The notes beneath the pieces were generated by a model. The model made no database searches. It saw only the letters and a list, made by a program, of their open reading frames with translations, and was not told the origin of the DNA. The position numbers and the translations under genes were made by a program. DNA of 64,000 nt from Pseudomonadota bacterium (GTDB lineage: Bacteria > Desulfobacterota > Desulfobacteria > Desulfobacterales > JBDRRP01), in NCBI GenBank assembly GCA_043825735.1, contig JBDRRP010000112.1, positions 1-64,000 on the forward strand. Reading direction: 5' to 3'. Below are positions 1-64,000 of the stretch, piece by piece; the stretch's first letter is position 1; every line of letters begins with the position of its first letter.

Positions 1-48
1 GTTTCCCTCAGGGTGGCCATGTCCGTGGGGGTGTGGTGCTGTGGTCAT
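1..48 (-). CDS. N-terminus of a CDS running off the left edge (MTTAPHPHGHGHPEGN...)
   Basis: ATG at 48 on the minus strand with an AGGAG RBS at 56-60; the frame stays open to the window edge. Confidence 0.6.
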   Translation of the reverse strand, partial: MTTAPHPHGHGHPEGN

Positions 49-74
49 TGAAAGACTCCTTCGGGCAAAGCTGG

Positions 75-360
75 GATCGTTTTGATCGTTTTGATCGTTA
101 GGATCGTTAGGATCGTTGGGATCGTTTAGGTTGTCTGGTCGGATCGTACTGATTGGCCGAAGGCCGCCCTCCGTCGCTCATAATCTGTGAAAATCTGTGT
201 AATCTGTGGATAACCCCCTTCGCAGTTGCTTTTGCCGTTGCGGCGGAGCCGCCGTTTCCATCCGCGTCATCTGTGTAATCTGCGGTTAATTTGCCCTTGC
301 AGTTGCAGTCCGGCCGAAGGCCGCCCCCCTTCGCTTTTAATCTGTGAAAATCCGTGTCGC
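75..360 (-). repeat. Modular intergenic repeat mosaic, copy A: 6x 9-nt GATCGTTNN array, GGCCGAAGGCC hairpins and ATCTGTG triplets
   Basis: Its reverse complement matches 13636-13745 and 2221-2332. Confidence 0.9.
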
Positions 361-508
361 TTTTTAAGCCGTATAGGCGCAATCTGAGGATAAACACCTT
401 TGCCGTTGGTTTTACCGTGTACCGTGCACCTTGCACCCTCCTTGATTTGTCCCCCTGCCTTTAATATGGTTCACATTCCACCACGCCCATCACCAGGGGA
501 GGCCATCT

Positions 509-2020
509 TTGCCACAAACCTACCACGATCAGCGCCCATCATCCGGCAACGGCACTGCCGTTTTTCTCGGCATCCTGGTCTCCCAGTTCGCGGCAACCCT
601 GCTTGTTCGCAGCGCCAATGTAGATCTTCACAAAGAGATGACCGCTATCATCGCCAAGGGCTATGTGGCCGTCCCCTCACCGGGAGTGGTGAAGGACCTG
701 GCCGGCTGGTTCTCAGCATTCATGGGCGGCATCTTTTTCACCGTCACTCTGGGTTTCCTGCTGATTCTCCTGAGCCTCTCCCTCGTGCGGCTGGTGCAGC
801 GCACCCAATGGTCGTTTTCGAGGCGGGTCGCCGTTCTGGCAGCCGTGTGGGCGATCCTCACCATCTTTGTGAACAGCGCTGGATTGAACTCAGGTGCCAC
901 CTTATATGTTTCAGCGGTGGTGGTGACCGTCTTCATTACCAGCGTCGCCGGTCAGCGGACCCTGGACCGAAAAGAGCGGCGTCTCGGCAGGGCATTCATC
1001 GTTTTCGCCCCGCTGATCCTGCTGGCCGGGCTATGGATGACCCGGCTCGATACCGATCTTTTTGTGGACATCCGGGACCGCCTGCTGTTTTCAAACCCGG
1101 TGGGCATCAAGGTGGTAGAATTTTACTACGACTACACCCTCTACGGCGCCCAGGCCATGGCGCCCCTCAGCCAGCACACCATGATCGGTGTCGATCTGAG
1201 CGCTTTGAAAGACGACGAGGATTACCGCGGTTTGGCAGACGCGCTGCGACAAAGAGACGCGCTGGATATCGGGGAGGCGCCGAGTGCTTCGGCAGTGCTG
1301 ACGCCGGAAGGGGAGGGGATCCGCTGGCAGGATGCCACCGGCCGGACCCTCACGGTGAGCAGAAAAGACATCCTTGAGCATCCTGATGTGGTAGTAAAAC
1401 AGTTCTCTGATACGGCCGACCGGAACGGCCCTTTCCGGCTGTTGACCCTGGCCGGGATTTTTATCGGTTTTCCGGTGATGCTTTACCTTGTCTTATTTGC
1501 GGTCATCGAAGGACTGCTTCGGTATATCGCCGGACGAAATGCTGCCATTATAACAGCTCTGGTGTGCCTTAGCACCGGGGCGGCGTTGTTCTACCCCCTG
1601 GCCGCAGCGCCGAAGATTGATTTCGAGAACACCAGCGCCTTTGATCTTTGGAGAGAAGGTTCTCCAGCGGCAAGGATCATGGTTCTAAAGCAGGCCGTCC
1701 AAAAGGGTATCGATCCGCTGCGATACCAGGATGCCGACGCGCTCAGTCAAAGCGCCGGTCTGGCTGAGCGTTACTGGTTTGCCAGGTCTTTGGCCGGAAA
1801 CCGCTCGGATCGGGGGTTCGAGTTGCTGGGGCGCATGATGAATGATCCCAGCCCGCTGGTGCTGTGCCAGGTGTGCTATGCTTTCGGTGAAATGAACAAC
1901 CCGGCGGTCGTGCCGGTGTTGCTGCGGTATATTAAGAATGGCGGGTATTGGTACGCTCAGCGGTATGCGTATGCGGCGTTGAGGAAACTGGGGTGGCTGC
2001 AGGAGGCGCGGTACCGGTAA
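509..2020 (+). CDS. Multi-pass membrane protein with C-terminal HEAT-like repeats
   Basis: 503-aa ORF with several hydrophobic segments and HEAT-like motifs (LGRMMNDPSPLVLCQVCYAFG; YAYAALRKLG). Confidence 0.75.
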   Translation: MPQTYHDQRPSSGNGTAVFLGILVSQFAATLLVRSANVDLHKEMTAIIAKGYVAVPSPGVVKDLAGWFSAFMGGIFFTVTLGFLLILLSLSLVRLVQRTQWSFSRRVAVLAAVWAILTIFVNSAGLNSGATLYVSAVVVTVFITSVAGQRTLDRKERRLGRAFIVFAPLILLAGLWMTRLDTDLFVDIRDRLLFSNPVGIKVVEFYYDYTLYGAQAMAPLSQHTMIGVDLSALKDDEDYRGLADALRQRDALDIGEAPSASAVLTPEGEGIRWQDATGRTLTVSRKDILEHPDVVVKQFSDTADRNGPFRLLTLAGIFIGFPVMLYLVLFAVIEGLLRYIAGRNAAIITALVCLSTGAALFYPLAAAPKIDFENTSAFDLWREGSPAARIMVLKQAVQKGIDPLRYQDADALSQSAGLAERYWFARSLAGNRSDRGFELLGRMMNDPSPLVLCQVCYAFGEMNNPAVVPVLLRYIKNGGYWYAQRYAYAALRKLGWLQEARYR

Positions 2021-2029
2021 AGCGAACAG

Positions 2030-2630
2030 CGTTTTTGGCACGGATTGCACGGATTACGCGGTTAAAGTTATAGGCGGCCTTCGGCCGAACAGCAAAGGCA
2101 ACTACGAAGAAAAATGGGACGCGGATCCTCCTTCGCCAAGGCTACGGCGGACAGGTGAACGCAGATAAACGCTGATATGGAAAAGGGCGGCTTCGCCGCA
2201 ACAGCAAAAGCAACTGCTGGATTAACCACGGATTACACAGATAACGCGGATGGAAAAAGGCGGCTTCGCCGCAACAGCAAAGGCAACTGCGAAGAGGGTT
2301 ATCCACAGATTGCACAGATTTTCACAGATTAACGGCAGAAGGGGGTGGCCTGCGGCCGGGAACGGCCAGAGGACAGTAAACAGATGGCAGACGACAGAAA
2401 GACCGACAAGGCATCCAGGAGCAAACGATCTTAACGCTCCTAACGCTCATAACGGTTTAAACGATCCAAACCCAAAGTCGAGAGCCGCTTTTAACCGGGA
2501 ACCATGAACCTTGAACGCCGCCGAAGGCGGCCTGAACGCGCCTCCGGCGCCAACCGCGACCTGTGCACCTGCCCGAAGGGCAAAACTTTTATGGTGTTCT
2601 CTGCGCCTTGGCGCCTCTGCGCGAGAATGG
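2030..2630 (+). repeat. Modular intergenic repeat mosaic, copy B
   Basis: Recurring units of GGCGGCTTCGCCGC or GGCCTTCGGCC hairpin + AACAGCAAAGGCAACT + CACAGATT triplet, followed by AACGCTC nonamers and GAACC heptamers. Confidence 0.9.
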
Positions 2631-2647
2631 GTTTTTGGTGTTGATCG

Positions 2648-3307
2648 GTGTTTATGAATAATCCTCGCGAAAATCTGCGGCCAATGCCCGCCCTCATCGC
2701 TCTATGCACCGTGGTGGCGCTGGAGATCGCCCTGAGACCGGTGCTGCCTGCCGATGCGACGTTGAGAATGGCTGCAACTGGCGCTCTTCGGGTAGTCGAA
2801 GCGATTGGGATGCTCTGGTGGGTGTCACGATTACCATCCGGGCTTACTGCGATAGGTCTGGACCGTGAGTCCTTTAGTGGGGGCTTACGAACCGGACTGA
2901 TCTGGTCAGCCGTTTTTGCCATAGTAGTCGCTGCCGCAGCAGCAATCATCTATTACGGTTTCAATACCGACCCCAGATCTTTGATTCATGCCGAAGTGCC
3001 CAAAGGCCTTGCGAGGATAGGACTATTCCTCTTCGTCGCTGGTCTTGTGTCCCCAATCGCAGAAGAGATTTTCTTCCGCGGAATCCTTTACAGTGCCCTT
3101 CGAAATTGGGGCGCCGCAATCGCCATCATAGGCTCAACCGCCCTCTTCACCATAGTGCATTCAGGGCCAAGCTTCCCAATCATCCAATGCATCGGAGGAC
3201 TGGTCTTCGCTTGCGCCATCGGAAAAAGCCGCAGTTTGGTATCGCCTATGGTAATCCACATTCTCGGAAACCTGGCGATCTATGGGATTTCAATGATAAG
3301 CGGTTAA
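2648..3307 (+). CDS. CPBP (CAAX/Abi) family intramembrane metalloprotease
   Basis: EEIFFRG, FTIVH and HILGN motifs in a hydrophobic protein. Confidence 0.9.
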   Translation: MFMNNPRENLRPMPALIALCTVVALEIALRPVLPADATLRMAATGALRVVEAIGMLWWVSRLPSGLTAIGLDRESFSGGLRTGLIWSAVFAIVVAAAAAIIYYGFNTDPRSLIHAEVPKGLARIGLFLFVAGLVSPIAEEIFFRGILYSALRNWGAAIAIIGSTALFTIVHSGPSFPIIQCIGGLVFACAIGKSRSLVSPMVIHILGNLAIYGISMISG

Positions 3308-3342
3308 AAGACGCTGGATACAGGGCATTCATGCAGTTTCGG

Positions 3343-3402
3343 TCCTCTGACATCCGACATCTGGTTTCTGCCCCCCGACCTCTGACCTCTGACCTCTGAT
3401 CT
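3343..3402. repeat. Degenerate 7-nt tandem repeat (ACCTCTG)n
   Basis: acatccg acatctg gtttctg ... acctctg x3, between convergent genes. Confidence 0.8.
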
Positions 3403-3414
3403 CGGACAACAGCC

Positions 3415-5985
3415 TCAAGCAGCAACGCGCCGTCTCAAGTTCGGAAACCCACTGATCACAGCAACAATGAGTGCTGCAACATAGGGCATGGCCTGCACCA
3501 GCAAAACGATGACCCACAGGTGCATATCCAGGGTGCTGGTGTTGGGCATGCTGGCGATGGTCGCGGCGGCGGCGAGCATGGCTATGAGGAGCAGGGTTTC
3601 CTCGCGGGCGGCGAGGATGGCGTTTCTGAGGGCCGAGGCGTTGGCCATCTTTGGGGTACGGAAAAAAGGTTTTCCGGTGGTGAACATCCCGGAGAGAACT
3701 GCCTGGGCGATGGTGTGGGATAGGGACAGGCCGGCGATGGCGGCGGATAGGGTTTCACCCAGGGTGGCGACGACTCGGGTGCGGTATAGGTAGAGCACTT
3801 TTCCTATTTTGAAGGAGAACAGCAGCAGGGGCAGGATGGAGAAGATCACCAGCGGGGGATCCACTTTTGTGGGGGCAGCGATCATGGCGAGCGACCAGCC
3901 CAGGGCGGCGATGTTGAAAATGAGATTGGCGCCGTCTGCGAGCCAGGGGATCCAGCCGGCGATGAAGTGGTAGCGCTGGCCGTAAGTCAGGCGGCTGGTG
4001 TCGCGGGTAAACAGAAGGCGCGCGTGGCGGCGAAGGATCTGGACGGCACCGTAGGCCCAGCGAAACCGCTGCTTTTTGTAGTCGGCGAAGGTGTCTGGCA
4101 TGAGGCCCCGGCCGTAGGTGCGAGAGATGTAGGCGGCCTGAAAGCCCTGCTCGAAGATCCTCAGGCCCAGCTCGGCGTCTTCGGTGATGCACCACTCGCC
4201 CCATCCTTTTACAACTTCCAGCGCCTCTCGCCGGATCAACGTCATGGTGCCGTGCTGGATAATGGCGTTTCGCTCGTTTCGCGTGACCATGCCAAGGAAG
4301 AAAAAGCCGCGGTATTCCGAATGACACATGGACTTGAAGGCATTGACACCGTCGTCCCGGTAATCCTGCGGGGCCTGGACGATGCCGATACCGGGGTCTG
4401 CAAACTGCGGCGTCGTGTCCCGCAGCCAGCCGGGTTCAACCACGTAGTCGCTGTCGATGACGCCGATGACGGTGGCGGTCGGGTCGGTCTGGGCGAGGGC
4501 GAAGTTCAGCGCGCCTGCCTTGAAACCGGGCAGCGGGTCCTCGTGAAAGAAGCGAAACCGCGGGCCGAGAAGCTGGCAGTGCGCGGCCACCGGCTCCCAT
4601 ACGGCCGGGTCCTTGGTGTTGTTGTCGATCAGGATGACTTCAAATCTCGGATAGTCCAGGCGGCTTAAGGCGTTTAAGGTCTCGATGAGCATATCCGGAG
4701 GCTCGTTGTAGGCGGGCACGTGGATGGAGACCATGGGCAGGGCGTCGTCGTCGACCTTGACCGGCCGAAACGGGCGCCGCAGCCTGACGAGCCAGCGCGC
4801 CTCGGCCCATTCGTGCGCCTCGGTCAGGAGCACCACGATCACGCCGATCATGCCGAACATCATGACCAGCCCGACAATCACTGTGCCGACGGTGAGATAC
4901 TGGTTGAGGTAATCGTAGACAACCCACACGACGATCGAGGCGGCGGCGAATACCATGAGTGCGAGAAACCCCCGGCCACTGCCGCCCAGGGTCTGGCTGT
5001 CGATCAGCAGCACGCCGAAAGCGATCAGCGCGATGAGCACCGATATGCCGGCGAGCATATACCAGTTGGCGATGGGAACGATGGGCTGGGTGAACGGGAA
5101 CTTGGGCTGGCGCTGGACATTGAAGACCCCCCAGTAGGCGCCTACCGCGCCTTCGGTGTCTTTTTTCCAGGGTTGGTCGAATGCTTCCATGACGTAGCAG
5201 ATATACTTTTCCTGCTGCGCGCGCTTCATAAAGCGGCGAAGGAACATGGCCTGGTTGGCCGGAGAGGCCACCGCAGACATTCGGGTGCGGCCGTGGCTGG
5301 GCCAGCCGACCTCGGCGATTACGATGGGTTTTCCCGGAAACAGCGCCTTGAGAAGGTCCATGCGGTCCACGATATAATCGACAGCGGTGTCGATATGAAC
5401 GCCTTCCCAGTAGGGGAGCATGTGCACGGCGATGTAGTCCACGTGCTTTGTCAGTTCCGGGTGCTTTGTCCAGACATGCCAGGGCTCAGCAGTGCTCACC
5501 GGCACGCTCAGAGCGTCCCGCGCCTGGTCCAGGTAGCCGATCATAACCGCTACAGGCAATTCGCCCCGAAGAAGCACTTCGTTGCCGACCACTGCGCGCA
5601 CGATGTTGGGGCTTTTTCGGCCGATTGCCAGAAACTTGTCAAGGTCTGTCTGATTTTGCTCCAGATCGGCACTGATCCACACCCCCAGGGCCACGTTGAT
5701 GCCATGTCGCCGGGCAATTTCCGGGATTTTGTCCAGTCCTTCTTCGACGGTGTAGGTGCGGATGGCGTGGGTTTTTCCAGTGAGCAGCGATAGATCGGCA
5801 TCGATCTCGGCTTCACTGGGATAGATCTTTTTCAGGGGGCTTTGCCCGGCCCGAAACGGCGAAAAGGAAAAACCCATGATTTGCTGCGGCCAGGCCGGTT
5901 CCTGCTCCGGCCGGTTGGCTAGGGCCCACAGGCCTACTGCCATAACAGAGATGACGGCCGCGATGGCGAAGTTTCCAATTTTCAT
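3415..5985 (-). CDS. ndvB: GH17 + GT2 fusion; NdvB-like cyclic beta-1,3-glucan synthase
   Basis: N-terminal GH17 motifs (VVGNE, IAEVGWPS, EAFDQPWK) and GT2 motifs (KAGALN, DSD, TEDAE, QRFRW). Confidence 0.8.
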   Translation of the reverse strand: MKIGNFAIAAVISVMAVGLWALANRPEQEPAWPQQIMGFSFSPFRAGQSPLKKIYPSEAEIDADLSLLTGKTHAIRTYTVEEGLDKIPEIARRHGINVALGVWISADLEQNQTDLDKFLAIGRKSPNIVRAVVGNEVLLRGELPVAVMIGYLDQARDALSVPVSTAEPWHVWTKHPELTKHVDYIAVHMLPYWEGVHIDTAVDYIVDRMDLLKALFPGKPIVIAEVGWPSHGRTRMSAVASPANQAMFLRRFMKRAQQEKYICYVMEAFDQPWKKDTEGAVGAYWGVFNVQRQPKFPFTQPIVPIANWYMLAGISVLIALIAFGVLLIDSQTLGGSGRGFLALMVFAAASIVVWVVYDYLNQYLTVGTVIVGLVMMFGMIGVIVVLLTEAHEWAEARWLVRLRRPFRPVKVDDDALPMVSIHVPAYNEPPDMLIETLNALSRLDYPRFEVILIDNNTKDPAVWEPVAAHCQLLGPRFRFFHEDPLPGFKAGALNFALAQTDPTATVIGVIDSDYVVEPGWLRDTTPQFADPGIGIVQAPQDYRDDGVNAFKSMCHSEYRGFFFLGMVTRNERNAIIQHGTMTLIRREALEVVKGWGEWCITEDAELGLRIFEQGFQAAYISRTYGRGLMPDTFADYKKQRFRWAYGAVQILRRHARLLFTRDTSRLTYGQRYHFIAGWIPWLADGANLIFNIAALGWSLAMIAAPTKVDPPLVIFSILPLLLFSFKIGKVLYLYRTRVVATLGETLSAAIAGLSLSHTIAQAVLSGMFTTGKPFFRTPKMANASALRNAILAAREETLLLIAMLAAAATIASMPNTSTLDMHLWVIVLLVQAMPYVAALIVAVISGFPNLRRRVAA

Positions 5986-6116
5986 GAATGTGTCGTTCGG
6001 GTGAAAGAGTGGCGTAAGGACAGATGTTTTCTTACAGGCAGTTGATTGATTCAGTCCCCGATGTCTGGCAGTGCCTTATACCCGGGAAAATGCTCAAGAT
6101 GCAAGGCCTTGTATTG

Positions 6117-7248
6117 AGGGGACGTTGTTGACAATTATGTACTTGAATGCTATCTGGTCAATCATTCAGATGTCAGGGGCCGATTTTTACTATGAACACG
6201 CCAAAATCAAGATTGCGTTAACCTCACATAAGGCAAAGCGAATGCCCCGAAAAGCGCGTTTAGATGCCCCCGGAACGCTCCATCACGTGATCATTCGCGG
6301 GATTGAAAAACGAGATATCGTAAAGGGGGACAAGGACCGTGGCGACTTTGTCGGACGTTTAGGCGAGCTGTCGGTAAAGACCGGGAATGCAGTTATGGCG
6401 TGGGCTTTGATGACGAATCATGCGCACATTCTCATAAAGAGCGGAAGCGGCGGTATCTCAGAACTCATGCGGCGGCTGCTGACCGGTTACGCCGTCTCTT
6501 TTAATTTGCGGCATCGTAGAAGCGGGCACTTATTTCAGAATCGCTATAAATCCATTGTGTGCCAAGAGGATGCCTATTTCAAGGAACTGGTTCGTTACAT
6601 TCACTTAAACCCCCTGCGAGCAAAGATGGTGGCCGGTCTCGAGGAGCTTGATAGGTATGAATGGAGCGGTCATTCGGTTCTGATGGGAAAAAACGCGCAG
6701 CCATGGATGCGCATCAATGACGTATTGAAATGGTTTGGGAAAGATGTCGATACGGGCAGGACAAATTACAGAGATTTCGTTATAAGTGGGGTGGATCAGG
6801 GGCGTCGGCCCGAGTTGGTCGGTGGTGGGTTGATCAGATCTTTGGGCGGGTGGAGCGCGGTTAAGGCCATGCGGAAGGCTGGAGGGGATGAATTGTTTGA
6901 TGCGCGGATTCTCGGAGATGGGGACTTTGTCGCTCAGTTGATGGAAGAGACAGGAGCGATCCAAAAGCGGCAGTTCGCTGCAACCGGCGATATCGAATCA
7001 GCCGTTGAATTTATCAAAGCAGAGTGCCACAATCAGCGCGTGTCCTATCAAGCGTTAGTTCAAGGAGGCCGATCCAGAGATGTCACCAGCGTCAGAAAAA
7101 AGCTGGCAGTTGAGCTGAGCAGAAAATATGGCTGGACCAAAGCGGAAACGGCGCGGCAGCTTGGGGTGACGACCACGGCAATATTTAGAATTCTGGAACG
7201 TATTGAGCAAGATCGCCAATAAGTATATAAAAGTAAACAACGTCCCCT
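6117..7248 (+). mobile_element. Y1/RAYT transposase element bounded by inverted repeats
   Basis: AGGGGACGTTGTT at 6117-6129 and AACAACGTCCCCT at 7236-7248 flank the transposase gene. Confidence 0.7.
6242..7222 (+). CDS. REP-associated tyrosine transposase (RAYT; IS200-like Y1 HUH) with C-terminal DnaA-C-like HTH
   Basis: MPRKARLDAPG..HHVIIRG; HUH motif MTNHAH; GHLFQNRYKS; catalytic YIHLNP; C-terminal HTH (AETARQLGVTTTAI). Confidence 0.9.
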   Translation: MPRKARLDAPGTLHHVIIRGIEKRDIVKGDKDRGDFVGRLGELSVKTGNAVMAWALMTNHAHILIKSGSGGISELMRRLLTGYAVSFNLRHRRSGHLFQNRYKSIVCQEDAYFKELVRYIHLNPLRAKMVAGLEELDRYEWSGHSVLMGKNAQPWMRINDVLKWFGKDVDTGRTNYRDFVISGVDQGRRPELVGGGLIRSLGGWSAVKAMRKAGGDELFDARILGDGDFVAQLMEETGAIQKRQFAATGDIESAVEFIKAECHNQRVSYQALVQGGRSRDVTSVRKKLAVELSRKYGWTKAETARQLGVTTTAIFRILERIEQDRQ

Positions 7249-7264
7249 ATTAAGGAGGCATGCT

Positions 7265-8380
7265 ATGGGGCTCTGGGATAAGGTCAAGGGGCAGTTTATC
7301 GATGTCATCGAGTGGGTGGACGACATCGGTGATGCCATCATTTACAAGTTTCCGCGCTATGACAACGAGATCAAGAACGGGGCCCAGCTTATCGTGCGAG
7401 AGAGTCAGGTCGCCGTGTTTTTGCACGAGGGGGAATTGGGGGATATTTTCGGGCCGGGGCGCCATGAGCTGACGACGGCCAACATCCCAGTCCTTACGAC
7501 ACTCAAAAGCTGGAAGTACGGTTTCAACGCGCCGTTCAAGTGCGATGTTTTCTTTGTTTCCATGAAGCAGTTCACCGATCTCAAGTGGGGGACCAAAAAT
7601 CCCATCATGATGCGCGATGCCGAGTTCGGGCCGGTGCGGCTCAGGGCCTTTGGCACCTACTGCATCCAGATCAATGACCCGGGCAAGTTCATCATTCAGA
7701 TCGCCGGCACCGATCAGCTCTTTCAGACCCCGGAGATTACCGGGCAGCTCAGAAACATCCTGGTGAGCCGGTTTTCAGATGCACTGGCCGAGGCCGGGAT
7801 TCCCATGCTGGATCTGGCCGCGCACTATAACGAGGTCGGGGCGCTGCTCCAGGGCAGGCTCCAGCCCGAATTTGACGAGTACGGCATCACCCTCACCAAA
7901 TACCTGATCGAAAACGTTTCGGTGCCAGAGGAAGTCGAGCGCGCTCTGGACAAGCGTACCCAGATGGGCGTCATCGGCAATCTGAGCGCTTATACCCAGT
8001 ATCAGACCGCCGAGGCCATCGAGAAAATGGCGGTAAATCCCAATGCCGGCGGAGGCGGGATGGGCATGATCGCCGGCATCGGCATGGGAAACATCGTGGG
8101 CGGCGCCATGCAGGGCACAGGTCAGCAGCCCCAGCAGCCGGCGCCCCAGGCCGGGCCGCCGCCGCTGCCCACCCAGAGCCAGTGGTACGCCGCCATCAAC
8201 GACCAGCAGGCGGGACCCTTTACCGGGCACCAGGTGCAGGCCATGGTCCAGCAGGGGCAGATCACCCGCGATACCCTGGTGTGGAGACAGGGGATGGCCG
8301 ACTGGGGACCGGCCGGACAGGTCCCGGATATGGCGAGCCTGTTCGGCGCGGTGCCGCCGCCGCTGCCGCCGAAGAAATGA
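7265..8380 (+). CDS. SPFH domain protein (YdjI-like) with C-terminal GYF_2 domain
   Basis: IDVIEW..LIVRESQ, KWGTKNPI..RDAEFG; C-terminal WY..QQAGPF..TLVWRQGMADW; AAGGAGG RBS. Confidence 0.85.
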   Translation: MGLWDKVKGQFIDVIEWVDDIGDAIIYKFPRYDNEIKNGAQLIVRESQVAVFLHEGELGDIFGPGRHELTTANIPVLTTLKSWKYGFNAPFKCDVFFVSMKQFTDLKWGTKNPIMMRDAEFGPVRLRAFGTYCIQINDPGKFIIQIAGTDQLFQTPEITGQLRNILVSRFSDALAEAGIPMLDLAAHYNEVGALLQGRLQPEFDEYGITLTKYLIENVSVPEEVERALDKRTQMGVIGNLSAYTQYQTAEAIEKMAVNPNAGGGGMGMIAGIGMGNIVGGAMQGTGQQPQQPAPQAGPPPLPTQSQWYAAINDQQAGPFTGHQVQAMVQQGQITRDTLVWRQGMADWGPAGQVPDMASLFGAVPPPLPPKK

Positions 8381-8420
8381 AGACAGGGCCGGGAAAACCG
8401 GAAAAGCGAAACTGCCATTA

Positions 8421-8473
8421 TTAACCGCAGATGACGCAGATTGCGCAGATGAGGAAAAAGCGGCTTCGCCGCG
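8421..8473 (+). repeat. Short copy of the modular repeat (CGCAGAT triplet + GCGGCTTCGCCGC hairpin)
   Basis: ttaaccgcagatgacgcagattgcgcagat...gcggcttcgccgc. Confidence 0.8.
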
Positions 8474-8548
8474 AAACATCAAAATATTCTCATTAGCCGT
8501 TTGAAGTATTCGATATGCCATCACGCGCAAACCTGAAAGGAGGGTGTC

Positions 8549-8992
8549 ATGTACAACAAGATCTTGATCCCGCTTGACGGTTCGAAACTGGCTGAAAGTG
8601 CCCTGAAGCATGCCGAGTCTTTGGCGGTCAAGTTCAACGCCAAACTCATTCTGCTACGGGTGGTCAGGCCGCCATCGCTGGTGGGGCGTGAATTCGATGC
8701 CATGGCGCAGTTCCAGGTCGAGCTGGAACTGCAAAAAAGCGAAGCGGTGCGGTATCTGGACGGGTTGAAGGGTACTTTTCGCGAAAAGAAAATCGAGGTC
8801 GACGTTCACGTGGGATTCGGTCCGGTGGTGGCGGAAATCATCGATGCCGCAGAGAGCCAGGCGGTGGATCTGGTGATCATCGCCAGCCATGGCCGAACCG
8901 GCCTTGGGCGGGTATTTTTCGGCAGCGTGGCCTCGGGTGTGCTGAACCGCATCGAACGCCCGTTGATGGTCATTCGCTCTTCAGGGGAATAG
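8549..8992 (+). CDS. Universal stress protein (UspA family)
   Basis: KILIPLDGS...ASHGRTG..FGSVA. Confidence 0.95.
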   Translation: MYNKILIPLDGSKLAESALKHAESLAVKFNAKLILLRVVRPPSLVGREFDAMAQFQVELELQKSEAVRYLDGLKGTFREKKIEVDVHVGFGPVVAEIIDAAESQAVDLVIIASHGRTGLGRVFFGSVASGVLNRIERPLMVIRSSGE

Positions 8993-9267
8993 ACCCAACG
9001 GGCGGCTGCACTGCCTGCTCTCTCCATTACCGGCAGCCACAAGTGCGTCACCTTGTCCATGACGTTTTCGACAGACTGGGGCCGCATGGTGCTCAGCTGC
9101 GACCTATAGACAGACGACTGGATAAGCGCGGGGGCCTCATAAAGACTTGACGAGGCCCGGATGACAGGATAAACGGGCGCCACAATGATCGCCCTGCGGA
9201 CGAGCGGTATCCCGCATTATAAATTCTCCCTCACTCTGGCCGGACTGCCGGCCGATATGGTGGCATC

Positions 9268-9672
9268 ATGCGATGTATTACCAAGTCATTTGCTTTTCAT
9301 GCGGCCCACCGGCTGCGGCACCCGGATCGCACAGACGAAGAAAACCAGGCCGTATTCGGCGTCTGCGCTTTTCCCCATGGGCACACCTACCAACTCCAGG
9401 TCACCCTTGCCGGCACGCCCGACGACAACGGGATGATCCTTCTCTTCGGGAGTCTCAAATCGATTGTTAGCGAGGCGGTGCTTTCGCGCTACGACCACGC
9501 CGATCTCAATGCTCTGCCCGAGTACCAGCGCGTGCCGCCAACGGCCGAAGTCATCGCCGGCCACATCTTTGACGTGCTGGCCCCGCTGCTCACCACCGAT
9601 CGATACCGCCTGCACGAAGTGCGTCTTTACGAGACCCCAACGGCCTGGGCTTCGGTGACTGCCGATGCTTGA
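9268..9672 (+). CDS. queD: 6-carboxytetrahydropterin synthase
   Basis: FHAAHRL, C..PHGHTY, YDH..LN and PTAE motifs; first gene of the que cluster. Confidence 0.9.
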   Translation: MRCITKSFAFHAAHRLRHPDRTDEENQAVFGVCAFPHGHTYQLQVTLAGTPDDNGMILLFGSLKSIVSEAVLSRYDHADLNALPEYQRVPPTAEVIAGHIFDVLAPLLTTDRYRLHEVRLYETPTAWASVTADA

Positions 9673-10291
9673 CGTCTGCGAGATATTCACCTCGATCCAG
9701 GGCGAGGGCCCTCTCATGGGCCGCCCGGCGGTTTTTTTGCGCCTGGCCGGGTGCGTGCCACCATTTTGTGAAGCCTGCGATACGCCCCAGGCGCTTGTTC
9801 CCGGCCGTCCAATGTCTGTCGAGGCCATTGTCGACGCTCTGGGGGACGCGCCGCCCCTGGTGGTCATCACCGGCGGAGAGCCGTTTTGCCAGTGGGAGAC
9901 GGGGTTGGCAACACTGGTGTCGCGCCTTGATGCTTCAGGACGCGACATTCAGTTTGAAACCAGCGGCAAAGCCGGCATCCCGGCCCAGGCCCTGGGACTG
10001 GTGGTCTGCTCACCAAAACCCATGGACTGTCCAACGCTCGACACCGCCGCCAGCAGTCGGGCCGATGTATTTAAATTCGTCATCGCTGAAGGGGACACCG
10101 GAGAAGAAACCCTCGCGAGGATCCCGGCCTTGAACCTGCCTGCCGAAAAAGTGTGGCTGATGCCCGAGGGACAAACCCGGGCCCAGCAGCTTCGATGCAT
10201 GCCGAGGGTGTGGGAGATGTGTGTGAAATCGGGCTACCGGTTTTCACCCCGGCTGCACATATTGACATTTGACGATAAAAAGGGAGTCTGA
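9665..10291 (+). CDS. queE: 7-carboxy-7-deazaguanine synthase (radical SAM)
   Basis: EIFTSIQGEG, FLRLAGC..C..CDT, ITGGEP and SPRLH motifs. Confidence 0.9.
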   Translation: MLDVCEIFTSIQGEGPLMGRPAVFLRLAGCVPPFCEACDTPQALVPGRPMSVEAIVDALGDAPPLVVITGGEPFCQWETGLATLVSRLDASGRDIQFETSGKAGIPAQALGLVVCSPKPMDCPTLDTAASSRADVFKFVIAEGDTGEETLARIPALNLPAEKVWLMPEGQTRAQQLRCMPRVWEMCVKSGYRFSPRLHILTFDDKKGV

Positions 10292-10294
10292 ACG

Positions 10295-10951
10295 ATGGAT
10301 GCCGTCATCATCTTATCCGGCGGGATGGATTCGGCCGTGCTGCTGACCAGTCAGCTGCCCAAGGGAACAAAACTTTCGGCTATCAGCTTCGATTACGGCG
10401 CCAAGCACAATCACCGGGAAATTCCCATGGCGGCGGCGTTGTGCCGGCAAGCCAAAGTAACGCACACGGTTGTGGCGCTGCCTTTCGTAAACGAGCTTTT
10501 TGTTTCGGATCTTCTGATTTCCGGGGATGATGTGCCTGACGGCGCTTACGATGCGGAAAACATGAAGCAGACCGTGGTGCCGTTTCGAAACGGCATCATG
10601 CTTGCCATTGCCGCCGGCTATGCGGAGTCACTGGGGGCTTCCCGGCTCCTGATCGGTTCCCACAGCGGGGACCACGCCATCTACCCGGACTGCCGTCCAC
10701 CGTTCACGGCGGCCATGGGCGCTGCCATTGCCGCCGGCACCGGCAATCAGGTGGCCCTCGAAGTGCCGTTTGCCGCACTGGATAAACGAGATATCGGGGA
10801 CCTGGGACGGCGCCTGGGAGTCGATTTCCGGCAGACCTGGACTTGCTACAAGGGCGGCCAGATCCACTGCGGCACGTGCGGGGCCTGCGATGAGCGCAAG
10901 TATGCCCTTCGGTGGGAAGAGGGGTTGGACCCGACGGAATATGAGAAATGA
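10295..10951 (+). CDS. queC: 7-cyano-7-deazaguanine synthase
   Basis: SGGMDS, VPFRNG, YPDCR and TWTCY..HCGTCGAC motifs. Confidence 0.95.
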   Translation: MDAVIILSGGMDSAVLLTSQLPKGTKLSAISFDYGAKHNHREIPMAAALCRQAKVTHTVVALPFVNELFVSDLLISGDDVPDGAYDAENMKQTVVPFRNGIMLAIAAGYAESLGASRLLIGSHSGDHAIYPDCRPPFTAAMGAAIAAGTGNQVALEVPFAALDKRDIGDLGRRLGVDFRQTWTCYKGGQIHCGTCGACDERKYALRWEEGLDPTEYEK

Positions 10952-11772
10952 CAACACTGGATGAGACGCCGCTGGGAAAACCGGTGGATTATTCTGATCA
11001 TTACGACCCGGGGCTACTGTGTCCGATTTCCCGGGAAGCGGGGCGGGCGGATCTGGGATTGACACCGGGGGAGGCACTGCCGTTTTTCGGAGAAGATGTG
11101 TGGAACGCCTACGAGCTGTCGTGGCTGGATAATACAGGGAAACCCGAGATCGCCATGATGGAGATACGGGTGCCGGTAGATTCTCCTTTTCTGGTGGAGT
11201 CCAAGTCCCTGAAGCTCTACTTGAGCAGTTTCAACATGTCGCGGTTTTCTTCCGGCGACCGGGTGGCGAGCATTGTGAAAAAAGACCTGTCGCTGGCCAC
11301 CGGGCATGCGGTGACGGTGACACTGGTGGCGCCGGAGCAGTTCAGTGACGTTGAGATCCGTGAGCCGCCGGGGGGCTGCCTTGATCTTACTGCGCCGCGT
11401 CTGGTCGGATATACCCTTGATGCCCAGGGGCTGAAATGCGCAGATCGGGTTGTTTCGGAAGCCTGGTTCACCCGTCTTTTTCGCTCCACATGCCCGGTCA
11501 CGGGACAGCCGGACTGGGGGACGATATCCATCGTATACACCGGCAACAAAATCGATGCGGCCGGGCTCTTGGGGTATCTTATCAGCTTTCGCCAGTACGC
11601 GGGGTTTCACGAAAACTGTGTGGAGCGGATATTTATGGATATCACCAGGCGCTGCCGGCCAGAAGCATTGACCGTGTCGGCCCGGTTTACCCGGCGGGGG
11701 GGGCTGGATATCAATCCGGTGCGCTCTATCGGACCGGTGGTGGTGGATAACATCAGAGATCCGCGGCAGTAG
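10948..11772 (+). CDS. queF: NADPH-dependent preQ0 reductase (long, bimodular type)
   Basis: ESKSLKLYL, CPVTGQPDW, FHENCVE and TRRGGLDINP motifs. Confidence 0.95.
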   Translation: MTTLDETPLGKPVDYSDHYDPGLLCPISREAGRADLGLTPGEALPFFGEDVWNAYELSWLDNTGKPEIAMMEIRVPVDSPFLVESKSLKLYLSSFNMSRFSSGDRVASIVKKDLSLATGHAVTVTLVAPEQFSDVEIREPPGGCLDLTAPRLVGYTLDAQGLKCADRVVSEAWFTRLFRSTCPVTGQPDWGTISIVYTGNKIDAAGLLGYLISFRQYAGFHENCVERIFMDITRRCRPEALTVSARFTRRGGLDINPVRSIGPVVVDNIRDPRQ

Positions 11773-11779
11773 ACTTAGG

Positions 11780-11870
11780 GCGCGGATGACAGCGAGGGGC
11801 TTTTTGCGGCCTGCGGCAGGAAACCTTCAACCCAAAACCTCTCTTGGCACGGATTTCAAGGATTGAAGGT
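11780..11870 (+). repeat. Degenerate copy of the modular repeat
   Basis: cgcggatgac..gcggcctgcggc..caaaacct..ttggcacggattt resembles 2035-2060 and 13490-13540. Confidence 0.55.
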
Positions 11871-11937
11871 CGATGGGTAAAAGCAGAAAATTCATGAACC
11901 GCTATTCCCCCGAACGTCACACCGTGCACAGGGTAGC

Positions 11938-12840
11938 TTACGCCTTGCCGTGCCTCTCTTCAAAATAGGCCCGCACCACTTCCATGAATGCCTTCAGGGC
12001 CGGTGACAGCCATTTTTCTTTATACCAAACCATCAGGATGGCCACTTCGATCGCCTCGGACGGGTACGGGATGACCGCCAGTCGGCGAGCGGTAAGGTCT
12101 TCGGCAGCTTCCGACAACGGAAGTATCGTGATACCAAGACCTTCGGCAACGCACCGGCGAATGGCGGCCACACTGTTGAATTCCATGACGGTGGTGGGTT
12201 TCACGGCATTCTGGGCAAGCATGGATTCGAAGCTGCGGCGGTAGGCGCAGTCGACGCGTGAAAGAAGCAATGGGTGGTCTGCGAAGTCCTTGATCGTTAT
12301 TTTCTGTTTTCGGACCAACGGATGATCGGGTGCGGCCACGATAATGATGGTTTCGGTTCCCAGGATATCAGCGCTCAGAGCGGATTCTGAGATGGACTCT
12401 GTGAAGAGAAAGGCAAGATCGGTGACCCCTTTCCGGAGGTCACGCTGGAGGCCTTCCACGGCGCAGGTGATGAACTGGAGACGCACTGCCGGAAAAGCGG
12501 TGCAATAGGTTTTCAGTATGGCTGGGAGGTGGCAGACACCGAAAGATTCGGGGATGCGGATGGTGAGCGTGCCCCCAGGCTGACGGGTGCCCAGCATTTC
12601 AGATCGGGTCTCTGCTGCCAGCGTGACGAGCTTTTCGGCGTAGGGGAGCAGGTGCTCACCAGCCTCTGTCAACACGATTCGTCGCCCCAAGCGGTCGAAC
12701 AGTTTGACGCCCAGCTCGTCCTCAAGGGTCTGAATCTGCGCAGAAACGCTGGATTGGGCATAGTTGAGCAATTCAGCGGCCCGGATAAAGCTGAGGTGGT
12801 GGGCCACGGAGAGAAACGTAGCGAGGTGCCGCAGTTCCAT
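11938..12840 (-). CDS. LysR family transcriptional regulator
   Basis: N-terminal HTH (SFIRAAELLNYAQSSVSAQIQTLE..LFDR). Confidence 0.95.
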   Translation of the reverse strand: MELRHLATFLSVAHHLSFIRAAELLNYAQSSVSAQIQTLEDELGVKLFDRLGRRIVLTEAGEHLLPYAEKLVTLAAETRSEMLGTRQPGGTLTIRIPESFGVCHLPAILKTYCTAFPAVRLQFITCAVEGLQRDLRKGVTDLAFLFTESISESALSADILGTETIIIVAAPDHPLVRKQKITIKDFADHPLLLSRVDCAYRRSFESMLAQNAVKPTTVMEFNSVAAIRRCVAEGLGITILPLSEAAEDLTARRLAVIPYPSEAIEVAILMVWYKEKWLSPALKAFMEVVRAYFEERHGKA

Positions 12841-12959
12841 TGATCGCAATTCCCGATGAGTGATATCGGTATAAATCGTTTGTGCCGATAATTGAAGTTG
12901 ATATATCGAAATATCAGAAATATCAACTTTGACTCTGGATCCACAGGGGGGCGAAAATG

Positions 12960-13067
12960 GATACGGTGGAAAAAGTCATGCGTTAAAGCTAAGGCAATGA
13001 TGTTAATAACATCTTTCTTGGCGTACTTGGCGCCTCTGCGAGAAAATTGCTTTTTTACAAGGTTGTC
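12960..13067. mobile_element. Degenerate MITE-like element related to 30714-30855
   Basis: Ends GATACGGTGGAAAAAGTC and GCTTTTTTACAAGGTTGTC; internal CTTGGCG..CTTGGCG..CTCTGCG nonamers. Confidence 0.5.
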
Positions 13068-13088
13068 AAAGTTTTGGAGGTGGAGAAT

Positions 13089-13433
13089 ATGTTCCCGGAT
13101 ATCGAAGAGATTCGAAAAGAGCGAAAACGATACAACGGCAAGCTTTTCCTGAGCGGTGTGGAAACCTTCCGGAAGATGGGCGAGGTTGAGGAGAGGGCGC
13201 TTCAAAGCGGGGCGCTGGACCGGAAGACAAAGGAGCTGATCGCACTGGGCATCAGTATGGCCAACAGCTGCTACGGTTGAATCGAATATCACGTCAGCAG
13301 TGCTGCTGACCTCGGGGCGAGCGCAAAAGAAATACTGGAGGCGGCTGCGGTGGCAGTGGCCTTGTGCGGGAGCGTGGCCGACTGGCCGGCACGGTTTGTG
13401 GTCAAGGTGCTGGAAGATATCGGTCAAAAATAG
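13089..13433 (+). CDS. AhpD/carboxymuconolactone decarboxylase family protein; probable selenoprotein (C-Y-G-U)
   Basis: LDRKTKELIALGIS..CYG, in-frame TGA at 13278-13280, then IEYHV..GAS.KEILEA continues the family motif to TAG at 13433. Confidence 0.85.
13293..13310 (+). promoter_or_regulatory. Candidate bacterial SECIS hairpin
   Basis: GTCAGCA-GTGC-TGCTGAC stem-loop starting 12 nt after the UGA, with a G-initiated loop. Confidence 0.65.
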
Positions 13434-13479
13434 GGCGACTGCTGTCGCAGCCGGCAAGGATGACGCGGTTAAAATCATC

Positions 13480-13770
13480 GGCGGCTTCGTCGGAAGCCTT
13501 GAGACCAAAACCTTTTTTGGCAAGGATTTCGCGGATTACGCGACTGGAGGAAGGGCGGCTTCGCCGCAACGGCAAAAACAACAGCAAAGAGATTTATCCA
13601 CAGATTTCACAGATTTTCACAGATTAAGGGAAAAGGGGCGGCTTTCGGCCAATCAGTCCGATCCGACCAAACAACCTAAACGATCCCAACGATCCCAACG
13701 ATCCCAACGATCCCAACGAGCCCAACGATCCCAACGATCCCAACGCGCCTCTGGCGCCAACGGTCCACCT
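13480..13770 (+). repeat. Modular repeat mosaic copy with a 7x AACGATCCC array (13679-13741)
   Basis: Hairpin, CACAGATT triplet, GGCTTTCGGCC-AATCAGT..GATCCGACCA..CAACCTA and nonamers, in the same order as copy A read on the minus strand. Confidence 0.9.
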
Positions 13771-13946
13771 CCCCGAAGGGCGCCGTGGCCGCCCCAATCA
13801 AAAGACTATCATTATTATTTTCATCGCTTGTTTGGATCTCATGATAATAAGGGGCGGATATCTGCCAGAACGGGGGGCAGGCGGTGGCCGTCGGAGACCC
13901 CGGTTCGCCCTAAACCTTGTTGACCATATTTAAGAGAGAAAGTCCC

Positions 13947-14069
13947 ATGACATCACGAACCTATCAAAAAAAAATGATCAAAAAGAGAAAACAACACGCC
14001 CACAAGAACAATCTCAAAGCCGATCAGAAACGCATCGCCAAAAACCAGGAAATTGTGTCCAAACCATAG
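13947..14069 (+). CDS. Unannotated 40-aa basic protein (MTSRTYQKKMIKKRKQHAHKNNLKADQKRIAKNQEIVSKP)
   Basis: ATG to TAG, purine-rich RBS-like AAGAGAG, K/R-rich; below the ORF-track length cutoff. Confidence 0.55.
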   Translation: MTSRTYQKKMIKKRKQHAHKNNLKADQKRIAKNQEIVSKP

Positions 14070-14350
14070 CCGATCTTCACCGGCGTGTCGGTGGCGGGGC
14101 ATTGGCCCCGCCTTCGACAATGACCTCATGGCACCTCAGGCTTTTCCGCTTTCCACCCCGCATTTCCAATCGATCCTGTGAACCGGCGTCGGCCGTCACC
14201 ACGGCGCCCGGCGCTCCCATTGGCATGGGCGACGCTCTGTAAAAAAAATGTAAAATCCCGAACAATGATTCCACAATGCCGGGTGTGCACGGTAATAAGA
14301 GTGCCTGTGGGGTCCGGGGTTGGAGCTCTCGCGCGAAAGGATGCATTTTT

Positions 14351-15457
14351 GTGGTAAAATTGCCTGAATTGCGAATCGGAGAACTGGTGGCACCCGTGCC
14401 CATCGTTCAGGGGGGGATGGGCGTAGGGATTTCCATGTCGCGTCTGGCTGCTGCGGTGGCCAATGAAGGCGGCATCGGCGTGCTTTCCGCTGCCATGCCG
14501 GGGTTCATGGAGCGGGATGTGAAATCCAACATGAAAGAGGCCAACATCCGCGGTCTGCGCTTGGAAATCCGCAAGGCGCGGGAGGCGACTCGCGGTGTGT
14601 TGGGCGTCAACATCATGGTGGCATTGACCGATTATGCGGACATGGTGAACGTGTCCGTGGAAGAAGGCATCGATATCATTTTTTCAGGGGCAGGCATGCC
14701 GCTGTCGCTTCCCGAATACCTGCCGGAAGGATCGAAAACAAAGCTGTCCCCGATCGTGTCTTCAGGTCGGGCGGCAATGCTCATCTGCAAAAAGTGGCTC
14801 AAGCGCTACAACGTCCTGCCCGATGCCGTGGTGGTTGAAGGCCCCAAGGCCGGCGGTCATCTCGGCTTCAAGAACGATGAGATCGATGACCCGGCGCATG
14901 CGCTGGAGGTGTTGGTTCCCCAGGTGAAGGCTGCACTGAACCCTTTCGAGGAGGAATATGGCAAGCGCATCCCGGTGATTGCCGCCGGCGGCGTCTACAC
15001 CGGCCGGGACATGTTTGACACCATGGCGCTGGGGGCCGACGCTGTCCAGCTTGGCACCCGGTTTGTGGCTACCCACGAGTGTGATGCCGAGATGGGGTTC
15101 AAACAGACCTACATCGACGCTAAACAGGACGACATCGTCGTCATCAAGAGCCCGGTGGGTATGCCGGGGCGTGCTATCCGAAACCCGTTTCTCGATGCCG
15201 CCCGAAACGGAGAGCGCACCCCCATGAAATGCCCCTTTCACTGTATCCGTACCTGCGATCCTGAAAAAAGTCCCTACTGTATCGCCACGGCGTTGGCCAA
15301 CGCCCGAAGGGGAAAATTCACATACGGTTTTGCCTTTGCCGGCGCCAATGCCTGGCGGGTAGACAAAATCGTGCCGGTGAAAGATCTCATGTCGGAATTG
15401 TCCGCTGGCTATCTTGCCGCGGCAGCGGCGGGTGCCAGGGAAAAGGGTGCCGTATAA
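14351..15457 (+). CDS. Nitronate monooxygenase / FabK-like flavin oxidoreductase
   Basis: PIVQGGMGVGIS, VEGPKAGGHLG, IAAGG and QLGTRF motifs. Confidence 0.9.
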   Translation: MVKLPELRIGELVAPVPIVQGGMGVGISMSRLAAAVANEGGIGVLSAAMPGFMERDVKSNMKEANIRGLRLEIRKAREATRGVLGVNIMVALTDYADMVNVSVEEGIDIIFSGAGMPLSLPEYLPEGSKTKLSPIVSSGRAAMLICKKWLKRYNVLPDAVVVEGPKAGGHLGFKNDEIDDPAHALEVLVPQVKAALNPFEEEYGKRIPVIAAGGVYTGRDMFDTMALGADAVQLGTRFVATHECDAEMGFKQTYIDAKQDDIVVIKSPVGMPGRAIRNPFLDAARNGERTPMKCPFHCIRTCDPEKSPYCIATALANARRGKFTYGFAFAGANAWRVDKIVPVKDLMSELSAGYLAAAAAGAREKGAV

Positions 15458-15488
15458 GTCACTATGAGCTGACAGACAGGTTAAAAAG

Positions 15489-15524
15489 AAAAGCCCGTTG
15501 GCGCAACAGTGCCCGCGGGCTTTT
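15489..15524 (+). terminator. Rho-independent terminator
   Basis: AAAAGCCCG...CGGGCTTTT. Confidence 0.65.
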
Positions 15525-15834
15525 GTATATACAGGGCAATCGTCGTTAATCCCGGCCAATACAAGATCTGTCTGCACAGCACCGGCGCAGGTAAACTGAG
15601 TCGAATGAACGCATATCGTTTGACGTTGATAGTGGTTATTCGTTAAAGTATCGAAGAATTCCCACCGTTCTTAATCATTTCATTGCTAAGGGAAAATTCG
15701 GCGGTCGTGCGGCCGCCGATGGTCTATGATCCGATGGGGGAGTGATTCGGCGATTGCCACCGGCCACCGAGGGCAGCCACCGATGGCACCGGACCCGCTA
15801 AAACGTACCCCGCGCCAACCAACGGAGGAGAAAT

Positions 15835-17571
15835 ATGACGCTTCAAGCCTGGCCCACCGACCATTACCCCGCTGGGGTCCCGCGTGAAATCGATGGATGG
15901 GAAAAACCACTTTTTTCCCTGCTGGATGACGCTGCCGGACGATATCCTGAGCAGGTGTACACCATCTTCAACGACGGTAGGCGCACCTTCGCCCAGGTGC
16001 GGGACACGGCCAACCGGGTGGCCAGTTTTCTATCCGGACGCGGAATTCAAAAAGGAGACCGGGTAGGCATTTTTTTGCCGAATATCCCTCACTATCCTGA
16101 GATTTTTTTCGGCATCCTGAAGGCCGGCGCCGTCTGTGTGACTTGTAATCCGCTCTATACTGCCAGTGAGTTGAACTTCCAGTTAAATGACGCCGGGGTG
16201 AAGGCGGTCTTTTGTATGGATCATCCCCAGTTCTACTCCACGGCGGTAAAAGCGGTGGCGGGGACCGATGTGTCGACCGTGGTCGTGTGCAATATCAAAA
16301 AATACCTCCCGCCGATCAAAGGGTTTCTGGGCGGCCTCCTGGGAAAGATACCCAAGGCCGATCGCCACGAACCCGGGCACGTGATGTTCGACGACGCGGT
16401 GGCAGGTGCGGCACCCACACCGCCGCTCGTGAGCATCGATCCGCTCAGCGATCTTGCCTTGGTGATCTACACCGGGGGAACCACGGGGCGGCCCAAGGGG
16501 GCGGCACTGACCCATGCCAGCCTCGTCTTCGACGTGATGGGGCTCCACGAGTGGACGCGCATCCCCCATGAACCGGGCGGCAATCCCGAACAACTGCGCT
16601 CCGGCGGTTTTCACTGTTTTTTGGGTGTGCTGCCCATGTACCACAGCTTTGGCTTGACCATTGTGATGCTCTGGTCCTGTCACACCGCATCGAAGCTGGT
16701 CTGCATCCCGGACCCACGGGCGGGAAACCCGCCGTTTACCGAAGTGCTCAAAGCCGTTCAGAAATACAAAACCACCATTCTTTGCGGCGTTCCCACCATT
16801 TACGTGGCCTTCACCAACCATCCCCTTCTGGCGCAGTTCGATTTGTCTTCCATCATGGGCTGCGGATCGGGTGGAGCGCCCCTGCCAGTTGAGGTGGCAA
16901 AAAAGTTCGAGGAGAAAACCGGCGGTATCATCTTCGAGGCCTACGGTCTCAGCGAGACGGGCCCCCTGGCCACCATGAATCCCAGCAACCGGGAGGGCCG
17001 AAAATCCGGCTCGGTGGGGTTTCCCATTTCCAATACCGATGTGAAGATCCTCGACATCGAGACCTCCGCCATCGAACTGCCCCAGGGTGAAGACGGTGAA
17101 ATCGCCATCAGCGGCCCGCAGGTCCTGCAGGGATACTGGCAGCGTCCGGATGAAAACGACAAGATCTTTCGGGAGATCGACGGGCGCCGGTATTTTCTCA
17201 GCGGCGACATCGGCCACATCGATGAAGAAGGCTACATCATCATCACCGACCGCAAGAAAGACTTGATCCTTGTCGGCGGCTTCAACTGCTATCCGAGGGA
17301 AGTCGAAGAAGTGCTTTACGAACATCCCAAAGTCGCCATTGCCGCCGTCATCGGTATTCCGGACGAACGCAGCGGCGAAGCGGTGAAGGCGTTTGTCCAG
17401 CTCATTCCGGGCGAAACGGCCACCGAGCAGGAGATCATCGCGTTTTGCAAGGAGCGCCTGGCCGGTTATAAACGACCCAAGAGCGTCGAGTTCAGGGAAA
17501 CACTGCCAACGTCCGTCGTTGGCAAAGTGCTTCGCCGGGTGTTGCGTGATGAGGAATTGAAAAAAGCGTAG
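15835..17571 (+). CDS. fadD: Long-chain-fatty-acid--CoA ligase
   Basis: YTGGTTGRPKG, YGLSET, SGDIG, DRKKD and GKVLRR motifs; GGAGG RBS. Confidence 0.9.
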   Translation: MTLQAWPTDHYPAGVPREIDGWEKPLFSLLDDAAGRYPEQVYTIFNDGRRTFAQVRDTANRVASFLSGRGIQKGDRVGIFLPNIPHYPEIFFGILKAGAVCVTCNPLYTASELNFQLNDAGVKAVFCMDHPQFYSTAVKAVAGTDVSTVVVCNIKKYLPPIKGFLGGLLGKIPKADRHEPGHVMFDDAVAGAAPTPPLVSIDPLSDLALVIYTGGTTGRPKGAALTHASLVFDVMGLHEWTRIPHEPGGNPEQLRSGGFHCFLGVLPMYHSFGLTIVMLWSCHTASKLVCIPDPRAGNPPFTEVLKAVQKYKTTILCGVPTIYVAFTNHPLLAQFDLSSIMGCGSGGAPLPVEVAKKFEEKTGGIIFEAYGLSETGPLATMNPSNREGRKSGSVGFPISNTDVKILDIETSAIELPQGEDGEIAISGPQVLQGYWQRPDENDKIFREIDGRRYFLSGDIGHIDEEGYIIITDRKKDLILVGGFNCYPREVEEVLYEHPKVAIAAVIGIPDERSGEAVKAFVQLIPGETATEQEIIAFCKERLAGYKRPKSVEFRETLPTSVVGKVLRRVLRDEELKKA

Positions 17572-17630
17572 ATGACCCGCCTTTGCGATAAACGGCCATG
17601 GCGGGCAAGAAGGCGACAGATGGAAATTTA

Positions 17631-17702
17631 GGATTCAGGGATTGAGGGATTCAGGAATTCAGGAATTCAGGGATTGAGGGATTCAGGAATTCAGGGATTG
17701 AG
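17631..17702 (+). repeat. 8-nt tandem repeat, 9 units of G(G/A)ATT(C/G)AG
   Basis: Read directly from the sequence. Confidence 0.9.
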
Positions 17703-17751
17703 GGACTTGTCGGCCGGCGGTTTGTGGCGGATTGACGAAGAAAGTATTTTC

Positions 17752-18888
17752 ATGAAACGCACATTGACTTTTACCGAAGTCCACGACGATTTCCGATCAC
17801 GCCTGCGGGACTTTCTATCCGTTCACGTGGCGCCTCATACCCGTCGGTGGGAAGTGGACGGGATGGTGCCCCGACATATCTGGCGTCAAATGGGTGAAAA
17901 CGGATTTTTGTGCGCGGCACTGCCTCCTGAATACGGGGGACTGGGCGGTGATTTCCGCTATGGGGTCATCGTCATTGAGGAACTGGCCCGCATCGGACAG
18001 AACGGTCTTGCGGCACCGCTCCATAGCGATATTGTCGTGCCCTATATCAGCAGCTATGGCACCGAAACCCTGAAAGCAGCCTATCTGCCGGGGTGTGCCG
18101 ATGGGTCCTGTGTCACGGCCGTGGCCATGACTGAACCCGGAGCCGGAAGCGATCTTTCAGCCATGTCCGCAACCGCCGTCGAAGATGGAGACGAGATCGT
18201 CATTAACGGCGCCAAGACATTCATATCCAACGGCCTGCTTTGCGATCTGGTGGTGGTGGCGGCCAAGGACCCGGACGCAGCCAATCCATACGAGGCCATA
18301 TCGCTCTTCGTTGTTGAAGACGGAACGCCCGGCTTCAATAAAGGACAAAAACTCAAGAAGATGGGTCTGGAAAGCCAGGACACCGCGGAGCTGTTTTTTT
18401 CCGACTGCCGCATCCCTGCGGTCAATCGTTTGGGAACCAAGGGGGGCGGGTTTCTCATGCTTATGGAAAAACTCCAGCAGGAGCGGCTGGTGGTTGCCGT
18501 ATGGGCCGTGGCAGCGGCGCGCTATGTGTCAGACTGGCTGATGACCCACCGGGAGGCGTTGAAACAATCCGGCCGAATAGGGCAGGCTGCCCAGTTCGCC
18601 CTGGTGGAAATGGCCACCGAGACTACTCTCGGGCAGGTCTTCATCGACGCGTTGGTCACCGCCCACATGGCCGGTGACCAGGTCGTTGGCGAGACGTCAA
18701 TGGCCAAGTACTGGACGACCGATATGGCCAAGCGCATCTGCGACCGGGGCCTGGATCTGCTCGGCACCACCGCCGCCGGCAATGATCACCCGGTGGCCCG
18801 GATGTTCCGGGATATGCGGGTGATGAGCATCTTTGCCGGCACTAACGAGATCATGAAGGGGATCGCGGCCAAGTGCATGGGGCTGTAG
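17752..18888 (+). CDS. Acyl-CoA dehydrogenase
   Basis: AMTEPGAGSD, NGAKTFISNG and IFAGTNEIMK motifs. Confidence 0.95.
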   Translation: MKRTLTFTEVHDDFRSRLRDFLSVHVAPHTRRWEVDGMVPRHIWRQMGENGFLCAALPPEYGGLGGDFRYGVIVIEELARIGQNGLAAPLHSDIVVPYISSYGTETLKAAYLPGCADGSCVTAVAMTEPGAGSDLSAMSATAVEDGDEIVINGAKTFISNGLLCDLVVVAAKDPDAANPYEAISLFVVEDGTPGFNKGQKLKKMGLESQDTAELFFSDCRIPAVNRLGTKGGGFLMLMEKLQQERLVVAVWAVAAARYVSDWLMTHREALKQSGRIGQAAQFALVEMATETTLGQVFIDALVTAHMAGDQVVGETSMAKYWTTDMAKRICDRGLDLLGTTAAGNDHPVARMFRDMRVMSIFAGTNEIMKGIAAKCMGL

Positions 18889-18904
18889 CGGGCTGGCGCT
18901 GGCC

Positions 18905-19180
18905 GGGTTGGGCGGCCTTCGGCCGGACAGCAGAGCTGCAAGGGCGATTTTGGTACGGATTGCACGGATGACGCGGATGACGGCCCTCGGCCGGGAACGG
19001 CAAGATGACAGATGACAGATGACAGAAAAACCGATAAGGTTTCCGGGACCAAAAGGAGCAAACTGATCAAACGCTCCTAACGCTCCTAACGCTCTAAACG
19101 CTCTAAACGCTCTAAACGCTCTAAACGCTCTAAACGCTCTAAACGCTCTAAACGCTCTAAACGCTCATAACGAACCCAAC
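18905..19180 (+). repeat. Modular repeat mosaic copy ending in a 12x AACGCTCTA-type array (19070-19177)
   Basis: GGCCTTCGGCC hairpin, ACGGAT triplet, GACAGAT heptamers, then the nonamer array. Confidence 0.9.
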
Positions 19181-19192
19181 GCGGAGGTACGC

Positions 19193-19429
19193 ATGGCCAG
19201 CGAATACGACGGGCACGCAGATTACCGCACGGTCACCCTTATGACCTCGGACGGCAACACCATACAGGGCAAGGTGAACATCTCTGCCTTGGAGCGTGTA
19301 TCAGAGGTGTTCACCAAGAGCACCGAGCCGTTTCTGGTGTTGGTGGATGCGGTATCCAAAGATGTTCATGGGAAGACGCTGTTCATCAACAAGGACCATA
19401 TTATCTGGGTAGAACCCGAAGATTTCTAA
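19193..19429 (+). CDS. Small conserved hypothetical protein (DUF6812-like)
   Basis: 78 aa, GGAGG RBS, FINKDHIIWVEP ending. Confidence 0.75.
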   Translation: MASEYDGHADYRTVTLMTSDGNTIQGKVNISALERVSEVFTKSTEPFLVLVDAVSKDVHGKTLFINKDHIIWVEPEDF

Positions 19430-19708
19430 CCTCCCATTTCTCCTGCAGTGGGGGCCGACTCCGGAAATCGGCTGCCTTGAATGGCACTTTTATCCGATGA
19501 CGAAGGAACGGTCAGTGCCGATTTCGTCCCCCGCCATCGGAACTACCGGTTCCCTCGGCGTCCGGGTCTCCATGTCAATTAGGGATGCGGTGTTCATTGC
19601 CTCCGGACTTCCTATCAGAGACATTTCGGTTTCAAAATCGGATACAGAAATTCTCATTTTTTTTCAGCAAAATTTAAATATAATGGCAATATCAATTAGT
19701 TACAAAAT

Positions 19709-19724
19709 TGGTACGGTTGTCGCA
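19709..19724 (+). promoter_or_regulatory. Candidate sigma-54 promoter
   Basis: TGGTAC-N5-TCGCA (GG-N10-GC) after an AT-rich tract, upstream of 19864 and dksA. Confidence 0.5.
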
Positions 19725-19863
19725 TAATGGCGGATGGCAGCGGCTGCGGCAATGGCGATCTCGTGAACCGGGCAGCGGCGCAGATCAATTGATTCTGAAG
19801 CACTGCAGATCTGCCATCGATTGTGCCGGGCCGATACATAGTTATCATGCGAGGCGTGTCAAG

Positions 19864-20118
19864 ATGCAGCCACATCCTAACGGACAGCAGACCATTCGCG
19901 GCATCATTGTGCCGACGGCATGGGACGATAACGACAACGTGAGTGCCGTAACACTTTCCGGCGTGGAAGAAGAAGATTACGTCGTGGAAAACTGGGAGCA
20001 CTTTGTTGGACTCAGCAAGGTACTCATCGATGCCACCGGCGCCGTCCACAGGGAGCCGGGAACACGCTGGCGGATTCTCATCAATCACTACGACGTCGTC
20101 GACATCTTCAAGCAGTGA
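19864..20118 (+). CDS. Hypothetical protein
   Basis: IRGIIVPTAWDDNDNVSAV..EEEDY; coding-like codon usage; lies upstream of dksA. Confidence 0.65.
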   Translation: MQPHPNGQQTIRGIIVPTAWDDNDNVSAVTLSGVEEEDYVVENWEHFVGLSKVLIDATGAVHREPGTRWRILINHYDVVDIFKQ

Positions 20119-20188
20119 CCGCTTTTGGTGAAAGACCAGCGTTACGGGCTCTGGCAGCCGTTTAACCCCCAACGAGAGAGACGCCTCT

Positions 20189-20554
20189 ATGGATTTGGAG
20201 ACACTGGCCTATTTTAAAGGCTTACTGGAGAGCCAGTTGGTGGAGTTGTCCCGTAGCGCGCATTCGACGGTGCACCAGCTCATCGACACGGCAGATGACC
20301 GGGCCGTTGAATTCCTCGATCTGGCCGCGGCCGAAACGCAGCAGGGATACACCATGCGGATCAGGGATCGGGAAAGCCGTCTCATGAGAAAAATCCAGCA
20401 AGCGCTGGATTGCATCGCAGACCACTCTTACGGCATCTGTGAAGGCTGTGGCGAGGACATCGGCCTCCGCCGTCTCCAGGCTCGGCCGGTAACCCGGTAT
20501 TGCATTGATTGCAAGACCCGGATGGAAGCCAACGAGCGCGTTTCAGGTGCTTAA
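20189..20554 (+). CDS. dksA: DksA/TraR C4 zinc-finger protein
   Basis: RIRDRESRL..KIQQAL..YGICEGCGEDI..RL.ARP...CIDCK. Confidence 0.85.
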   Translation: MDLETLAYFKGLLESQLVELSRSAHSTVHQLIDTADDRAVEFLDLAAAETQQGYTMRIRDRESRLMRKIQQALDCIADHSYGICEGCGEDIGLRRLQARPVTRYCIDCKTRMEANERVSGA

Positions 20555-20864
20555 ACGGTTTCTGGCGGCACCACATCAGAAAGGTTCAGAAGATCCTCGA
20601 AGCGCCTGCCTTCCCATATCACGTCATCTCTTGCCTCTCAGTCGTTTCAACACGCGTGATGAGCCCCCGGTATAGGTCCATCTCAGCCGGCAGGAAGCCA
20701 CCCCGGCGAGCCGGCACCAGGGGGACCTGCTGATATTCCACTCCCAGCCGCGATACTTGGCCGATCCGGACAGCCGTTGACGATCAGGGGCATTTGTACT
20801 TATGGTTGGAGCCATCAACGATGGACTTCGGCGATCGGATGAGACGGTAACCGGGCGGAAAGTT

Positions 20865-21704
20865 ATGAAAACCATGGGGCGTAGACAATTTGCCACGCTG
20901 ATGATGCGCCTGGGCGCGGTGGCGGCAGTGGGTTATCCATTCATCGTCGAACCCCACTGGCCCACCGTAGAGCGGGTTGACATCCCCATTGCATCACTGC
21001 CGCGACGGCTGGACGGGATACGTATCGGGCTGGCAGCCGACTTTCACCGGAGCCGATTTGTCACCACCGGATTTATCGCCAACGCGCGTGCCATGCTTCA
21101 GGCCGAAGCGACGGATGTCATCATCCTGGCCGGCGATTTTATCGAGGGGGCCGAAAGCTTTATGGCATCCTGTGCCGCTGCCCTTGACGGCCTGTCCGCG
21201 CCGCTGGGCGTATTTGCCATCCTTGGCAATCACGACTGCATGATCCGACGCTCCGTGGTCCACAAAGCGCTGCGCCGGCGGCACATCCGTTTGCTGGTGA
21301 ACGAGCATGTGCCCCTGGTCTGGAACGGTGGAAGGTGCCACCTGGTCGGGATGGATGATGTCCTTTTCGGCAGTCCCGCCAGCATGGCGGTTTTCAAAGA
21401 CCTGCCCCGGGATGAACCGGCCATTGTCGCCGTCCATGAACCCGACATTGCCGAGCAGGTGGCCGCCGGTTCATACTGGCTGCCGCTGCAAGTGTCCGGG
21501 CATTCCCATGGCGGCCAGGTCAAGTTGCCCCTTTTGGGCCCCCTCATCCTTCCGCCATACGGCCGCAATTACCCGGAAGGCCTGAGACGCGTCGGCAACG
21601 GTGAACGTTGGATCTACACATCCAGGGGGGTTGGATCGGCCGTTTTCCCCATTCGTTTCAACTGCCGGCCGGAAATCACCGTTCTGCGCCTGGTGGCCGT
21701 CTGA
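20865..21704 (+). CDS. Metallophosphoesterase (YkuE-like)
   Basis: ADFH, AGDF, GNHD, HEPD and GHSHGGQ motifs. Confidence 0.9.
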   Translation: MKTMGRRQFATLMMRLGAVAAVGYPFIVEPHWPTVERVDIPIASLPRRLDGIRIGLAADFHRSRFVTTGFIANARAMLQAEATDVIILAGDFIEGAESFMASCAAALDGLSAPLGVFAILGNHDCMIRRSVVHKALRRRHIRLLVNEHVPLVWNGGRCHLVGMDDVLFGSPASMAVFKDLPRDEPAIVAVHEPDIAEQVAAGSYWLPLQVSGHSHGGQVKLPLLGPLILPPYGRNYPEGLRRVGNGERWIYTSRGVGSAVFPIRFNCRPEITVLRLVAV

Positions 21705-21712
21705 GGACGCCG

Positions 21713-24700
21713 TCATTTTTCTTTGACGGGCGAGGGCGGTGCGGCGCCGGGCCCCGAATCGGGGATTATGGGCTGGATGATGTCCACTGGCAGACGGATG
21801 ATGTCTTTCAGAATGCGCACCGCGCTCTGGCCCACCGCATCGGGGGACAGGGGAAAATACCTGGGATTTTTCATGGTGCCTGATATTTTGACCGGTATCG
21901 AGATGAGGTCCCCGTTGAGGATGCGCCCGATGAAAGGGATCTTCGATGCTACCGACACGATGGATTTCAGGGGCACCACGAAGACCGTGACGTCTATCGC
22001 CTGGTCTTGGATGCCAACGTTGCCCTGGAAAGCCAGTTGCATCATGGGCCCTTTTATGACGCCCTTTTCAAGCCTGACGACGCCATTGTCGATCAGGATG
22101 TCTGCGGCCATGGTGTCATAGGCCAGTCCCTGATTTTTTTGTTTTCCCATCGTCGCATCCAGCAGCCCCGGTAGATTCAGTAGGGAAAAAATATCCTGCA
22201 GCGTTTGGGCATGATAAATCCGACCCGATGAGGTCTGAAGGTGGATATCGCCGGCAAGAATCTGCGAGATGTTGCCCAGGGGACCGTCTGCTGAGATCGT
22301 GCCGCTGAGGTCGAAGGCGCCGGTCAGATCCACCGGGCGCTCGTGCAGGCAGTTGAGGGTAGCGTTCAGGTTCTGGTTCATGGCACTGAGGGTAAAGGCC
22401 GCGGAGATGGCGTCTTTCGACAGCGTGACCCGGCCCGGGTGGGAGATGCCGCAGATATCGGCCCTGGAGAACACCATTTTGATTGTCCCGGGGGTGATGG
22501 TGGCAACGGCCTGCACCGGTGCCCATTTAAGGCGCCCGCTGGAAACCTCGCCAATGGAGAGATTCAGCGTTGCGTTGACCCTGCGCGCGGGTTTCTGCTG
22601 GCCATCGATCGGCTGGGCAGCCGGAGTCTTGCCCCTGAATGCATCCGTGGCTGCGATCCACCGAGGGATATCCACATGATCGGCGGTCGCAGCCAGGGAC
22701 ATTTCCAGCGTGTCGGCGCCGATGCTGGCGCGTCCGCTGGCTTTTAAGCGGGTGGTCAACAGGGCCATGTCAATGGGGTCGATGATCACCTGACGGCCTT
22801 CTGTGCGGACATCCAGCTGATGCACCTGAAGCGGGGCGCCCATCCAGTCGGGAAGATGCACTCCCGACCCTTTGAGATGACCGTCCATTTCAATGCCGGC
22901 AGGGTTTTCCAGTGGAAGCCTCAGGGTGGCCGTTCCTTCCAGGGAGCCCACCAGAAAGGGGTTGTCAGCCAGCAATCGGTCTACGGTGCTGTGGTTCAGG
23001 TGCCCGGTGAAACCCGCGTCGATTTGCATTTTGTGATACCGAAAACTGAATCGGCAGTCGGAGGACGGATCCAGGACGCGCAGGGACCGGATGTTCACAT
23101 CCTCCTGGGCAAGGGCGGCATCGATGGATATGCGAGGGCCGTTGCCCATGCTCAGATCACCGGTGACCGTCACATGCTGGGACCTTTGCCATCCAACGCG
23201 CAGATTGGTGACATTCAGCGGCGGGTTGATGATCAGCTGGGGGGGCAGCCGGCCCCCCTCGGCAAGGTGTCGAAACACGGTGTCACCGACGCTGCCGTTC
23301 ACACGGAAATCCACGCGCTCCAAGCCGTGGGTGTCCGTGTTCAGGTCACCGGAAAACGCCAGGTGGGCATCAGCCATGCGCAGATCGGCCTTGGCAATAG
23401 TGGCTTTGTTATGGTCGAGGCGCAACTGCCGGAAACGCAAGGTCACGGCATCTGTCAGAGCGCCGCCGGAGAGTGTCAGGGCATCCGTGCTGACAGCAAG
23501 GGATTTGAGCCCGTCTCGAGGGTGATCGAAGGCGCCTTTCCAGTCGAGGCCTTCTAAGCGTACGGTTCCCGCCGCCGCCCCGATAACCCCATGAAACGAT
23601 GCCAATTTGGGCATCTGTACCAACCATGAGTAGATGTCAGCACTATCCAGGGTGATGCGATCGGCGCGGATCTCCGCCACCGGATCGGAAAACGGGATTT
23701 TCATCGACACGCCGTTGGCCAAAGCGCTTCCCATGGTGGCCGATGCGTCGATGACAGTGAGCGATTTCTCGGAGACCATCAGTTTTCCGGAAGAAATATG
23801 AACGGAATGGGGGAGTCCGTCGATGCTGGCGTCGCCTGTAATACTGGACACGTCCACGAGCACATGCAGGTAGCTGAGCCGTTCGCCTAATGTGAGGGTG
23901 CCGGCAGCGTGGCCGTTCAAAGCGGTCACCTGTTTGAGCCACTGCCGATTTTTTTCTTCAAGGATACGGGTGAGCACGGGCGGCAGATCGGGCAGATTGA
24001 CGGCCACGGCCACGGCCAGCGTAAACACGTCATTGCCGTCGGTGAGCCCGAGTTGAAGCTTTCCGTTGACGCCGCGGCTACTGCCGGTTCGGGCCGAGGC
24101 CTCCTCGCAATACAGAACGCCGCTGCGAATCAGAAATCGGCCGGCGGCTTCTTCCAACGCAAGGTCAATGCCTGGGATCTGGATGGCGGCTGCATCGGCC
24201 CGGCCTGAAATGGTCATCTTTTCAAAGGACCCGAGGTCGTTCGGGGTGTCTCCCGCCACCGTGAATGTGACATCGCTCGCGCGTCCGCCCTGCACGATAC
24301 CCAGGACCGTTTTCACTATCGGGTGGCGCCCCATCGCGGCATTCAAAGTGCTCCGGACGCTGCCGAGATCCACCATGTCGGCGGTGGCCGTAATCTGGTG
24401 CCGCGGTTTTCCGGCAGCCGGTTTTTTTTCGGTGGTGATGCTGGCCCTGGCGTCGATCTTCGGGCGTGCCAGCTTGACAGTGGTCAAATGGATGGTGCGG
24501 GTGTCGGGCCCGTCGATATAATCGGCCGCGATACGGATATCCCCTAACGAGAGAACCCCGTCAGGGATCGGCACGTCGATCGCGGGCAGCTCCAGTGTTG
24601 CCGTGGCGGTGGCGATGCGGGTGTCGCGGCCTTCAAAACGCAGGCGCAGCGATGCGGCCGTTTCACCGGTGCTCACTTGCGGGATGGCCGGAAACATGTC

Positions 24701-25384
24701 GGCGACCGCGGCCAGGTTCACCCCGTTGAGCTGGACATCGCCGCTGACATCGAGCGTGTCGATATCCAGACGCACCTCTGCCTGCAGGCGCTTCCAGACT
24801 GCCGAGCCGCATCCGATAACCAGCCGGCCATCGGGAACCGACAACCGGGCCTGGAGGTTTTCCAGCCTTATTTCGGGAAACGTGCTGCCGGCGATGGTGA
24901 GCCGGCCGTCGTATACCGCGATCTCCAGATCCGGCAACTTGCTGGCCAAGGCGGCAACGGCGCCTGAGACCGCCGCTGATATGTCCGATTGCGCCGTACC
25001 TCGAGGGGCGCCGGTCGGAGTCTGCGGCAGTGTCAGATAGATTTCAGGGGTATCCAGGCGGACGGCGCCGATGGGCACACCGCCGGTGAGCAGCCCCTTG
25101 AGCGAAGGGTAGGCGGAGACTTCGCGAACGGTTGCGCCGATCTTGCCGGGAATATAGGCTCTGACGCCTTCCAGGGTGACATGGGGCGTGAAAAACAGCG
25201 ACAGCCGGACGGCCGAAAAATGAAAGGGACCGCCCATGTGCTGGGTGGCCAGCGCGCTGATCTGCCGGATGGTGGCCGGTCGGTTCAACACGGCTTCGGC
25301 AAGGAACAGGGCCGATGTTATCAGCATTGCAAGGGCCAGGGCTCCCCCGATGCCCCAGTAAAGTCGGCGTCTATTGAGCGTCAT
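21713..25384 (-). CDS. AsmA-like (YhdP/TamB-type) large envelope protein
   Basis: 1223 aa, N-terminal TM anchor, beta-rich body, AsmA-like C-terminus (SKIPFIGRIL..PVKISGTMKNP). Confidence 0.8.
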   Translation of the reverse strand: MTLNRRRLYWGIGGALALAMLITSALFLAEAVLNRPATIRQISALATQHMGGPFHFSAVRLSLFFTPHVTLEGVRAYIPGKIGATVREVSAYPSLKGLLTGGVPIGAVRLDTPEIYLTLPQTPTGAPRGTAQSDISAAVSGAVAALASKLPDLEIAVYDGRLTIAGSTFPEIRLENLQARLSVPDGRLVIGCGSAVWKRLQAEVRLDIDTLDVSGDVQLNGVNLAAVADMFPAIPQVSTGETAASLRLRFEGRDTRIATATATLELPAIDVPIPDGVLSLGDIRIAADYIDGPDTRTIHLTTVKLARPKIDARASITTEKKPAAGKPRHQITATADMVDLGSVRSTLNAAMGRHPIVKTVLGIVQGGRASDVTFTVAGDTPNDLGSFEKMTISGRADAAAIQIPGIDLALEEAAGRFLIRSGVLYCEEASARTGSSRGVNGKLQLGLTDGNDVFTLAVAVAVNLPDLPPVLTRILEEKNRQWLKQVTALNGHAAGTLTLGERLSYLHVLVDVSSITGDASIDGLPHSVHISSGKLMVSEKSLTVIDASATMGSALANGVSMKIPFSDPVAEIRADRITLDSADIYSWLVQMPKLASFHGVIGAAAGTVRLEGLDWKGAFDHPRDGLKSLAVSTDALTLSGGALTDAVTLRFRQLRLDHNKATIAKADLRMADAHLAFSGDLNTDTHGLERVDFRVNGSVGDTVFRHLAEGGRLPPQLIINPPLNVTNLRVGWQRSQHVTVTGDLSMGNGPRISIDAALAQEDVNIRSLRVLDPSSDCRFSFRYHKMQIDAGFTGHLNHSTVDRLLADNPFLVGSLEGTATLRLPLENPAGIEMDGHLKGSGVHLPDWMGAPLQVHQLDVRTEGRQVIIDPIDMALLTTRLKASGRASIGADTLEMSLAATADHVDIPRWIAATDAFRGKTPAAQPIDGQQKPARRVNATLNLSIGEVSSGRLKWAPVQAVATITPGTIKMVFSRADICGISHPGRVTLSKDAISAAFTLSAMNQNLNATLNCLHERPVDLTGAFDLSGTISADGPLGNISQILAGDIHLQTSSGRIYHAQTLQDIFSLLNLPGLLDATMGKQKNQGLAYDTMAADILIDNGVVRLEKGVIKGPMMQLAFQGNVGIQDQAIDVTVFVVPLKSIVSVASKIPFIGRILNGDLISIPVKISGTMKNPRYFPLSPDAVGQSAVRILKDIIRLPVDIIQPIIPDSGPGAAPPSPVKEK

Positions 25385-25904
25385 GGGCGGTAATGGTCAC
25401 TGACAGGGTGACCGGGACTGCGGTGTCGTTTCGGATGAGTGTCAGGCGGATGCTGTTTTTGCCGGCCGGCAACTGCCCGGCGCTGAACGAGGGCTCTTGC
25501 CGGGTGCTCTGTTTCAGGGGGGTGATGGCGATCAGCTGCAAAGGGGCGAGCACCCGCGATAAGTTCTCGCCCGGGGCAACCGTGTCCGTCGGTATCGATT
25601 TTTCTTTGATGGCTTTTGCGCTGAGGCCTTTGAACCACAGGCCGCCGGCGGGCTTGTCGTTGAACAGGTAACCGGAGGCGTTCCAGTCGACTGACACAGC
25701 GCTCGGGCCGGTATTGGTGATCGAAAGCCGGAACGCGGTAAAAAACGGCGAGTCCTGTCTCAGGGGTTCCATCACGATGTCGGTGTCGACCCCGCTGGCG
25801 CTCACACGCTCCGGAGCGGCACGCCAGGTCAGGGGCTTGCCTGCGCAACCGGCGGCGACAACGATCATGACAATCACAGCGGTACATGCAACGGATGGTT
25901 TCAT
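25371..25904 (-). CDS. Hypothetical lipoprotein
   Basis: Signal peptide with lipobox AAG-C; overlaps the start of the AsmA-like gene. Confidence 0.75.
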   Translation of the reverse strand: MKPSVACTAVIVMIVVAAGCAGKPLTWRAAPERVSASGVDTDIVMEPLRQDSPFFTAFRLSITNTGPSAVSVDWNASGYLFNDKPAGGLWFKGLSAKAIKEKSIPTDTVAPGENLSRVLAPLQLIAITPLKQSTRQEPSFSAGQLPAGKNSIRLTLIRNDTAVPVTLSVTITAHDAQ

Positions 25905-26002
25905 TTTGCGGCGCTTCTCCAGATGATTTGGCCAACGCGAGTGGAAGGCGCGCGGGATCGCGCGCTTTTTCCCAAAGGCTTCTTCAAGACGGCCGCCCTG
26001 CG

Positions 26003-26317
26003 TTATGCTTCTTGGCGGTGGTAGATCTTGTACCGTCCTGTGGCGTAATAGCGGACCGGGGTGCCCTCGTCGTCCACCACGGTGATGTTGCACAGCGTCG
26101 CACCGGGCAGTTCAGGATTGCCGGGGGCGCCTGCCTGGGCCATTTTCCAGGCGGACCGCCAAGCGGCCACTTCAGAGGCCAGCGGCGCCTCTTCTTTGCC
26201 GGGCATGGTATCGACGGTGCGGGTCTCGCCGGTCCTGGACTCGAAGATGACACGGTACCCCTTTTTCTTCCTGACCCATCCGGCATCAATGACCTTCAAC
26301 ACTTTAGCGACTTTCAC
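26003..26317 (-). CDS. Hypothetical protein
   Basis: GTG start overlaps the mscS stop (GTGA coupling). Confidence 0.7.
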   Translation of the reverse strand: MKVAKVLKVIDAGWVRKKKGYRVIFESRTGETRTVDTMPGKEEAPLASEVAAWRSAWKMAQAGAPGNPELPGATLCNITVVDDEGTPVRYYATGRYKIYHRQEA

Positions 26318-27210
26318 GCAGGCACCTCGCTTTCTTTCGGGCCGATCATATCGTAATCCTCGGGCCATGTCTGCGATTCCCAGTGCTCGTCCCCCCCAAC
26401 GCCATCAGTGCTAACGCCTTCATGGCGAAAGATGTCGAGCTTGGGATTGGCAAACTTGATGCCGGCCTGGTCGAAGGCGAATTTGGTCCTCTCGACCAGG
26501 TCGCAGCGCGTCGCCCAGAAGACTTTATTATTGACCCAGGCGCGGCCGCCGAGTTCGATGTAGCCGAGTTTGAGATTCAGTACGTAGACCACGGGACGGG
26601 GGTCCGTCACCACCCGGGGGTCGGCAATCATCAGGGCCTCCAGGGTTTGCTTGGCCTTCATGAGGTCCTGGTCGTAGCCGACGCAGACATCGATCTTGAT
26701 GCGGCGGTTTGGCGTGAACTGGTAGTTGATGACGAAATCGTTGAGGATTTTCGAATTGGGGATGAAGACGGTTTTCCCGTCAAAGGTCCGCACCCGGGTA
26801 TTGATGAACGTGGTGGCTTCCACTTTGCCCAGCCATGCGCCGGTCCTGATGGTGTTTCCCGTTTTGAACGGCAGGTTGGGGATGTAGGGCCGAAACAGCA
26901 TGATCAGCGCCACGGCGGCGAGGGTCACCACCACGAGGGAGCGGATGACTAAGCGCGTGTCCAGGCCGGCCTCCGTGGCGGCGCTCAGGAGAACGACGAG
27001 GAGCAAGATCGCTTTAACCACGTTGGTTGAGGTGGCGGCCGTTGCCGGCTTAAGTCGCGTTTTCGCCAGGAGGAGCCTTAAGCCGCGGGCGATGGCCTTC
27101 ATGAGTATCAGGCCGATGACGAGAAAAACCAGCGCCCGGACCAAATTGAATCCATATTGGTGAAGAATGGCCTGGTAGCGCTCCAGATTGGGGAACAGAT
27201 GCTGCTCCAT
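26314..27210 (-). CDS. mscS: Small-conductance mechanosensitive channel
   Basis: PFKTGNTI..GKVE..T.VRTFDGKTVFIPNSKI..RRI.IDVCVGY. Confidence 0.9.
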   Translation of the reverse strand: MEQHLFPNLERYQAILHQYGFNLVRALVFLVIGLILMKAIARGLRLLLAKTRLKPATAATSTNVVKAILLLVVLLSAATEAGLDTRLVIRSLVVVTLAAVALIMLFRPYIPNLPFKTGNTIRTGAWLGKVEATTFINTRVRTFDGKTVFIPNSKILNDFVINYQFTPNRRIKIDVCVGYDQDLMKAKQTLEALMIADPRVVTDPRPVVYVLNLKLGYIELGGRAWVNNKVFWATRCDLVERTKFAFDQAGIKFANPKLDIFRHEGVSTDGVGGDEHWESQTWPEDYDMIGPKESEVPA

Positions 27211-27320
27211 GGGAACACCTCCGGTAAATGCGTTTTAACGATCAAACAGTTTTGTTTATTGCTGTTGTAGCAGTGACAGCGGCGCCTTTCAAGCGCCGTT
27301 CGCGCCCGAAGCACCGGTTC

Positions 27321-27473
27321 TTATGTCCAGGCCTTCGTGGGCGGCGGCGGGCGCATTTCCGAAAAGGCCAGGGCCTTGGCGGCGGTGCTGAGGATGGTGG
27401 TCATCTGACCCTCGGAGACCGACATGTTCTTTGCGGCGACGCGCAGATAGTGGCTGTAACCATGAGTTGACAT
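27321..27473 (-). CDS. Possible 50-aa ORF or gene remnant (MSTHGYSHYLRVAAKNMSVSEGQ...)
   Basis: Open frame with high GC3, co-oriented in the operon; no clear RBS. Confidence 0.3.
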   Translation of the reverse strand: MSTHGYSHYLRVAAKNMSVSEGQMTTILSTAAKALAFSEMRPPPPTKAWT

Positions 27474-27544
27474 GGGGGTGAGACGCCCTGTCCGTGACGG
27501 TGAAGTGGTCCGTCCGGGACCGGCATCATCACTGCACTTGATGC

Positions 27545-28612
27545 TTAGTTAGGGATCGTGAAAGGACCGGCAACACCGGAATTTGCGACAGCGGCCTCGG
27601 CCACCGCGTTCGGGGCGCAATCGGCTGTCGATTTGCAGAGTGCACGGGACTCGAGGAAATCGACGACCTGTTGTTCGAGACGGGCGCGTTCCAGGCGGTT
27701 GATGGCCGGCAGCCCCCCCGGGCTGATGCAGTTGAGCGCCACCAGTTTGTCTGCGATGATGTCGATGGCGACGAAATAGAGGCCGTTCTTGACCAGTGTT
27801 TCCTTCAGCGCAGCGCAGATAGCGGCTTCAGCATCGGTGACCCGATGGCGGCATGGTCTGGCGCCTGCCTGGATGTTGGTGCGGAAATGGCCGTTTTGCG
27901 GCGTCCGCCGCATGGCGCCCAGGATATCGCCATTGAGAAGCAGGATTCTCACGTCGCCATCGGTTTGCACGGTGCTCATATATTCCTGGACCATAATCGG
28001 CTGGCGTTCGGGATAATCAGCGGTGGCGCGGACGTAGTAGTTGATCAGGGAATTGAGATTTTCCGGATCCTGGGCGTTGACCTTGATGACGCCTTCCCCG
28101 TTGTATCTTGCCAGCGGTTTGATGAGCATGGTGCCGCCGAAATCATCGATGATCTTTCTCAGGCGGCTGGGGTCGCGGGATACGTGGGTCTCGGGAATGA
28201 GCGTTGGAAACTTGAGGATAAACAGTTTGCTGCTGGCCATAATCTGCCCGCGGGTGCTGTTCACGATGAAGACGTCCCGCTGGACCGGTTCCAGAATTTC
28301 CATCAGAGCGTAGTGCAGGGGGGGGTTGTATCTCAGAAAGAGAACGTCCAGATCGGTGATGCTCTCAAAGATCAGCTCGTCCTTTTTCAGGCACCGGATA
28401 AGGCCGCGCCAGTATGCTTTGAGTGTCTGACCCCTGCCGACCGTGATGTTGCGCATGCGAGCCACCACGGTATTGCTGCGGATGTAGAGGTCGTGCGGCT
28501 CCAGAAAGAACACCCGGTGTCCCCGCTGGTTGCATTCATACATGAGGTGTGCGGTGGTGTCCTGCTGCGGGTCGATGCCGGCCAGAGGATCCATCAGGAA
28601 AGCGATCTGCAT
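27545..28612 (-). CDS. gshB: Glutathione synthase-like ATP-grasp ligase
   Basis: IAFLMDP..DTT, PETHVSRD, KPL, MVQEY, GDVRILLLNG, RTNI and SPGG motifs. Confidence 0.75.
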   Translation of the reverse strand: MQIAFLMDPLAGIDPQQDTTAHLMYECNQRGHRVFFLEPHDLYIRSNTVVARMRNITVGRGQTLKAYWRGLIRCLKKDELIFESITDLDVLFLRYNPPLHYALMEILEPVQRDVFIVNSTRGQIMASSKLFILKFPTLIPETHVSRDPSRLRKIIDDFGGTMLIKPLARYNGEGVIKVNAQDPENLNSLINYYVRATADYPERQPIMVQEYMSTVQTDGDVRILLLNGDILGAMRRTPQNGHFRTNIQAGARPCRHRVTDAEAAICAALKETLVKNGLYFVAIDIIADKLVALNCISPGGLPAINRLERARLEQQVVDFLESRALCKSTADCAPNAVAEAAVANSGVAGPFTIPN

Positions 28613-28837
28613 ATCAGCGCGCCTTTATCGGTTGTCGCCCGAGACAGAAAACCCTGCGAAATGAATCCTTATAACAGAACCATGCGGGAACCACAAACCG
28701 GACACCAGCGCTATCCGGTCGATACCGCTACTGGGGATAAAAGCGACATGGCTTACGCGAAAAGACAGACCCTGCAGGTTTTGGTGTAGCGCATGAAGTC
28801 TGCGGCATTTGAAATGAAACCGGCTTTTTCTTTGAGT

Positions 28838-29923
28838 TCACGCATCGATTGCCTCTTGGGCAGTGGTTTGTTCCGCGCGTGCATTCAGCCACACTTTGAT
28901 GACGGCGTGGGCCAATGTTGCCAGAGGGATGGCAAAGAAAAGACCCCACACGCCCCACAACCCGCCGAAGACCAGTACGGCGACGATGATGGCGATGGGG
29001 TGCAGATTGACAACTTCCGACAGCAGCAGCGGTGCCAGCAGGTTGCCGTCAAAAAGCTGGATTACGCCGTAGGCGATGACCGCGTAGAGGCATTCCGCAC
29101 TCCAGCCCCACTGGAAATAGGCAAACAGGGCTACCGGAAAATACACTACGGTGACGCCCACATAAGGGACCAGCACCGAGAGTCCGACCATGATGGATAC
29201 CAGCATCGTGAATTTCATCCCCAGAAGTCGGAACGTAGCAAAGCTGATGCCACCGAGAATCAGAATCTCCCAGATTTTTCCACGGATGTAGTTGGCAATC
29301 TGAGCGTTGACTTCGCTCCAGACCGCTGTGGCCAAACCGCGATTGTCGGGCAGCAGCATCATGATCCAGGCGAGCATTTTTTCCTTATCCTTCAAAAAGA
29401 AGAAGACCATCAAGGGAACCAGGATAAGGTAGACCAGCGCGGTGATGACGCCGCGGACCGATGCCATGGACAGGGACAAGAGCCGCTGGGCCATCGCTGT
29501 GAGCCCGGTGTTGATAGTCCCCAGGATATGCCGAACTTGCTCTTCAGACACATAATCGGGGTATCTTTCGGGCAGGTGCATGAGCTGTTTCTGTCCGCCG
29601 GCCAGCATGGACGGCAACTGCTGCAGCAGTTGTCCGATCTGACTGGACAGGACGGGCAGCATGCCTACGGTGATGATCAACACCACGGATAAAAACCCGA
29701 TGAATACAATGATGACGGCGGCCAGTCGGGGAACACGGAACCGCTGGAGCCGGGCGACGATGCCTTCCAGGACATATGCGATGACGATTCCGGCAAATAC
29801 CGGCAACAGCATTTCACCGAAAAGGAAGAAGAGCAGAAAACCGAGGGTGAGCAGAAAACCGAGAATCACCATTTGCGGATCCGAGAACTTCCGGTTGATC
29901 CACGTCTGAAACAACGGAAACAT
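28838..29923 (-). CDS. AI-2E family transporter (PerM-like)
   Basis: LVPYVG, QLFDGNLLAPLL, LHPIAII and GGLWGVWGLFFAIP motifs. Confidence 0.9.
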   Translation of the reverse strand: MFPLFQTWINRKFSDPQMVILGFLLTLGFLLFFLFGEMLLPVFAGIVIAYVLEGIVARLQRFRVPRLAAVIIVFIGFLSVVLIITVGMLPVLSSQIGQLLQQLPSMLAGGQKQLMHLPERYPDYVSEEQVRHILGTINTGLTAMAQRLLSLSMASVRGVITALVYLILVPLMVFFFLKDKEKMLAWIMMLLPDNRGLATAVWSEVNAQIANYIRGKIWEILILGGISFATFRLLGMKFTMLVSIMVGLSVLVPYVGVTVVYFPVALFAYFQWGWSAECLYAVIAYGVIQLFDGNLLAPLLLSEVVNLHPIAIIVAVLVFGGLWGVWGLFFAIPLATLAHAVIKVWLNARAEQTTAQEAIDA

Positions 29924-30063
29924 ATCTCACTCCTTCAGCCACCGGCTGATAACATGCATCATCGCCTTCGGCCTGTGCAACGCGTCAATCCCGCAAGGGT
30001 GGCGTCTGGCCCGGCCCGGGGAATGGGCCTTTCGGCGGCGCGTCACGATGGACGGCGTCTCGG

Positions 30064-30468
30064 TCAGCTTTGACAGGCGAGATCGGCGATGGACACTTTG
30101 TCCAGTTCAATAAAGAGCGCTTCTGTGGCGGCTTCCCAGGCGCTGCGAACCCGGCAGGTGTCGGCTTTATCGCAGACCTTGGGTGATTTCACACATTCCA
30201 CGAGTTCCGCCGGCCCTTCAAACAGTCTGACGATTTCTCCCAAGCTGATGGTGGCGGCATCTCTGGCCAGGGTATGCCCACCCCTGGCGCCGCGAACGCT
30301 TTCGATCAGGCCGGCGCTCTTCAGCTTTCTGATCAACTGCTCCATATATTTGACCGGGATGCCTTGGTTCCGCGATATTCGACTCACCGGCATGGGGCCG
30401 GCAACAGTTTGCGTGGCAAGTTCAACGAGAATGCGCGTTCCGTATCGGCTTCGAGTGGACAATTTCAT
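30064..30468 (-). CDS. Rrf2 family regulator (IscR-like, three Cys)
   Basis: MKLSTRSRYG, SVRGARGG and C..C..C. Confidence 0.9.
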   Translation of the reverse strand: MKLSTRSRYGTRILVELATQTVAGPMPVSRISRNQGIPVKYMEQLIRKLKSAGLIESVRGARGGHTLARDAATISLGEIVRLFEGPAELVECVKSPKVCDKADTCRVRSAWEAATEALFIELDKVSIADLACQS

Positions 30469-30713
30469 GTTGGTTTTCCTGACGGGTGAAAGATTGTCTG
30501 CTGCAGTGCAACCGGGCCCATGCACCGCGCGTGCGTGGCCTGCCGCTTAAGAGATGGTCCAAACTACGGGGTATGAAAAGTGATTGTCAACTGAAAAGCA
30601 TTCGAAGGAAGGGCGAGACAGACTATTTACGCCAGTCACCGACGGAGGGCACCGCTGTCGGGCGTCAAGGTTTTGTCAGGGCAGGGCGGCGTTTAAGATG
30701 GGTGTCAAGTTTT

Positions 30714-30855
30714 GCCAGTCCCGTAAAAAGTCTGAAATCACCACAGAGGACGCAGAGAGCGCAGAGATAACTTAATAATTATTCAGTATATTCTCTGCGG
30801 CTTTCTGCGCTCTCTGCGGTCTGTGTGGTTCAAAATCTTTTTTTACGGTTTCATC
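30714..30855. mobile_element. MITE-like element with imperfect TIRs, a 7-bp flanking direct repeat and internal inverted nonamer repeats
   Basis: CCGTAAAAA / TTTTTACGG ends; AAGTTTT at 30707-30713 and 30856-30862; internal CGCAGAG.. / ..CTCTGCG. Confidence 0.7.
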
Positions 30856-30921
30856 AAGTTTTGCGACCAAATGACCGATACCACAGGCAGAAATGTCTCG
30901 GTTGCCGCGAGTGGTACTTTC

Positions 30922-30937
30922 TGGCGCCGATTTTGCA
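30922..30937 (+). promoter_or_regulatory. Candidate sigma-54 promoter
   Basis: TGGCGC-N5-TTGCA upstream of 31040 and 31388. Confidence 0.6.
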
Positions 30938-31039
30938 TAAATTTAATGCAGAATCTGCCTTCATTTCTGCAGCGAGGTGGCGAGGGCTGACCCCGGCACC
31001 TGCGGTGATGGACCGGGCATAGACAAAGGGGGTAGGACA

Positions 31040-31366
31040 ATGAGCATCGAGCTGCTCTTTTCAAAACATGACGATATCGCCGAGTTTGCCGCTAAACCGG
31101 TGGTGAGCTGTGAAACGATCGAATCCTGGATATCGGCGGGTGTTCTGACGCCCGAGGAGACCGCCGGCGCTTCCCGGATCCTCAGTCTGCTGCTTCAGCA
31201 ACGCATGGACCGTCGAGACTGTGACCGGTTTCCGCGAATTGCTGCGCAGTTTCTGGAAACCGCCCGCCCTCGGGGTATCCAAATGTCCATGGCTGCACTG
31301 AAGGCGGCGGCCGGCGGCACCCGACGGTGGGTGGGCCGATGGTTTCGAAAAAATGGAACTAACTGA
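31040..31366 (+). CDS. Hypothetical protein
   Basis: AGGA RBS; co-oriented upstream of the TPR gene. Confidence 0.55.
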   Translation: MSIELLFSKHDDIAEFAAKPVVSCETIESWISAGVLTPEETAGASRILSLLLQQRMDRRDCDRFPRIAAQFLETARPRGIQMSMAALKAAAGGTRRWVGRWFRKNGTN

Positions 31367-31387
31367 CATGCGAGCGGCAGGTTAGTC

Positions 31388-32593
31388 ATGGATGTCAACG
31401 GAATTCTGGATACCCGGCTTGCTGATAGCCTGTTTGCGGCCCTTTCGAGCAGAAATCAGCAGGCTCAGCTGGATCAGTTGGCCACCCAGGCGCTGTCCAG
31501 CGGCATCGACCGGTACATGAACGGTGACTACGACGGTGCGGTCGATGAGTTCCGCAGATCCATGGGGATTTCCCCCCGCTCGGAATACGCCGTGGAGTCC
31601 GCAGCGTACATGGCGCGGTCCTATCTCAAGCTCGAAAAACCCGAAAAAGCCATTGACGCCTACAAACTGGCCATTGAACTCAACCCGGAACGGGACGATA
31701 CGTTCATCAGTCTGGGCAATCTGCAGTTCTCCATGGAGCGGTATGCCGACGCCGAGGAATCCTACCGGAACGCCGCTGAAATAAATCCCAGCGCCACGAA
31801 TTTGTTTTCACTGGGGCAGGTCTATCTCAGAACCGAGAACTTCACCAAGGCCGAAGAGACCTTTAAACGGGTCATTGCGATGACCCCTGAAGACAGCGGC
31901 GGCTATTTTGGCCTGGGGCAGGCCTACGGCGGCATGGAATCTTACGATCTGGCCCTAAAGGAATTCGAGAAGGCCGTGACCATCAAACCTGAATTCTGGG
32001 ACGCCCACGCCGAGATTGGCTATACCTACGCGGACATGGGCGACATGGATAAAGCTCAGGAGGTTTTCGACATGCTGAATCTGGACGCGCCGGAGCAGGC
32101 AGACTCCTTGAGCCGTTACATGTACAAGGTGGACCCCCCGCGCATTGAATTCGCCGACGCCGAATCCACCTTCAATTATTTTGCCTCCTTCCGCTCACCC
32201 CTTTCCGCCCTCGACGCTTATCTGGTCAACGCCAATGCCTCAAAGGAATTCACCATGATCTTCCAGTTTGGCAAGAACATGGACATGGACTCTGTGCAAA
32301 ACCGCTTCAACTGGCGCATCGGACGCTCCACCAGCAACAATCCGGGAGAGGCCTACAATTTTGGTCTGAAGATCCCAGATTCTGAAATCAAGCTCACTCC
32401 GTTCCCGGACCGCGTGGTTTACGATCCGCGCACCCTTCAGGCCAAACTGACGTTTACGGTCACCCAGAACGCCACTGAAGACGGGACCATCGATCCCTCC
32501 CACATCGCTTTCAAATTCATGGGCACTGACAAAAACGGGGTCCGCATGGATCCTGCTGCCGACGAATGGATCGGCTACAGCGGCGCGATGTAG
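31388..32593 (+). CDS. Tetratricopeptide repeat protein
   Basis: Repeated A..Y..AIELNP and FEKAVTIKP TPR motifs. Confidence 0.9.
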   Translation: MDVNGILDTRLADSLFAALSSRNQQAQLDQLATQALSSGIDRYMNGDYDGAVDEFRRSMGISPRSEYAVESAAYMARSYLKLEKPEKAIDAYKLAIELNPERDDTFISLGNLQFSMERYADAEESYRNAAEINPSATNLFSLGQVYLRTENFTKAEETFKRVIAMTPEDSGGYFGLGQAYGGMESYDLALKEFEKAVTIKPEFWDAHAEIGYTYADMGDMDKAQEVFDMLNLDAPEQADSLSRYMYKVDPPRIEFADAESTFNYFASFRSPLSALDAYLVNANASKEFTMIFQFGKNMDMDSVQNRFNWRIGRSTSNNPGEAYNFGLKIPDSEIKLTPFPDRVVYDPRTLQAKLTFTVTQNATEDGTIDPSHIAFKFMGTDKNGVRMDPAADEWIGYSGAM

Positions 32594-32612
32594 GGTCGTA
32601 GCCGTTTTGCCG

Positions 32613-33623
32613 TCAGGGAGTGGATGGCGCCGGCGGTACCGGGTCCTGGGGCGGGAACACTCGAGTGATGCGGCCGGTGGCCGGATGGGTGAAAATCATT
32701 TCACGCGCTGGACAGTATGCATCGAAGGCCAGGCGGCCGTCGATGACTTTGCCGGGGGCCACGGTATCATTAAAGTCCTTGGACTGGTAGACGGCAAACC
32801 GGGCGTTGTTCGTGCACACGAGGGTGAAATGCCGGGGGGTGACCCGTATGGGCGCCGTGAGCCGGTTTTCAATCCAGACGTGAAATTTGCCGCCGCCCAG
32901 GTTTTCTATGGCCATCCGGGCGCGCACGTTGCCCTCAAACGATTTTAGGGCGGCATTCTGCAGCCGGCGTTGCTCCGCTGCCTGTCGCTTGGCTTCGGCC
33001 TGGATCTGCTGGTCGCGTTCGAGTTGGGCTTCGTAGTAAGCCATCTTACGGATGTATTTGGGGTTTTCCGGATCCAACTTGTGCAGGTAACGGTAGATAT
33101 TCAGATTGTCCGTTGTCCGGGACACGGGAATCCGGCGCGCCTGGTTTTCCAGGCGGGCGATCTGAGCGCGGGTGGCCTCGTCCGGCTGGTGATCGGCAGC
33201 ATTGCCGTTGAGGCGCAGCGGGGCTTCTTTTTTCACCTGCTGGGCGGAGGCGGTGGCTTCGCGCAGACGGCGGCTCTGCTCGGCAGCGGCCGCTTTCTGA
33301 TCATTTTCCCAGGCGTTCATCCACTGGTGACCGACGGCGGCCACTTGGCCGTCTGCCACTACGATGGGAATGCAGGAGGTCAGGTCTTTGGTGCAGTCTG
33401 AAACGAGGGATTCCCGGTAATAGAGAATGTGTGCAGAATAAGGCGTAGGCTCGACACGGTCCGGCTCACCGGCCAGCAGACGAACGGTTTTTTCTTCCAT
33501 CCCGGCTTCGATCTTGTTGATGGTATCGTCGCCGGGCGGCAGGTGGAGGGCTGCCGGCGCACAGGCGATCAGTATGCCCATGGCAGCGGTAATCATGATA
33601 CGACAACTGCGGTGGTTGGTCAT
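32613..33623 (-). CDS. Lipoprotein with a SmpA/DUF3192-like N-terminal domain
   Basis: Lipobox LIA-C; IEAGM...V..LAGEPD; C.PIVV.DGQV. Confidence 0.65.
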   Translation of the reverse strand: MTNHRSCRIMITAAMGILIACAPAALHLPPGDDTINKIEAGMEEKTVRLLAGEPDRVEPTPYSAHILYYRESLVSDCTKDLTSCIPIVVADGQVAAVGHQWMNAWENDQKAAAAEQSRRLREATASAQQVKKEAPLRLNGNAADHQPDEATRAQIARLENQARRIPVSRTTDNLNIYRYLHKLDPENPKYIRKMAYYEAQLERDQQIQAEAKRQAAEQRRLQNAALKSFEGNVRARMAIENLGGGKFHVWIENRLTAPIRVTPRHFTLVCTNNARFAVYQSKDFNDTVAPGKVIDGRLAFDAYCPAREMIFTHPATGRITRVFPPQDPVPPAPSTP

Positions 33624-33708
33624 ATGCGGTTTCCGATGCTCTCGATGCCCGATGACGCCCCGACGAATAGCCCGAATCTTTCTTTCCTACTGAAAATCCA
33701 CGCTCCTG

Positions 33709-34278
33709 TCAAAAGACACCGTGCTCTCGAAGTATATTGATGCCGATGGCGATGAGCACCACGCCGCCCAGGGCTTCGGCCCAACGGCTGAAGTGTGCGG
33801 CCCGACTGAGGGCTTTGCCCAGGTGCATGCCGGCGACGGTGAAACCGCCGGCCACAAGGCCGATGATCAGGGCCGGCGTCCATATGGATACGTTCAGCAT
33901 GGACAGGGTGAGCCCCACTGCCAGGGCGTCGATGCTGGTGGCCACCGAGAGCATGACCATGGTAAGACCCCTCGTGGGATCGCAGCTGTCACGGTCGTCG
34001 TCGTCTTTGCTCATGGCCGAGTGGATCATATGAGCACCGATCAGAAACAGCAACCCAAAGGCGGCCCAGTGGGCAAAGTGCTCGACCACGGTGCGGATGG
34101 TCAGTCCGGCGCTCCAGCCGATGATCGGCATCAGGGCCTGGAACAGGCCAAAATGCCATGCCAGCCGAAATGTCTGACGGGTGTTGACCGTTTTCAGCAT
34201 GACGCCGGTGGCGATGGCCACGGCAAATGCATCCATGGCCAGTGCCACGGCGATTCCGATTACATTCAGCAACTGCAC
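33709..34278 (-). CDS. mntP: Manganese efflux pump
   Basis: ALAMDAFAV, FGLFQALMP and ATSIDALAVG motifs. Confidence 0.95.
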   Translation of the reverse strand: MQLLNVIGIAVALAMDAFAVAIATGVMLKTVNTRQTFRLAWHFGLFQALMPIIGWSAGLTIRTVVEHFAHWAAFGLLFLIGAHMIHSAMSKDDDDRDSCDPTRGLTMVMLSVATSIDALAVGLTLSMLNVSIWTPALIIGLVAGGFTVAGMHLGKALSRAAHFSRWAEALGGVVLIAIGINILREHGVF

Positions 34279-34572
34279 GGGAGGCCTCCTTCACGCCGCG
34301 GGTGTCAGGCCTTATATAGCCAAATCCGCCGGAGTGCGCAAACACCAGCCGAAATGAAGTTGACCAACGGTGACGGCTGACGCGCATTCGGGTATTCGCG
34401 GAGCCGTAATGCTCAAGTCGACATTTCACAGACCATTGAATAGGGCGCCGCGAAGAGAACCGGATTCAGGCTTTTAAGGCGGGATGCGCTTGACAGGATG
34501 AGGCCTAACGCATTAGATCCTATTCATTGCGGATGCCCTCTAACACATGAAACCAGCGACGAGGCGGTGACT

Positions 34573-35265
34573 ATGTACGATACGACGGCTGAAGAACGCT
34601 TTAAAGATGGCGCGATCGTCTATGCCGAAGGCAGCCACGGAGATTGGATATATCTTATTACTTCCGGCCACGTGGAAATGCTGCGCGCGTTTGAAGGCAA
34701 TTCTCATGTCATTGAAACCCTCGGGCCCGGCGAGATTTTCGGCGAGGTATCGTTTTTCTCCGGTGCCCCGAGATTGTCTACGGCTCGGGCCAAAGGCGAC
34801 ATCGTTCTGGAAATACTCGATCGCAGCATGCTCGATACGGAATATAATCGGCTGTCGGAAGACTTTCAGGCCATCGTTAAACGCCTGGCCAACCGCTACC
34901 GGCTGGTGAGCGACGCCCTGCTGCGCAGCCGGCTGCGGCGTCAGGCGCCGCGGTATCGCAAAGTATTGTCCATGTCATTCAAGACCAGGGCCGGGCTGGT
35001 GAGCGCGTTTTCCGAGAACGTCAACACCGACGGCATGTTCATCCGCTCTCAGCAGGTGATGCCCAAAGGGGAGCAGTTTCTTCTCAAACTCGATATCCCG
35101 GGGGGGGGAGAGACCCTGCAAATCGGTTGTGAAGTGGCCTGGAGTCGGCCCGCCGAGAAAGCCGATGCCGATAACCCGGCCGGTATGGGGGTGAAGTTCA
35201 TCCAGATCGGGGCGTCGGAAAGATCGCACCTCAAGACGGCGCTGAAAGGGACCGACGTGGTTTGA
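34573..35265 (+). CDS. cNMP-binding domain + PilZ domain protein
   Basis: GEIFGEVSF..PRLSTARA; RRQAPR and NVNTDG PilZ motifs; GMGVKF. Confidence 0.85.
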   Translation: MYDTTAEERFKDGAIVYAEGSHGDWIYLITSGHVEMLRAFEGNSHVIETLGPGEIFGEVSFFSGAPRLSTARAKGDIVLEILDRSMLDTEYNRLSEDFQAIVKRLANRYRLVSDALLRSRLRRQAPRYRKVLSMSFKTRAGLVSAFSENVNTDGMFIRSQQVMPKGEQFLLKLDIPGGGETLQIGCEVAWSRPAEKADADNPAGMGVKFIQIGASERSHLKTALKGTDVV

Positions 35266-35555
35266 GTCTCCCGCCGGGGGGCTGCAACGGATGCCGTCCG
35301 ATCCGTTTTCCTTTGACTAATGGGGCGTCCTTTGTAATGCTGGCACCAAGTCGCTGTGCATCGCGCGCCGAAATAGCGGGTGCCGAACGCCGGAGCCTTC
35401 TCGCTCATCTCACAGACCACACCAGACGCTCCTCACATCTGATTCAGGCGCTCGTCAGGCTATTGCCCATCCACAATCGGCAGTGTTGGTACCGAAACGG
35501 TTGACCGTTCGGTGCCGTTTCCCCTCATGTTTTATTACTTACAAGGAGGTGACCC

Positions 35556-35765
35556 ATGGCCGGAAGCGTTTACAAGATAATTGAATTGGTCGGAACGAGT
35601 GAGAAGTCCTGGGAAGAGGCCGCGGCATTGGCCGTCAGCAAGGCCGCCACAAGCCTCAGAGATTTGCGGGTGGCCGAGGTATCCAAACTGGACATGACCG
35701 TGCAGGACGGCAATGTGGTTTCTTACCGAGCCCGCATTCTGGTGTCTTTCAAGTTCGAGAAGTGA
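35556..35765 (+). CDS. Dodecin
   Basis: VYKIIELVGTSEKSWEEAA..SFK; AAGGAGGT RBS. Confidence 0.95.
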   Translation: MAGSVYKIIELVGTSEKSWEEAAALAVSKAATSLRDLRVAEVSKLDMTVQDGNVVSYRARILVSFKFEK

Positions 35766-35883
35766 TGCCCGGGTCCGGGGGCCGGTGATGGCGGCGCGAG
35801 CGCACCCGCGTAGGACGGTCTGCCCGGTGAGGCGGCGGCGACGCCGCCTCAAACCCCGGGAGCCAGTACCGGCAAAAGGGTGA

Positions 35884-36324
35884 TCACGGTTTGCCGAAAA
35901 GCTCGTCCCATTCCAGCTCTTCTTCCCACTTTTCTCTTTTGTACCACTCCTCGTTTTTATACCAGGCTGGCATTTCCGGCCTGCTGAACTCCTTGAATTC
36001 CCATTTTTTATGGCCGAAGTAAACGATGCCGATGATCTCCCGCTTGCCCACCAGACCAATGAACCCCACTTTTCCATATTTGCCCGACGTCACGCAGCCG
36101 GCGATACTGCTGAAAACGCCTTCCATGATGTCCCAGGTCCCCAGGAAGGGCGGCTTGTCACAACTGTTGATGATCAGGCTGTCGTTTCGCCAGGTCGAGC
36201 ACTCGATGATCGGCGTGATAAATCCGCGCAGGCGGCCATAGTCCGCTTCGGTGATGCCGTGAACCGCTCCCTGGATGATGTTTACCTTGACGGTATTCAT
36301 GACCTGAGTATCGTCGTTTCCCAT
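35884..36324 (-). CDS. Hypothetical protein
   Basis: GGAGGT RBS; 146-aa ORF. Confidence 0.7.
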   Translation of the reverse strand: MGNDDTQVMNTVKVNIIQGAVHGITEADYGRLRGFITPIIECSTWRNDSLIINSCDKPPFLGTWDIMEGVFSSIAGCVTSGKYGKVGFIGLVGKREIIGIVYFGHKKWEFKEFSRPEMPAWYKNEEWYKREKWEEELEWDELFGKP

Positions 36325-36560
36325 TGGCGACCTCCCATTCGAACTGACTCGCCGGCACCGCAAAGGCAGGTGAGGGCGGCCAGCGGCAGTCTGAACCATT
36401 TTTCGAGTTGACTGAAAATATAAGATAGGGTCAGCGTCCGCGTCAACAGCTTATCGGTGGCGGATGCCGGGTTTTTCAATTATTTTCCGACGCATAGCCC
36501 AGGGTGCGGCGCTATTGCGACGGCTGCGTGAGGGGCGGTCGGTACCGCCACGGGCCATAT

Positions 36561-36610
36561 AAATAAAAAAGGGTTTGCGAGGGGAATCCCTCGTAAACCC
36601 TTTTTTATTT
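36561..36610. terminator. Bidirectional terminator downstream of the tRNA
   Basis: AAATAAAAAAGGGTTTGCGAGGG-GAAT-CCCTCGTAAACCCTTTTTTATTT. Confidence 0.9.
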
Positions 36611-36612
36611 AT

Positions 36613-36687
36613 TGGTGGGCGATACTGGGATTGAACCAGTGACTTCTACCGTGTGAAGGTAGCACTCTCCCGCTGAGTTAATCGCCC
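36613..36687 (-). tRNA. tRNA-Val (anticodon CAC)
   Basis: GGGCGATTAACTCAGCGGGAGAGTGCTACCTTCACACGGTAGAAGTCACTGGTTCAATCCCAGTATCGCCCACCA folds as a cloverleaf with encoded CCA. Confidence 0.97.
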
Positions 36688-36929
36688 GAACGATTTGTAA
36701 TCGTAGCTAAAACGAAAACGGTACCGCGCTTCAAGTGGGACCCATTTAACGCAAGTGGGTTCATTTTCTTTGTGTTTGGGTGTTTAGCAGAAAATGGAGA
36801 CTCCGTAAAGTCCTAATTTCCATATCTAACTATAAGTAATTAAACAGATATCTGGAAAAATCGCATTCCCGGATCTCTCCGCACGGTATCCTTGATAGCC
36901 CTGAAAAAAGCCGGATTCCTGATTATGCA

Positions 36930-37931
36930 CTATTCTCCAGTGAAAGGGCCTGTGCTGTTTGGACACAGGAAATTCATCGCTGCGACGAAGCGCTCACCAC
37001 GCCGTCCCAAATTGGCACCGGGAATCAGTTGAATCCATAACGGTAGATGGTCGGAGAGCTGGTAAGTGAAATCAGTCTCATTCGGCGTGTTGTTGGGATA
37101 AAGGCCTTCGACGCCGCCGGAGTAAAAATCCAGGATGCCGCCGTGATCCGTGAAAACGCTGGATTCGGTCGGATAATGCAGAATCTGATCATAGCGTTTG
37201 TTCATAGCCAGGTTCGAACCGTGCTCGGTTCCGCGCAGGGCTGCCGGGATTCTCAGCCCTTGACTGGTGATTGCCTTAAAAAGGTCGTCGTCGATCGCCG
37301 GGATGTTGAAATCGCCCATCAAGATGATGTCTTTGTCCACCGCAAAGGGGTCTTTCCGGCGCTTTTCGATCCATTCGGCCAAGAGCTTCAGCGGGCGGAT
37401 CCTGTTTTTTTCCTTATCCCAGCGGATATGGGCCGTGATGAGCATGAAATCAAAACTGCCGGACTTGAATGATGCGATATACGGTTTGCGCCACCAGGAG
37501 TGCAGCGGGACGTATTCCCCCGTCGTCTTGTCCTTTTTTCTGGGAGCGTCGGCCTCGGCAGCAAAGCCGGTAAATACCACCGATCTTTTGTCATAGAGAT
37601 AGGCGACCCGCTCCCAGTTGCCACCGGAGTCGGCGATGTGATCCGAATATACGATTTTCCAGTAGTCACCCAGGACATCCAGAACCCTTCCAAGGTCTTT
37701 CAGATTGTTGCGGACCTCGGTAATGGCGATCAGGTCAAACTGGTTCAGGATCTCCGCGATGAAATGGATCGAAGCATTGAGCCGCCGCTTTTTACCGAAC
37801 TCGCGGATATTCCAAGTGGCGATGTTGATGGATGCGTCCAGCGTCGAGGGGGGGATGTTCGCGGCCTGGATCCGTTTTCGCAGCTCCTGGAGGCCCTTTG
37901 CCGTATCGACATCCAAATTTCCATGAAACAT
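36930..37931 (-). CDS. Endonuclease/exonuclease/phosphatase (EEP, DNase I-like) protein
   Basis: ATWNIREF, AITEV, MGDFN, YDQI and SDHLPLW motifs. Confidence 0.9.
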   Translation of the reverse strand: MFHGNLDVDTAKGLQELRKRIQAANIPPSTLDASINIATWNIREFGKKRRLNASIHFIAEILNQFDLIAITEVRNNLKDLGRVLDVLGDYWKIVYSDHIADSGGNWERVAYLYDKRSVVFTGFAAEADAPRKKDKTTGEYVPLHSWWRKPYIASFKSGSFDFMLITAHIRWDKEKNRIRPLKLLAEWIEKRRKDPFAVDKDIILMGDFNIPAIDDDLFKAITSQGLRIPAALRGTEHGSNLAMNKRYDQILHYPTESSVFTDHGGILDFYSGGVEGLYPNNTPNETDFTYQLSDHLPLWIQLIPGANLGRRGERFVAAMNFLCPNSTGPFTGE

Positions 37932-37958
37932 TATTCGCCCTCCTTTGAGGCTAAAACC

Positions 37959-38786
37959 TCATGTCGTGCGGATGCGAACATACAGATCCTTCTGCCCTGA
38001 GGATGGCAACTTTCTTTCTTCGAATTCGAAGAGGTCATTCAGGGCCTTTACAAGATCGCTCAGCTTCCTGTAGCCGTAATTACGGGAATCGAAGTCAGAC
38101 CGTAGCTTCGTCAGATAACTTCCAAACGCCCCGAGATGAGCCCAGCCGCTATCATCGCACGCTTGCTCAAAGGCCTGCCTGAAAAATTCCCTTGGTATCT
38201 CTTTGGAGGTCTTACCGCCTTGTTTTGCCGATTCTTGCATGGCAACTGAACTGCATTTAGGGGATGTTTTTTTAGCCGGTGGTATTGCATTACCAACAGT
38301 ATGAGTCGGGCTGGGCCTCAGGACTTCCGTAAAAACGAACTTGTGACATGCATTTCGAAAAGCTTCGGGTGTCTTTTCTTCTCCAAAACCATATACCATT
38401 AATCCTTCTTCGCGAATTCTGAGTGCAAGTCCAGTGAAATCACTGTCACTTGAGACTAAACAGAACCCGTCAAAGCGCCTGGTATATAAGAGGTCCATTG
38501 CGTCAATGATCAATGTACTATCTGTAGCATTTTTCCCCTTGGTATATGCAAATTGCTGAACCGGCTTGATAGCGAATTGGTGCAGGCACTTTTTCCACTG
38601 CGCACTGGTTGACGCAGTGAAGTCGCCATAGATTCGTTTGACAGTCGCTTCGCCCAAGAGCGCAATTTCGGCCAATAAAGCTTCAATGACTGAAGGTTGG
38701 GCGTTATCAGCATCAATGAGAACAGCGAGTCTCTGGGTTGCATGTTCAGCTTCAATCTTCGCGATAAGTTTTGAATTGACAGGCAA
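37959..38786 (-). CDS. NYN (PIN-like) domain nuclease with C-terminal OST-HTH/LOTUS
   Basis: LIDADN, IYGDF, KNATD, SSDSDF and FDSRNYGYRKLSDL motifs. Confidence 0.9.
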   Translation of the reverse strand: MPVNSKLIAKIEAEHATQRLAVLIDADNAQPSVIEALLAEIALLGEATVKRIYGDFTASTSAQWKKCLHQFAIKPVQQFAYTKGKNATDSTLIIDAMDLLYTRRFDGFCLVSSDSDFTGLALRIREEGLMVYGFGEEKTPEAFRNACHKFVFTEVLRPSPTHTVGNAIPPAKKTSPKCSSVAMQESAKQGGKTSKEIPREFFRQAFEQACDDSGWAHLGAFGSYLTKLRSDFDSRNYGYRKLSDLVKALNDLFEFEERKLPSSGQKDLYVRIRTT

Positions 38787-38885
38787 AATAGTTCCCTTTT
38801 TTATAGGTGAATAGAACGACTTAAGGATGCTAATTATGTGATATAAACTTGATACTTTAGGGGCGCCACTATCTCTACACAGTTA

Positions 38886-39638
38886 TCAACTATTTCGTAG
38901 ATTCTTTAGTAAATTGTTCAGAATGTGTTTCATCTCAATTGCCTCGAAATTATCAAGATGATCGTTTTCAAGGACTTTTTTTGTATGTATGTACATGTCT
39001 TGATGTCTCGCCGCAATCTCTTTGTGATCTTCAAGCCAATAAAGAAGTTCATATGCCTCTTTATAATTCACTTCATCATCAGCAAGGATGCCCAAAATTA
39101 TCCCCTTGAATTCTGATGCTTCATCCGAAATTACCTTAAAAGTCTCACTTTCCTCATGTTCCATCAGTTTCAGAAATATTCTGGCACAAGCCATGGAATC
39201 TTCAGTGGCATCGTGGTGTTTAAAGGCTGGCAAGCCAAAGTGTTTCACTAAAGTCTTCAATTTGCAATTTTGTAAATTCGGTACTTTTTCTTTTGCCACT
39301 GCACTTGAATCTGTATATTGAAAGCTCAGACCTAAACCAAAATGGTCTGAAAGTGCATTCAAAACCTGCTTGTCAAATAGACTATGTGCTACCAAAGGAT
39401 ATTCAAATATGCCTTGTATCTCTGGAAACAATTCCCCAAAATCAGGCTTATCGAAAGTATGCTCTTCTTTAATACCGTGTATTTTCGACTGAAATGGTGC
39501 GTGTCCTCCAACTGGTTTAATCAAATAGCCTTTTGTTTCAATAATTTCGCAATTTCGTACTTTAGCGTAACCGAGAGAGCAGGCGCTAACTCTTTGAGGA
39601 TTTGCTGTTTCAAAATCAATTGCGATGAATTCTTGCAT
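38886..39638 (-). CDS. DEDDh 3'-5' exonuclease (DnaQ-like) with a TerB-like C-terminal extension
   Basis: IDFETAN, VAH..FD and HHDATED motifs; tail GILADDEVN..E..L..WL; AGGAG RBS. Confidence 0.85.
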   Translation of the reverse strand: MQEFIAIDFETANPQRVSACSLGYAKVRNCEIIETKGYLIKPVGGHAPFQSKIHGIKEEHTFDKPDFGELFPEIQGIFEYPLVAHSLFDKQVLNALSDHFGLGLSFQYTDSSAVAKEKVPNLQNCKLKTLVKHFGLPAFKHHDATEDSMACARIFLKLMEHEESETFKVISDEASEFKGIILGILADDEVNYKEAYELLYWLEDHKEIAARHQDMYIHTKKVLENDHLDNFEAIEMKHILNNLLKNLRNS

Positions 39639-39737
39639 TATTGCTCCTAATTTTTTACAGGATGTCAATGTGTAGATCTGACCCCAATCATTCTGCGAGT
39701 CGCTTAATTTGGGTATTACTATAGTATGCGAGTGAAA

Positions 39738-41543
39738 CTATGCGTAGTAATCACCGAACCTATGTCGGATATGCCTATGTATCTTAGGTAAGTTTTTATC
39801 TTCACGGATAAATTTTAATCCTGCCAATTTTCCCTTTTTCCATACCACGGAAGCAGTCGTAATTACATTTTGGATTTTTAGGCGTACCACTTCCCCAATA
39901 TCTGGGATATATTTGCCGTTTACCATCACTCCGGATCTAGATATATTTTTTATTACAAAATCCACTTGTTCACCGTTAAACTCTCCAGCTATCTTAGCTA
40001 TTAAACTCTTCCTTGGAGCTTTCCGTGCAGCAAACGAAAGCTGCTTTCTTATTATACTTTGAATGCTGTATGTTATAATGAATCCAATCAATAAGCCATT
40101 TAATGCTCCGTAGCCAACACTTGTCAATATTTTTGCAATATTATCCACTGCAAAACCTGAAAATGAAATTTGAATCAGCAAGCTAAAAACTGATTGGATT
40201 GCTGAATTTATAAGCCCCATCCTCAGGGCATATTTAAATACACCTATTTTGCTTGTTTGAGACAAATCAGACAAACTGGCAACTACAAAATAGGCAACAA
40301 CCCCAAATGATAGGACCATAGGTATATGCCCTGTCTTAACTTCTCTTGTGAAAAAGTAGTATGAATATGCACCAAAAGTCGATAAAACTATTGCAACTAA
40401 ATAGGTAACTGTGCTTGGGTCATCCTCAACATCATGTGAGATGCTCTCAATAATATACCCAAAGAATATAGATACAATATAACATATAGTGCTACCAATA
40501 ACCCAACTCCATAATCTACTGCTTACAAGCCATCTATCACCTGAATAAACAGGCACGCCAAAAATATCTCGTGCAAATAGAAACAATGCCACGCTAATAA
40601 ATGATGCGATAAATACTCCAACAATAATTTGGAATAGTGGTTGAACGAATTTGATTCTAAAATTATCTAAATAGATTGGCGCGAATCCATATTTCGAAAG
40701 CACGTAGTAGCGCTTCTCGTTTGTTGTGTATTGTCGAACGGTCACTTTGCATATACATTCATATATAAATGTTATAAGTTTATCGATTTCTTGATCCCTA
40801 TCAGAATAAATATCTGGGGTGTCAAATTTGCTAATTGACGGCATCTCATTAGCTCTTCTATATAGCCAGTTTTTCCTATCATTAAGATCAGCCATATTTT
40901 TGCTTTGACATCCGATATTATCTAAAACATTTATTAAATATAGAGCTTTTAAAATTTTATAATCTAATGCTAAAGTGACCCACTTAAAGCTATCATCTGC
41001 CAATTTTTGTTTAACCTCGGCATGCTTCATTCGCCAAAAATGAGAAGGGCACTTATCTATCAAGTTTTTAAAAACTTCTTCAAAGCAAAATTCAGTAGGC
41101 TCAAAGCGCCTTATATTGCCAATTAAGTGACGTTTTAAATCCTCAACTTCTCTCGGTATTCTCGCAAATTCTAATAATTTGCTCCGCAAACGGGTATCAT
41201 AATCCTTCACTTTTTCATGACTCATTATAAGAATTATAAATATTGAAACAAAAGTGAAACTCCCTTCCTCAAAGACATTTAAAAACTCATTATGAGCCCC
41301 GAAAATTGACGTTAGAATTTCCCAAGAATTTATTGTTGAACTGAAACTTAATATTGACACTATTATGCTATAAATTGATAAATATAAAAAGAAATACTTA
41401 TAATAACGAAAAGTGTCAATGTATTCTTTAGGCGAACCATTGAACTTAAAATGGTCAGTTTTAGGCCATTGATTGAACTTAGGCCCGAAGAAGATAAATA
41501 TTAGTGCAAGGCCTATCAAAACATTAATTATCCCCCCGATCAT
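39738..41543 (-). CDS. Multi-TM membrane protein with C-terminal PilZ domain
   Basis: Many hydrophobic segments; RKAPR and NISRSG PilZ motifs; very AT-rich DNA. Confidence 0.8.
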   Translation of the reverse strand: MIGGIINVLIGLALIFIFFGPKFNQWPKTDHFKFNGSPKEYIDTFRYYKYFFLYLSIYSIIVSILSFSSTINSWEILTSIFGAHNEFLNVFEEGSFTFVSIFIILIMSHEKVKDYDTRLRSKLLEFARIPREVEDLKRHLIGNIRRFEPTEFCFEEVFKNLIDKCPSHFWRMKHAEVKQKLADDSFKWVTLALDYKILKALYLINVLDNIGCQSKNMADLNDRKNWLYRRANEMPSISKFDTPDIYSDRDQEIDKLITFIYECICKVTVRQYTTNEKRYYVLSKYGFAPIYLDNFRIKFVQPLFQIIVGVFIASFISVALFLFARDIFGVPVYSGDRWLVSSRLWSWVIGSTICYIVSIFFGYIIESISHDVEDDPSTVTYLVAIVLSTFGAYSYYFFTREVKTGHIPMVLSFGVVAYFVVASLSDLSQTSKIGVFKYALRMGLINSAIQSVFSLLIQISFSGFAVDNIAKILTSVGYGALNGLLIGFIITYSIQSIIRKQLSFAARKAPRKSLIAKIAGEFNGEQVDFVIKNISRSGVMVNGKYIPDIGEVVRLKIQNVITTASVVWKKGKLAGLKFIREDKNLPKIHRHIRHRFGDYYA

Positions 41544-41773
41544 TTTATCCCCCTTTATTTCCAACATATAGAGAACATCACGATTATATTGTAGCGGTGA
41601 GATTACGTTTATCGCCAAGAACTTGCTTTAGTGCCGCCAGGTCACCAATCCGTGTTACCGCACTGTCAAAAATAGAAACGAAGCATTCCCGAGCTTCTTC
41701 CAGGTAAAAACCACCCTATCTCAATCTTGAAACCAGCATTTTCCAAGAATGACATCCCAGTAGGTGTTTAGAT

Positions 41774-41900
41774 GGACTCCATGAATAAATAGCAAACTTC
41801 TATTTTTCCAGAATATATATTGCCTTTTTGATAATCATGATATTTCCAATTTGAATTATGTGGTTCGAATTAATAGAAATTTATTTATTCATGGAGGTCC
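41774..41900. mobile_element. ~125-bp MITE-like element
   Basis: Perfect 15-bp inverted repeat CTCCATGAATAAATA (41777-41791 and 41882-41896). Confidence 0.55.
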
Positions 41901-42125
41901 CTAACACCCCCTTTTCAATGATGGATAAGCCGACGTCAGTCTAATCCTGTCTAATTCATCATGAAGACTATTTTCCAAGTTCCTCTATTCAACCTGATAC
42001 ACCGACAATTGCATAATGATAGGCGTTGTCCACGGGGCACCGGGGCAAACCTGAAAGGATCATTGCCGTGGAATGACTGCCAGAATAACCGTATTGAAAA
42101 GTCAAGAATTGGAACGGTATTCTTG
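41900..42125. repeat. Conserved non-coding element, copy 1
   Basis: TTCCTCTATTCA..CAATTGCA.AATGATAGGCGTTGTCC..TGAAAGG..GGAATGACTG shared with 53851-54085. Confidence 0.8.
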
Positions 42126-42206
42126 ATTTTACCGGGGTCAGCGGAGATTGCACATAGGATAATTATTGTTGATTCATGACAGTTTGAAAAATAGGAAAAT
42201 AAGAAA

Positions 42207-42245
42207 GAGCACCTGAATTTAACAATAGCGGATTTCAGGTGCTCA
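42207..42245. terminator. Hairpin, probable terminator of the minus-strand module
   Basis: GAGCACCTGAA..TTCAGGTGCTC with an adjacent purine tract (U-tract on the minus strand). Confidence 0.6.
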
Positions 42246-42266
42246 CAAAATTAAGTGACGTTGACA

Positions 42267-42395
42267 TCAATCCTTCTTTTCTTTTTTTTTCTCCTCTTCC
42301 AAAACAACTTTTCGGTCACAGAGATCACATTTTCCATCCTCTGTGATGCACGGCTGTTTTGGGGCTTCACCCCCGCAAATTCCGCATTTTGGCAT
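42267..42395 (-). CDS. Unannotated 42-aa Cys-rich protein (MPKCGICGGEAPKQPCITEDGKCDLCDRKVVLEEEKKKEKKD)
   Basis: Strong GAGGAGGTGA RBS; CxxC..C..CxxC. Confidence 0.75.
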   Translation of the reverse strand: MPKCGICGGEAPKQPCITEDGKCDLCDRKVVLEEEKKKEKKD

Positions 42396-42474
42396 AGGAA
42401 TCACCTCCTCTCCAGTGCTGGTCCGCGTTTTGGGTTGGGTTAAGGGTGCGCCGGTTCAGAAAGCACACCCCGGA

Positions 42475-42580
42475 TTACGTTATTATTTCGGATTGATCCT
42501 TGCCGACGCCGCACACTGGACATTCCCAGTCCTCAGGCAGCTCTTCAAAAGGTGTACCGGGCGAAATTCCGCTATCCAGG
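42475..42580 (-). pseudogene. Rubredoxin remnant (C-terminal half)
   Basis: [29 protein letters not shown]-terminal CxxC missing and an in-frame stop upstream. Confidence 0.8.
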
Positions 42581-42658
42581 TTCCGTGACCTTCAGAAAAT
42601 AGCTCATTGTTTCGATCTCCAGTTTTGGCATAGAGAGTGCGTCTCTTTTTGGACGGAG

Positions 42659-43312
42659 TTACATCATCACTTGCTTTTGAATCCGAGCACTGATCTCCTG
42701 ACCCAACACCTTGGCTCGTTCCCAGGTTTCCGTCTGATCTTCCACTTTACAGAATTTTTCGGGTGTTACCTTGGTATCTTCCCCGAAAATCCACGGTAGC
42801 GCACTCATCGGACAGGTTTCACCAAATCCGCACACCATGCATTCGGGATTGCCGGTTACCTTTAGCTGGTCCAGCACCTCCATTCCTTCGAGAGTCAAGG
42901 CGTGGGCGATCTGGTTGCTTGCCTCCTCCAAGCCTGGGGCTCCGCGCCCAATGCCGGTAGTCACGACAACTGCCAGTTTGCCTCTGTTTAGACCGTTTTG
43001 GTGCCGAAGTGAAAACAGCCGTTCCAGAAATGCCTTGGTAAATCCATCGATTGCACCGTAAGGTGAATATCCGCCGACTACAACAGCACCGGCGTGGCGG
43101 ACTTTCTCGGCCAATTCTTGAAAATCGTCCTTGGGCTTGCAGATGTTGTCCTTTTTGCATCCAAGGCAAGCGATGCAGGGGCGTACATTGATTTTGCTGA
43201 GTTTGACAAACTCTGATTTTAGATCGCTGCTTTCAAGTACAGCTTGAACCAAACGGTCTGTGTTACTATTTTTGATCGGGCTGCCTGAGACTCCAATTAC
43301 TTGAGGTTGCAT
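42659..43312 (-). CDS. Flavodoxin-like iron-sulfur flavoprotein (Isf / FMN reductase family)
   Basis: GVSGSP..SNT and CIACLGC-x5-C..DD motifs; AAGGAG RBS. Confidence 0.85.
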   Translation of the reverse strand: MQPQVIGVSGSPIKNSNTDRLVQAVLESSDLKSEFVKLSKINVRPCIACLGCKKDNICKPKDDFQELAEKVRHAGAVVVGGYSPYGAIDGFTKAFLERLFSLRHQNGLNRGKLAVVVTTGIGRGAPGLEEASNQIAHALTLEGMEVLDQLKVTGNPECMVCGFGETCPMSALPWIFGEDTKVTPEKFCKVEDQTETWERAKVLGQEISARIQKQVMM

Positions 43313-43367
43313 GATTGTCTCCTTTTTTGATTTTTGAACCACTATATCCAGCATTTATCAGGCTGTC

Positions 43368-43383
43368 TGTAGCAACTGTTACA
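43368..43383. promoter_or_regulatory. Crp/Fnr-family operator (GTA-N8-TAC)
   Basis: TGTAGCAACTGTTACA upstream of the Isf gene; near-identical copy at 44274. Confidence 0.7.
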
Positions 43384-43493
43384 GGAAAGAAAAATTCAGA
43401 TGGCGGAATAAGTGGTTGAACACAGGAAAAAACTTGTCGATATCAAAAACGACAGATTGTAATTCTCAAAGGATTGAAAGGACTTAACGAGGG

Positions 43494-44198
43494 TTATGCT
43501 ATCTTCTGAGAGGGTAGGATGAGTCTCTTGCCATCATGGATAATTTTACCGGCCTCTTTCAAGGCTTTCATGGCACGCGTAATGCTAACCCGGTGTGCTC
43601 CGGTTAGGAAGCTGAGATCCTCATGTGTTAAGGGGAATTGGATTACAGCGCCCTTTGAGCTTATGGTCCCGTGCTCTTCCGCAACATTTTTAAGAACTCG
43701 GAATAGCCGGTCTTCGATATTTGTAACCGCTAAACTACCGACGCGGCTTGTCAACCAGGAGACCCTTTCGCTCAGGTTTTTTATTACCTGCAAACCGACT
43801 TTGGGATGTTTTAAAATGAGTTCTTCAAATTGTTTTCGGCTAAACCCGCATGTCAGTGTATCTTCGAGGCAGTAGGCACTTACCGGATATTCGCCTTCAT
43901 CAGAAAACATGTTTTCGCCGACGAAATCTCCAGCCTTGCGAATATCAAGAGTCAATTCTGTGCCGTCTTCATGAACTTTGGAGAGTTTAATGCGACCACC
44001 TTTAATTAGAAACATCTCATCAGCAGAATCACCCTGTAAAAAAAGGGATTCCCCTTTATTCGATTTTTTCCTAAATGCTTCATTACTTAGAGCTTCAACC
44101 TCTTCTGGGTCAAGATTTTGGAAGATCCAAAGGTGTCCGATGCATGTCGGGGACAATTCAATACTATCCCCGGCGATCTGTTCACATAGGCAAGCCAT
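43494..44198 (-). CDS. Crp/Fnr family regulator (HcpR-like) with N-terminal Cys residues
   Basis: cNMP-like domain; HTH LTHEDLSFLTGAHRVSITR; MACLC..C. Confidence 0.9.
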   Translation of the reverse strand: MACLCEQIAGDSIELSPTCIGHLWIFQNLDPEEVEALSNEAFRKKSNKGESLFLQGDSADEMFLIKGGRIKLSKVHEDGTELTLDIRKAGDFVGENMFSDEGEYPVSAYCLEDTLTCGFSRKQFEELILKHPKVGLQVIKNLSERVSWLTSRVGSLAVTNIEDRLFRVLKNVAEEHGTISSKGAVIQFPLTHEDLSFLTGAHRVSITRAMKALKEAGKIIHDGKRLILPSQKIA

Positions 44199-44273
44199 TT
44201 TCCCTCGCAATACAGAATATTTTCAATAGTGCTCCGATTTATTCAAACAATATCGTATAGCAAAAGAATTGTC

Positions 44274-44289
44274 TGTAGCAACTGATACA
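44274..44289. promoter_or_regulatory. Crp/Fnr-family operator (GTA-N8-TAC), probably autoregulatory
   Basis: TGTAGCAACTGATACA upstream of the regulator gene. Confidence 0.7.
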
Positions 44290-44656
44290 AATCGATCACA
44301 TAAAATCAACCATCCTTGCATTATCCTTGAGGGCTGCAAGGCTCAAGGGTTCCGATGGTATTCATAACAATGACAGGGTTTGGCCAGCGGTGGTCGGAGG
44401 CTAATTTAATGTTGTATTTCAAGATATGTGATGATGGTTGCTGAGCGCAATCAGAAAATGAAGTTCGGAAGTAGGATTTGAAGAATGGTGCCAACAAACC
44501 TCGGTTCGGTTGGCTGCACAGGGTGGCCGCACAATGTTTGCCATCCTCGCTAATATTCCGGAATCATATGGATTTTGCACCTTGAAACAGGTATTATGGT
44601 CTTAACAGGCCTGAGCGCCTGATGTCAAAACTTTTCAAAGCCGAAAGGAGGCTGCC

Positions 44657-45489
44657 ATGAGAGTTTCAGAGGCAATCGACCGTTACATGGATTATCAGCG
44701 GCTCAATTCTGGAAAAAAATGCGGTCAAGAACAATGAACTGTATCTTGGCAAGTTCGGTGAACGTTACGGGGGCCATGAGATCGAGGCCGTTTCACCGGA
44801 CGACATCCTGGCCTTTCTGACCGCCGTCACCGAAGGCCTGAAACGATCCACCAAGCGTTACAAGTACACCCTCCTCAAATCGTTTTTCAATTTCATCAGA
44901 AACAACATCCAGCGCGATCTTTATAATCCCTGCGACACTCCGCTGCTCAGAAAAACGTTCCGCCCCTCCAAAGGCCGGCACTGGACCATCCTGGAAAAGG
45001 ATGTGGTCGATGAGATCATTTTCCGTACCGACAACGTCCGGAACCGGATCATGCTGGAACTGATGGCCAGGGGCGGCATGCGTATCGGTGAGGTGCTGAA
45101 ATTGAAAGTGGAGGATGCCGACGACCGGAAGCTGCGCCTCATCAGGCCCAAGAGCGGGAAAAGTTCGGAGGTCGTGTTCATCCCGCAGAAGGTGGCGGAT
45201 CGGTTGAAACGGTATATCCGCGACAAAGGGCTTTCCCATGATGAACGGATTTTCCAGATTCAATACACGGCTGCCCGTGAAGTGGTCAGGAAAGCCGGAT
45301 TGAAGGTCGGTATCCATCTGAGGCCCCACGATCTCAGGCGCCATGCAGCCACTTATGCATCCCGTGCCGGCGCTCCCTTAGAGATCGTCAGCAAGGTGAT
45401 CCTACGACATGCGAACCTATCCACGACCCAGCGATATCTCGGTCAGCGACAAAGAGGCCATTCGGTGGGTTGAGACCATCTATGGATAA
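44657..45489 (+). pseudogene. Tyrosine recombinase/integrase with a +1 frameshift at A7 (44713-44719) and a second shift near the C-terminus
   Basis: AAAGGAGG RBS + MRVSEAIDRY..; the shifted frame has GMRIGE, HDLRRH, LRHANL and TQRY; tail VSDKEAIRWVETIYG* is in another frame. Confidence 0.8.
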
Positions 45490-45496
45490 AACCCGA

Positions 45497-45530
45497 AGCC
45501 GGGGATGGGATAGTCCCGGCCCCGGCTTTT
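45497..45530 (+). terminator. Terminator after the integrase
   Basis: AAGCCGGGG..CCCCGGCTTTT. Confidence 0.7.
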
Positions 45531-45575
45531 AAATGGTATTGCTCGGTTTTATGCTGACAGGAATACTGCCTTTCC

Positions 45576-45680
45576 ATAGGCGGAGTCTGCTGGTCTTTCA
45601 ACCAGATTTGAAAGGAATATTTCCAAGGAATGATTGCCGAAAATGGCTGTATTGCACCGTCATAATTGGGTAAGTATTGT
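45576..45680. repeat. Conserved non-coding element, copy 2 (3' part)
   Basis: ATAGGCG..GCTGGTC.TTCA.CCAGATTTGAAAGG..GGAATGA.TG.CGAAAATG.CTGTATTG matches 53984-54065. Confidence 0.8.
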
Positions 45681-45895
45681 TGAATTTTTCAGGGTCAACA
45701 ACAATCCAACATAGGATAATTATCCTTGAAAAAGATTTCTCCCACCGTCTAAGATTTCCCTGATGTTGCAGCCAATTCAGAAATGCTGAATGGTTTCTGG
45801 ATAAAACCATTGCATCCCTATGGGTTCTCTCCTTAGTATCCCTTCTTTCCTTCCAAAAATCTCACGATGAATTACCAATCACTGAATATAGGTTC

Positions 45896-46231
45896 TTATG
45901 TAGAAAATGTTTCAGATAATCCTGTTTCCCATTCAATATCACAATTTTGACAGTAATAATTAATTGGATCACCGTCCTTTCTAAATTTAATTGTTGGTTC
46001 TGATATTTTTTTTCTACAATTTGGGCATATAAATGATTTTAAACGTTTTTTTTGCCAAATAGTTCCCAAGATGGATACTATAATAAGTAAAGTCACCAGC
46101 GTCATTGTAATGAAAGAATTTTTACCGCTAAAAAAAACGATGAGACCAAACATGAAAATTACTGGTACTACTATATATATTTCTTTTTTTGTGTACTTAT
46201 CTCCGAATTCTCTATATGGCAATTTCCTCAA
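45896..46231 (-). CDS. Small AT-rich membrane protein with a C4 zinc ribbon (cassette-like)
   Basis: Two TM segments; CPNC..CQNC. Confidence 0.65.
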   Translation of the reverse strand: MRKLPYREFGDKYTKKEIYIVVPVIFMFGLIVFFSGKNSFITMTLVTLLIIVSILGTIWQKKRLKSFICPNCRKKISEPTIKFRKDGDPINYYCQNCDIEWETGLSETFST

Positions 46232-46265
46232 TTTTTTTCCCTATGGTGCATATAATTATGTGTGA

Positions 46266-46319
46266 AAAGTAACTATCAGCGGTGTGGATTTTTGCGTCTG
46301 TTGTATTTTTTTGTTAAAC
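46266..46319 (-). other. Degenerate attC-like site
   Basis: Minus strand GTTTAAC-AAAAAAATACAACAGACGCAAAAATCCACACCGCTGAT-AGTTAC, between two cassette-sized ORFs. Confidence 0.45.
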
Positions 46320-46355
46320 TTTTTATTATTCTTCCCGACGCACTCACTCCAGACT

Positions 46356-46804
46356 TTATACCGTATATGGACCATTCTTAGGCTTTTTATGGAAGACTGC
46401 ATGGAGAGGGTTCTCCGGATCAATCCACAGGGTGCAATTTCCATTCTTATCAATTCTTTGATCAAGGTAACGATCCACCCCTTCTTTTGTATTGAAGGCG
46501 ACCATTTTAAAAATAATTGGTGTAACTTGGTAAGAACGACTTTCAAATTCAAAGTTACACAAAATTCTAGGCTTCCAAAATGTACTTTTTATTAAACTTT
46601 TAACAGAATCTGGGTCAACAAAATCACGAGTTTCTCTATCTACGCAAACAGCCTTAACAGCGACGAAACGTGCGTAAAGGGAATGCCCTGATGTATATCG
46701 GCTGGACAGAAGTAAGACCAAGCCAATAACCATTATGGCAATGCTGCCCCTAATGGGAAAATCTGGTTTTGACAATAATATTAGGCCTCCGAAGAAACAT
46801 AAAC
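46356..46804 (-). pseudogene. Membrane-anchored hypothetical protein, 5'-truncated at the IS end
   Basis: The frame continues upstream (GLCFFGGLILLSKP) to a TAA at the IS1595 IR junction. Confidence 0.55.
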
Positions 46805-46806
46805 CT

Positions 46807-47269
46807 TACTATAACCCAAACTCAGGCTGACGTGTGACCGCATCTGTCACACCTGTATGTTAAGGTCCTTCCAAACACCATAATAGGGGAGGACATAATG
46901 CATATAGACCAACTTAAAGAGCACTTTCCCGACGAGTTAGCCTGTCGGCGGTTTTTTGAAAATTGGATATGGGCAACAGGGCGCCGATGCCCTCGTTGTA
47001 AATCTGATCGTTCATACAGGCTGACCGGCAGAGTCGGGCTGTATGAATTTTCGTTGGACCCACAGGGAAGGCAAAGAGATGAGAACCAAAAAAGGAAAGC
47101 TCAAAATAAAATGGACCCCTCTGCCTTTCCTGAAACTGTCTGCGTACCTACTGTCGAATGCATTTGGACATCGATTAAAAAGATCAAGCAATGGCGGCCT
47201 GGTAGAGTTCGTCAGGCCATATGACTCTGCAGCAACTTATCGGGCAGTGCCTGAGTTTGGGTTATAGTA
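46807..47269 (+). mobile_element. Internally deleted IS1595-family element
   Basis: Perfect 21-bp TIR TACTATAACCCAAACTCAGGC; transposase zinc-ribbon N-terminus FPDELACRRFFE..W..CPRC at 46898. Confidence 0.85.
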
Positions 47270-48136
47270 CTGTATATCAATATCTGGATATAATTTTTTT
47301 GCACAATCCGGACAAATGCTATGGGTGAATTCAGCATCTGAACGAGATTTGATATAGGATTCGATTTGATTCCAATAGCCTTGATCGTCACGTATTTTTT
47401 TGCATGCTGCGCAAATAGGGAGCAACCCGCCCAGAGTTTTAACCTCGCGTAGTGCATCTTTTAGCTCAACGATCAGTTTTTCTTTTTCGATCTGGGCGAT
47501 TTTACGTTCTTCAATTTCGATTTTGAGTTCCTCCTTTTGTAACCTCAATCGTAGTCTGAGATTGGAGACGAATCCACCGAAAAAGGCAAACCAAGTTAGC
47601 AAGATACCGAACAGAATGAAAAGGAATAGCTGGTATTTAAGAATAAACCCTTGACGACCCTGGAGGTACTCCAAGCCCAAGAGCGCTGCGTAAAGGCCCA
47701 GCACGCAGGCTACCACAACAAGATACTGTCGAAGCGTCAGGCTCAACACTCCGAAGCTGAATGGAGGAAGGAAAAACAGCAATATAATCGGACGTGCATC
47801 TGGTAACCAGTACATCACCAGACAAGCATAAAAAAAGGAATAGATAATCTGTTCCTGAGTCAAAGATTGTTCCGAAAAGCGTAAATTCACCCTTGTGGAA
47901 AAAAGTACCAAGAACACGCTGATACCAAATAGGCACAGTCCAATAAGCGTTGTCCATTGGGTAACGTTCAAATCACCAATCCCAAGGAGTGTGATCAGAT
48001 ACGTTGCCAGGAGCGCAACAGCATATGTAGCTACGGACATGCCGAACCTACGCAAACGTAGTTGCTGCGCTTTTTTGGTGAGGTCATTTATTGATTTGAC
48101 CTTATCACATGAAACATTAGACATATTTACATTCAT
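47237..48136 (-). CDS. Membrane sensor (MASE2-like TM region) fused to a Cys-rich GLLPIC..CKKIRD..W..E.Y..HSICP.C domain
   Basis: ORF translation; start uncertain; the stop codon lies inside the IS end. Confidence 0.7.
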   Translation of the reverse strand: MNVNMSNVSCDKVKSINDLTKKAQQLRLRRFGMSVATYAVALLATYLITLLGIGDLNVTQWTTLIGLCLFGISVFLVLFSTRVNLRFSEQSLTQEQIIYSFFYACLVMYWLPDARPIILLFFLPPFSFGVLSLTLRQYLVVVACVLGLYAALLGLEYLQGRQGFILKYQLFLFILFGILLTWFAFFGGFVSNLRLRLRLQKEELKIEIEERKIAQIEKEKLIVELKDALREVKTLGGLLPICAACKKIRDDQGYWNQIESYIKSRSDAEFTHSICPDCAKKLYPDIDIQYYNPNSGTAR

Positions 48137-48314
48137 AGACTGTCCGATAGAATTACATTGTTTTTGGGCACAACAATGTTTAGATAGTTTCTCTATAACA
48201 CCCCTGATCGTCACGATCGCGTCATAACACCCTACGCATGAAGTCATCAAAATATATATGATTACAATGTTTTAGATAAAACCTTCCGGATATTTAGAGG
48301 TATATATGGTTTCT

Positions 48315-48505
48315 GCATAACACCCCGCCCCTACAGGCCTCCTCAGGACTCTTGACTGCCTTACCGCCCTTTTTCGAGACATGGATAAAATCATCATAGC
48401 TGATCAAATTCTCGGATAGAAGGGGGCCTGTTCTAACCGAGCACTGTTTGCCACATTCCTCTACTCAACCTGATGCACTTCCAATTGCAGAATGATAAGC
48501 GCCCC
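48315..48505. repeat. Conserved non-coding element, copy 3 (5' part)
   Basis: ATAACACCCC..ACATGGATAA..GAGCACT..TTCCTCTACTCAACCTGATGCAC..CCAATTGCAGAATGATAAGCG. Confidence 0.7.
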
Positions 48506-49044
48506 AGGTCTCGCCGGTGATAGAAGCGGTGCGTTTTAAAGTCGTGAGACTTTGGAGTGACAGGAGACAACCATTGAGGAGGTTTACTGATTCGGAGGAA
48601 GAGGCAGAGGATGAAGAAGTGGCGGAAGTTTTGGAATAGATCAGATAGCCCGGCAAGGCGGCGACCGATATCAGGAGAAAGGTGGATATCCGTTTTAACC
48701 TCCTCAGTCACGATATGGTTTCAGGCGGATCCGTATTTTTGACGAGCGCCTGTTTCAGTTTGGCATTCAGGTCATCTCCTCCCGTCTCCCGCTTCCGATA
48801 ACGATTTCGGAATTCCCGTCACCCGGTCATTTATATGGATTGCTAATATGTATTTGCGAAATGCGAAAAAAAATCAAGAGATTTTAGCGGTAATTATGAT
48901 TTTCCGTCAAATATCGCCAAATGCCGGTTGCCAAATATAGGAGCGGGCCATGCCCGCGAACGGTGTTTGGGCCTTTATCATTTCGACAACACCCGTGATC
49001 GGCCGTGGCGGTCTATCAGCGGTCTGCTACAGCCGCAGGTCCGG

Positions 49045-49392
49045 CTACGCCGCATGTAATAAAAACTCAACTTTGACAGCCTCGAATGGGAAAACGATAC
49101 GCTTATCTTCGTTGCGAATGAGTATTCCGGCATTTAGAAGTGCGGTTACGTCATTGTGAACAGCCTTTACATCACGTCCAACACGCCGCGCAGTTTCGCG
49201 GATTGATATAGGGCCTGCTCCGCAGAGGACTTTAAGCAACTCCCAGCGCTTTTCGGTTAATACCCTCCAAAGCAATTCAGTAGACGCAAAGGATATGCGT
49301 GCGGACTTTTGGGATTTGCCTGATTTCCATGCGCGGGAGAAATCCGCCATCGAATCGCCAGGGTCACGTACATCAAGGGTTACTATTTTCAT
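49045..49392 (-). CDS. HTH antitoxin-like regulator (HVO_A0114-like)
   Basis: LTEKRWELL..GPISIRETARRVGRDVKAVHNDV. Confidence 0.8.
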   Translation of the reverse strand: MKIVTLDVRDPGDSMADFSRAWKSGKSQKSARISFASTELLWRVLTEKRWELLKVLCGAGPISIRETARRVGRDVKAVHNDVTALLNAGILIRNEDKRIVFPFEAVKVEFLLHAA

Positions 49393-49669
49393 GATTCCAC
49401 CTCCCGATTTCGTCCTGGAAGTCAGCGATCAACTGTTCCGGTGTCGTGAATGGGTAGGCACTTTCGTTTCCATCGAAATGCCGATGATCACCTTTACCGG
49501 TCTCATTGTCATACCGTATTACACATTCACCACGCACAACATATGCAAGCCTGTATTTGAACTGGTGTAAAGATCCACTCAAGGGCTTTGAGAGCCGCCA
49601 CAATACCAACTCTGCAAATTTCGATTCTGAATAGATGATGCGAGTATTGATTAGTTCAACGGCCTTCAT
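49373..49669 (-). CDS. DUF6516 / TumE-like toxin
   Basis: KYRLAY..IRYDNE.GKGDHRH..YPF...EQLIADF; overlaps the partner gene. Confidence 0.75.
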   Translation of the reverse strand: MKAVELINTRIIYSESKFAELVLWRLSKPLSGSLHQFKYRLAYVVRGECVIRYDNETGKGDHRHFDGNESAYPFTTPEQLIADFQDEIGRWNHENSNP

Positions 49670-50097
49670 GTTGGTCAAATTAACAACACCTGGGGCTGTT
49701 GTCAATAACTCCAACACTTTAGGGGTCGGGCGCCCTGTCATATGCCTTGACAAGATTATTGTCGAGCTGAAAACGTACGAGTATTGGGGATGCCCTTAAA
49801 ATATGGAATTCACAGCATGAAGTTAAAATTTAAAGGGCACCCAAGAACCCACGCAGAGGATGGCCATCAGCACCAGCCACCGGGCTTTGCGGGGTGCGAC
49901 CGGCACGCGGTCTTTTCCTTCCATCTCAGGCGCGTCGTCTCGACGATGGCAGCCGGGTGTAGTATCCTGCCTGCAGGGATTTTTGGTATCCTGTCTTACG
50001 AGGGCGGCGGCGGCCTGATGCCGCCACCTGCCACCGTTACGGACGGGGCGCCGCCACGACAACCAGACCAACCCGCCAATAAAGGTACGGAGACCCG

Positions 50098-50919
50098 ATG
50101 ACCGCAACGGAAACCAAAGACCTCTACCAGGAGCTTGGCGTGGAGAAAAACGCCCCCGCTACACAGATCAAGGCGGCCTACCGGCAGCTGGCCCTGCTAT
50201 ACCACCCGGATCGAAACCGTGACAACCCCGAAGCGATGGAAAAGATGCAGGCGGTCAACGAGGCCTACGCGGTGTTGTCGAACCCAGAAAAACGCCGGGA
50301 ATACGACGTCATGCGCGACCGGTTCGGGTCGTCGGCCTACAACCGTTTCCGGCAGACCTACTCCGAGGAGGACATATTCAAGGGATCGGACATCTTCCAT
50401 GTCTTCGAGGAGATGGCCCGGTCATCCGGGCTGCGGGGGGTCGACGAGATTTTCAAGGACCTGGGCGAGGGGGCGTTCTACCGCGGCTTCGAGTACCGGC
50501 GGCCCGGCATCCACGCCCGCGGTTTTTTCTTCAAGATCGGCGGTCGGCCGGGCCGTGGGCGGGCCTCGCTGCCCCGGCAGGGCTCACGCTTTACTAAACT
50601 GGGCAGGAAGGTAATGGGAAAACTCGGCGGCGTCGATTTCGCCGAAGACGGGAAAAACCTCCACGACACGATCCGGGTGGCCGTCGATCTGGCTGCAACG
50701 GGCGGCCCCTACGCCTACGATCACCGGCAAAGGGGCAAGAAGATCGTCGTGAAAACCCCGCCCGGCATCCGCTCCGGCCAGAAGATCCGCCTTGCCGGCT
50801 TGGGCGCGGAAGGAAAAGGCGGCGGAAAGCCCGGAGACCTTCTGCTCCAGGTGAAGGTGAAAAAACCGCTCTTTGCGTCGTTGAAGGACGCGGTGGCCCG
50901 GATGATGCCCAGCAAATGA
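50098..50919 (+). CDS. J-domain protein with C-terminal DnaJ_C (CbpA-like)
   Basis: YHPDRN, EAYAVLSNPEKR and G.KIRL.G.G..GG.PGDL motifs. Confidence 0.9.
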   Translation: MTATETKDLYQELGVEKNAPATQIKAAYRQLALLYHPDRNRDNPEAMEKMQAVNEAYAVLSNPEKRREYDVMRDRFGSSAYNRFRQTYSEEDIFKGSDIFHVFEEMARSSGLRGVDEIFKDLGEGAFYRGFEYRRPGIHARGFFFKIGGRPGRGRASLPRQGSRFTKLGRKVMGKLGGVDFAEDGKNLHDTIRVAVDLAATGGPYAYDHRQRGKKIVVKTPPGIRSGQKIRLAGLGAEGKGGGKPGDLLLQVKVKKPLFASLKDAVARMMPSK

Positions 50920-51014
50920 AAAATTGTTTTTGGATTGCAGACAATCCTTTCCGTCGCGTTCACTAACCAGCTCCGCACGCCACGGCATCCCACAACGTCA
51001 ACACACGAGGGGGA

Positions 51015-51707
51015 ATGATGAATCGCAGACGCTTTCTCACCGTTTCGGCCCAGTTCGGCGGCTTGATGATGCTTCACATGGCGGGCGTCGGGTGCCAGTC
51101 CGGGACGCCCGACCCGCCGCTGAAACTCGCCCCGCTGCCTTACCCCAAGAATGCATTGGCCCCATTCATCTCCGAAATCACCGTCGATATTCACTACGGC
51201 AAGCATCAGGCCGGCTACCTGGCGCGCACCAACCGTATGTTGTCTGGCGCACGAAGCGGGGGGGTGACGCTGCCCGGCGTGGTCGCCACAGCACGGTCCA
51301 CCGGCGACACGGCATTGTTCAACAACGCCGCCCAGGCCCTCAACCACGAGTTGTATTGGCGCAGTATGACCCCCGGCGGCGGCGGTGCGCCCTACGGCGC
51401 TATCGCTGATCGCATCGAAAAAGACCTGGGTGGGTACCGGCGGTTCCGCAGCGCGGTGACCAGCGCCGCTGATGAACAGTTTGGCAGCGGCTGGGTCTGG
51501 CTGGTGGATACCCCTGAGGGGCTGCGGGTTACGAAAACATCCAATGCCGACACCCCGGTGGCCGATGGCGTCACGGTGCTGATGGCCCTTGACGTCTGGG
51601 AGCACGCCTACTACCTCGACTACCAGAACCGCCGGAGGGACTATGTGGAGGTGTTTCTGGACAATCTCGTCAACTGGGAGTTTGCCGGGCAGCAGTTGCA
51701 GGGGTGA
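51015..51707 (+). CDS. sodB: Fe-type superoxide dismutase with a Tat signal peptide
   Basis: NRRRFL; HYGKH, NNAAQ..NH, FGSGW and DVWEHAYY motifs. Confidence 0.9.
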   Translation: MMNRRRFLTVSAQFGGLMMLHMAGVGCQSGTPDPPLKLAPLPYPKNALAPFISEITVDIHYGKHQAGYLARTNRMLSGARSGGVTLPGVVATARSTGDTALFNNAAQALNHELYWRSMTPGGGGAPYGAIADRIEKDLGGYRRFRSAVTSAADEQFGSGWVWLVDTPEGLRVTKTSNADTPVADGVTVLMALDVWEHAYYLDYQNRRRDYVEVFLDNLVNWEFAGQQLQG

Positions 51708-51850
51708 TGGCGGAAACGGCGCTCAAAGGGGCGGTTGGGGAAAGCGCCCCTGCCCCCCGGTTTCCATGTCCGATGTATTTTTAAACGTCGAAATCGCCTC
51801 GTATGGCGCACTCATGCCGTCGAAAGCCAGTTCTATTCCCGGCCCTTATT

Positions 51851-52906
51851 TTACAGGTTGTCCGGATTGATACCGATCGCCTCCATGCGCGCTCTCCAGC
51901 GTCTGCGCGCCAGGGCCTGCATATCTTCGGTGGTATCCAGTTCATCGGTGATCTCGAGACCGATGAGCGTTTCGACGACATCCTCGAGCGTGACGATGCC
52001 TTGAACGGCACCGTATTCGTCGACCACCAGTGCGATGTGGCTTTTTTCGTGCAGTAGCCGGTCGAAAACCGTCGAAGCCGTCAGCATGTCCGTAAACACC
52101 AGAAAATCCCGCCGCAATTCGGAAAGTGTCTGATCGAACTGGTCCTTGGCCTGGGCGATCATAAGATCGATTCTGAGCACATACCCCGAGACATCGTCGG
52201 GTTGGCCGCTGTGAATGGGAATCCTGGAAAACGGTTTCAATCCGTGATCCTTGAAGAAATCCCCCACGCACATCGTCTCCGGAACGGTAAAAACAACGGT
52301 CCTCGGTGTCATGATATCGCGCACCGACAACTGGTTCAGCCGCAATAAATTGGTCACGATTCTCTGCTCTTTGATCTCCAACATGCCTTCTTTGGCACCG
52401 ATCTCGGCCATGGCGGCCATTTCATCCCGGGTGAACGTGTAGGCACTCGCCCCCGTGCGGGACAGCAGCCTTGTCAGTCTTTCGGACAGCCAGACAAAGG
52501 GGAACAAAATGCGGGTCAACCCACTGATAACCAATGCAAAAACCGGCGCCAGCGACCGCCAGTAGGTCGCACCCAGTGTTTTGGGAATGATTTCGGAAAA
52601 GACCAGAATGAGGAAAGTCAAGACCGCCGAGGTGATACCCAAATACGCGCTGCCGAACACTACGGTCGCTTGTGCCCCGACACCCGCTGCCCCCACCGTG
52701 TGAGCGATGGTATTGGCCGTCAGTATGGCGGCGAGCGGCCGGTCGAGATTATCATGCAGGCGCTTCAGGGTCTTAGCCCCCTTCTTGTTGTTGCGCCGAA
52801 GCGCTGCGATGTAGGAGGGGCGTACCGAAAGAATGATGGCCTCCGAAATTGAGCAGAAAAACGAAACACCCAGTGCCAGTAGCAGGAAAAATATCAGGAG
52901 CGCCAT
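51851..52906 (-). CDS. CNNM/CorC (DUF21 + CBS) metal transport protein
   Basis: SEIIPKT, DIMTPR, SRIP and VVDEYG..TLEDVVE motifs. Confidence 0.9.
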   Translation of the reverse strand: MALLIFFLLLALGVSFFCSISEAIILSVRPSYIAALRRNNKKGAKTLKRLHDNLDRPLAAILTANTIAHTVGAAGVGAQATVVFGSAYLGITSAVLTFLILVFSEIIPKTLGATYWRSLAPVFALVISGLTRILFPFVWLSERLTRLLSRTGASAYTFTRDEMAAMAEIGAKEGMLEIKEQRIVTNLLRLNQLSVRDIMTPRTVVFTVPETMCVGDFFKDHGLKPFSRIPIHSGQPDDVSGYVLRIDLMIAQAKDQFDQTLSELRRDFLVFTDMLTASTVFDRLLHEKSHIALVVDEYGAVQGIVTLEDVVETLIGLEITDELDTTEDMQALARRRWRARMEAIGINPDNL

Positions 52907-53404
52907 TATTCACTCATGGAAAGTAGGTTCGGGGTAGGCATTGCTAACGGGATCGCCTACAAGTTGACATGAAAAACAGGTTGTGTCTTTCCACGATATT
53001 CCAGCGGCACTGTTTTAACCACGAAGATCACCGAGGACACAACGCGTTGAAACGGGTCACGCCGTCAGCCACGATACTGCCGCCTCAACCTGGTTTTTGG
53101 TGAAGTAATCGCTCGTGGGGCCGTCGAAAAGAGAAGCGATATAGATAAGAACTTGCTTTTCAGCATTCCGTTTCCCCCGTCGCTTGAATTGTGTCTGGTG
53201 ATTTTCGGCGCCACAAGATATGGGCGCCTCGTTGGATCGATCCATCATCCAGAATTTACACCGCCCTGTCAATATGGGAAATCGGCCCGCTCAGCCATGG
53301 TCGGGGCTGTTTTAGGAGGGGATCAACGCAAACGGATCGGGTGGCCATCCACGGAACTCAACTGGAAAACCACTCGACGGGTAGACGGGTTTTTCAAATC
53401 GAAG

Positions 53405-53717
53405 AATATTTGCCAACGGTACTATCTACCATCTTAAGGTGGCTATGATTTACTAGTTGCGCCGTGGGGTTTCTTTTTTCGATGCCGACGGCCGATGATG
53501 TGGGCGCTGCCCGAGGGCCGGCCGCCACCGGCAAACCGGACCCGGCGCAACAGCAGCGGTGCCAGTGGCTCACGGCGCGCGTCCATCTCCTCAGACAATT
53601 TTGTCATGAATCTGCGCCGGCGTGATCATGAGCGGCGATATTTCGGCGGCATCGAAAAAAGAAACCCCGCGGCGCCGCTCGACCTTACTATGGTAGATAG
53701 TGCCGTTTGCCAATATT
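53405..53717. mobile_element. 313-bp element with long bipartite inverted repeats
   Basis: 53405-53439 pairs with 53683-53717 and 53459-53487 pairs with 53647-53675. Confidence 0.7.
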
Positions 53718-53843
53718 GCCATGGCACCGATTCCCGCATCCTCGTAGTCCCGAAAGTACGATAAAGAACGGAAAAGGATTTCGCCACTTATATACAAAAG
53801 CCTCAGCGCACTCAGGGCTCAGATATCGAAATAGTCTCGGCAT
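53718..53843 (-). pseudogene. 5' fragment of a cassette-like gene (MPRLFRYL..GEILFRSLSYFRDYED)
   Basis: ATG just after GTTAGGT; frameshifted and cut by the IR element. Confidence 0.45.
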
Positions 53844-53850
53844 TGCTAAA

Positions 53851-54085
53851 CCTAACATTCATATTGAATAGACGTCTCGTTCGACATGGATAAGACAGAC
53901 CCCAGCCTAATCCAGTTTCTCCTATATGAGCACTATTTCCCATTTTCCTCTATTCAGTCTGATGCACCACCAATTGCAGAATGATAGGCGTTGTCCGCTG
54001 GTCATTCACCCAGATTTGAAAGGCTTATATCCGAGGAATGACTGTCGAAAATGACTGTATTGGACTGCCAATGATTGGATCGTTG
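53851..54085. repeat. Conserved non-coding element, copy 4 (most complete)
   Basis: Aligns by eye with copies 1-3; begins ACCTAAC (GTTAGGT on the minus strand). Confidence 0.8.
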
Positions 54086-54110
54086 AGGTTGTTTTATTCA
54101 AGAGACCAGT

Positions 54111-55361
54111 CTATAGATTGTCCTCATCCAACACCTCCCGCACCTTGATTGCCAGATCCTGCTTTGCGAACGGTTTCTGAATAAACTGCACGCCTTCATC
54201 CAAGACGCCATGGTGGGCGATCACATTGGCGGTATAGCCGGACATAAACAATCGCTTGATGTTCGGATAAGGAGACAACAGGTTTCTGGCCAGATCGCGG
54301 CCGTTCATCTCCGGCATGACCACATTGGTCATGAGCAGATGAATCTCGCCGGCGTGTTCACGGGCAAGAGCGATGGCTTCTCCCGGCGTGCCGACCGCAA
54401 GAACCTTGTAACCGGTCCGCTCAAGCATCATCCGAATCATTTGTAAGATGGAAGGTTCATCCTCCACCAGCAGAATGGTTTCAGTTCCGACCGGGTATAT
54501 TTTTTCTGAGGTTTTTTTCTCCGGGCTTTCGGTTTCAGCCAGATACCGGGGCAGATAGATCCGGAAGGTGGTCCCTTGGCCCGGTTCGCTGTAAACATTG
54601 ATAAAACCGTCGTTTTGATTAACGATCCCGTACACGGTTGCCAAGCCAAGACCAGTACCCTTGTCCACGTCTTTGGTGGTGAAAAACGGTTCAAAAAGGT
54701 TGGCCAGCGTCTCCTGGTCCATGCCGCAGCCGTCATCACTAACCGCAAGCAGAACAAAGTCACCGGCAACAAAACCCAGGTGTTCCGCACAATAGGCGGA
54801 GTCAAAGGTCGCTGTTCCAGTTTCTATGGTGATTTTTCCTACGTCCCCGATGGCATCGCGAGCGTTGACGCACAGATTGGCCAGGATCTGATCGATTTGT
54901 GACGGGTCCATCCAGACCGGCCAAATTTTCCTTTCGGGCCGCCAGGCAAGATCGATATTCTCGCCGATCAGTCGCCGCAGCATCTTGAGCATGCTTTTGA
55001 TCGTCCGGTTCAGATCAAGCACCTTGGGTGCGATGGTCTGCTTGCGGGCAAAGGCCAGTAGCTGCCGGGTGATATCGGCAGAGCGCTTGGCGGCGGAGAA
55101 AATTTCTCCGAGGTTGTCTTGGAGCGGATCATCCAGGGCCATGCTTTCGATGACCAGCTCCGCATTGCCGATGATCACGCTGAGCATGTTGTTAAAGTGG
55201 TGTGCAACTCCTCCGGCCAATCGTCCCACGGACGCCATCTTCTGGGCCCTGAGTTTCTCCCCATCCTCATCGGCCAGCCTGCGTTTAGTTTCGGCTCTTT
55301 CCAATTCCCGAACCTTATGCTCTAGTTCCTCATAGGTGGGCTCATCAGACACGCTTACCAT
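54111..55361 (-). CDS. Hybrid histidine kinase (HisKA-HATPase-REC), sensor-less and degenerate
   Basis: LAGGVAHHFNN, NARDA, DDGCGM and GTGLGL motifs; REC reads LLMTNVVMP. Confidence 0.85.
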   Translation of the reverse strand: MVSVSDEPTYEELEHKVRELERAETKRRLADEDGEKLRAQKMASVGRLAGGVAHHFNNMLSVIIGNAELVIESMALDDPLQDNLGEIFSAAKRSADITRQLLAFARKQTIAPKVLDLNRTIKSMLKMLRRLIGENIDLAWRPERKIWPVWMDPSQIDQILANLCVNARDAIGDVGKITIETGTATFDSAYCAEHLGFVAGDFVLLAVSDDGCGMDQETLANLFEPFFTTKDVDKGTGLGLATVYGIVNQNDGFINVYSEPGQGTTFRIYLPRYLAETESPEKKTSEKIYPVGTETILLVEDEPSILQMIRMMLERTGYKVLAVGTPGEAIALAREHAGEIHLLMTNVVMPEMNGRDLARNLLSPYPNIKRLFMSGYTANVIAHHGVLDEGVQFIQKPFAKQDLAIKVREVLDEDNL

Positions 55362-55765
55362 TTACTGCCTTCTCCTTAGCTGAAGTCGTAACACTGAGCC
55401 CGCTCAACTTTCCTTTTTCCAACAACTCCTTGAAACTCTCAGCCCTAATTGAAAACCCAAGATCCGTTTGCTAAAATCATTTTTTCGCATGAGATTCTAC
55501 AGGGGTATAGACTCTCCGGAATTCAACAGCCGTATGGTAACGTCCTGGCCTGCTGGTTGGATAAGTAGAAGACGAAGCGCTCTGACTTACACGGTACAGA
55601 ACCGATTGGTTAGAAAAACAAGGCATATAGATACCGCTGAAACCATGGTGTTTTTGATGCATCAGGCAGCCTGCGACCGACAGCCTCCGAGAAGCAGGAA
55701 GAGGGCGCCCATTGGAGCTGGGGGCCTGTTCCCTGTTCAGGAAAAGCCCCCGCCCCTTGAGAGAG

Positions 55766-57778
55766 TTAGAAGTCCTTGAAATCCTCTCCATCCTCCAGAG
55801 GGATCACGGTTCCAGGGCTCACTTCTCTCCCGTGAGTTAACATGTGAGAAGTCTTCTTCCTATGACCGGTTTGAGTAAGGGAGTGCGCATTGTTCCCGGC
55901 AATGCCGAAGGCCTTCGACTTTTTGCCGCGGATCGCTTCAAGGGACCCGGAACCGTTTCCATTTGCACCCTTTGCACTCCCTCCCACCATGGCAACCAGT
56001 TCACCGACAAACCCTATCATCTGCTGGGCCTGGGCGGTAAGCTCCTCAGAGGCGGCAGCGTTTTCCTCGGCGTTGGCCGCATTCTGCTGCACCACCTTGT
56101 CCATCTCGACCGTGGCCGTGTTCACCTGCTCGATCCCCTGGGCCTGCTCATTGGACGCCGCGGCTATCTCGCTTACCAGTTCGCCCACCTTGGCAACCGA
56201 CTGGGCCACTTCCTTGAATGCCTCGTTGGTGCCGGCAACCAGTTCACCTCCGCCCTTGACCTTCTTTACAGTGCCTTCTATCAGGTTGGCCGTGTTCTTG
56301 GCAGCCTCTGCGGCCCGCATGGCCAGGTTCCTGACCTCGTCGGCCACCACGGCAAAGCCCGCTCCGGCCTCTCCGGCCCGTGCCGCCTCAACTGCAGCGT
56401 TTAAGGCAAGAAGGTTGGTCTGAAATGCGATCTCGTCGATGGTTTTGATGATTTTGGATGTCTCTTCGCTCGCCCGGGAGATTTCCTCCATGGACTTGGT
56501 CAGCTCGGTCATTGACTGATCTGCGTGGGCAACCACCTTGTTGGATTCCTTCATCAGAGCGTCTGCCTGTCCGGCGTTGGCTGCATTCTGTTTGGTCATG
56601 GAAGACATTTCTTCCAGAGAGGAAGAAGTCTCCTCAAGAGATGCCGCCTGCTCGGAGGCGCCTTCTGCAAGAGACTGACTGGCAGAGGACACCTGACCTG
56701 ATGCAGATGCCACCTGCTCCGAACCGTCGCTTAGGCCCTCTATGATGCGTTTGAGCGGCTTGACAATGGCGCGAATCAAGAGAAAGCTCAGGATCACACC
56801 CAGGATAAAGGCTACAATCGTAACGGCACTGGCGGACCATTGCGCTCTTGACCCCATGGATATCATAGTGTTTTTAGAAGCACCCTGAACCTTGTCCAGT
56901 TCCTCGGCGAGGGCTTTCATCCGGACCTGGGTGGCCGCTAGTGAGGGTACTGTTCTGGTATCGAAAATCCCGTGAGCCTCAGCTTGAGCCTTTTCAAGCG
57001 CCTCTTCCGCCTCTATAACCTTATTGAACTGCTCCTGAACCATTTCAAGCTTAACCAAGGTCAAATTTTTATAGATATCGGCAGCTTTTTCATAATCTCC
57101 GGCTTTCACCAGTGCTTTGATCTCTTTTGCCGATTCATGAAGTTCCCTATGCGGCTGCTTGATGGCCTCCATGGCCTCCCGCAGGGCCGGAGAATCCTTT
57201 GCATAGTCAGCATACTCTTTACTTGAAAGGAATTTTCCAAAGGCACAGAGTGTGTGATCCAGTTCAACCTGGATCTCCTGGTTATGCTCTATGATAATCT
57301 CTGATACTTTTGCGGCCCATCTCCTGTGATCATCCAGACGATCTTTGAGCAGCCCTATCAGCCCCTCGTGCCGTTGGCGCCAAACGTCCTTAATTAATTG
57401 ACCGGACTCATGGAGATGTTTATGGGGTTCTTTGATCTCATTTAGAAGTGCGGCAAGTTTGGGATCGCTTTTAGCCAGTTTCTCTCCTTCCTCTCCGTAG
57501 AGAAATTTGCCAAATCCGCATTTGGTATGGTCCAGTTCTACATCAAGTGTTTCAGCGTTATCCATAAACATATCTTTAACTTTGGCCATCCATATCAGGT
57601 GATCCACCTCCTTTGCGAGTATCAACTCGTTGTGTGCCGCTGCATTCGAAAACTGATTGTTCGCAGAGAGAATTCCCTTTATTGACCAGATGGAATTGCC
57701 GGCCACAATCAATATTACCAGCAACAGCAGAGCCGTGAAGCCCCAGAGTTTTGTACTGAGTTTAAGATTTTTTAACAT
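55766..57778 (-). CDS. Methyl-accepting chemotaxis protein with two CZB domains
   Basis: Two sets of DH..W / C.FGKFL / [32 protein letters not shown]. Confidence 0.95.
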
Positions 57779-57865
57779 GATAGATCTCCTTTCTTTTATT
57801 CATTATTGCAGGATCCAAAATCTTCATCCGCAGAAATTCTGGCAGGGTTAAATTCAAATTCCTGG

Positions 57866-58378
57866 TTATGCCGCTCTGACAAGGAGATCGACTTCATCGA
57901 CACTTAAAACCCGGTCGATATCGAGCAGGATCTTGACGCCCTTGTTTATCTTGGCCATGCCGAGGATGTAATCCGTGTTCAGCCTGACACCGAAGGTCGG
58001 CGTCTCTTCGATGTCCGCCCCTTTAATATTGAGCACTTCGGATACGGCATCTACTACGATGCCGATCATTACCGTGCCGGCGCCTTGTTCGATCTCGGCC
58101 ACCACAATGCAGGTCCTCTCCGTGTAATCCATAGGTTCCATTCCGAACCTGAGCCGTAGATCCATCACCGGTATGACCTTGCCCCTGAGATTGATTACTC
58201 CTTTCACAAATGCCGGCACCTGGGGGACGGTTGTGATCGACATCATCCCGATGATCTCCTTGATTTTCCGGATGCCGATGCCGTATTCCTCCTGTGCCAA
58301 GATGAAAGTCAGGTATTTGCCTTCCTTCTGGCCCATAGCATTTAATGCGGAACTCATTTTTTCGGCCAACTCAGCCAT
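57866..58378 (-). CDS. cheW: Chemotaxis coupling protein
   Basis: GVINLRGKVIPVMDLR and GIVVDAVSEV motifs; AGGAGGTG RBS. Confidence 0.95.
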   Translation of the reverse strand: MAELAEKMSSALNAMGQKEGKYLTFILAQEEYGIGIRKIKEIIGMMSITTVPQVPAFVKGVINLRGKVIPVMDLRLRFGMEPMDYTERTCIVVAEIEQGAGTVMIGIVVDAVSEVLNIKGADIEETPTFGVRLNTDYILGMAKINKGVKILLDIDRVLSVDEVDLLVRAA

Positions 58379-58440
58379 GCTTTTCACCTCCTTACTCTTC
58401 AAATATTTTGTCATCCAACCTTTTTTACGACATTCCAAAA

Positions 58441-58899
58441 TCATGCATTTCCAAAGCTGTCCGCAAATGCATTGAAGGCAGCTTCGCGAAGATCTTCATC
58501 ACTGTTGGCAGGGTCATTTTTAATCATGGCCAACCGCCTACCCCTCTCCAGCAGGAATGAAATATTATAGAGAATCTTCTCCCTGATCAGAAACTCGATG
58601 GCGAACTCCTGCGCGGAATGTGCCCCATTTGGTATTACTGAACTCCCTATCTCGGTGACGAACAGATTTATGCGGTTATTGATATCGCATTGCACCTGAT
58701 CCAATCTTTTACCTTGCATGGGACCCCATACAGCCTGCACAATATAATCATCATCTTCCAGCAGGAGATTTAATGCATTACTCTTCATAACATCATCAAC
58801 TATGCCGGATAACATCGGCCTTATAATGCTGACTATCTACCTTACATCAAACGTATCATGGACAACTGTCATCGCGTTGATATCATTTCTTTCTGGCAT
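58441..58899 (-). CDS. Hypothetical protein; in-frame TAG at 58837-58839 if started at 58899
   Basis: ATG at 58899 with an AAGGA RBS is in frame with ORF 58441-58815. Confidence 0.55.
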
Positions 58900-58912
58900 T
58901 TCTCATCCTTCT

Positions 58913-59983
58913 CTATAAGATATCGATCCCGGGAAGCTCTACTGTAAAACATGTCCCGCTATCAGCCTCGCTCTTGACAGTTATCTTGCCTTTATGCTGG
59001 CTGATTACCTCGCTTACCACAGCAAGACCAATTCCATTGCCGCCATTTTTGCGCGTATAATAAGGATTGAAAATGCGATTTATTTGATCCTCCGGGATTC
59101 CCAAACCGGTATCAGCCACGCTGATCAGTACGGTCCGGTTCTCGTTGTTGTCGGCGCGCGCACTCAATTTCAGGATCTTGAGGGGCTTTCCGTCCATGGC
59201 ATCAATGGCGTTGAGTATGAGATTGTTGAAGGCCTGTTCCAAGTCGTCTCTTGAGCCATTGACATATACATCCACTTTCCCCAACTCTTTTTCCAATACA
59301 ATTTTCTTTGTAACAATCAGACTTTCAAACAACTTAAGAGCACCATTGATAACTTCTATGATATTGATAACTTCAAAATTATTACGATTATTCGATGCAC
59401 CAAGCTTTATGATCCGGCTGTTTAGGGACTTGATTTTATCAGCGGCGTCCATGATTTCCTGAAGATATTTCTTTAGTGTCCCATTATCCTGGAGGCCGAG
59501 CATACCGAGCTCGGCATTCCCTGTAATGGCCATGAGTGGGTTGTTGATCTGGTGCATCAGCCTTGGCAGCAGTTTCTTGAGGTCGTGGGAGTTTGTGTTC
59601 CGAACCATGTGATGCATGGCCCTTTCAATCTCGAGAATTAGGTCATCCAAAGAAAAGGGCTTCTCAATATAACTGTCACACTGGTTACGAAGGGCCTCGA
59701 CAACCAGGTTTTTTTCACCGTATGCAGTCATCATAATGATCGGAAGAGACCTGGTTTTCTCCCGGATCTTTTTCAGCAGATCCATGCCGTTCATATCCGG
59801 CATGGAGAAGTCCGTGACAACGATGTCGATTGCGGCCTGTGAAGGATCGTCCGTTTCTTCGATCCGCTGAAGGGCTTCCTGTGCGCCGGACGTTACGATC
59901 ACGTTGTACCCCTTATTCAATAGCCCGATTTTGAGGCTGCGAAGCTCCTGTGGCTCATCGTCCACGATTAAAACAGTGTTCAC
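58913..59983 (-). CDS. REC-HisKA-HATPase hybrid sensor kinase
   Basis: IVDDE, VTDFSMP, HQINNPL, NAIDA, DTGLGI and GNGIGL motifs. Confidence 0.9.
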   Translation of the reverse strand: MNTVLIVDDEPQELRSLKIGLLNKGYNVIVTSGAQEALQRIEETDDPSQAAIDIVVTDFSMPDMNGMDLLKKIREKTRSLPIIMMTAYGEKNLVVEALRNQCDSYIEKPFSLDDLILEIERAMHHMVRNTNSHDLKKLLPRLMHQINNPLMAITGNAELGMLGLQDNGTLKKYLQEIMDAADKIKSLNSRIIKLGASNNRNNFEVINIIEVINGALKLFESLIVTKKIVLEKELGKVDVYVNGSRDDLEQAFNNLILNAIDAMDGKPLKILKLSARADNNENRTVLISVADTGLGIPEDQINRIFNPYYTRKNGGNGIGLAVVSEVISQHKGKITVKSEADSGTCFTVELPGIDIL

Positions 59984-60047
59984 CTTCCACTCCCGTTCTT
60001 GCTTTTTGTGGGGATCATGATTCTATCGCACTGCTGCAGGAATCCTT

Positions 60048-60063
60048 TACAAAGACTGTGCCA
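60048..60063 (-). promoter_or_regulatory. Candidate sigma-54 promoter
   Basis: TGGCAC-N5-TTGTA on the minus strand (one mismatch at -12). Confidence 0.55.
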
Positions 60064-60264
60064 GGGGGAGGATTACAGGCTATCCATTTGATAATAAACC
60101 AAAAAAGAGATGGAGCCGAATGTTTGCCCCTTCAGGGGACCTGTTATATTCTGTAACAGGTAAAAGGGCACAACAGGCCTGAAACGTCCGTCTCATAAGG
60201 GATTGGGCGTATTGTTACGAAACAGCACAATGGTATGAATTATAACAGGCAGGAGTGAGGCGGG

Positions 60265-61683
60265 TCAGTACGTCCGGTCCTTCAGTTGCCTGGCCAGCCT
60301 TTGCCGGGAGATGCCGAGCAGGCGGGCAGCAGCGGACTGGTTGTTGTTGCATCGCTCGAGGGCCTTTTTGATCAGGCGTTCGGTGGCCTCCTGGAGCGTC
60401 GGGAGGCTGCCGTTCATCGCTTCCATCCGCCGGCTTTCATCTTCAGGCACCGTGGAGTCCTTCGAGGCAGCGGCTTCCTTTTGAAGCCGGCCTTTAAAAT
60501 CTTTGAGAGACAGCTTTCCTGCCTTGTTTCCGGTGACTGCGTCGTAGATCAGGGTCTTAAGTTCACGCACATTTCCCGGAAAAAGATGCCTGAGGAGGGA
60601 CGAGACCACTTCTTCAGGGTATGTGGGGCATACCCTGCCGAGGGACAGAGCGGCTTCTTCTGAAAAATGACCCAACAGGAGCGGTATGTCGTCCGGTCTC
60701 TCGCGGAGGGGAGGGATATGGATATGATGCGTGGAGAGCCTGTAGAAAAGGTCCTGGCGGAAACCGCCCGCATCCCTGAGTTTGGAAAGATCGCGGTTCG
60801 TGGTCGCCACCACACGGGTACCCGCTTTTCTGGCGGTGTCGGAGCCCAGCGGGAAGTATTCACGCTCCTGGAGCAGGCGAAGCAGCTTGACCTGGGATTC
60901 GATCCGGAGATCGCCGATTTCATCAAGGTGGAGTGTGCCGCCGCCGGCCTTTTCCACCAGGCCCTGCCGCGGTTTTTCCGCTCCTGTGAACGCCCCTTTG
61001 GCATGCCCGAACAGGGTATCGGAAAAGACATTGTCATCCAGACCCGCCACGTTGACGGATACAAGCGGGCCGTCCGGAGCGCTTACGGCGTGAACGGCCT
61101 TGACCATCAGCTCTTTGCCGACCCCGGTCTCACCGGTGACAAGGACTGCTTCCCTGCTGGGGCCGATGGATTCGACATATTGAAAGATGGAAAGCATGGC
61201 CCTGTCTCTGGTAAGCATATGTGAAAACGCATCCGGGTTCTGCAACTCCCCTGAAAGCATGTGGTCTTTAAGCCGCCGGGATTGATCCCGGAGCTCTTTG
61301 AGTTCGATGGCCCTCCTGACCCCGGACACCAGCCGGATTTTCTCCACGGGTTTTACCATGTAATCAAGAGCGCCTTTCTTAATACACCTGACGGCCGTAT
61401 CCACTTCATCCATGGCCGTTACAACGATTACGGGGATCTCGGGAAAACGCTCTGCGACAACCGCCAGGATCTCCTCTCCTGAGACAAAGGGCATGGTTAG
61501 ATCGAGGAGGATCGCGTCGTAAGGGTGTTTTGAAAGAAGATGAACCACTTCCCGGCTGTCTTGGCACTCCTCGATATTGCCGATTTCGTTCATGCGCAGG
61601 GTTAGGGAAAAACTCCGGAGGGATTCCTTTTCATCATCCACAATCAGGATGGGGTTGGCAGGAAACGATGACGGTGTATTCAT
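60265..61683 (-). CDS. Sigma-54-dependent response regulator (NtrC family)
   Basis: REC domain, GETGVGKE, GAFTGA, DEIGD, PGNVREL and a Fis-type HTH. Confidence 0.95.
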   Translation of the reverse strand: MNTPSSFPANPILIVDDEKESLRSFSLTLRMNEIGNIEECQDSREVVHLLSKHPYDAILLDLTMPFVSGEEILAVVAERFPEIPVIVVTAMDEVDTAVRCIKKGALDYMVKPVEKIRLVSGVRRAIELKELRDQSRRLKDHMLSGELQNPDAFSHMLTRDRAMLSIFQYVESIGPSREAVLVTGETGVGKELMVKAVHAVSAPDGPLVSVNVAGLDDNVFSDTLFGHAKGAFTGAEKPRQGLVEKAGGGTLHLDEIGDLRIESQVKLLRLLQEREYFPLGSDTARKAGTRVVATTNRDLSKLRDAGGFRQDLFYRLSTHHIHIPPLRERPDDIPLLLGHFSEEAALSLGRVCPTYPEEVVSSLLRHLFPGNVRELKTLIYDAVTGNKAGKLSLKDFKGRLQKEAAASKDSTVPEDESRRMEAMNGSLPTLQEATERLIKKALERCNNNQSAAARLLGISRQRLARQLKDRTY

Positions 61684-63341
61684 GAGGCGGCTCCGGTCTC
61701 TTCCGACAGGAGCGCAGGGAGTGCCACCTTGAAGGTGGACCCACGCCCTTCAGCGCTTTCCACTTCCAGACGACCCCCGTGAAGGTCAACAATCTGCTTG
61801 GCGATGGCCAGCCCCAGCCCCGTCCCTCCAAAACTCCTTTTTGTTGTGAAGAAAGGGTCCGTTATCCTGGGAATATTCTGTTCCGGAATTCCCATCCCCT
61901 CATCGCGGACCATGAACAGGACCTCTTTCTTGTCCTCATCAAACCAGGTTTTCACGAAAACGCCGCTGTTACGAACAGACAGGGCGTCCAATGCATTTGA
62001 GATCAGGTTCAAAAACACCTGTTCGAGTTTGCCGCAGTCGGCCTTGACGGCCGGCAGGCCGTCACCATAGGATATGTCGAACCGTCCGGTTTTTTCCTTG
62101 ATGCGGTGCTTTAGGAAAAGACGCGTGTTCTTTACCGCTTTGTTCATATCCATCGGTATGAGGATCAGCCCGTCCCGTTTGGCGACAAAGTCCTTCAAGA
62201 CACCCACAATCCTCTTGATCCGGTCGGCACTGGAGTTAATGTCTTCCACAAGTCCCGGGATCTCTTCCTTGATTGCGCTGTAGGAAAGTGCCCCTACCGG
62301 AAAGTCCCCGTTGGCTTCACAGTGGCTGTTCAGAATCGGCAAGACAGCGCCCCAGACATCTGACAACGTGGCCGCGTTCAGTGTAATTATGTGGTTCGGG
62401 TTGTTTATCTCGTGAGCGATACCCGCCGCAACCGTGCCCAGGGAAATCAGCTTGTCCGCCTGGGCCATCTCCCGAGCCATCCTGCGCTCTTCGGTGAGAT
62501 CCGCGATTCGAATGATGACATCGCCCGTCTTGCGTCCATGTTCTTCGATTGGATATAGTACAACCCGTTCAATCCTGCCGGGATCGGCAATTCCGTTTCT
62601 TTCCAATGTCAGGTGCTCGCCTCTTGATACAAGTTGTGGCAGGTTGCAGGCCTCCTTCACCTCCGGATCGGCACGACCACAGTCATGACAAAACCTTTTG
62701 TCCCGGGCGAGTCCTATGCCCATGGGCCGGTAATAGTCCGCTGCGGCCTCGTTAAACAGCTTCATGTGCATGTCCCGGTCCACAAGCATCAGGGGCTCCG
62801 ATATGCCCTCAAACACCGACTCGAGCAAGGACTGCTGCGTGCGCAGTTCTTGCTCCGACTGTTTTCGCACAGCGATTTGCTCCTGAAGAGCCTGATTGCT
62901 CTTGGTCAGTTGGGCCGTTCGCGCTTCCACAATCTCTTCCAGATCACGGGTCAGGCGATACAGGTTGAGGTGCGTCTCCACACGGCTTAGGACCTCCTTG
63001 TCTTCAAAGGGCTTGGTCACATAGTCCACCCCGCCCACTTCAAAAGCACGTGTCTTGTGGTTCAACTCTCCAAGGGCGCTGATGAACAGCACGGGAATTT
63101 TACTCAGAACGGGATCGGCTTTCAACCGGCCGCAGACCTCAAAGCCGTCCATTCCCGGCATCAGGATGTCCAACAGAATAATGTCCGGGGGTTTCCTGGC
63201 CGCAGCATTGAGAGCCGCCGCTCCTTCAGGAAAAGCTACCACCCGATACCCCTTGTGTCGCAATATCTCCTGCAGATATCTGAGATTGGCAACCGTGTCA
63301 TCCACCACCATAACCGTATCCCGGGCCGTAGCATTCTTCAT
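61680..63341 (-). CDS. REC-PAS-HisKA-HATPase hybrid sensor kinase
   Basis: LLDILMP, AHEINNP, NALDA, DEGMGI and GTGLGL motifs. Confidence 0.9.
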   Translation of the reverse strand: MKNATARDTVMVVDDTVANLRYLQEILRHKGYRVVAFPEGAAALNAAARKPPDIILLDILMPGMDGFEVCGRLKADPVLSKIPVLFISALGELNHKTRAFEVGGVDYVTKPFEDKEVLSRVETHLNLYRLTRDLEEIVEARTAQLTKSNQALQEQIAVRKQSEQELRTQQSLLESVFEGISEPLMLVDRDMHMKLFNEAAADYYRPMGIGLARDKRFCHDCGRADPEVKEACNLPQLVSRGEHLTLERNGIADPGRIERVVLYPIEEHGRKTGDVIIRIADLTEERRMAREMAQADKLISLGTVAAGIAHEINNPNHIITLNAATLSDVWGAVLPILNSHCEANGDFPVGALSYSAIKEEIPGLVEDINSSADRIKRIVGVLKDFVAKRDGLILIPMDMNKAVKNTRLFLKHRIKEKTGRFDISYGDGLPAVKADCGKLEQVFLNLISNALDALSVRNSGVFVKTWFDEDKKEVLFMVRDEGMGIPEQNIPRITDPFFTTKRSFGGTGLGLAIAKQIVDLHGGRLEVESAEGRGSTFKVALPALLSEETGAAS

Positions 63342-64000
63342 CCGGCGCCCCCCCCTTTCGCAGCAAGCAGCGCGTTGAGGCGAGGGTAGTCGAATACATC
63401 GGCCAGGTGGCGCAACGTCCTTACCGATTCCGGATGGGACTCGGCCGCCTGCCCGAGCAGTTCCGTGAACAGATCCATATCGCCTTCCTCAACCGCCTGT
63501 CTCAGCTTCGCCCGCAGCTCTTCGGGCAGATCAGATGCTGTTTCCGTCGCGGACAAATCAGAACCATGTATCGGCTGCGCATATCCGGCTGTTATTTGGA
63601 TGCGCCGCCCCCTGGACACGTCACCCTTATCGCCGGGGATGCACTGCAATTGGACATCAAAACAATAAAGGCTTCTTTTCCCCGCCCGGCTCTCGATCCT
63701 GATGTCTCCTCCCATCTTTCGTACGTATTCCCGAGCGATCACCAGCCCAAAGCCAAGTCGATCCGGTATACTGCTCCCCGCGTTGTGTGCTAAAGGGTCA
63801 AATAATCCGATCTGCAAATCCTCGGCAACCCCTGCACTGCCGGCCTCAAACTCGAACATGATTCGAGCCGGCGCCCCGTCATCGAGAACTCCCCCAGCCG
63901 CAACTTCCTTCCATACCCGCAATGAGACTCCGCCTTGATCGGTAAATTGCAATGAGTATTCCAGCAGGTTTTCAAGGGCCAGTCTTAACTTCGGTCTGTC
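63338..64000 (-). CDS. C-terminal part of a histidine-kinase-like protein with a degenerate HATPase, running off the right edge
   Basis: The frame is open to the edge: D.PKLRLALENLLEYSLQFT..GGV..LGFGLVIAREYVRKMGGDI.IESR.GK. Confidence 0.7.
   Translation of the reverse strand, partial: DRPKLRLALENLLEYSLQFTDQGGVSLRVWKEVAAGGVLDDGAPARIMFEFEAGSAGVAEDLQIGLFDPLAHNAGSSIPDRLGFGLVIAREYVRKMGGDIRIESRAGKRSLYCFDVQLQCIPGDKGDVSRGRRIQITAGYAQPIHGSDLSATETASDLPEELRAKLRQAVEEGDMDLFTELLGQAAESHPESVRTLRHLADVFDYPRLNALLAAKGGGAG

What the first reader, a model, noticed from the sequence alone, without database searches (positions are those of the whole stretch)
41900..54085. Non-IntI tyrosine recombinase with four copies of a non-coding element ending in integron-core-like GTT motifs next to cassette-like genes
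Seen: a ~100-250 bp non-coding sequence recurs in the same orientation at 41900-42125, 45576-45680, 48315-48505 and 53851-54085 (core TTCCTCTATTCA..CAATTGCAGAATGATAGGCG..TGAAAGG..GGAATGACTG). Three copies begin with YTAAC, which reads GTTAGGT, GTTAGGG or GTTATGC on the minus strand. At 53850-53856 GTTAGGT is followed within 6 nt by an ATG, the layout of an integron cassette start. The intact cargo genes in 36930-49669 are on the minus strand, opposite the recombinase. Copy 1 and the recombinase bracket the Crp-Isf-rubredoxin module. Known: integron core sites are GTTRRRY and IntI has an insertion before the HxxR box; I see no such insertion here. Inference: this is a lineage-specific gene-capture or mobile system in which a compact recombinase uses the element as an att site or structured RNA/ssDNA, or it targets attC/attI cores.
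Basis: partly seen in the sequence, partly recalled or inferred. Interest (0 to 1): 0.8.

Follow-up and report, generated by a model that had tools for sequence, protein, structure and literature searches.

The report
Two-site cassette arrays with recoded recombinase
The repeats are joints of a gene-cassette array in which two different 7-base sites alternate, and a small recombinase gene, interrupted by a conserved frameshift and sitting between the two sites, likely swaps the cassettes, which would be a gene-shuffling system of sulfate-reducing bacteria and their kin that is separate from integrons.

Summary
The repeat is real but is not one element in four copies. It is a set of modules joined at two 7-nt cores, L (TTTGCCA) and R (ATAGGCG). 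In this genome 42 of 45 neighbouring sites alternate, and similarity between copies breaks at the cores. L-to-R pieces are the recombinase gene or a 55-nt stub. R-to-L pieces are 1-8 kb cargo, 57 of 64 ORFs on the opposite strand. Homologues across Desulfobacterota show the same layout with their own cores, and one 3,593-nt R-to-L unit sits 98.5% identical between different neighbours in two records. The 278-aa Xer-like enzyme lacks the IntI insertion. In 80 of 109 intact homologues it needs a +1 shift near codon 20, 77 of them on a run of seven or more A's. The window copy also lost 5 nt near its end; an intact copy lies on another contig. The GTT motifs mark one cassette-end type that elsewhere holds true attC cassettes, likely IntI guests. 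Best reading: natural two-site cassette exchange (0.6), untested at the bench. The scan noted this system twice before on other DNA. I found no paper describing it.

The parts
41899..41970 (+). A0-type cassette end (variant); GTTAGGG on the minus strand at its left edge
41971..42025 (+). Stub M: L core (TTTTCCA, 41971-41977) to R core (ATAGGCG, 42019-42025), 55 nt
42026..42175 (+). B, conserved left end of a cargo cassette (17 hits in the genome)
42267..44210 (-). Cargo: 45-aa Cys-rich ORF (42267-42404, no Pfam hit), FMN_red flavoprotein (42659-43354), Crp-family regulator (43494-44210)
   Evidence: found in 30 other genomes of 400, none of 14 loci checked has B or U
44300..44536 (+). U, conserved right end of the cargo cassette (13 hits in the genome)
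44537..44543 (+). L core TTTGCCA at the left end of the recombinase module
   Evidence: contigs of other samples start aligning exactly at 44537
44657..45489 (+). Xer-like tyrosine recombinase gene: 26-aa first frame, +1 shift at A7 (44713-44719), body from 44715; 5-nt deletion near 45441 replaces the last 17 residues
45490..45582 (+). D: GC-rich hairpin after the stop, then R core ATAGGCG (45576-45582)
45583..45729 (+).
45896..48250 (-). Cargo 2: three ORFs without Pfam hits, a decayed attC-like stretch (about 46250-46325, judged by eye) and an IS1595 remnant (46799-47277)
48315..48446 (+). Diverged A0-like cassette end with GTTATGC on the minus strand
48447..48501 (+). Stub M: L core TTTGCCA (48447-48453) to variant R core ATAAGCG (48495-48501)
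48502..48897 (+). X, a flank that follows the variant core in all three places where stub M ends in it
53850..53935 (+). A0 cassette end with GTTAGGT at its left edge and a 22-nt near-palindrome inside; attI-like (inferred)
53936..53990 (+). Stub M: L core TTTCCCA (53936-53942) to R core ATAGGCG (53984-53990)
53991..54102 (+). Truncated B

Best explanation
The region is part of a cassette array built from two alternating 7-nt sites, L and R, and the Xer-like recombinase encoded between an L and an R likely recombines L only with L and R only with R, which would swap, excise or add whole cassettes. Shown: the two cores, their alternation, the breaks at the cores, two kinds of module (L-to-R linker holding the recombinase gene or a stub; R-to-L cargo on the opposite strand), and an identical cargo unit between different neighbours. 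Inferred: one enzyme binds both sites through shared flanking arms, and the differing cores act as non-interchangeable overlaps, as with Cre and mismatched lox spacers (recalled). One crossover pair would release a linker-plus-cargo circle (3,557 nt between the R cores at 42019 and 45576); two pairs would exchange a cassette. Full-length enzyme would be made only rarely, by slippage on the A-run, most likely transcriptional. The window copy is probably impaired and would be served by the intact copy on contig C80. A0-type cassettes likely carry an attI-like site that the host's IntI fills with ordinary attC cassettes.
For: Alternation in this genome: 42 of 45 adjacent pairs, 25 of 27 for what follows an R; label shuffles mean 28, maximum 39 in 5000. 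Pairs of sites sharing only one flank lose identity right after the core or gain it at the core and its arm. Flanks mix freely: U, A0 and others precede M or the recombinase module; B, attC or X follow M, D or others. A0 joins the recombinase module directly in L200. None of 9 full-end U copies abuts any of 15 full-start B copies; the two nearest pairs are 198 and 1056 nt apart with a linker between. Pooled L and R flanks are most symmetric exactly about the core (cosine 0.73 own, 0.83 family; best of 42 centres), and the left arms of L and R match in register (0.55). Family: CTTGCCA within one mismatch in 57 of 100 and ATAGCAG in 49 of 103 elements, against 7 and 10 in shuffles. 73 extra same-strand sites against 14 opposite and 5 in reversed sequence, with 93-94-nt L-to-R stubs. 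45 of 59 cargo ORFs lie on the opposite strand. L052 and L150 share a 3,593-nt unit, 98.5% identical from the first base of R to the last of L, with different linkers on both sides. Frameshift. attC cassettes inside A0 units in four loci; two genes over the IntI cut-off in the genome.
Against: No reaction, circle or emptied site was seen; the one joint that skips 3,557 nt is explained by the paralogous copy at 53934-54102. Symmetry within a single site class is modest (0.31-0.38) and other centres score as high or higher in three of four sets, so the arm geometry is not settled. At stricter thresholds alternation in family loci weakens (52:21, 34:20, 22:16), which missed sites could cause. The L-to-R half of the alternation count is partly built in, because stubs were defined by both cores, and six sites were added by hand. 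Only one clean moved cargo unit was found among 186 loci. B and U are narrow in range (B in 4 of 151 genomes, one of them, G083, without a recombinase match). Only 13 of 56 family loci repeat their flanks by BLAST, and attC follows R in only 2 of 41 family elements. How cargo first gets between R and L is unexplained for B-U cassettes.
Confidence: 0.6

Rival explanations
1. The L-to-R module is a one-gene tyrosine-recombinase transposon (about 1.05 kb, with 55-240-nt non-autonomous derivatives) that excises at the outer edges of its ends, as Tn916 does (recalled), and inserts repeatedly at preferred targets. The arrays are piles of insertions, and cargo moves only as a composite or by homologous recombination between stubs.
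For: The element's ends are strongly conserved and its outer flanks weakly. L039 and L040 are about 100% identical with unrelated flanks starting at the cores. The 5 nt outside the two ends are related but identical in only 1 of 30 elements. TAGCA and TGCCA are near-inverted in the family. IS1202-family elements show that site-targeted insertion can give same-orientation series (PMC10132070, passages).
Against: No empty targets. Conserved 150-230-nt cargo ends break at the cores. The arm inside the stub before R equals the arm outside L. M plus X stays together across three different left flanks. The L052/L150 cargo would need four independent insertions exactly at its two ends.
Confidence: 0.25
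2. The arrays are mostly relics: decayed ends of a once-active element scattered among integron cassettes and islands, shuffled by RecA and deletion, with no ongoing capture function.
For: Only one of the genome's recombinase copies is intact apart from the shift; many linkers are internally deleted, and G018 has only broken copies. Some cores are degenerate.
Against: 109 of 123 distinct homologues are intact and show a coding pattern on both sides of the shift. Exchanges join modules that share only the 7-nt core and its arm, too little for RecA (general knowledge). The moved unit is 98.5% identical, so the move is recent.
Confidence: 0.1
3. One reading: the repeat is a structured RNA or ssDNA site, or the enzyme recombines at the GTT cores like an IntI.
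For: A0 begins at YTAAC in 6 of 7 copies here and in L200. True attC sites lie 10-17 nt from R in several loci. A0 holds a 22-nt palindrome.
Against: B has no conserved fold (-1.8 kcal/mol) and no Rfam match. The enzyme lacks the IntI insertion and scores 42-43 bits against a cut-off of 265. Most junctions have no GTT, and the genome has its own IntI genes.
Confidence: 0.05

Closest known systems
Integrons (IntI, attI, attC cassette arrays)
   Same: Same-orientation arrays of cargo units, a dedicated tyrosine recombinase on the strand opposite the cargo, and some true attC cassettes nested inside.
   Different: No IntI insertion (I2 domain, PMC4792948 passages; alignment). The sites are unstructured, of two kinds, and alternate. 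The enzyme gene is itself one exchangeable module and is frameshifted.
pdif / dif modules of Acinetobacter plasmids (XerC/XerD)
   Same: Cargo modules bounded by short Xer-type sites and shuffled between replicons (PMC10132070 and PMC9771954, passages).
   Different: pdif sites are inversely oriented pairs of one XerC-6 nt-XerD site served by host enzymes. Here there are two different cores, a self-encoded enzyme, and chromosomal arrays; no plasmid or phage record matched.
Xer-type simple tyrosine recombinases (archaeal XerA, PDB 4A8E and 5HXY)
   Same: Core-binding plus catalytic domain only, with the RKHRH-Y residues; best hits by sequence and fold.
   Different: Below every curated cut-off (117 against 220 bits for XerA). 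Patchy and often multicopy: 38 of 151 genomes of the order match, absent from the same-genus genome. I could not place it in any of the simple subgroups described in PMC8138268 (section 7 read; their profiles were not run).
Recombinase-mediated cassette exchange with heterospecific lox or FRT sites (engineered; recalled)
   Same: One recombinase and two non-interchangeable spacers flanking a cassette is the logic proposed here.
   Different: It is a laboratory design; the search for a natural case returned only engineering and structural papers (listing only).
Frameshifted IS transposases (IS1, IS3, IS5, IS630)
   Same: A-run slippage keeps a mobility enzyme scarce; mixed +1 and -1 direction points to transcriptional realignment (PMC3711429, passages).
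   Different: Here the enzyme is a tyrosine recombinase and the shift falls after only about 20 codons. 'Integrase' and 'recombinase' do not occur in the main text of PMC3711429 or in the first 300,000 of 449,034 characters of PMC5009743.

Membership tests
Tyrosine recombinase (simple, CB + CAT) | R-K-H-R-H-Y catalytic set and Phage_integrase domain | tested here: met
   PF00589 E 3e-22; residues in alignments; fold search hits XerA, Cre, IntI4
Integron | IntI-specific insertion before the HxxR box; TIGR02249 above cut-off | tested here: not met
   Gaps opposite the genome's own IntI; 42-43 bits against 265
Integron | attC hairpins (RYYYAAC...GTTRRRY) at the repeats | tested here: not met
   The four repeats have no paired R''/R' boxes and B has no conserved fold; attC sites occur only as neighbours in other loci
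Integron | attI site recombined by IntI (for segment A0) | tested here: inconclusive
   Four A0 units read GTT-gene(s)-attC-like-GTTACAA or similar (the fourth, C90, is decayed); A0's end resembles the stretch after the C64 intI by eye; no attI model was run
pdif modules | Inversely oriented XerC/XerD dif-like sites, 11 + 6 + 11 nt | tested here: not met
   Site consensus shows 7-nt cores of two kinds and no dif arms by inspection
XerC / XerD / XerA / XerS | Curated NCBIfam score | tested here: not met
   All below cut-off
Tn916-like or other tyrosine-recombinase transposon | Excision of the end-to-end unit with variable coupling sequences, leaving empty targets | tested here: inconclusive
   Variable 5-nt flanks fit; no empty U-B target and no R-L junction in element context found; a circle cannot be excluded from assemblies
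Programmed frameshift or transcriptional slippage gene | Conserved frame break at a slippery run with coding constraint on both sides | tested here: met
   82 of 85 shifted against 2 of 24 in-frame intact genes have A>=7; third-position excess on both sides and no conserved internal start; spread over the tree
Programmed frameshift or transcriptional slippage gene | Full-length product or altered mRNA shown | not testable with these tools
   Needs reporter, RNA reads or proteomics
Structured non-coding RNA | Conserved fold with covariation; Rfam match | tested here: not met
   (B, plus strand only; M, U and A0 were not folded as alignments)
tRNA-targeting integrative element | Duplicated tRNA end at the far boundary | tested here: not met
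   tRNA-Val (36613-36687) has no second BLAST hit in the genome at E 1e-4; the island lies on its 5' side

The most novel reading that the evidence does not exclude
A natural recombinase-mediated cassette-exchange system, independent of integrons: one slippage-gated tyrosine recombinase works two orthogonal sites, builds alternating arrays of linkers and cargo across Desulfobacterota and neighbouring phyla, swaps its own gene in and out as a cassette, and carries mobile attI platforms that recruit IntI cassettes.
Probability: 0.45. Interest if true: 0.9.

Novelty: new variant of a known kind. Interest (0 to 1): 0.75.

Why it matters
Integrons and pdif modules are the known ways bacteria keep arrays of swappable genes. 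This would be a third, with double-stranded sites of two kinds and a self-encoded enzyme, common in sulfate reducers and related anaerobes (38 of 151 genomes of the order match the protein). Gene callers miss it because most copies look like pseudogenes. The reaction can be tested at once with a naturally in-frame homologue and two 40-nt sites. A 278-aa enzyme with a natural orthogonal site pair would also be a candidate tool for cassette exchange.

Tried and rejected
Decayed gene or IS fragment: no codon periodicity in B or U, and no frame open in more than 3 of 9 B copies; no protein-database search of the repeat was made. Structured RNA. Excision in the data: the X1 joint 42031-45589 is the paralogous copy 4, whose flanks appear as loose ends in the same table, and the joint 45565-44533 has unknown letters between and fits other genomic copies; both rejected. 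No RNA holder listed. No relative in viral contigs, plasmids or phages at the thresholds used. A fold without an alignment failed (pLDDT 42) and was repeated with 62 rows. My quick attC scan was noisy and missed sites seen by eye, so attC calls rest. The 31-nt A0 motif was not found in the family loci; its weak hits in 4 of 400 genomes were not pursued. PADLOC found no defence system in 13 cargo proteins, only generic DEDDh and HTH hits. The promoter and terminator scan gave 9 promoter-like sites against 5.1 expected and did not list the hairpin after the gene. The TTTGCCA at 53409 belongs to another palindromic repeat whose other copies do not start there, so its status is uncertain.
Full report
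1. Observation. The four stretches are similar on the same strand, and the window is contig C112 of a 6.8-Mb, 57.5% G+C genome whose recombinase relatives are mostly Desulfobacterota. An iterated profile finds 29 hits in the genome. The alignment shows two halves that meet at ATAGGCG. Copies 1 and 4 have both halves, copy 2 only the right half and copy 3 only the left. The 'rubredoxin' has no Pfam match.

2. The enzyme. The gene begins at 44657 behind a ribosome-binding site, reads 21 codons to an A7 run and continues in the +1 frame. An 88% identical copy on contig C80 has the same break and an intact end. The window copy lacks 5 nt after the catalytic Tyr; the likely source run shows no difference there, and a homologue in another run has 5 more bases. 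Of 189 loci examined, 141 gave a near-complete gene with a readable start and 123 remained after removing those 97% alike, the C80 copy included. Of these 109 are intact: 80 need +1 (77 with A>=7), 5 need -1 (all A>=7) and 24 are in frame (2 with A>=7). In 79 shifted genes both the first 18 codons and the next 20 vary most at third positions, and no internal start is conserved. On a quick tree of 110 rows the shifted state needs 10 changes and is spread throughout; kin are not independent, and single A8/A9 variants may be assembly errors. A model of an in-frame homologue (pLDDT 77.5) puts the break in the turn between helices 1 and 2 of the core-binding domain. Best matches are archaeal XerA, below cut-off. 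Mixed direction at A-runs points to transcriptional slippage (PMC3711429, passages); that paper cites runs longer than 7, so the A7 here may be weak or ribosomal.

3. The sites. In homologues a CTTGCCA lies about 90-130 nt before the start and an ATAGCAG about 90-125 nt after the stop (57 of 100 and 49 of 103 within one mismatch; shuffles 7 and 10), giving a 1,043-1,106-nt module in the 30 elements with both. In this genome the cores are TTTGCCA (L) and ATAGGCG (R). Profiles of the pieces give B 17 hits, U 13, stub M 13, D 11, A0 7 (plus one self-palindromic hit) and the gene leader 7. I listed 34 L and 35 R sites from these and a weight-matrix scan, six added by hand. Neighbours within 20 kb alternate in 42 of 45 cases (RL 25, LR 17, RR 2, LL 1; shuffles mean 28, maximum 39). 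The LR count is partly built in; the RL count is not. Pairs sharing one flank lose or gain identity at the core. Between R and the next L, 57 of 64 ORFs are on the opposite strand. Pooled flanks are most symmetric about the core, but single classes are only modestly so.

4. Beyond this genome. B occurs in 2 of 41 relatives, this genome and G018, which also has U, D and the closest, broken recombinase. It occurs in 4 of 151 genomes of the order, three of them with a recombinase match, while the protein matches 38 of 151, a few of those probably other Xer-like genes. So B and U are lineage-specific and the cores are family-wide. In 66 family loci over 8 kb there are 73 extra same-strand sites, 14 opposite and 5 in reversed sequence, with L-to-R stubs of 93-94 nt; 52 of 73 adjacent pairs alternate, fewer at stricter thresholds. 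Among 26 R-to-L units 45 of 59 ORFs are on the opposite strand. L052 and L150 share a 3,593-nt unit at 98.5% identity that runs from the first base of R to the last base of L. It lies downstream of the recombinase in one and upstream in the other, and the two recombinase modules are only 89.6% alike. It is the only such case among 186 loci.

5. The GTT. A0 starts at YTAAC in 6 of 7 copies and in L200, where it joins the recombinase module directly. Four R-to-L units read, on the minus strand, A0, GTT, gene(s), an attC-like site, GTTACAA or similar, 10-17 nt, R. The genome has two genes over the IntI cut-off. I infer that A0 is an attI-like platform filled by IntI in trans. In the window itself the genes after the GTT motifs have at most one decayed attC.

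6. Mechanism. The simplest reading of two conserved cores, alternation, free mixing of flanks, no empty U-B sites and a moved cargo unit is one recombinase acting on two non-interchangeable sites (0.6). The main rival is a one-gene transposon with stubs that piles up at preferred targets (0.25). No circle or reaction was seen; the one skipping joint is a paralogue. How B-U cassettes first gain cargo is open. The Crp-flavoprotein cargo occurs in 30 of 400 other genomes and without these ends in the 14 loci checked.

7. Prior art. Ten full-text searches listed no description of this family or layout; I saw listings only, except passages of PMC8138268 (plus section 7), PMC3711429, PMC5009743, PMC9771954, PMC10132070 and PMC4792948. 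No supplements were read, and subscription papers are not covered. Tn916 coupling sequences, heterospecific lox exchange and the role of the C-terminal helix are recalled. The scan noted this system before: e1-2378122 in another genome (recoded recombinase nested in junction repeats) and e1-8243372 on another piece of this genome. I had the frameshift and the R core before looking. These notes are leads, not support. What this report adds is the two-core alternation, the moved cassette and the nested IntI cassettes.

8. Verdict. A real and apparently undescribed cassette system, not an integron: new variant of a known kind, interest 0.75.

Noticed in passing
window 53405-53720: Nested inverted repeat of about 300 nt with two copies 95% identical and one 77% identical elsewhere in the genome; a contig of another sample joins its left flank straight to stub M.
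   Followed up: partly
window 53140-53385: A second dispersed repeat with seven further hits in the genome.
   Followed up: no
window 46799-47277: IS1595-family remnant with 29-nt terminal inverted repeats and only the zinc-ribbon part left.
   Followed up: partly
window 49045-49753: TumE-like plus HVO_A0114-like gene pair, probably a toxin-antitoxin cassette, after flank X.
   Followed up: no
window 36613-41618: tRNA-Val(CAC) followed on its 5' side by a 41% G+C block of EEP nuclease, NYN-OST-HTH, DEDDh exonuclease and a PilZ membrane protein.
   Followed up: partly
   Followed up: no
G000 C139:144283-145524 and C64:807-2051: Two 413-414-aa IntI genes with N-terminal extensions; the C139 gene has an attC-like site downstream on the same strand.
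   Followed up: partly
L110 (G000 C59) 2283-8542: Cleanest array of the genome: five stubs framing cargo next to tRNA-Phe, with attC-like sites 13-17 nt beyond four of the five R cores.
   Followed up: yes
window 42155-42175 and 44300-44330: The inner ends of B and U are short inverted repeats (AGGATAAT / ATTATCCT) facing the cargo, and a contig from another habitat holding the same cargo stops aligning at 44309: a possible third junction for cargo capture.
   Followed up: partly
L080 (relative -5048 to +7490 around the gene): An unrelated lineage has a 12-site alternating array with 93-94-nt stubs and mostly one to three genes per cassette.
   Followed up: yes
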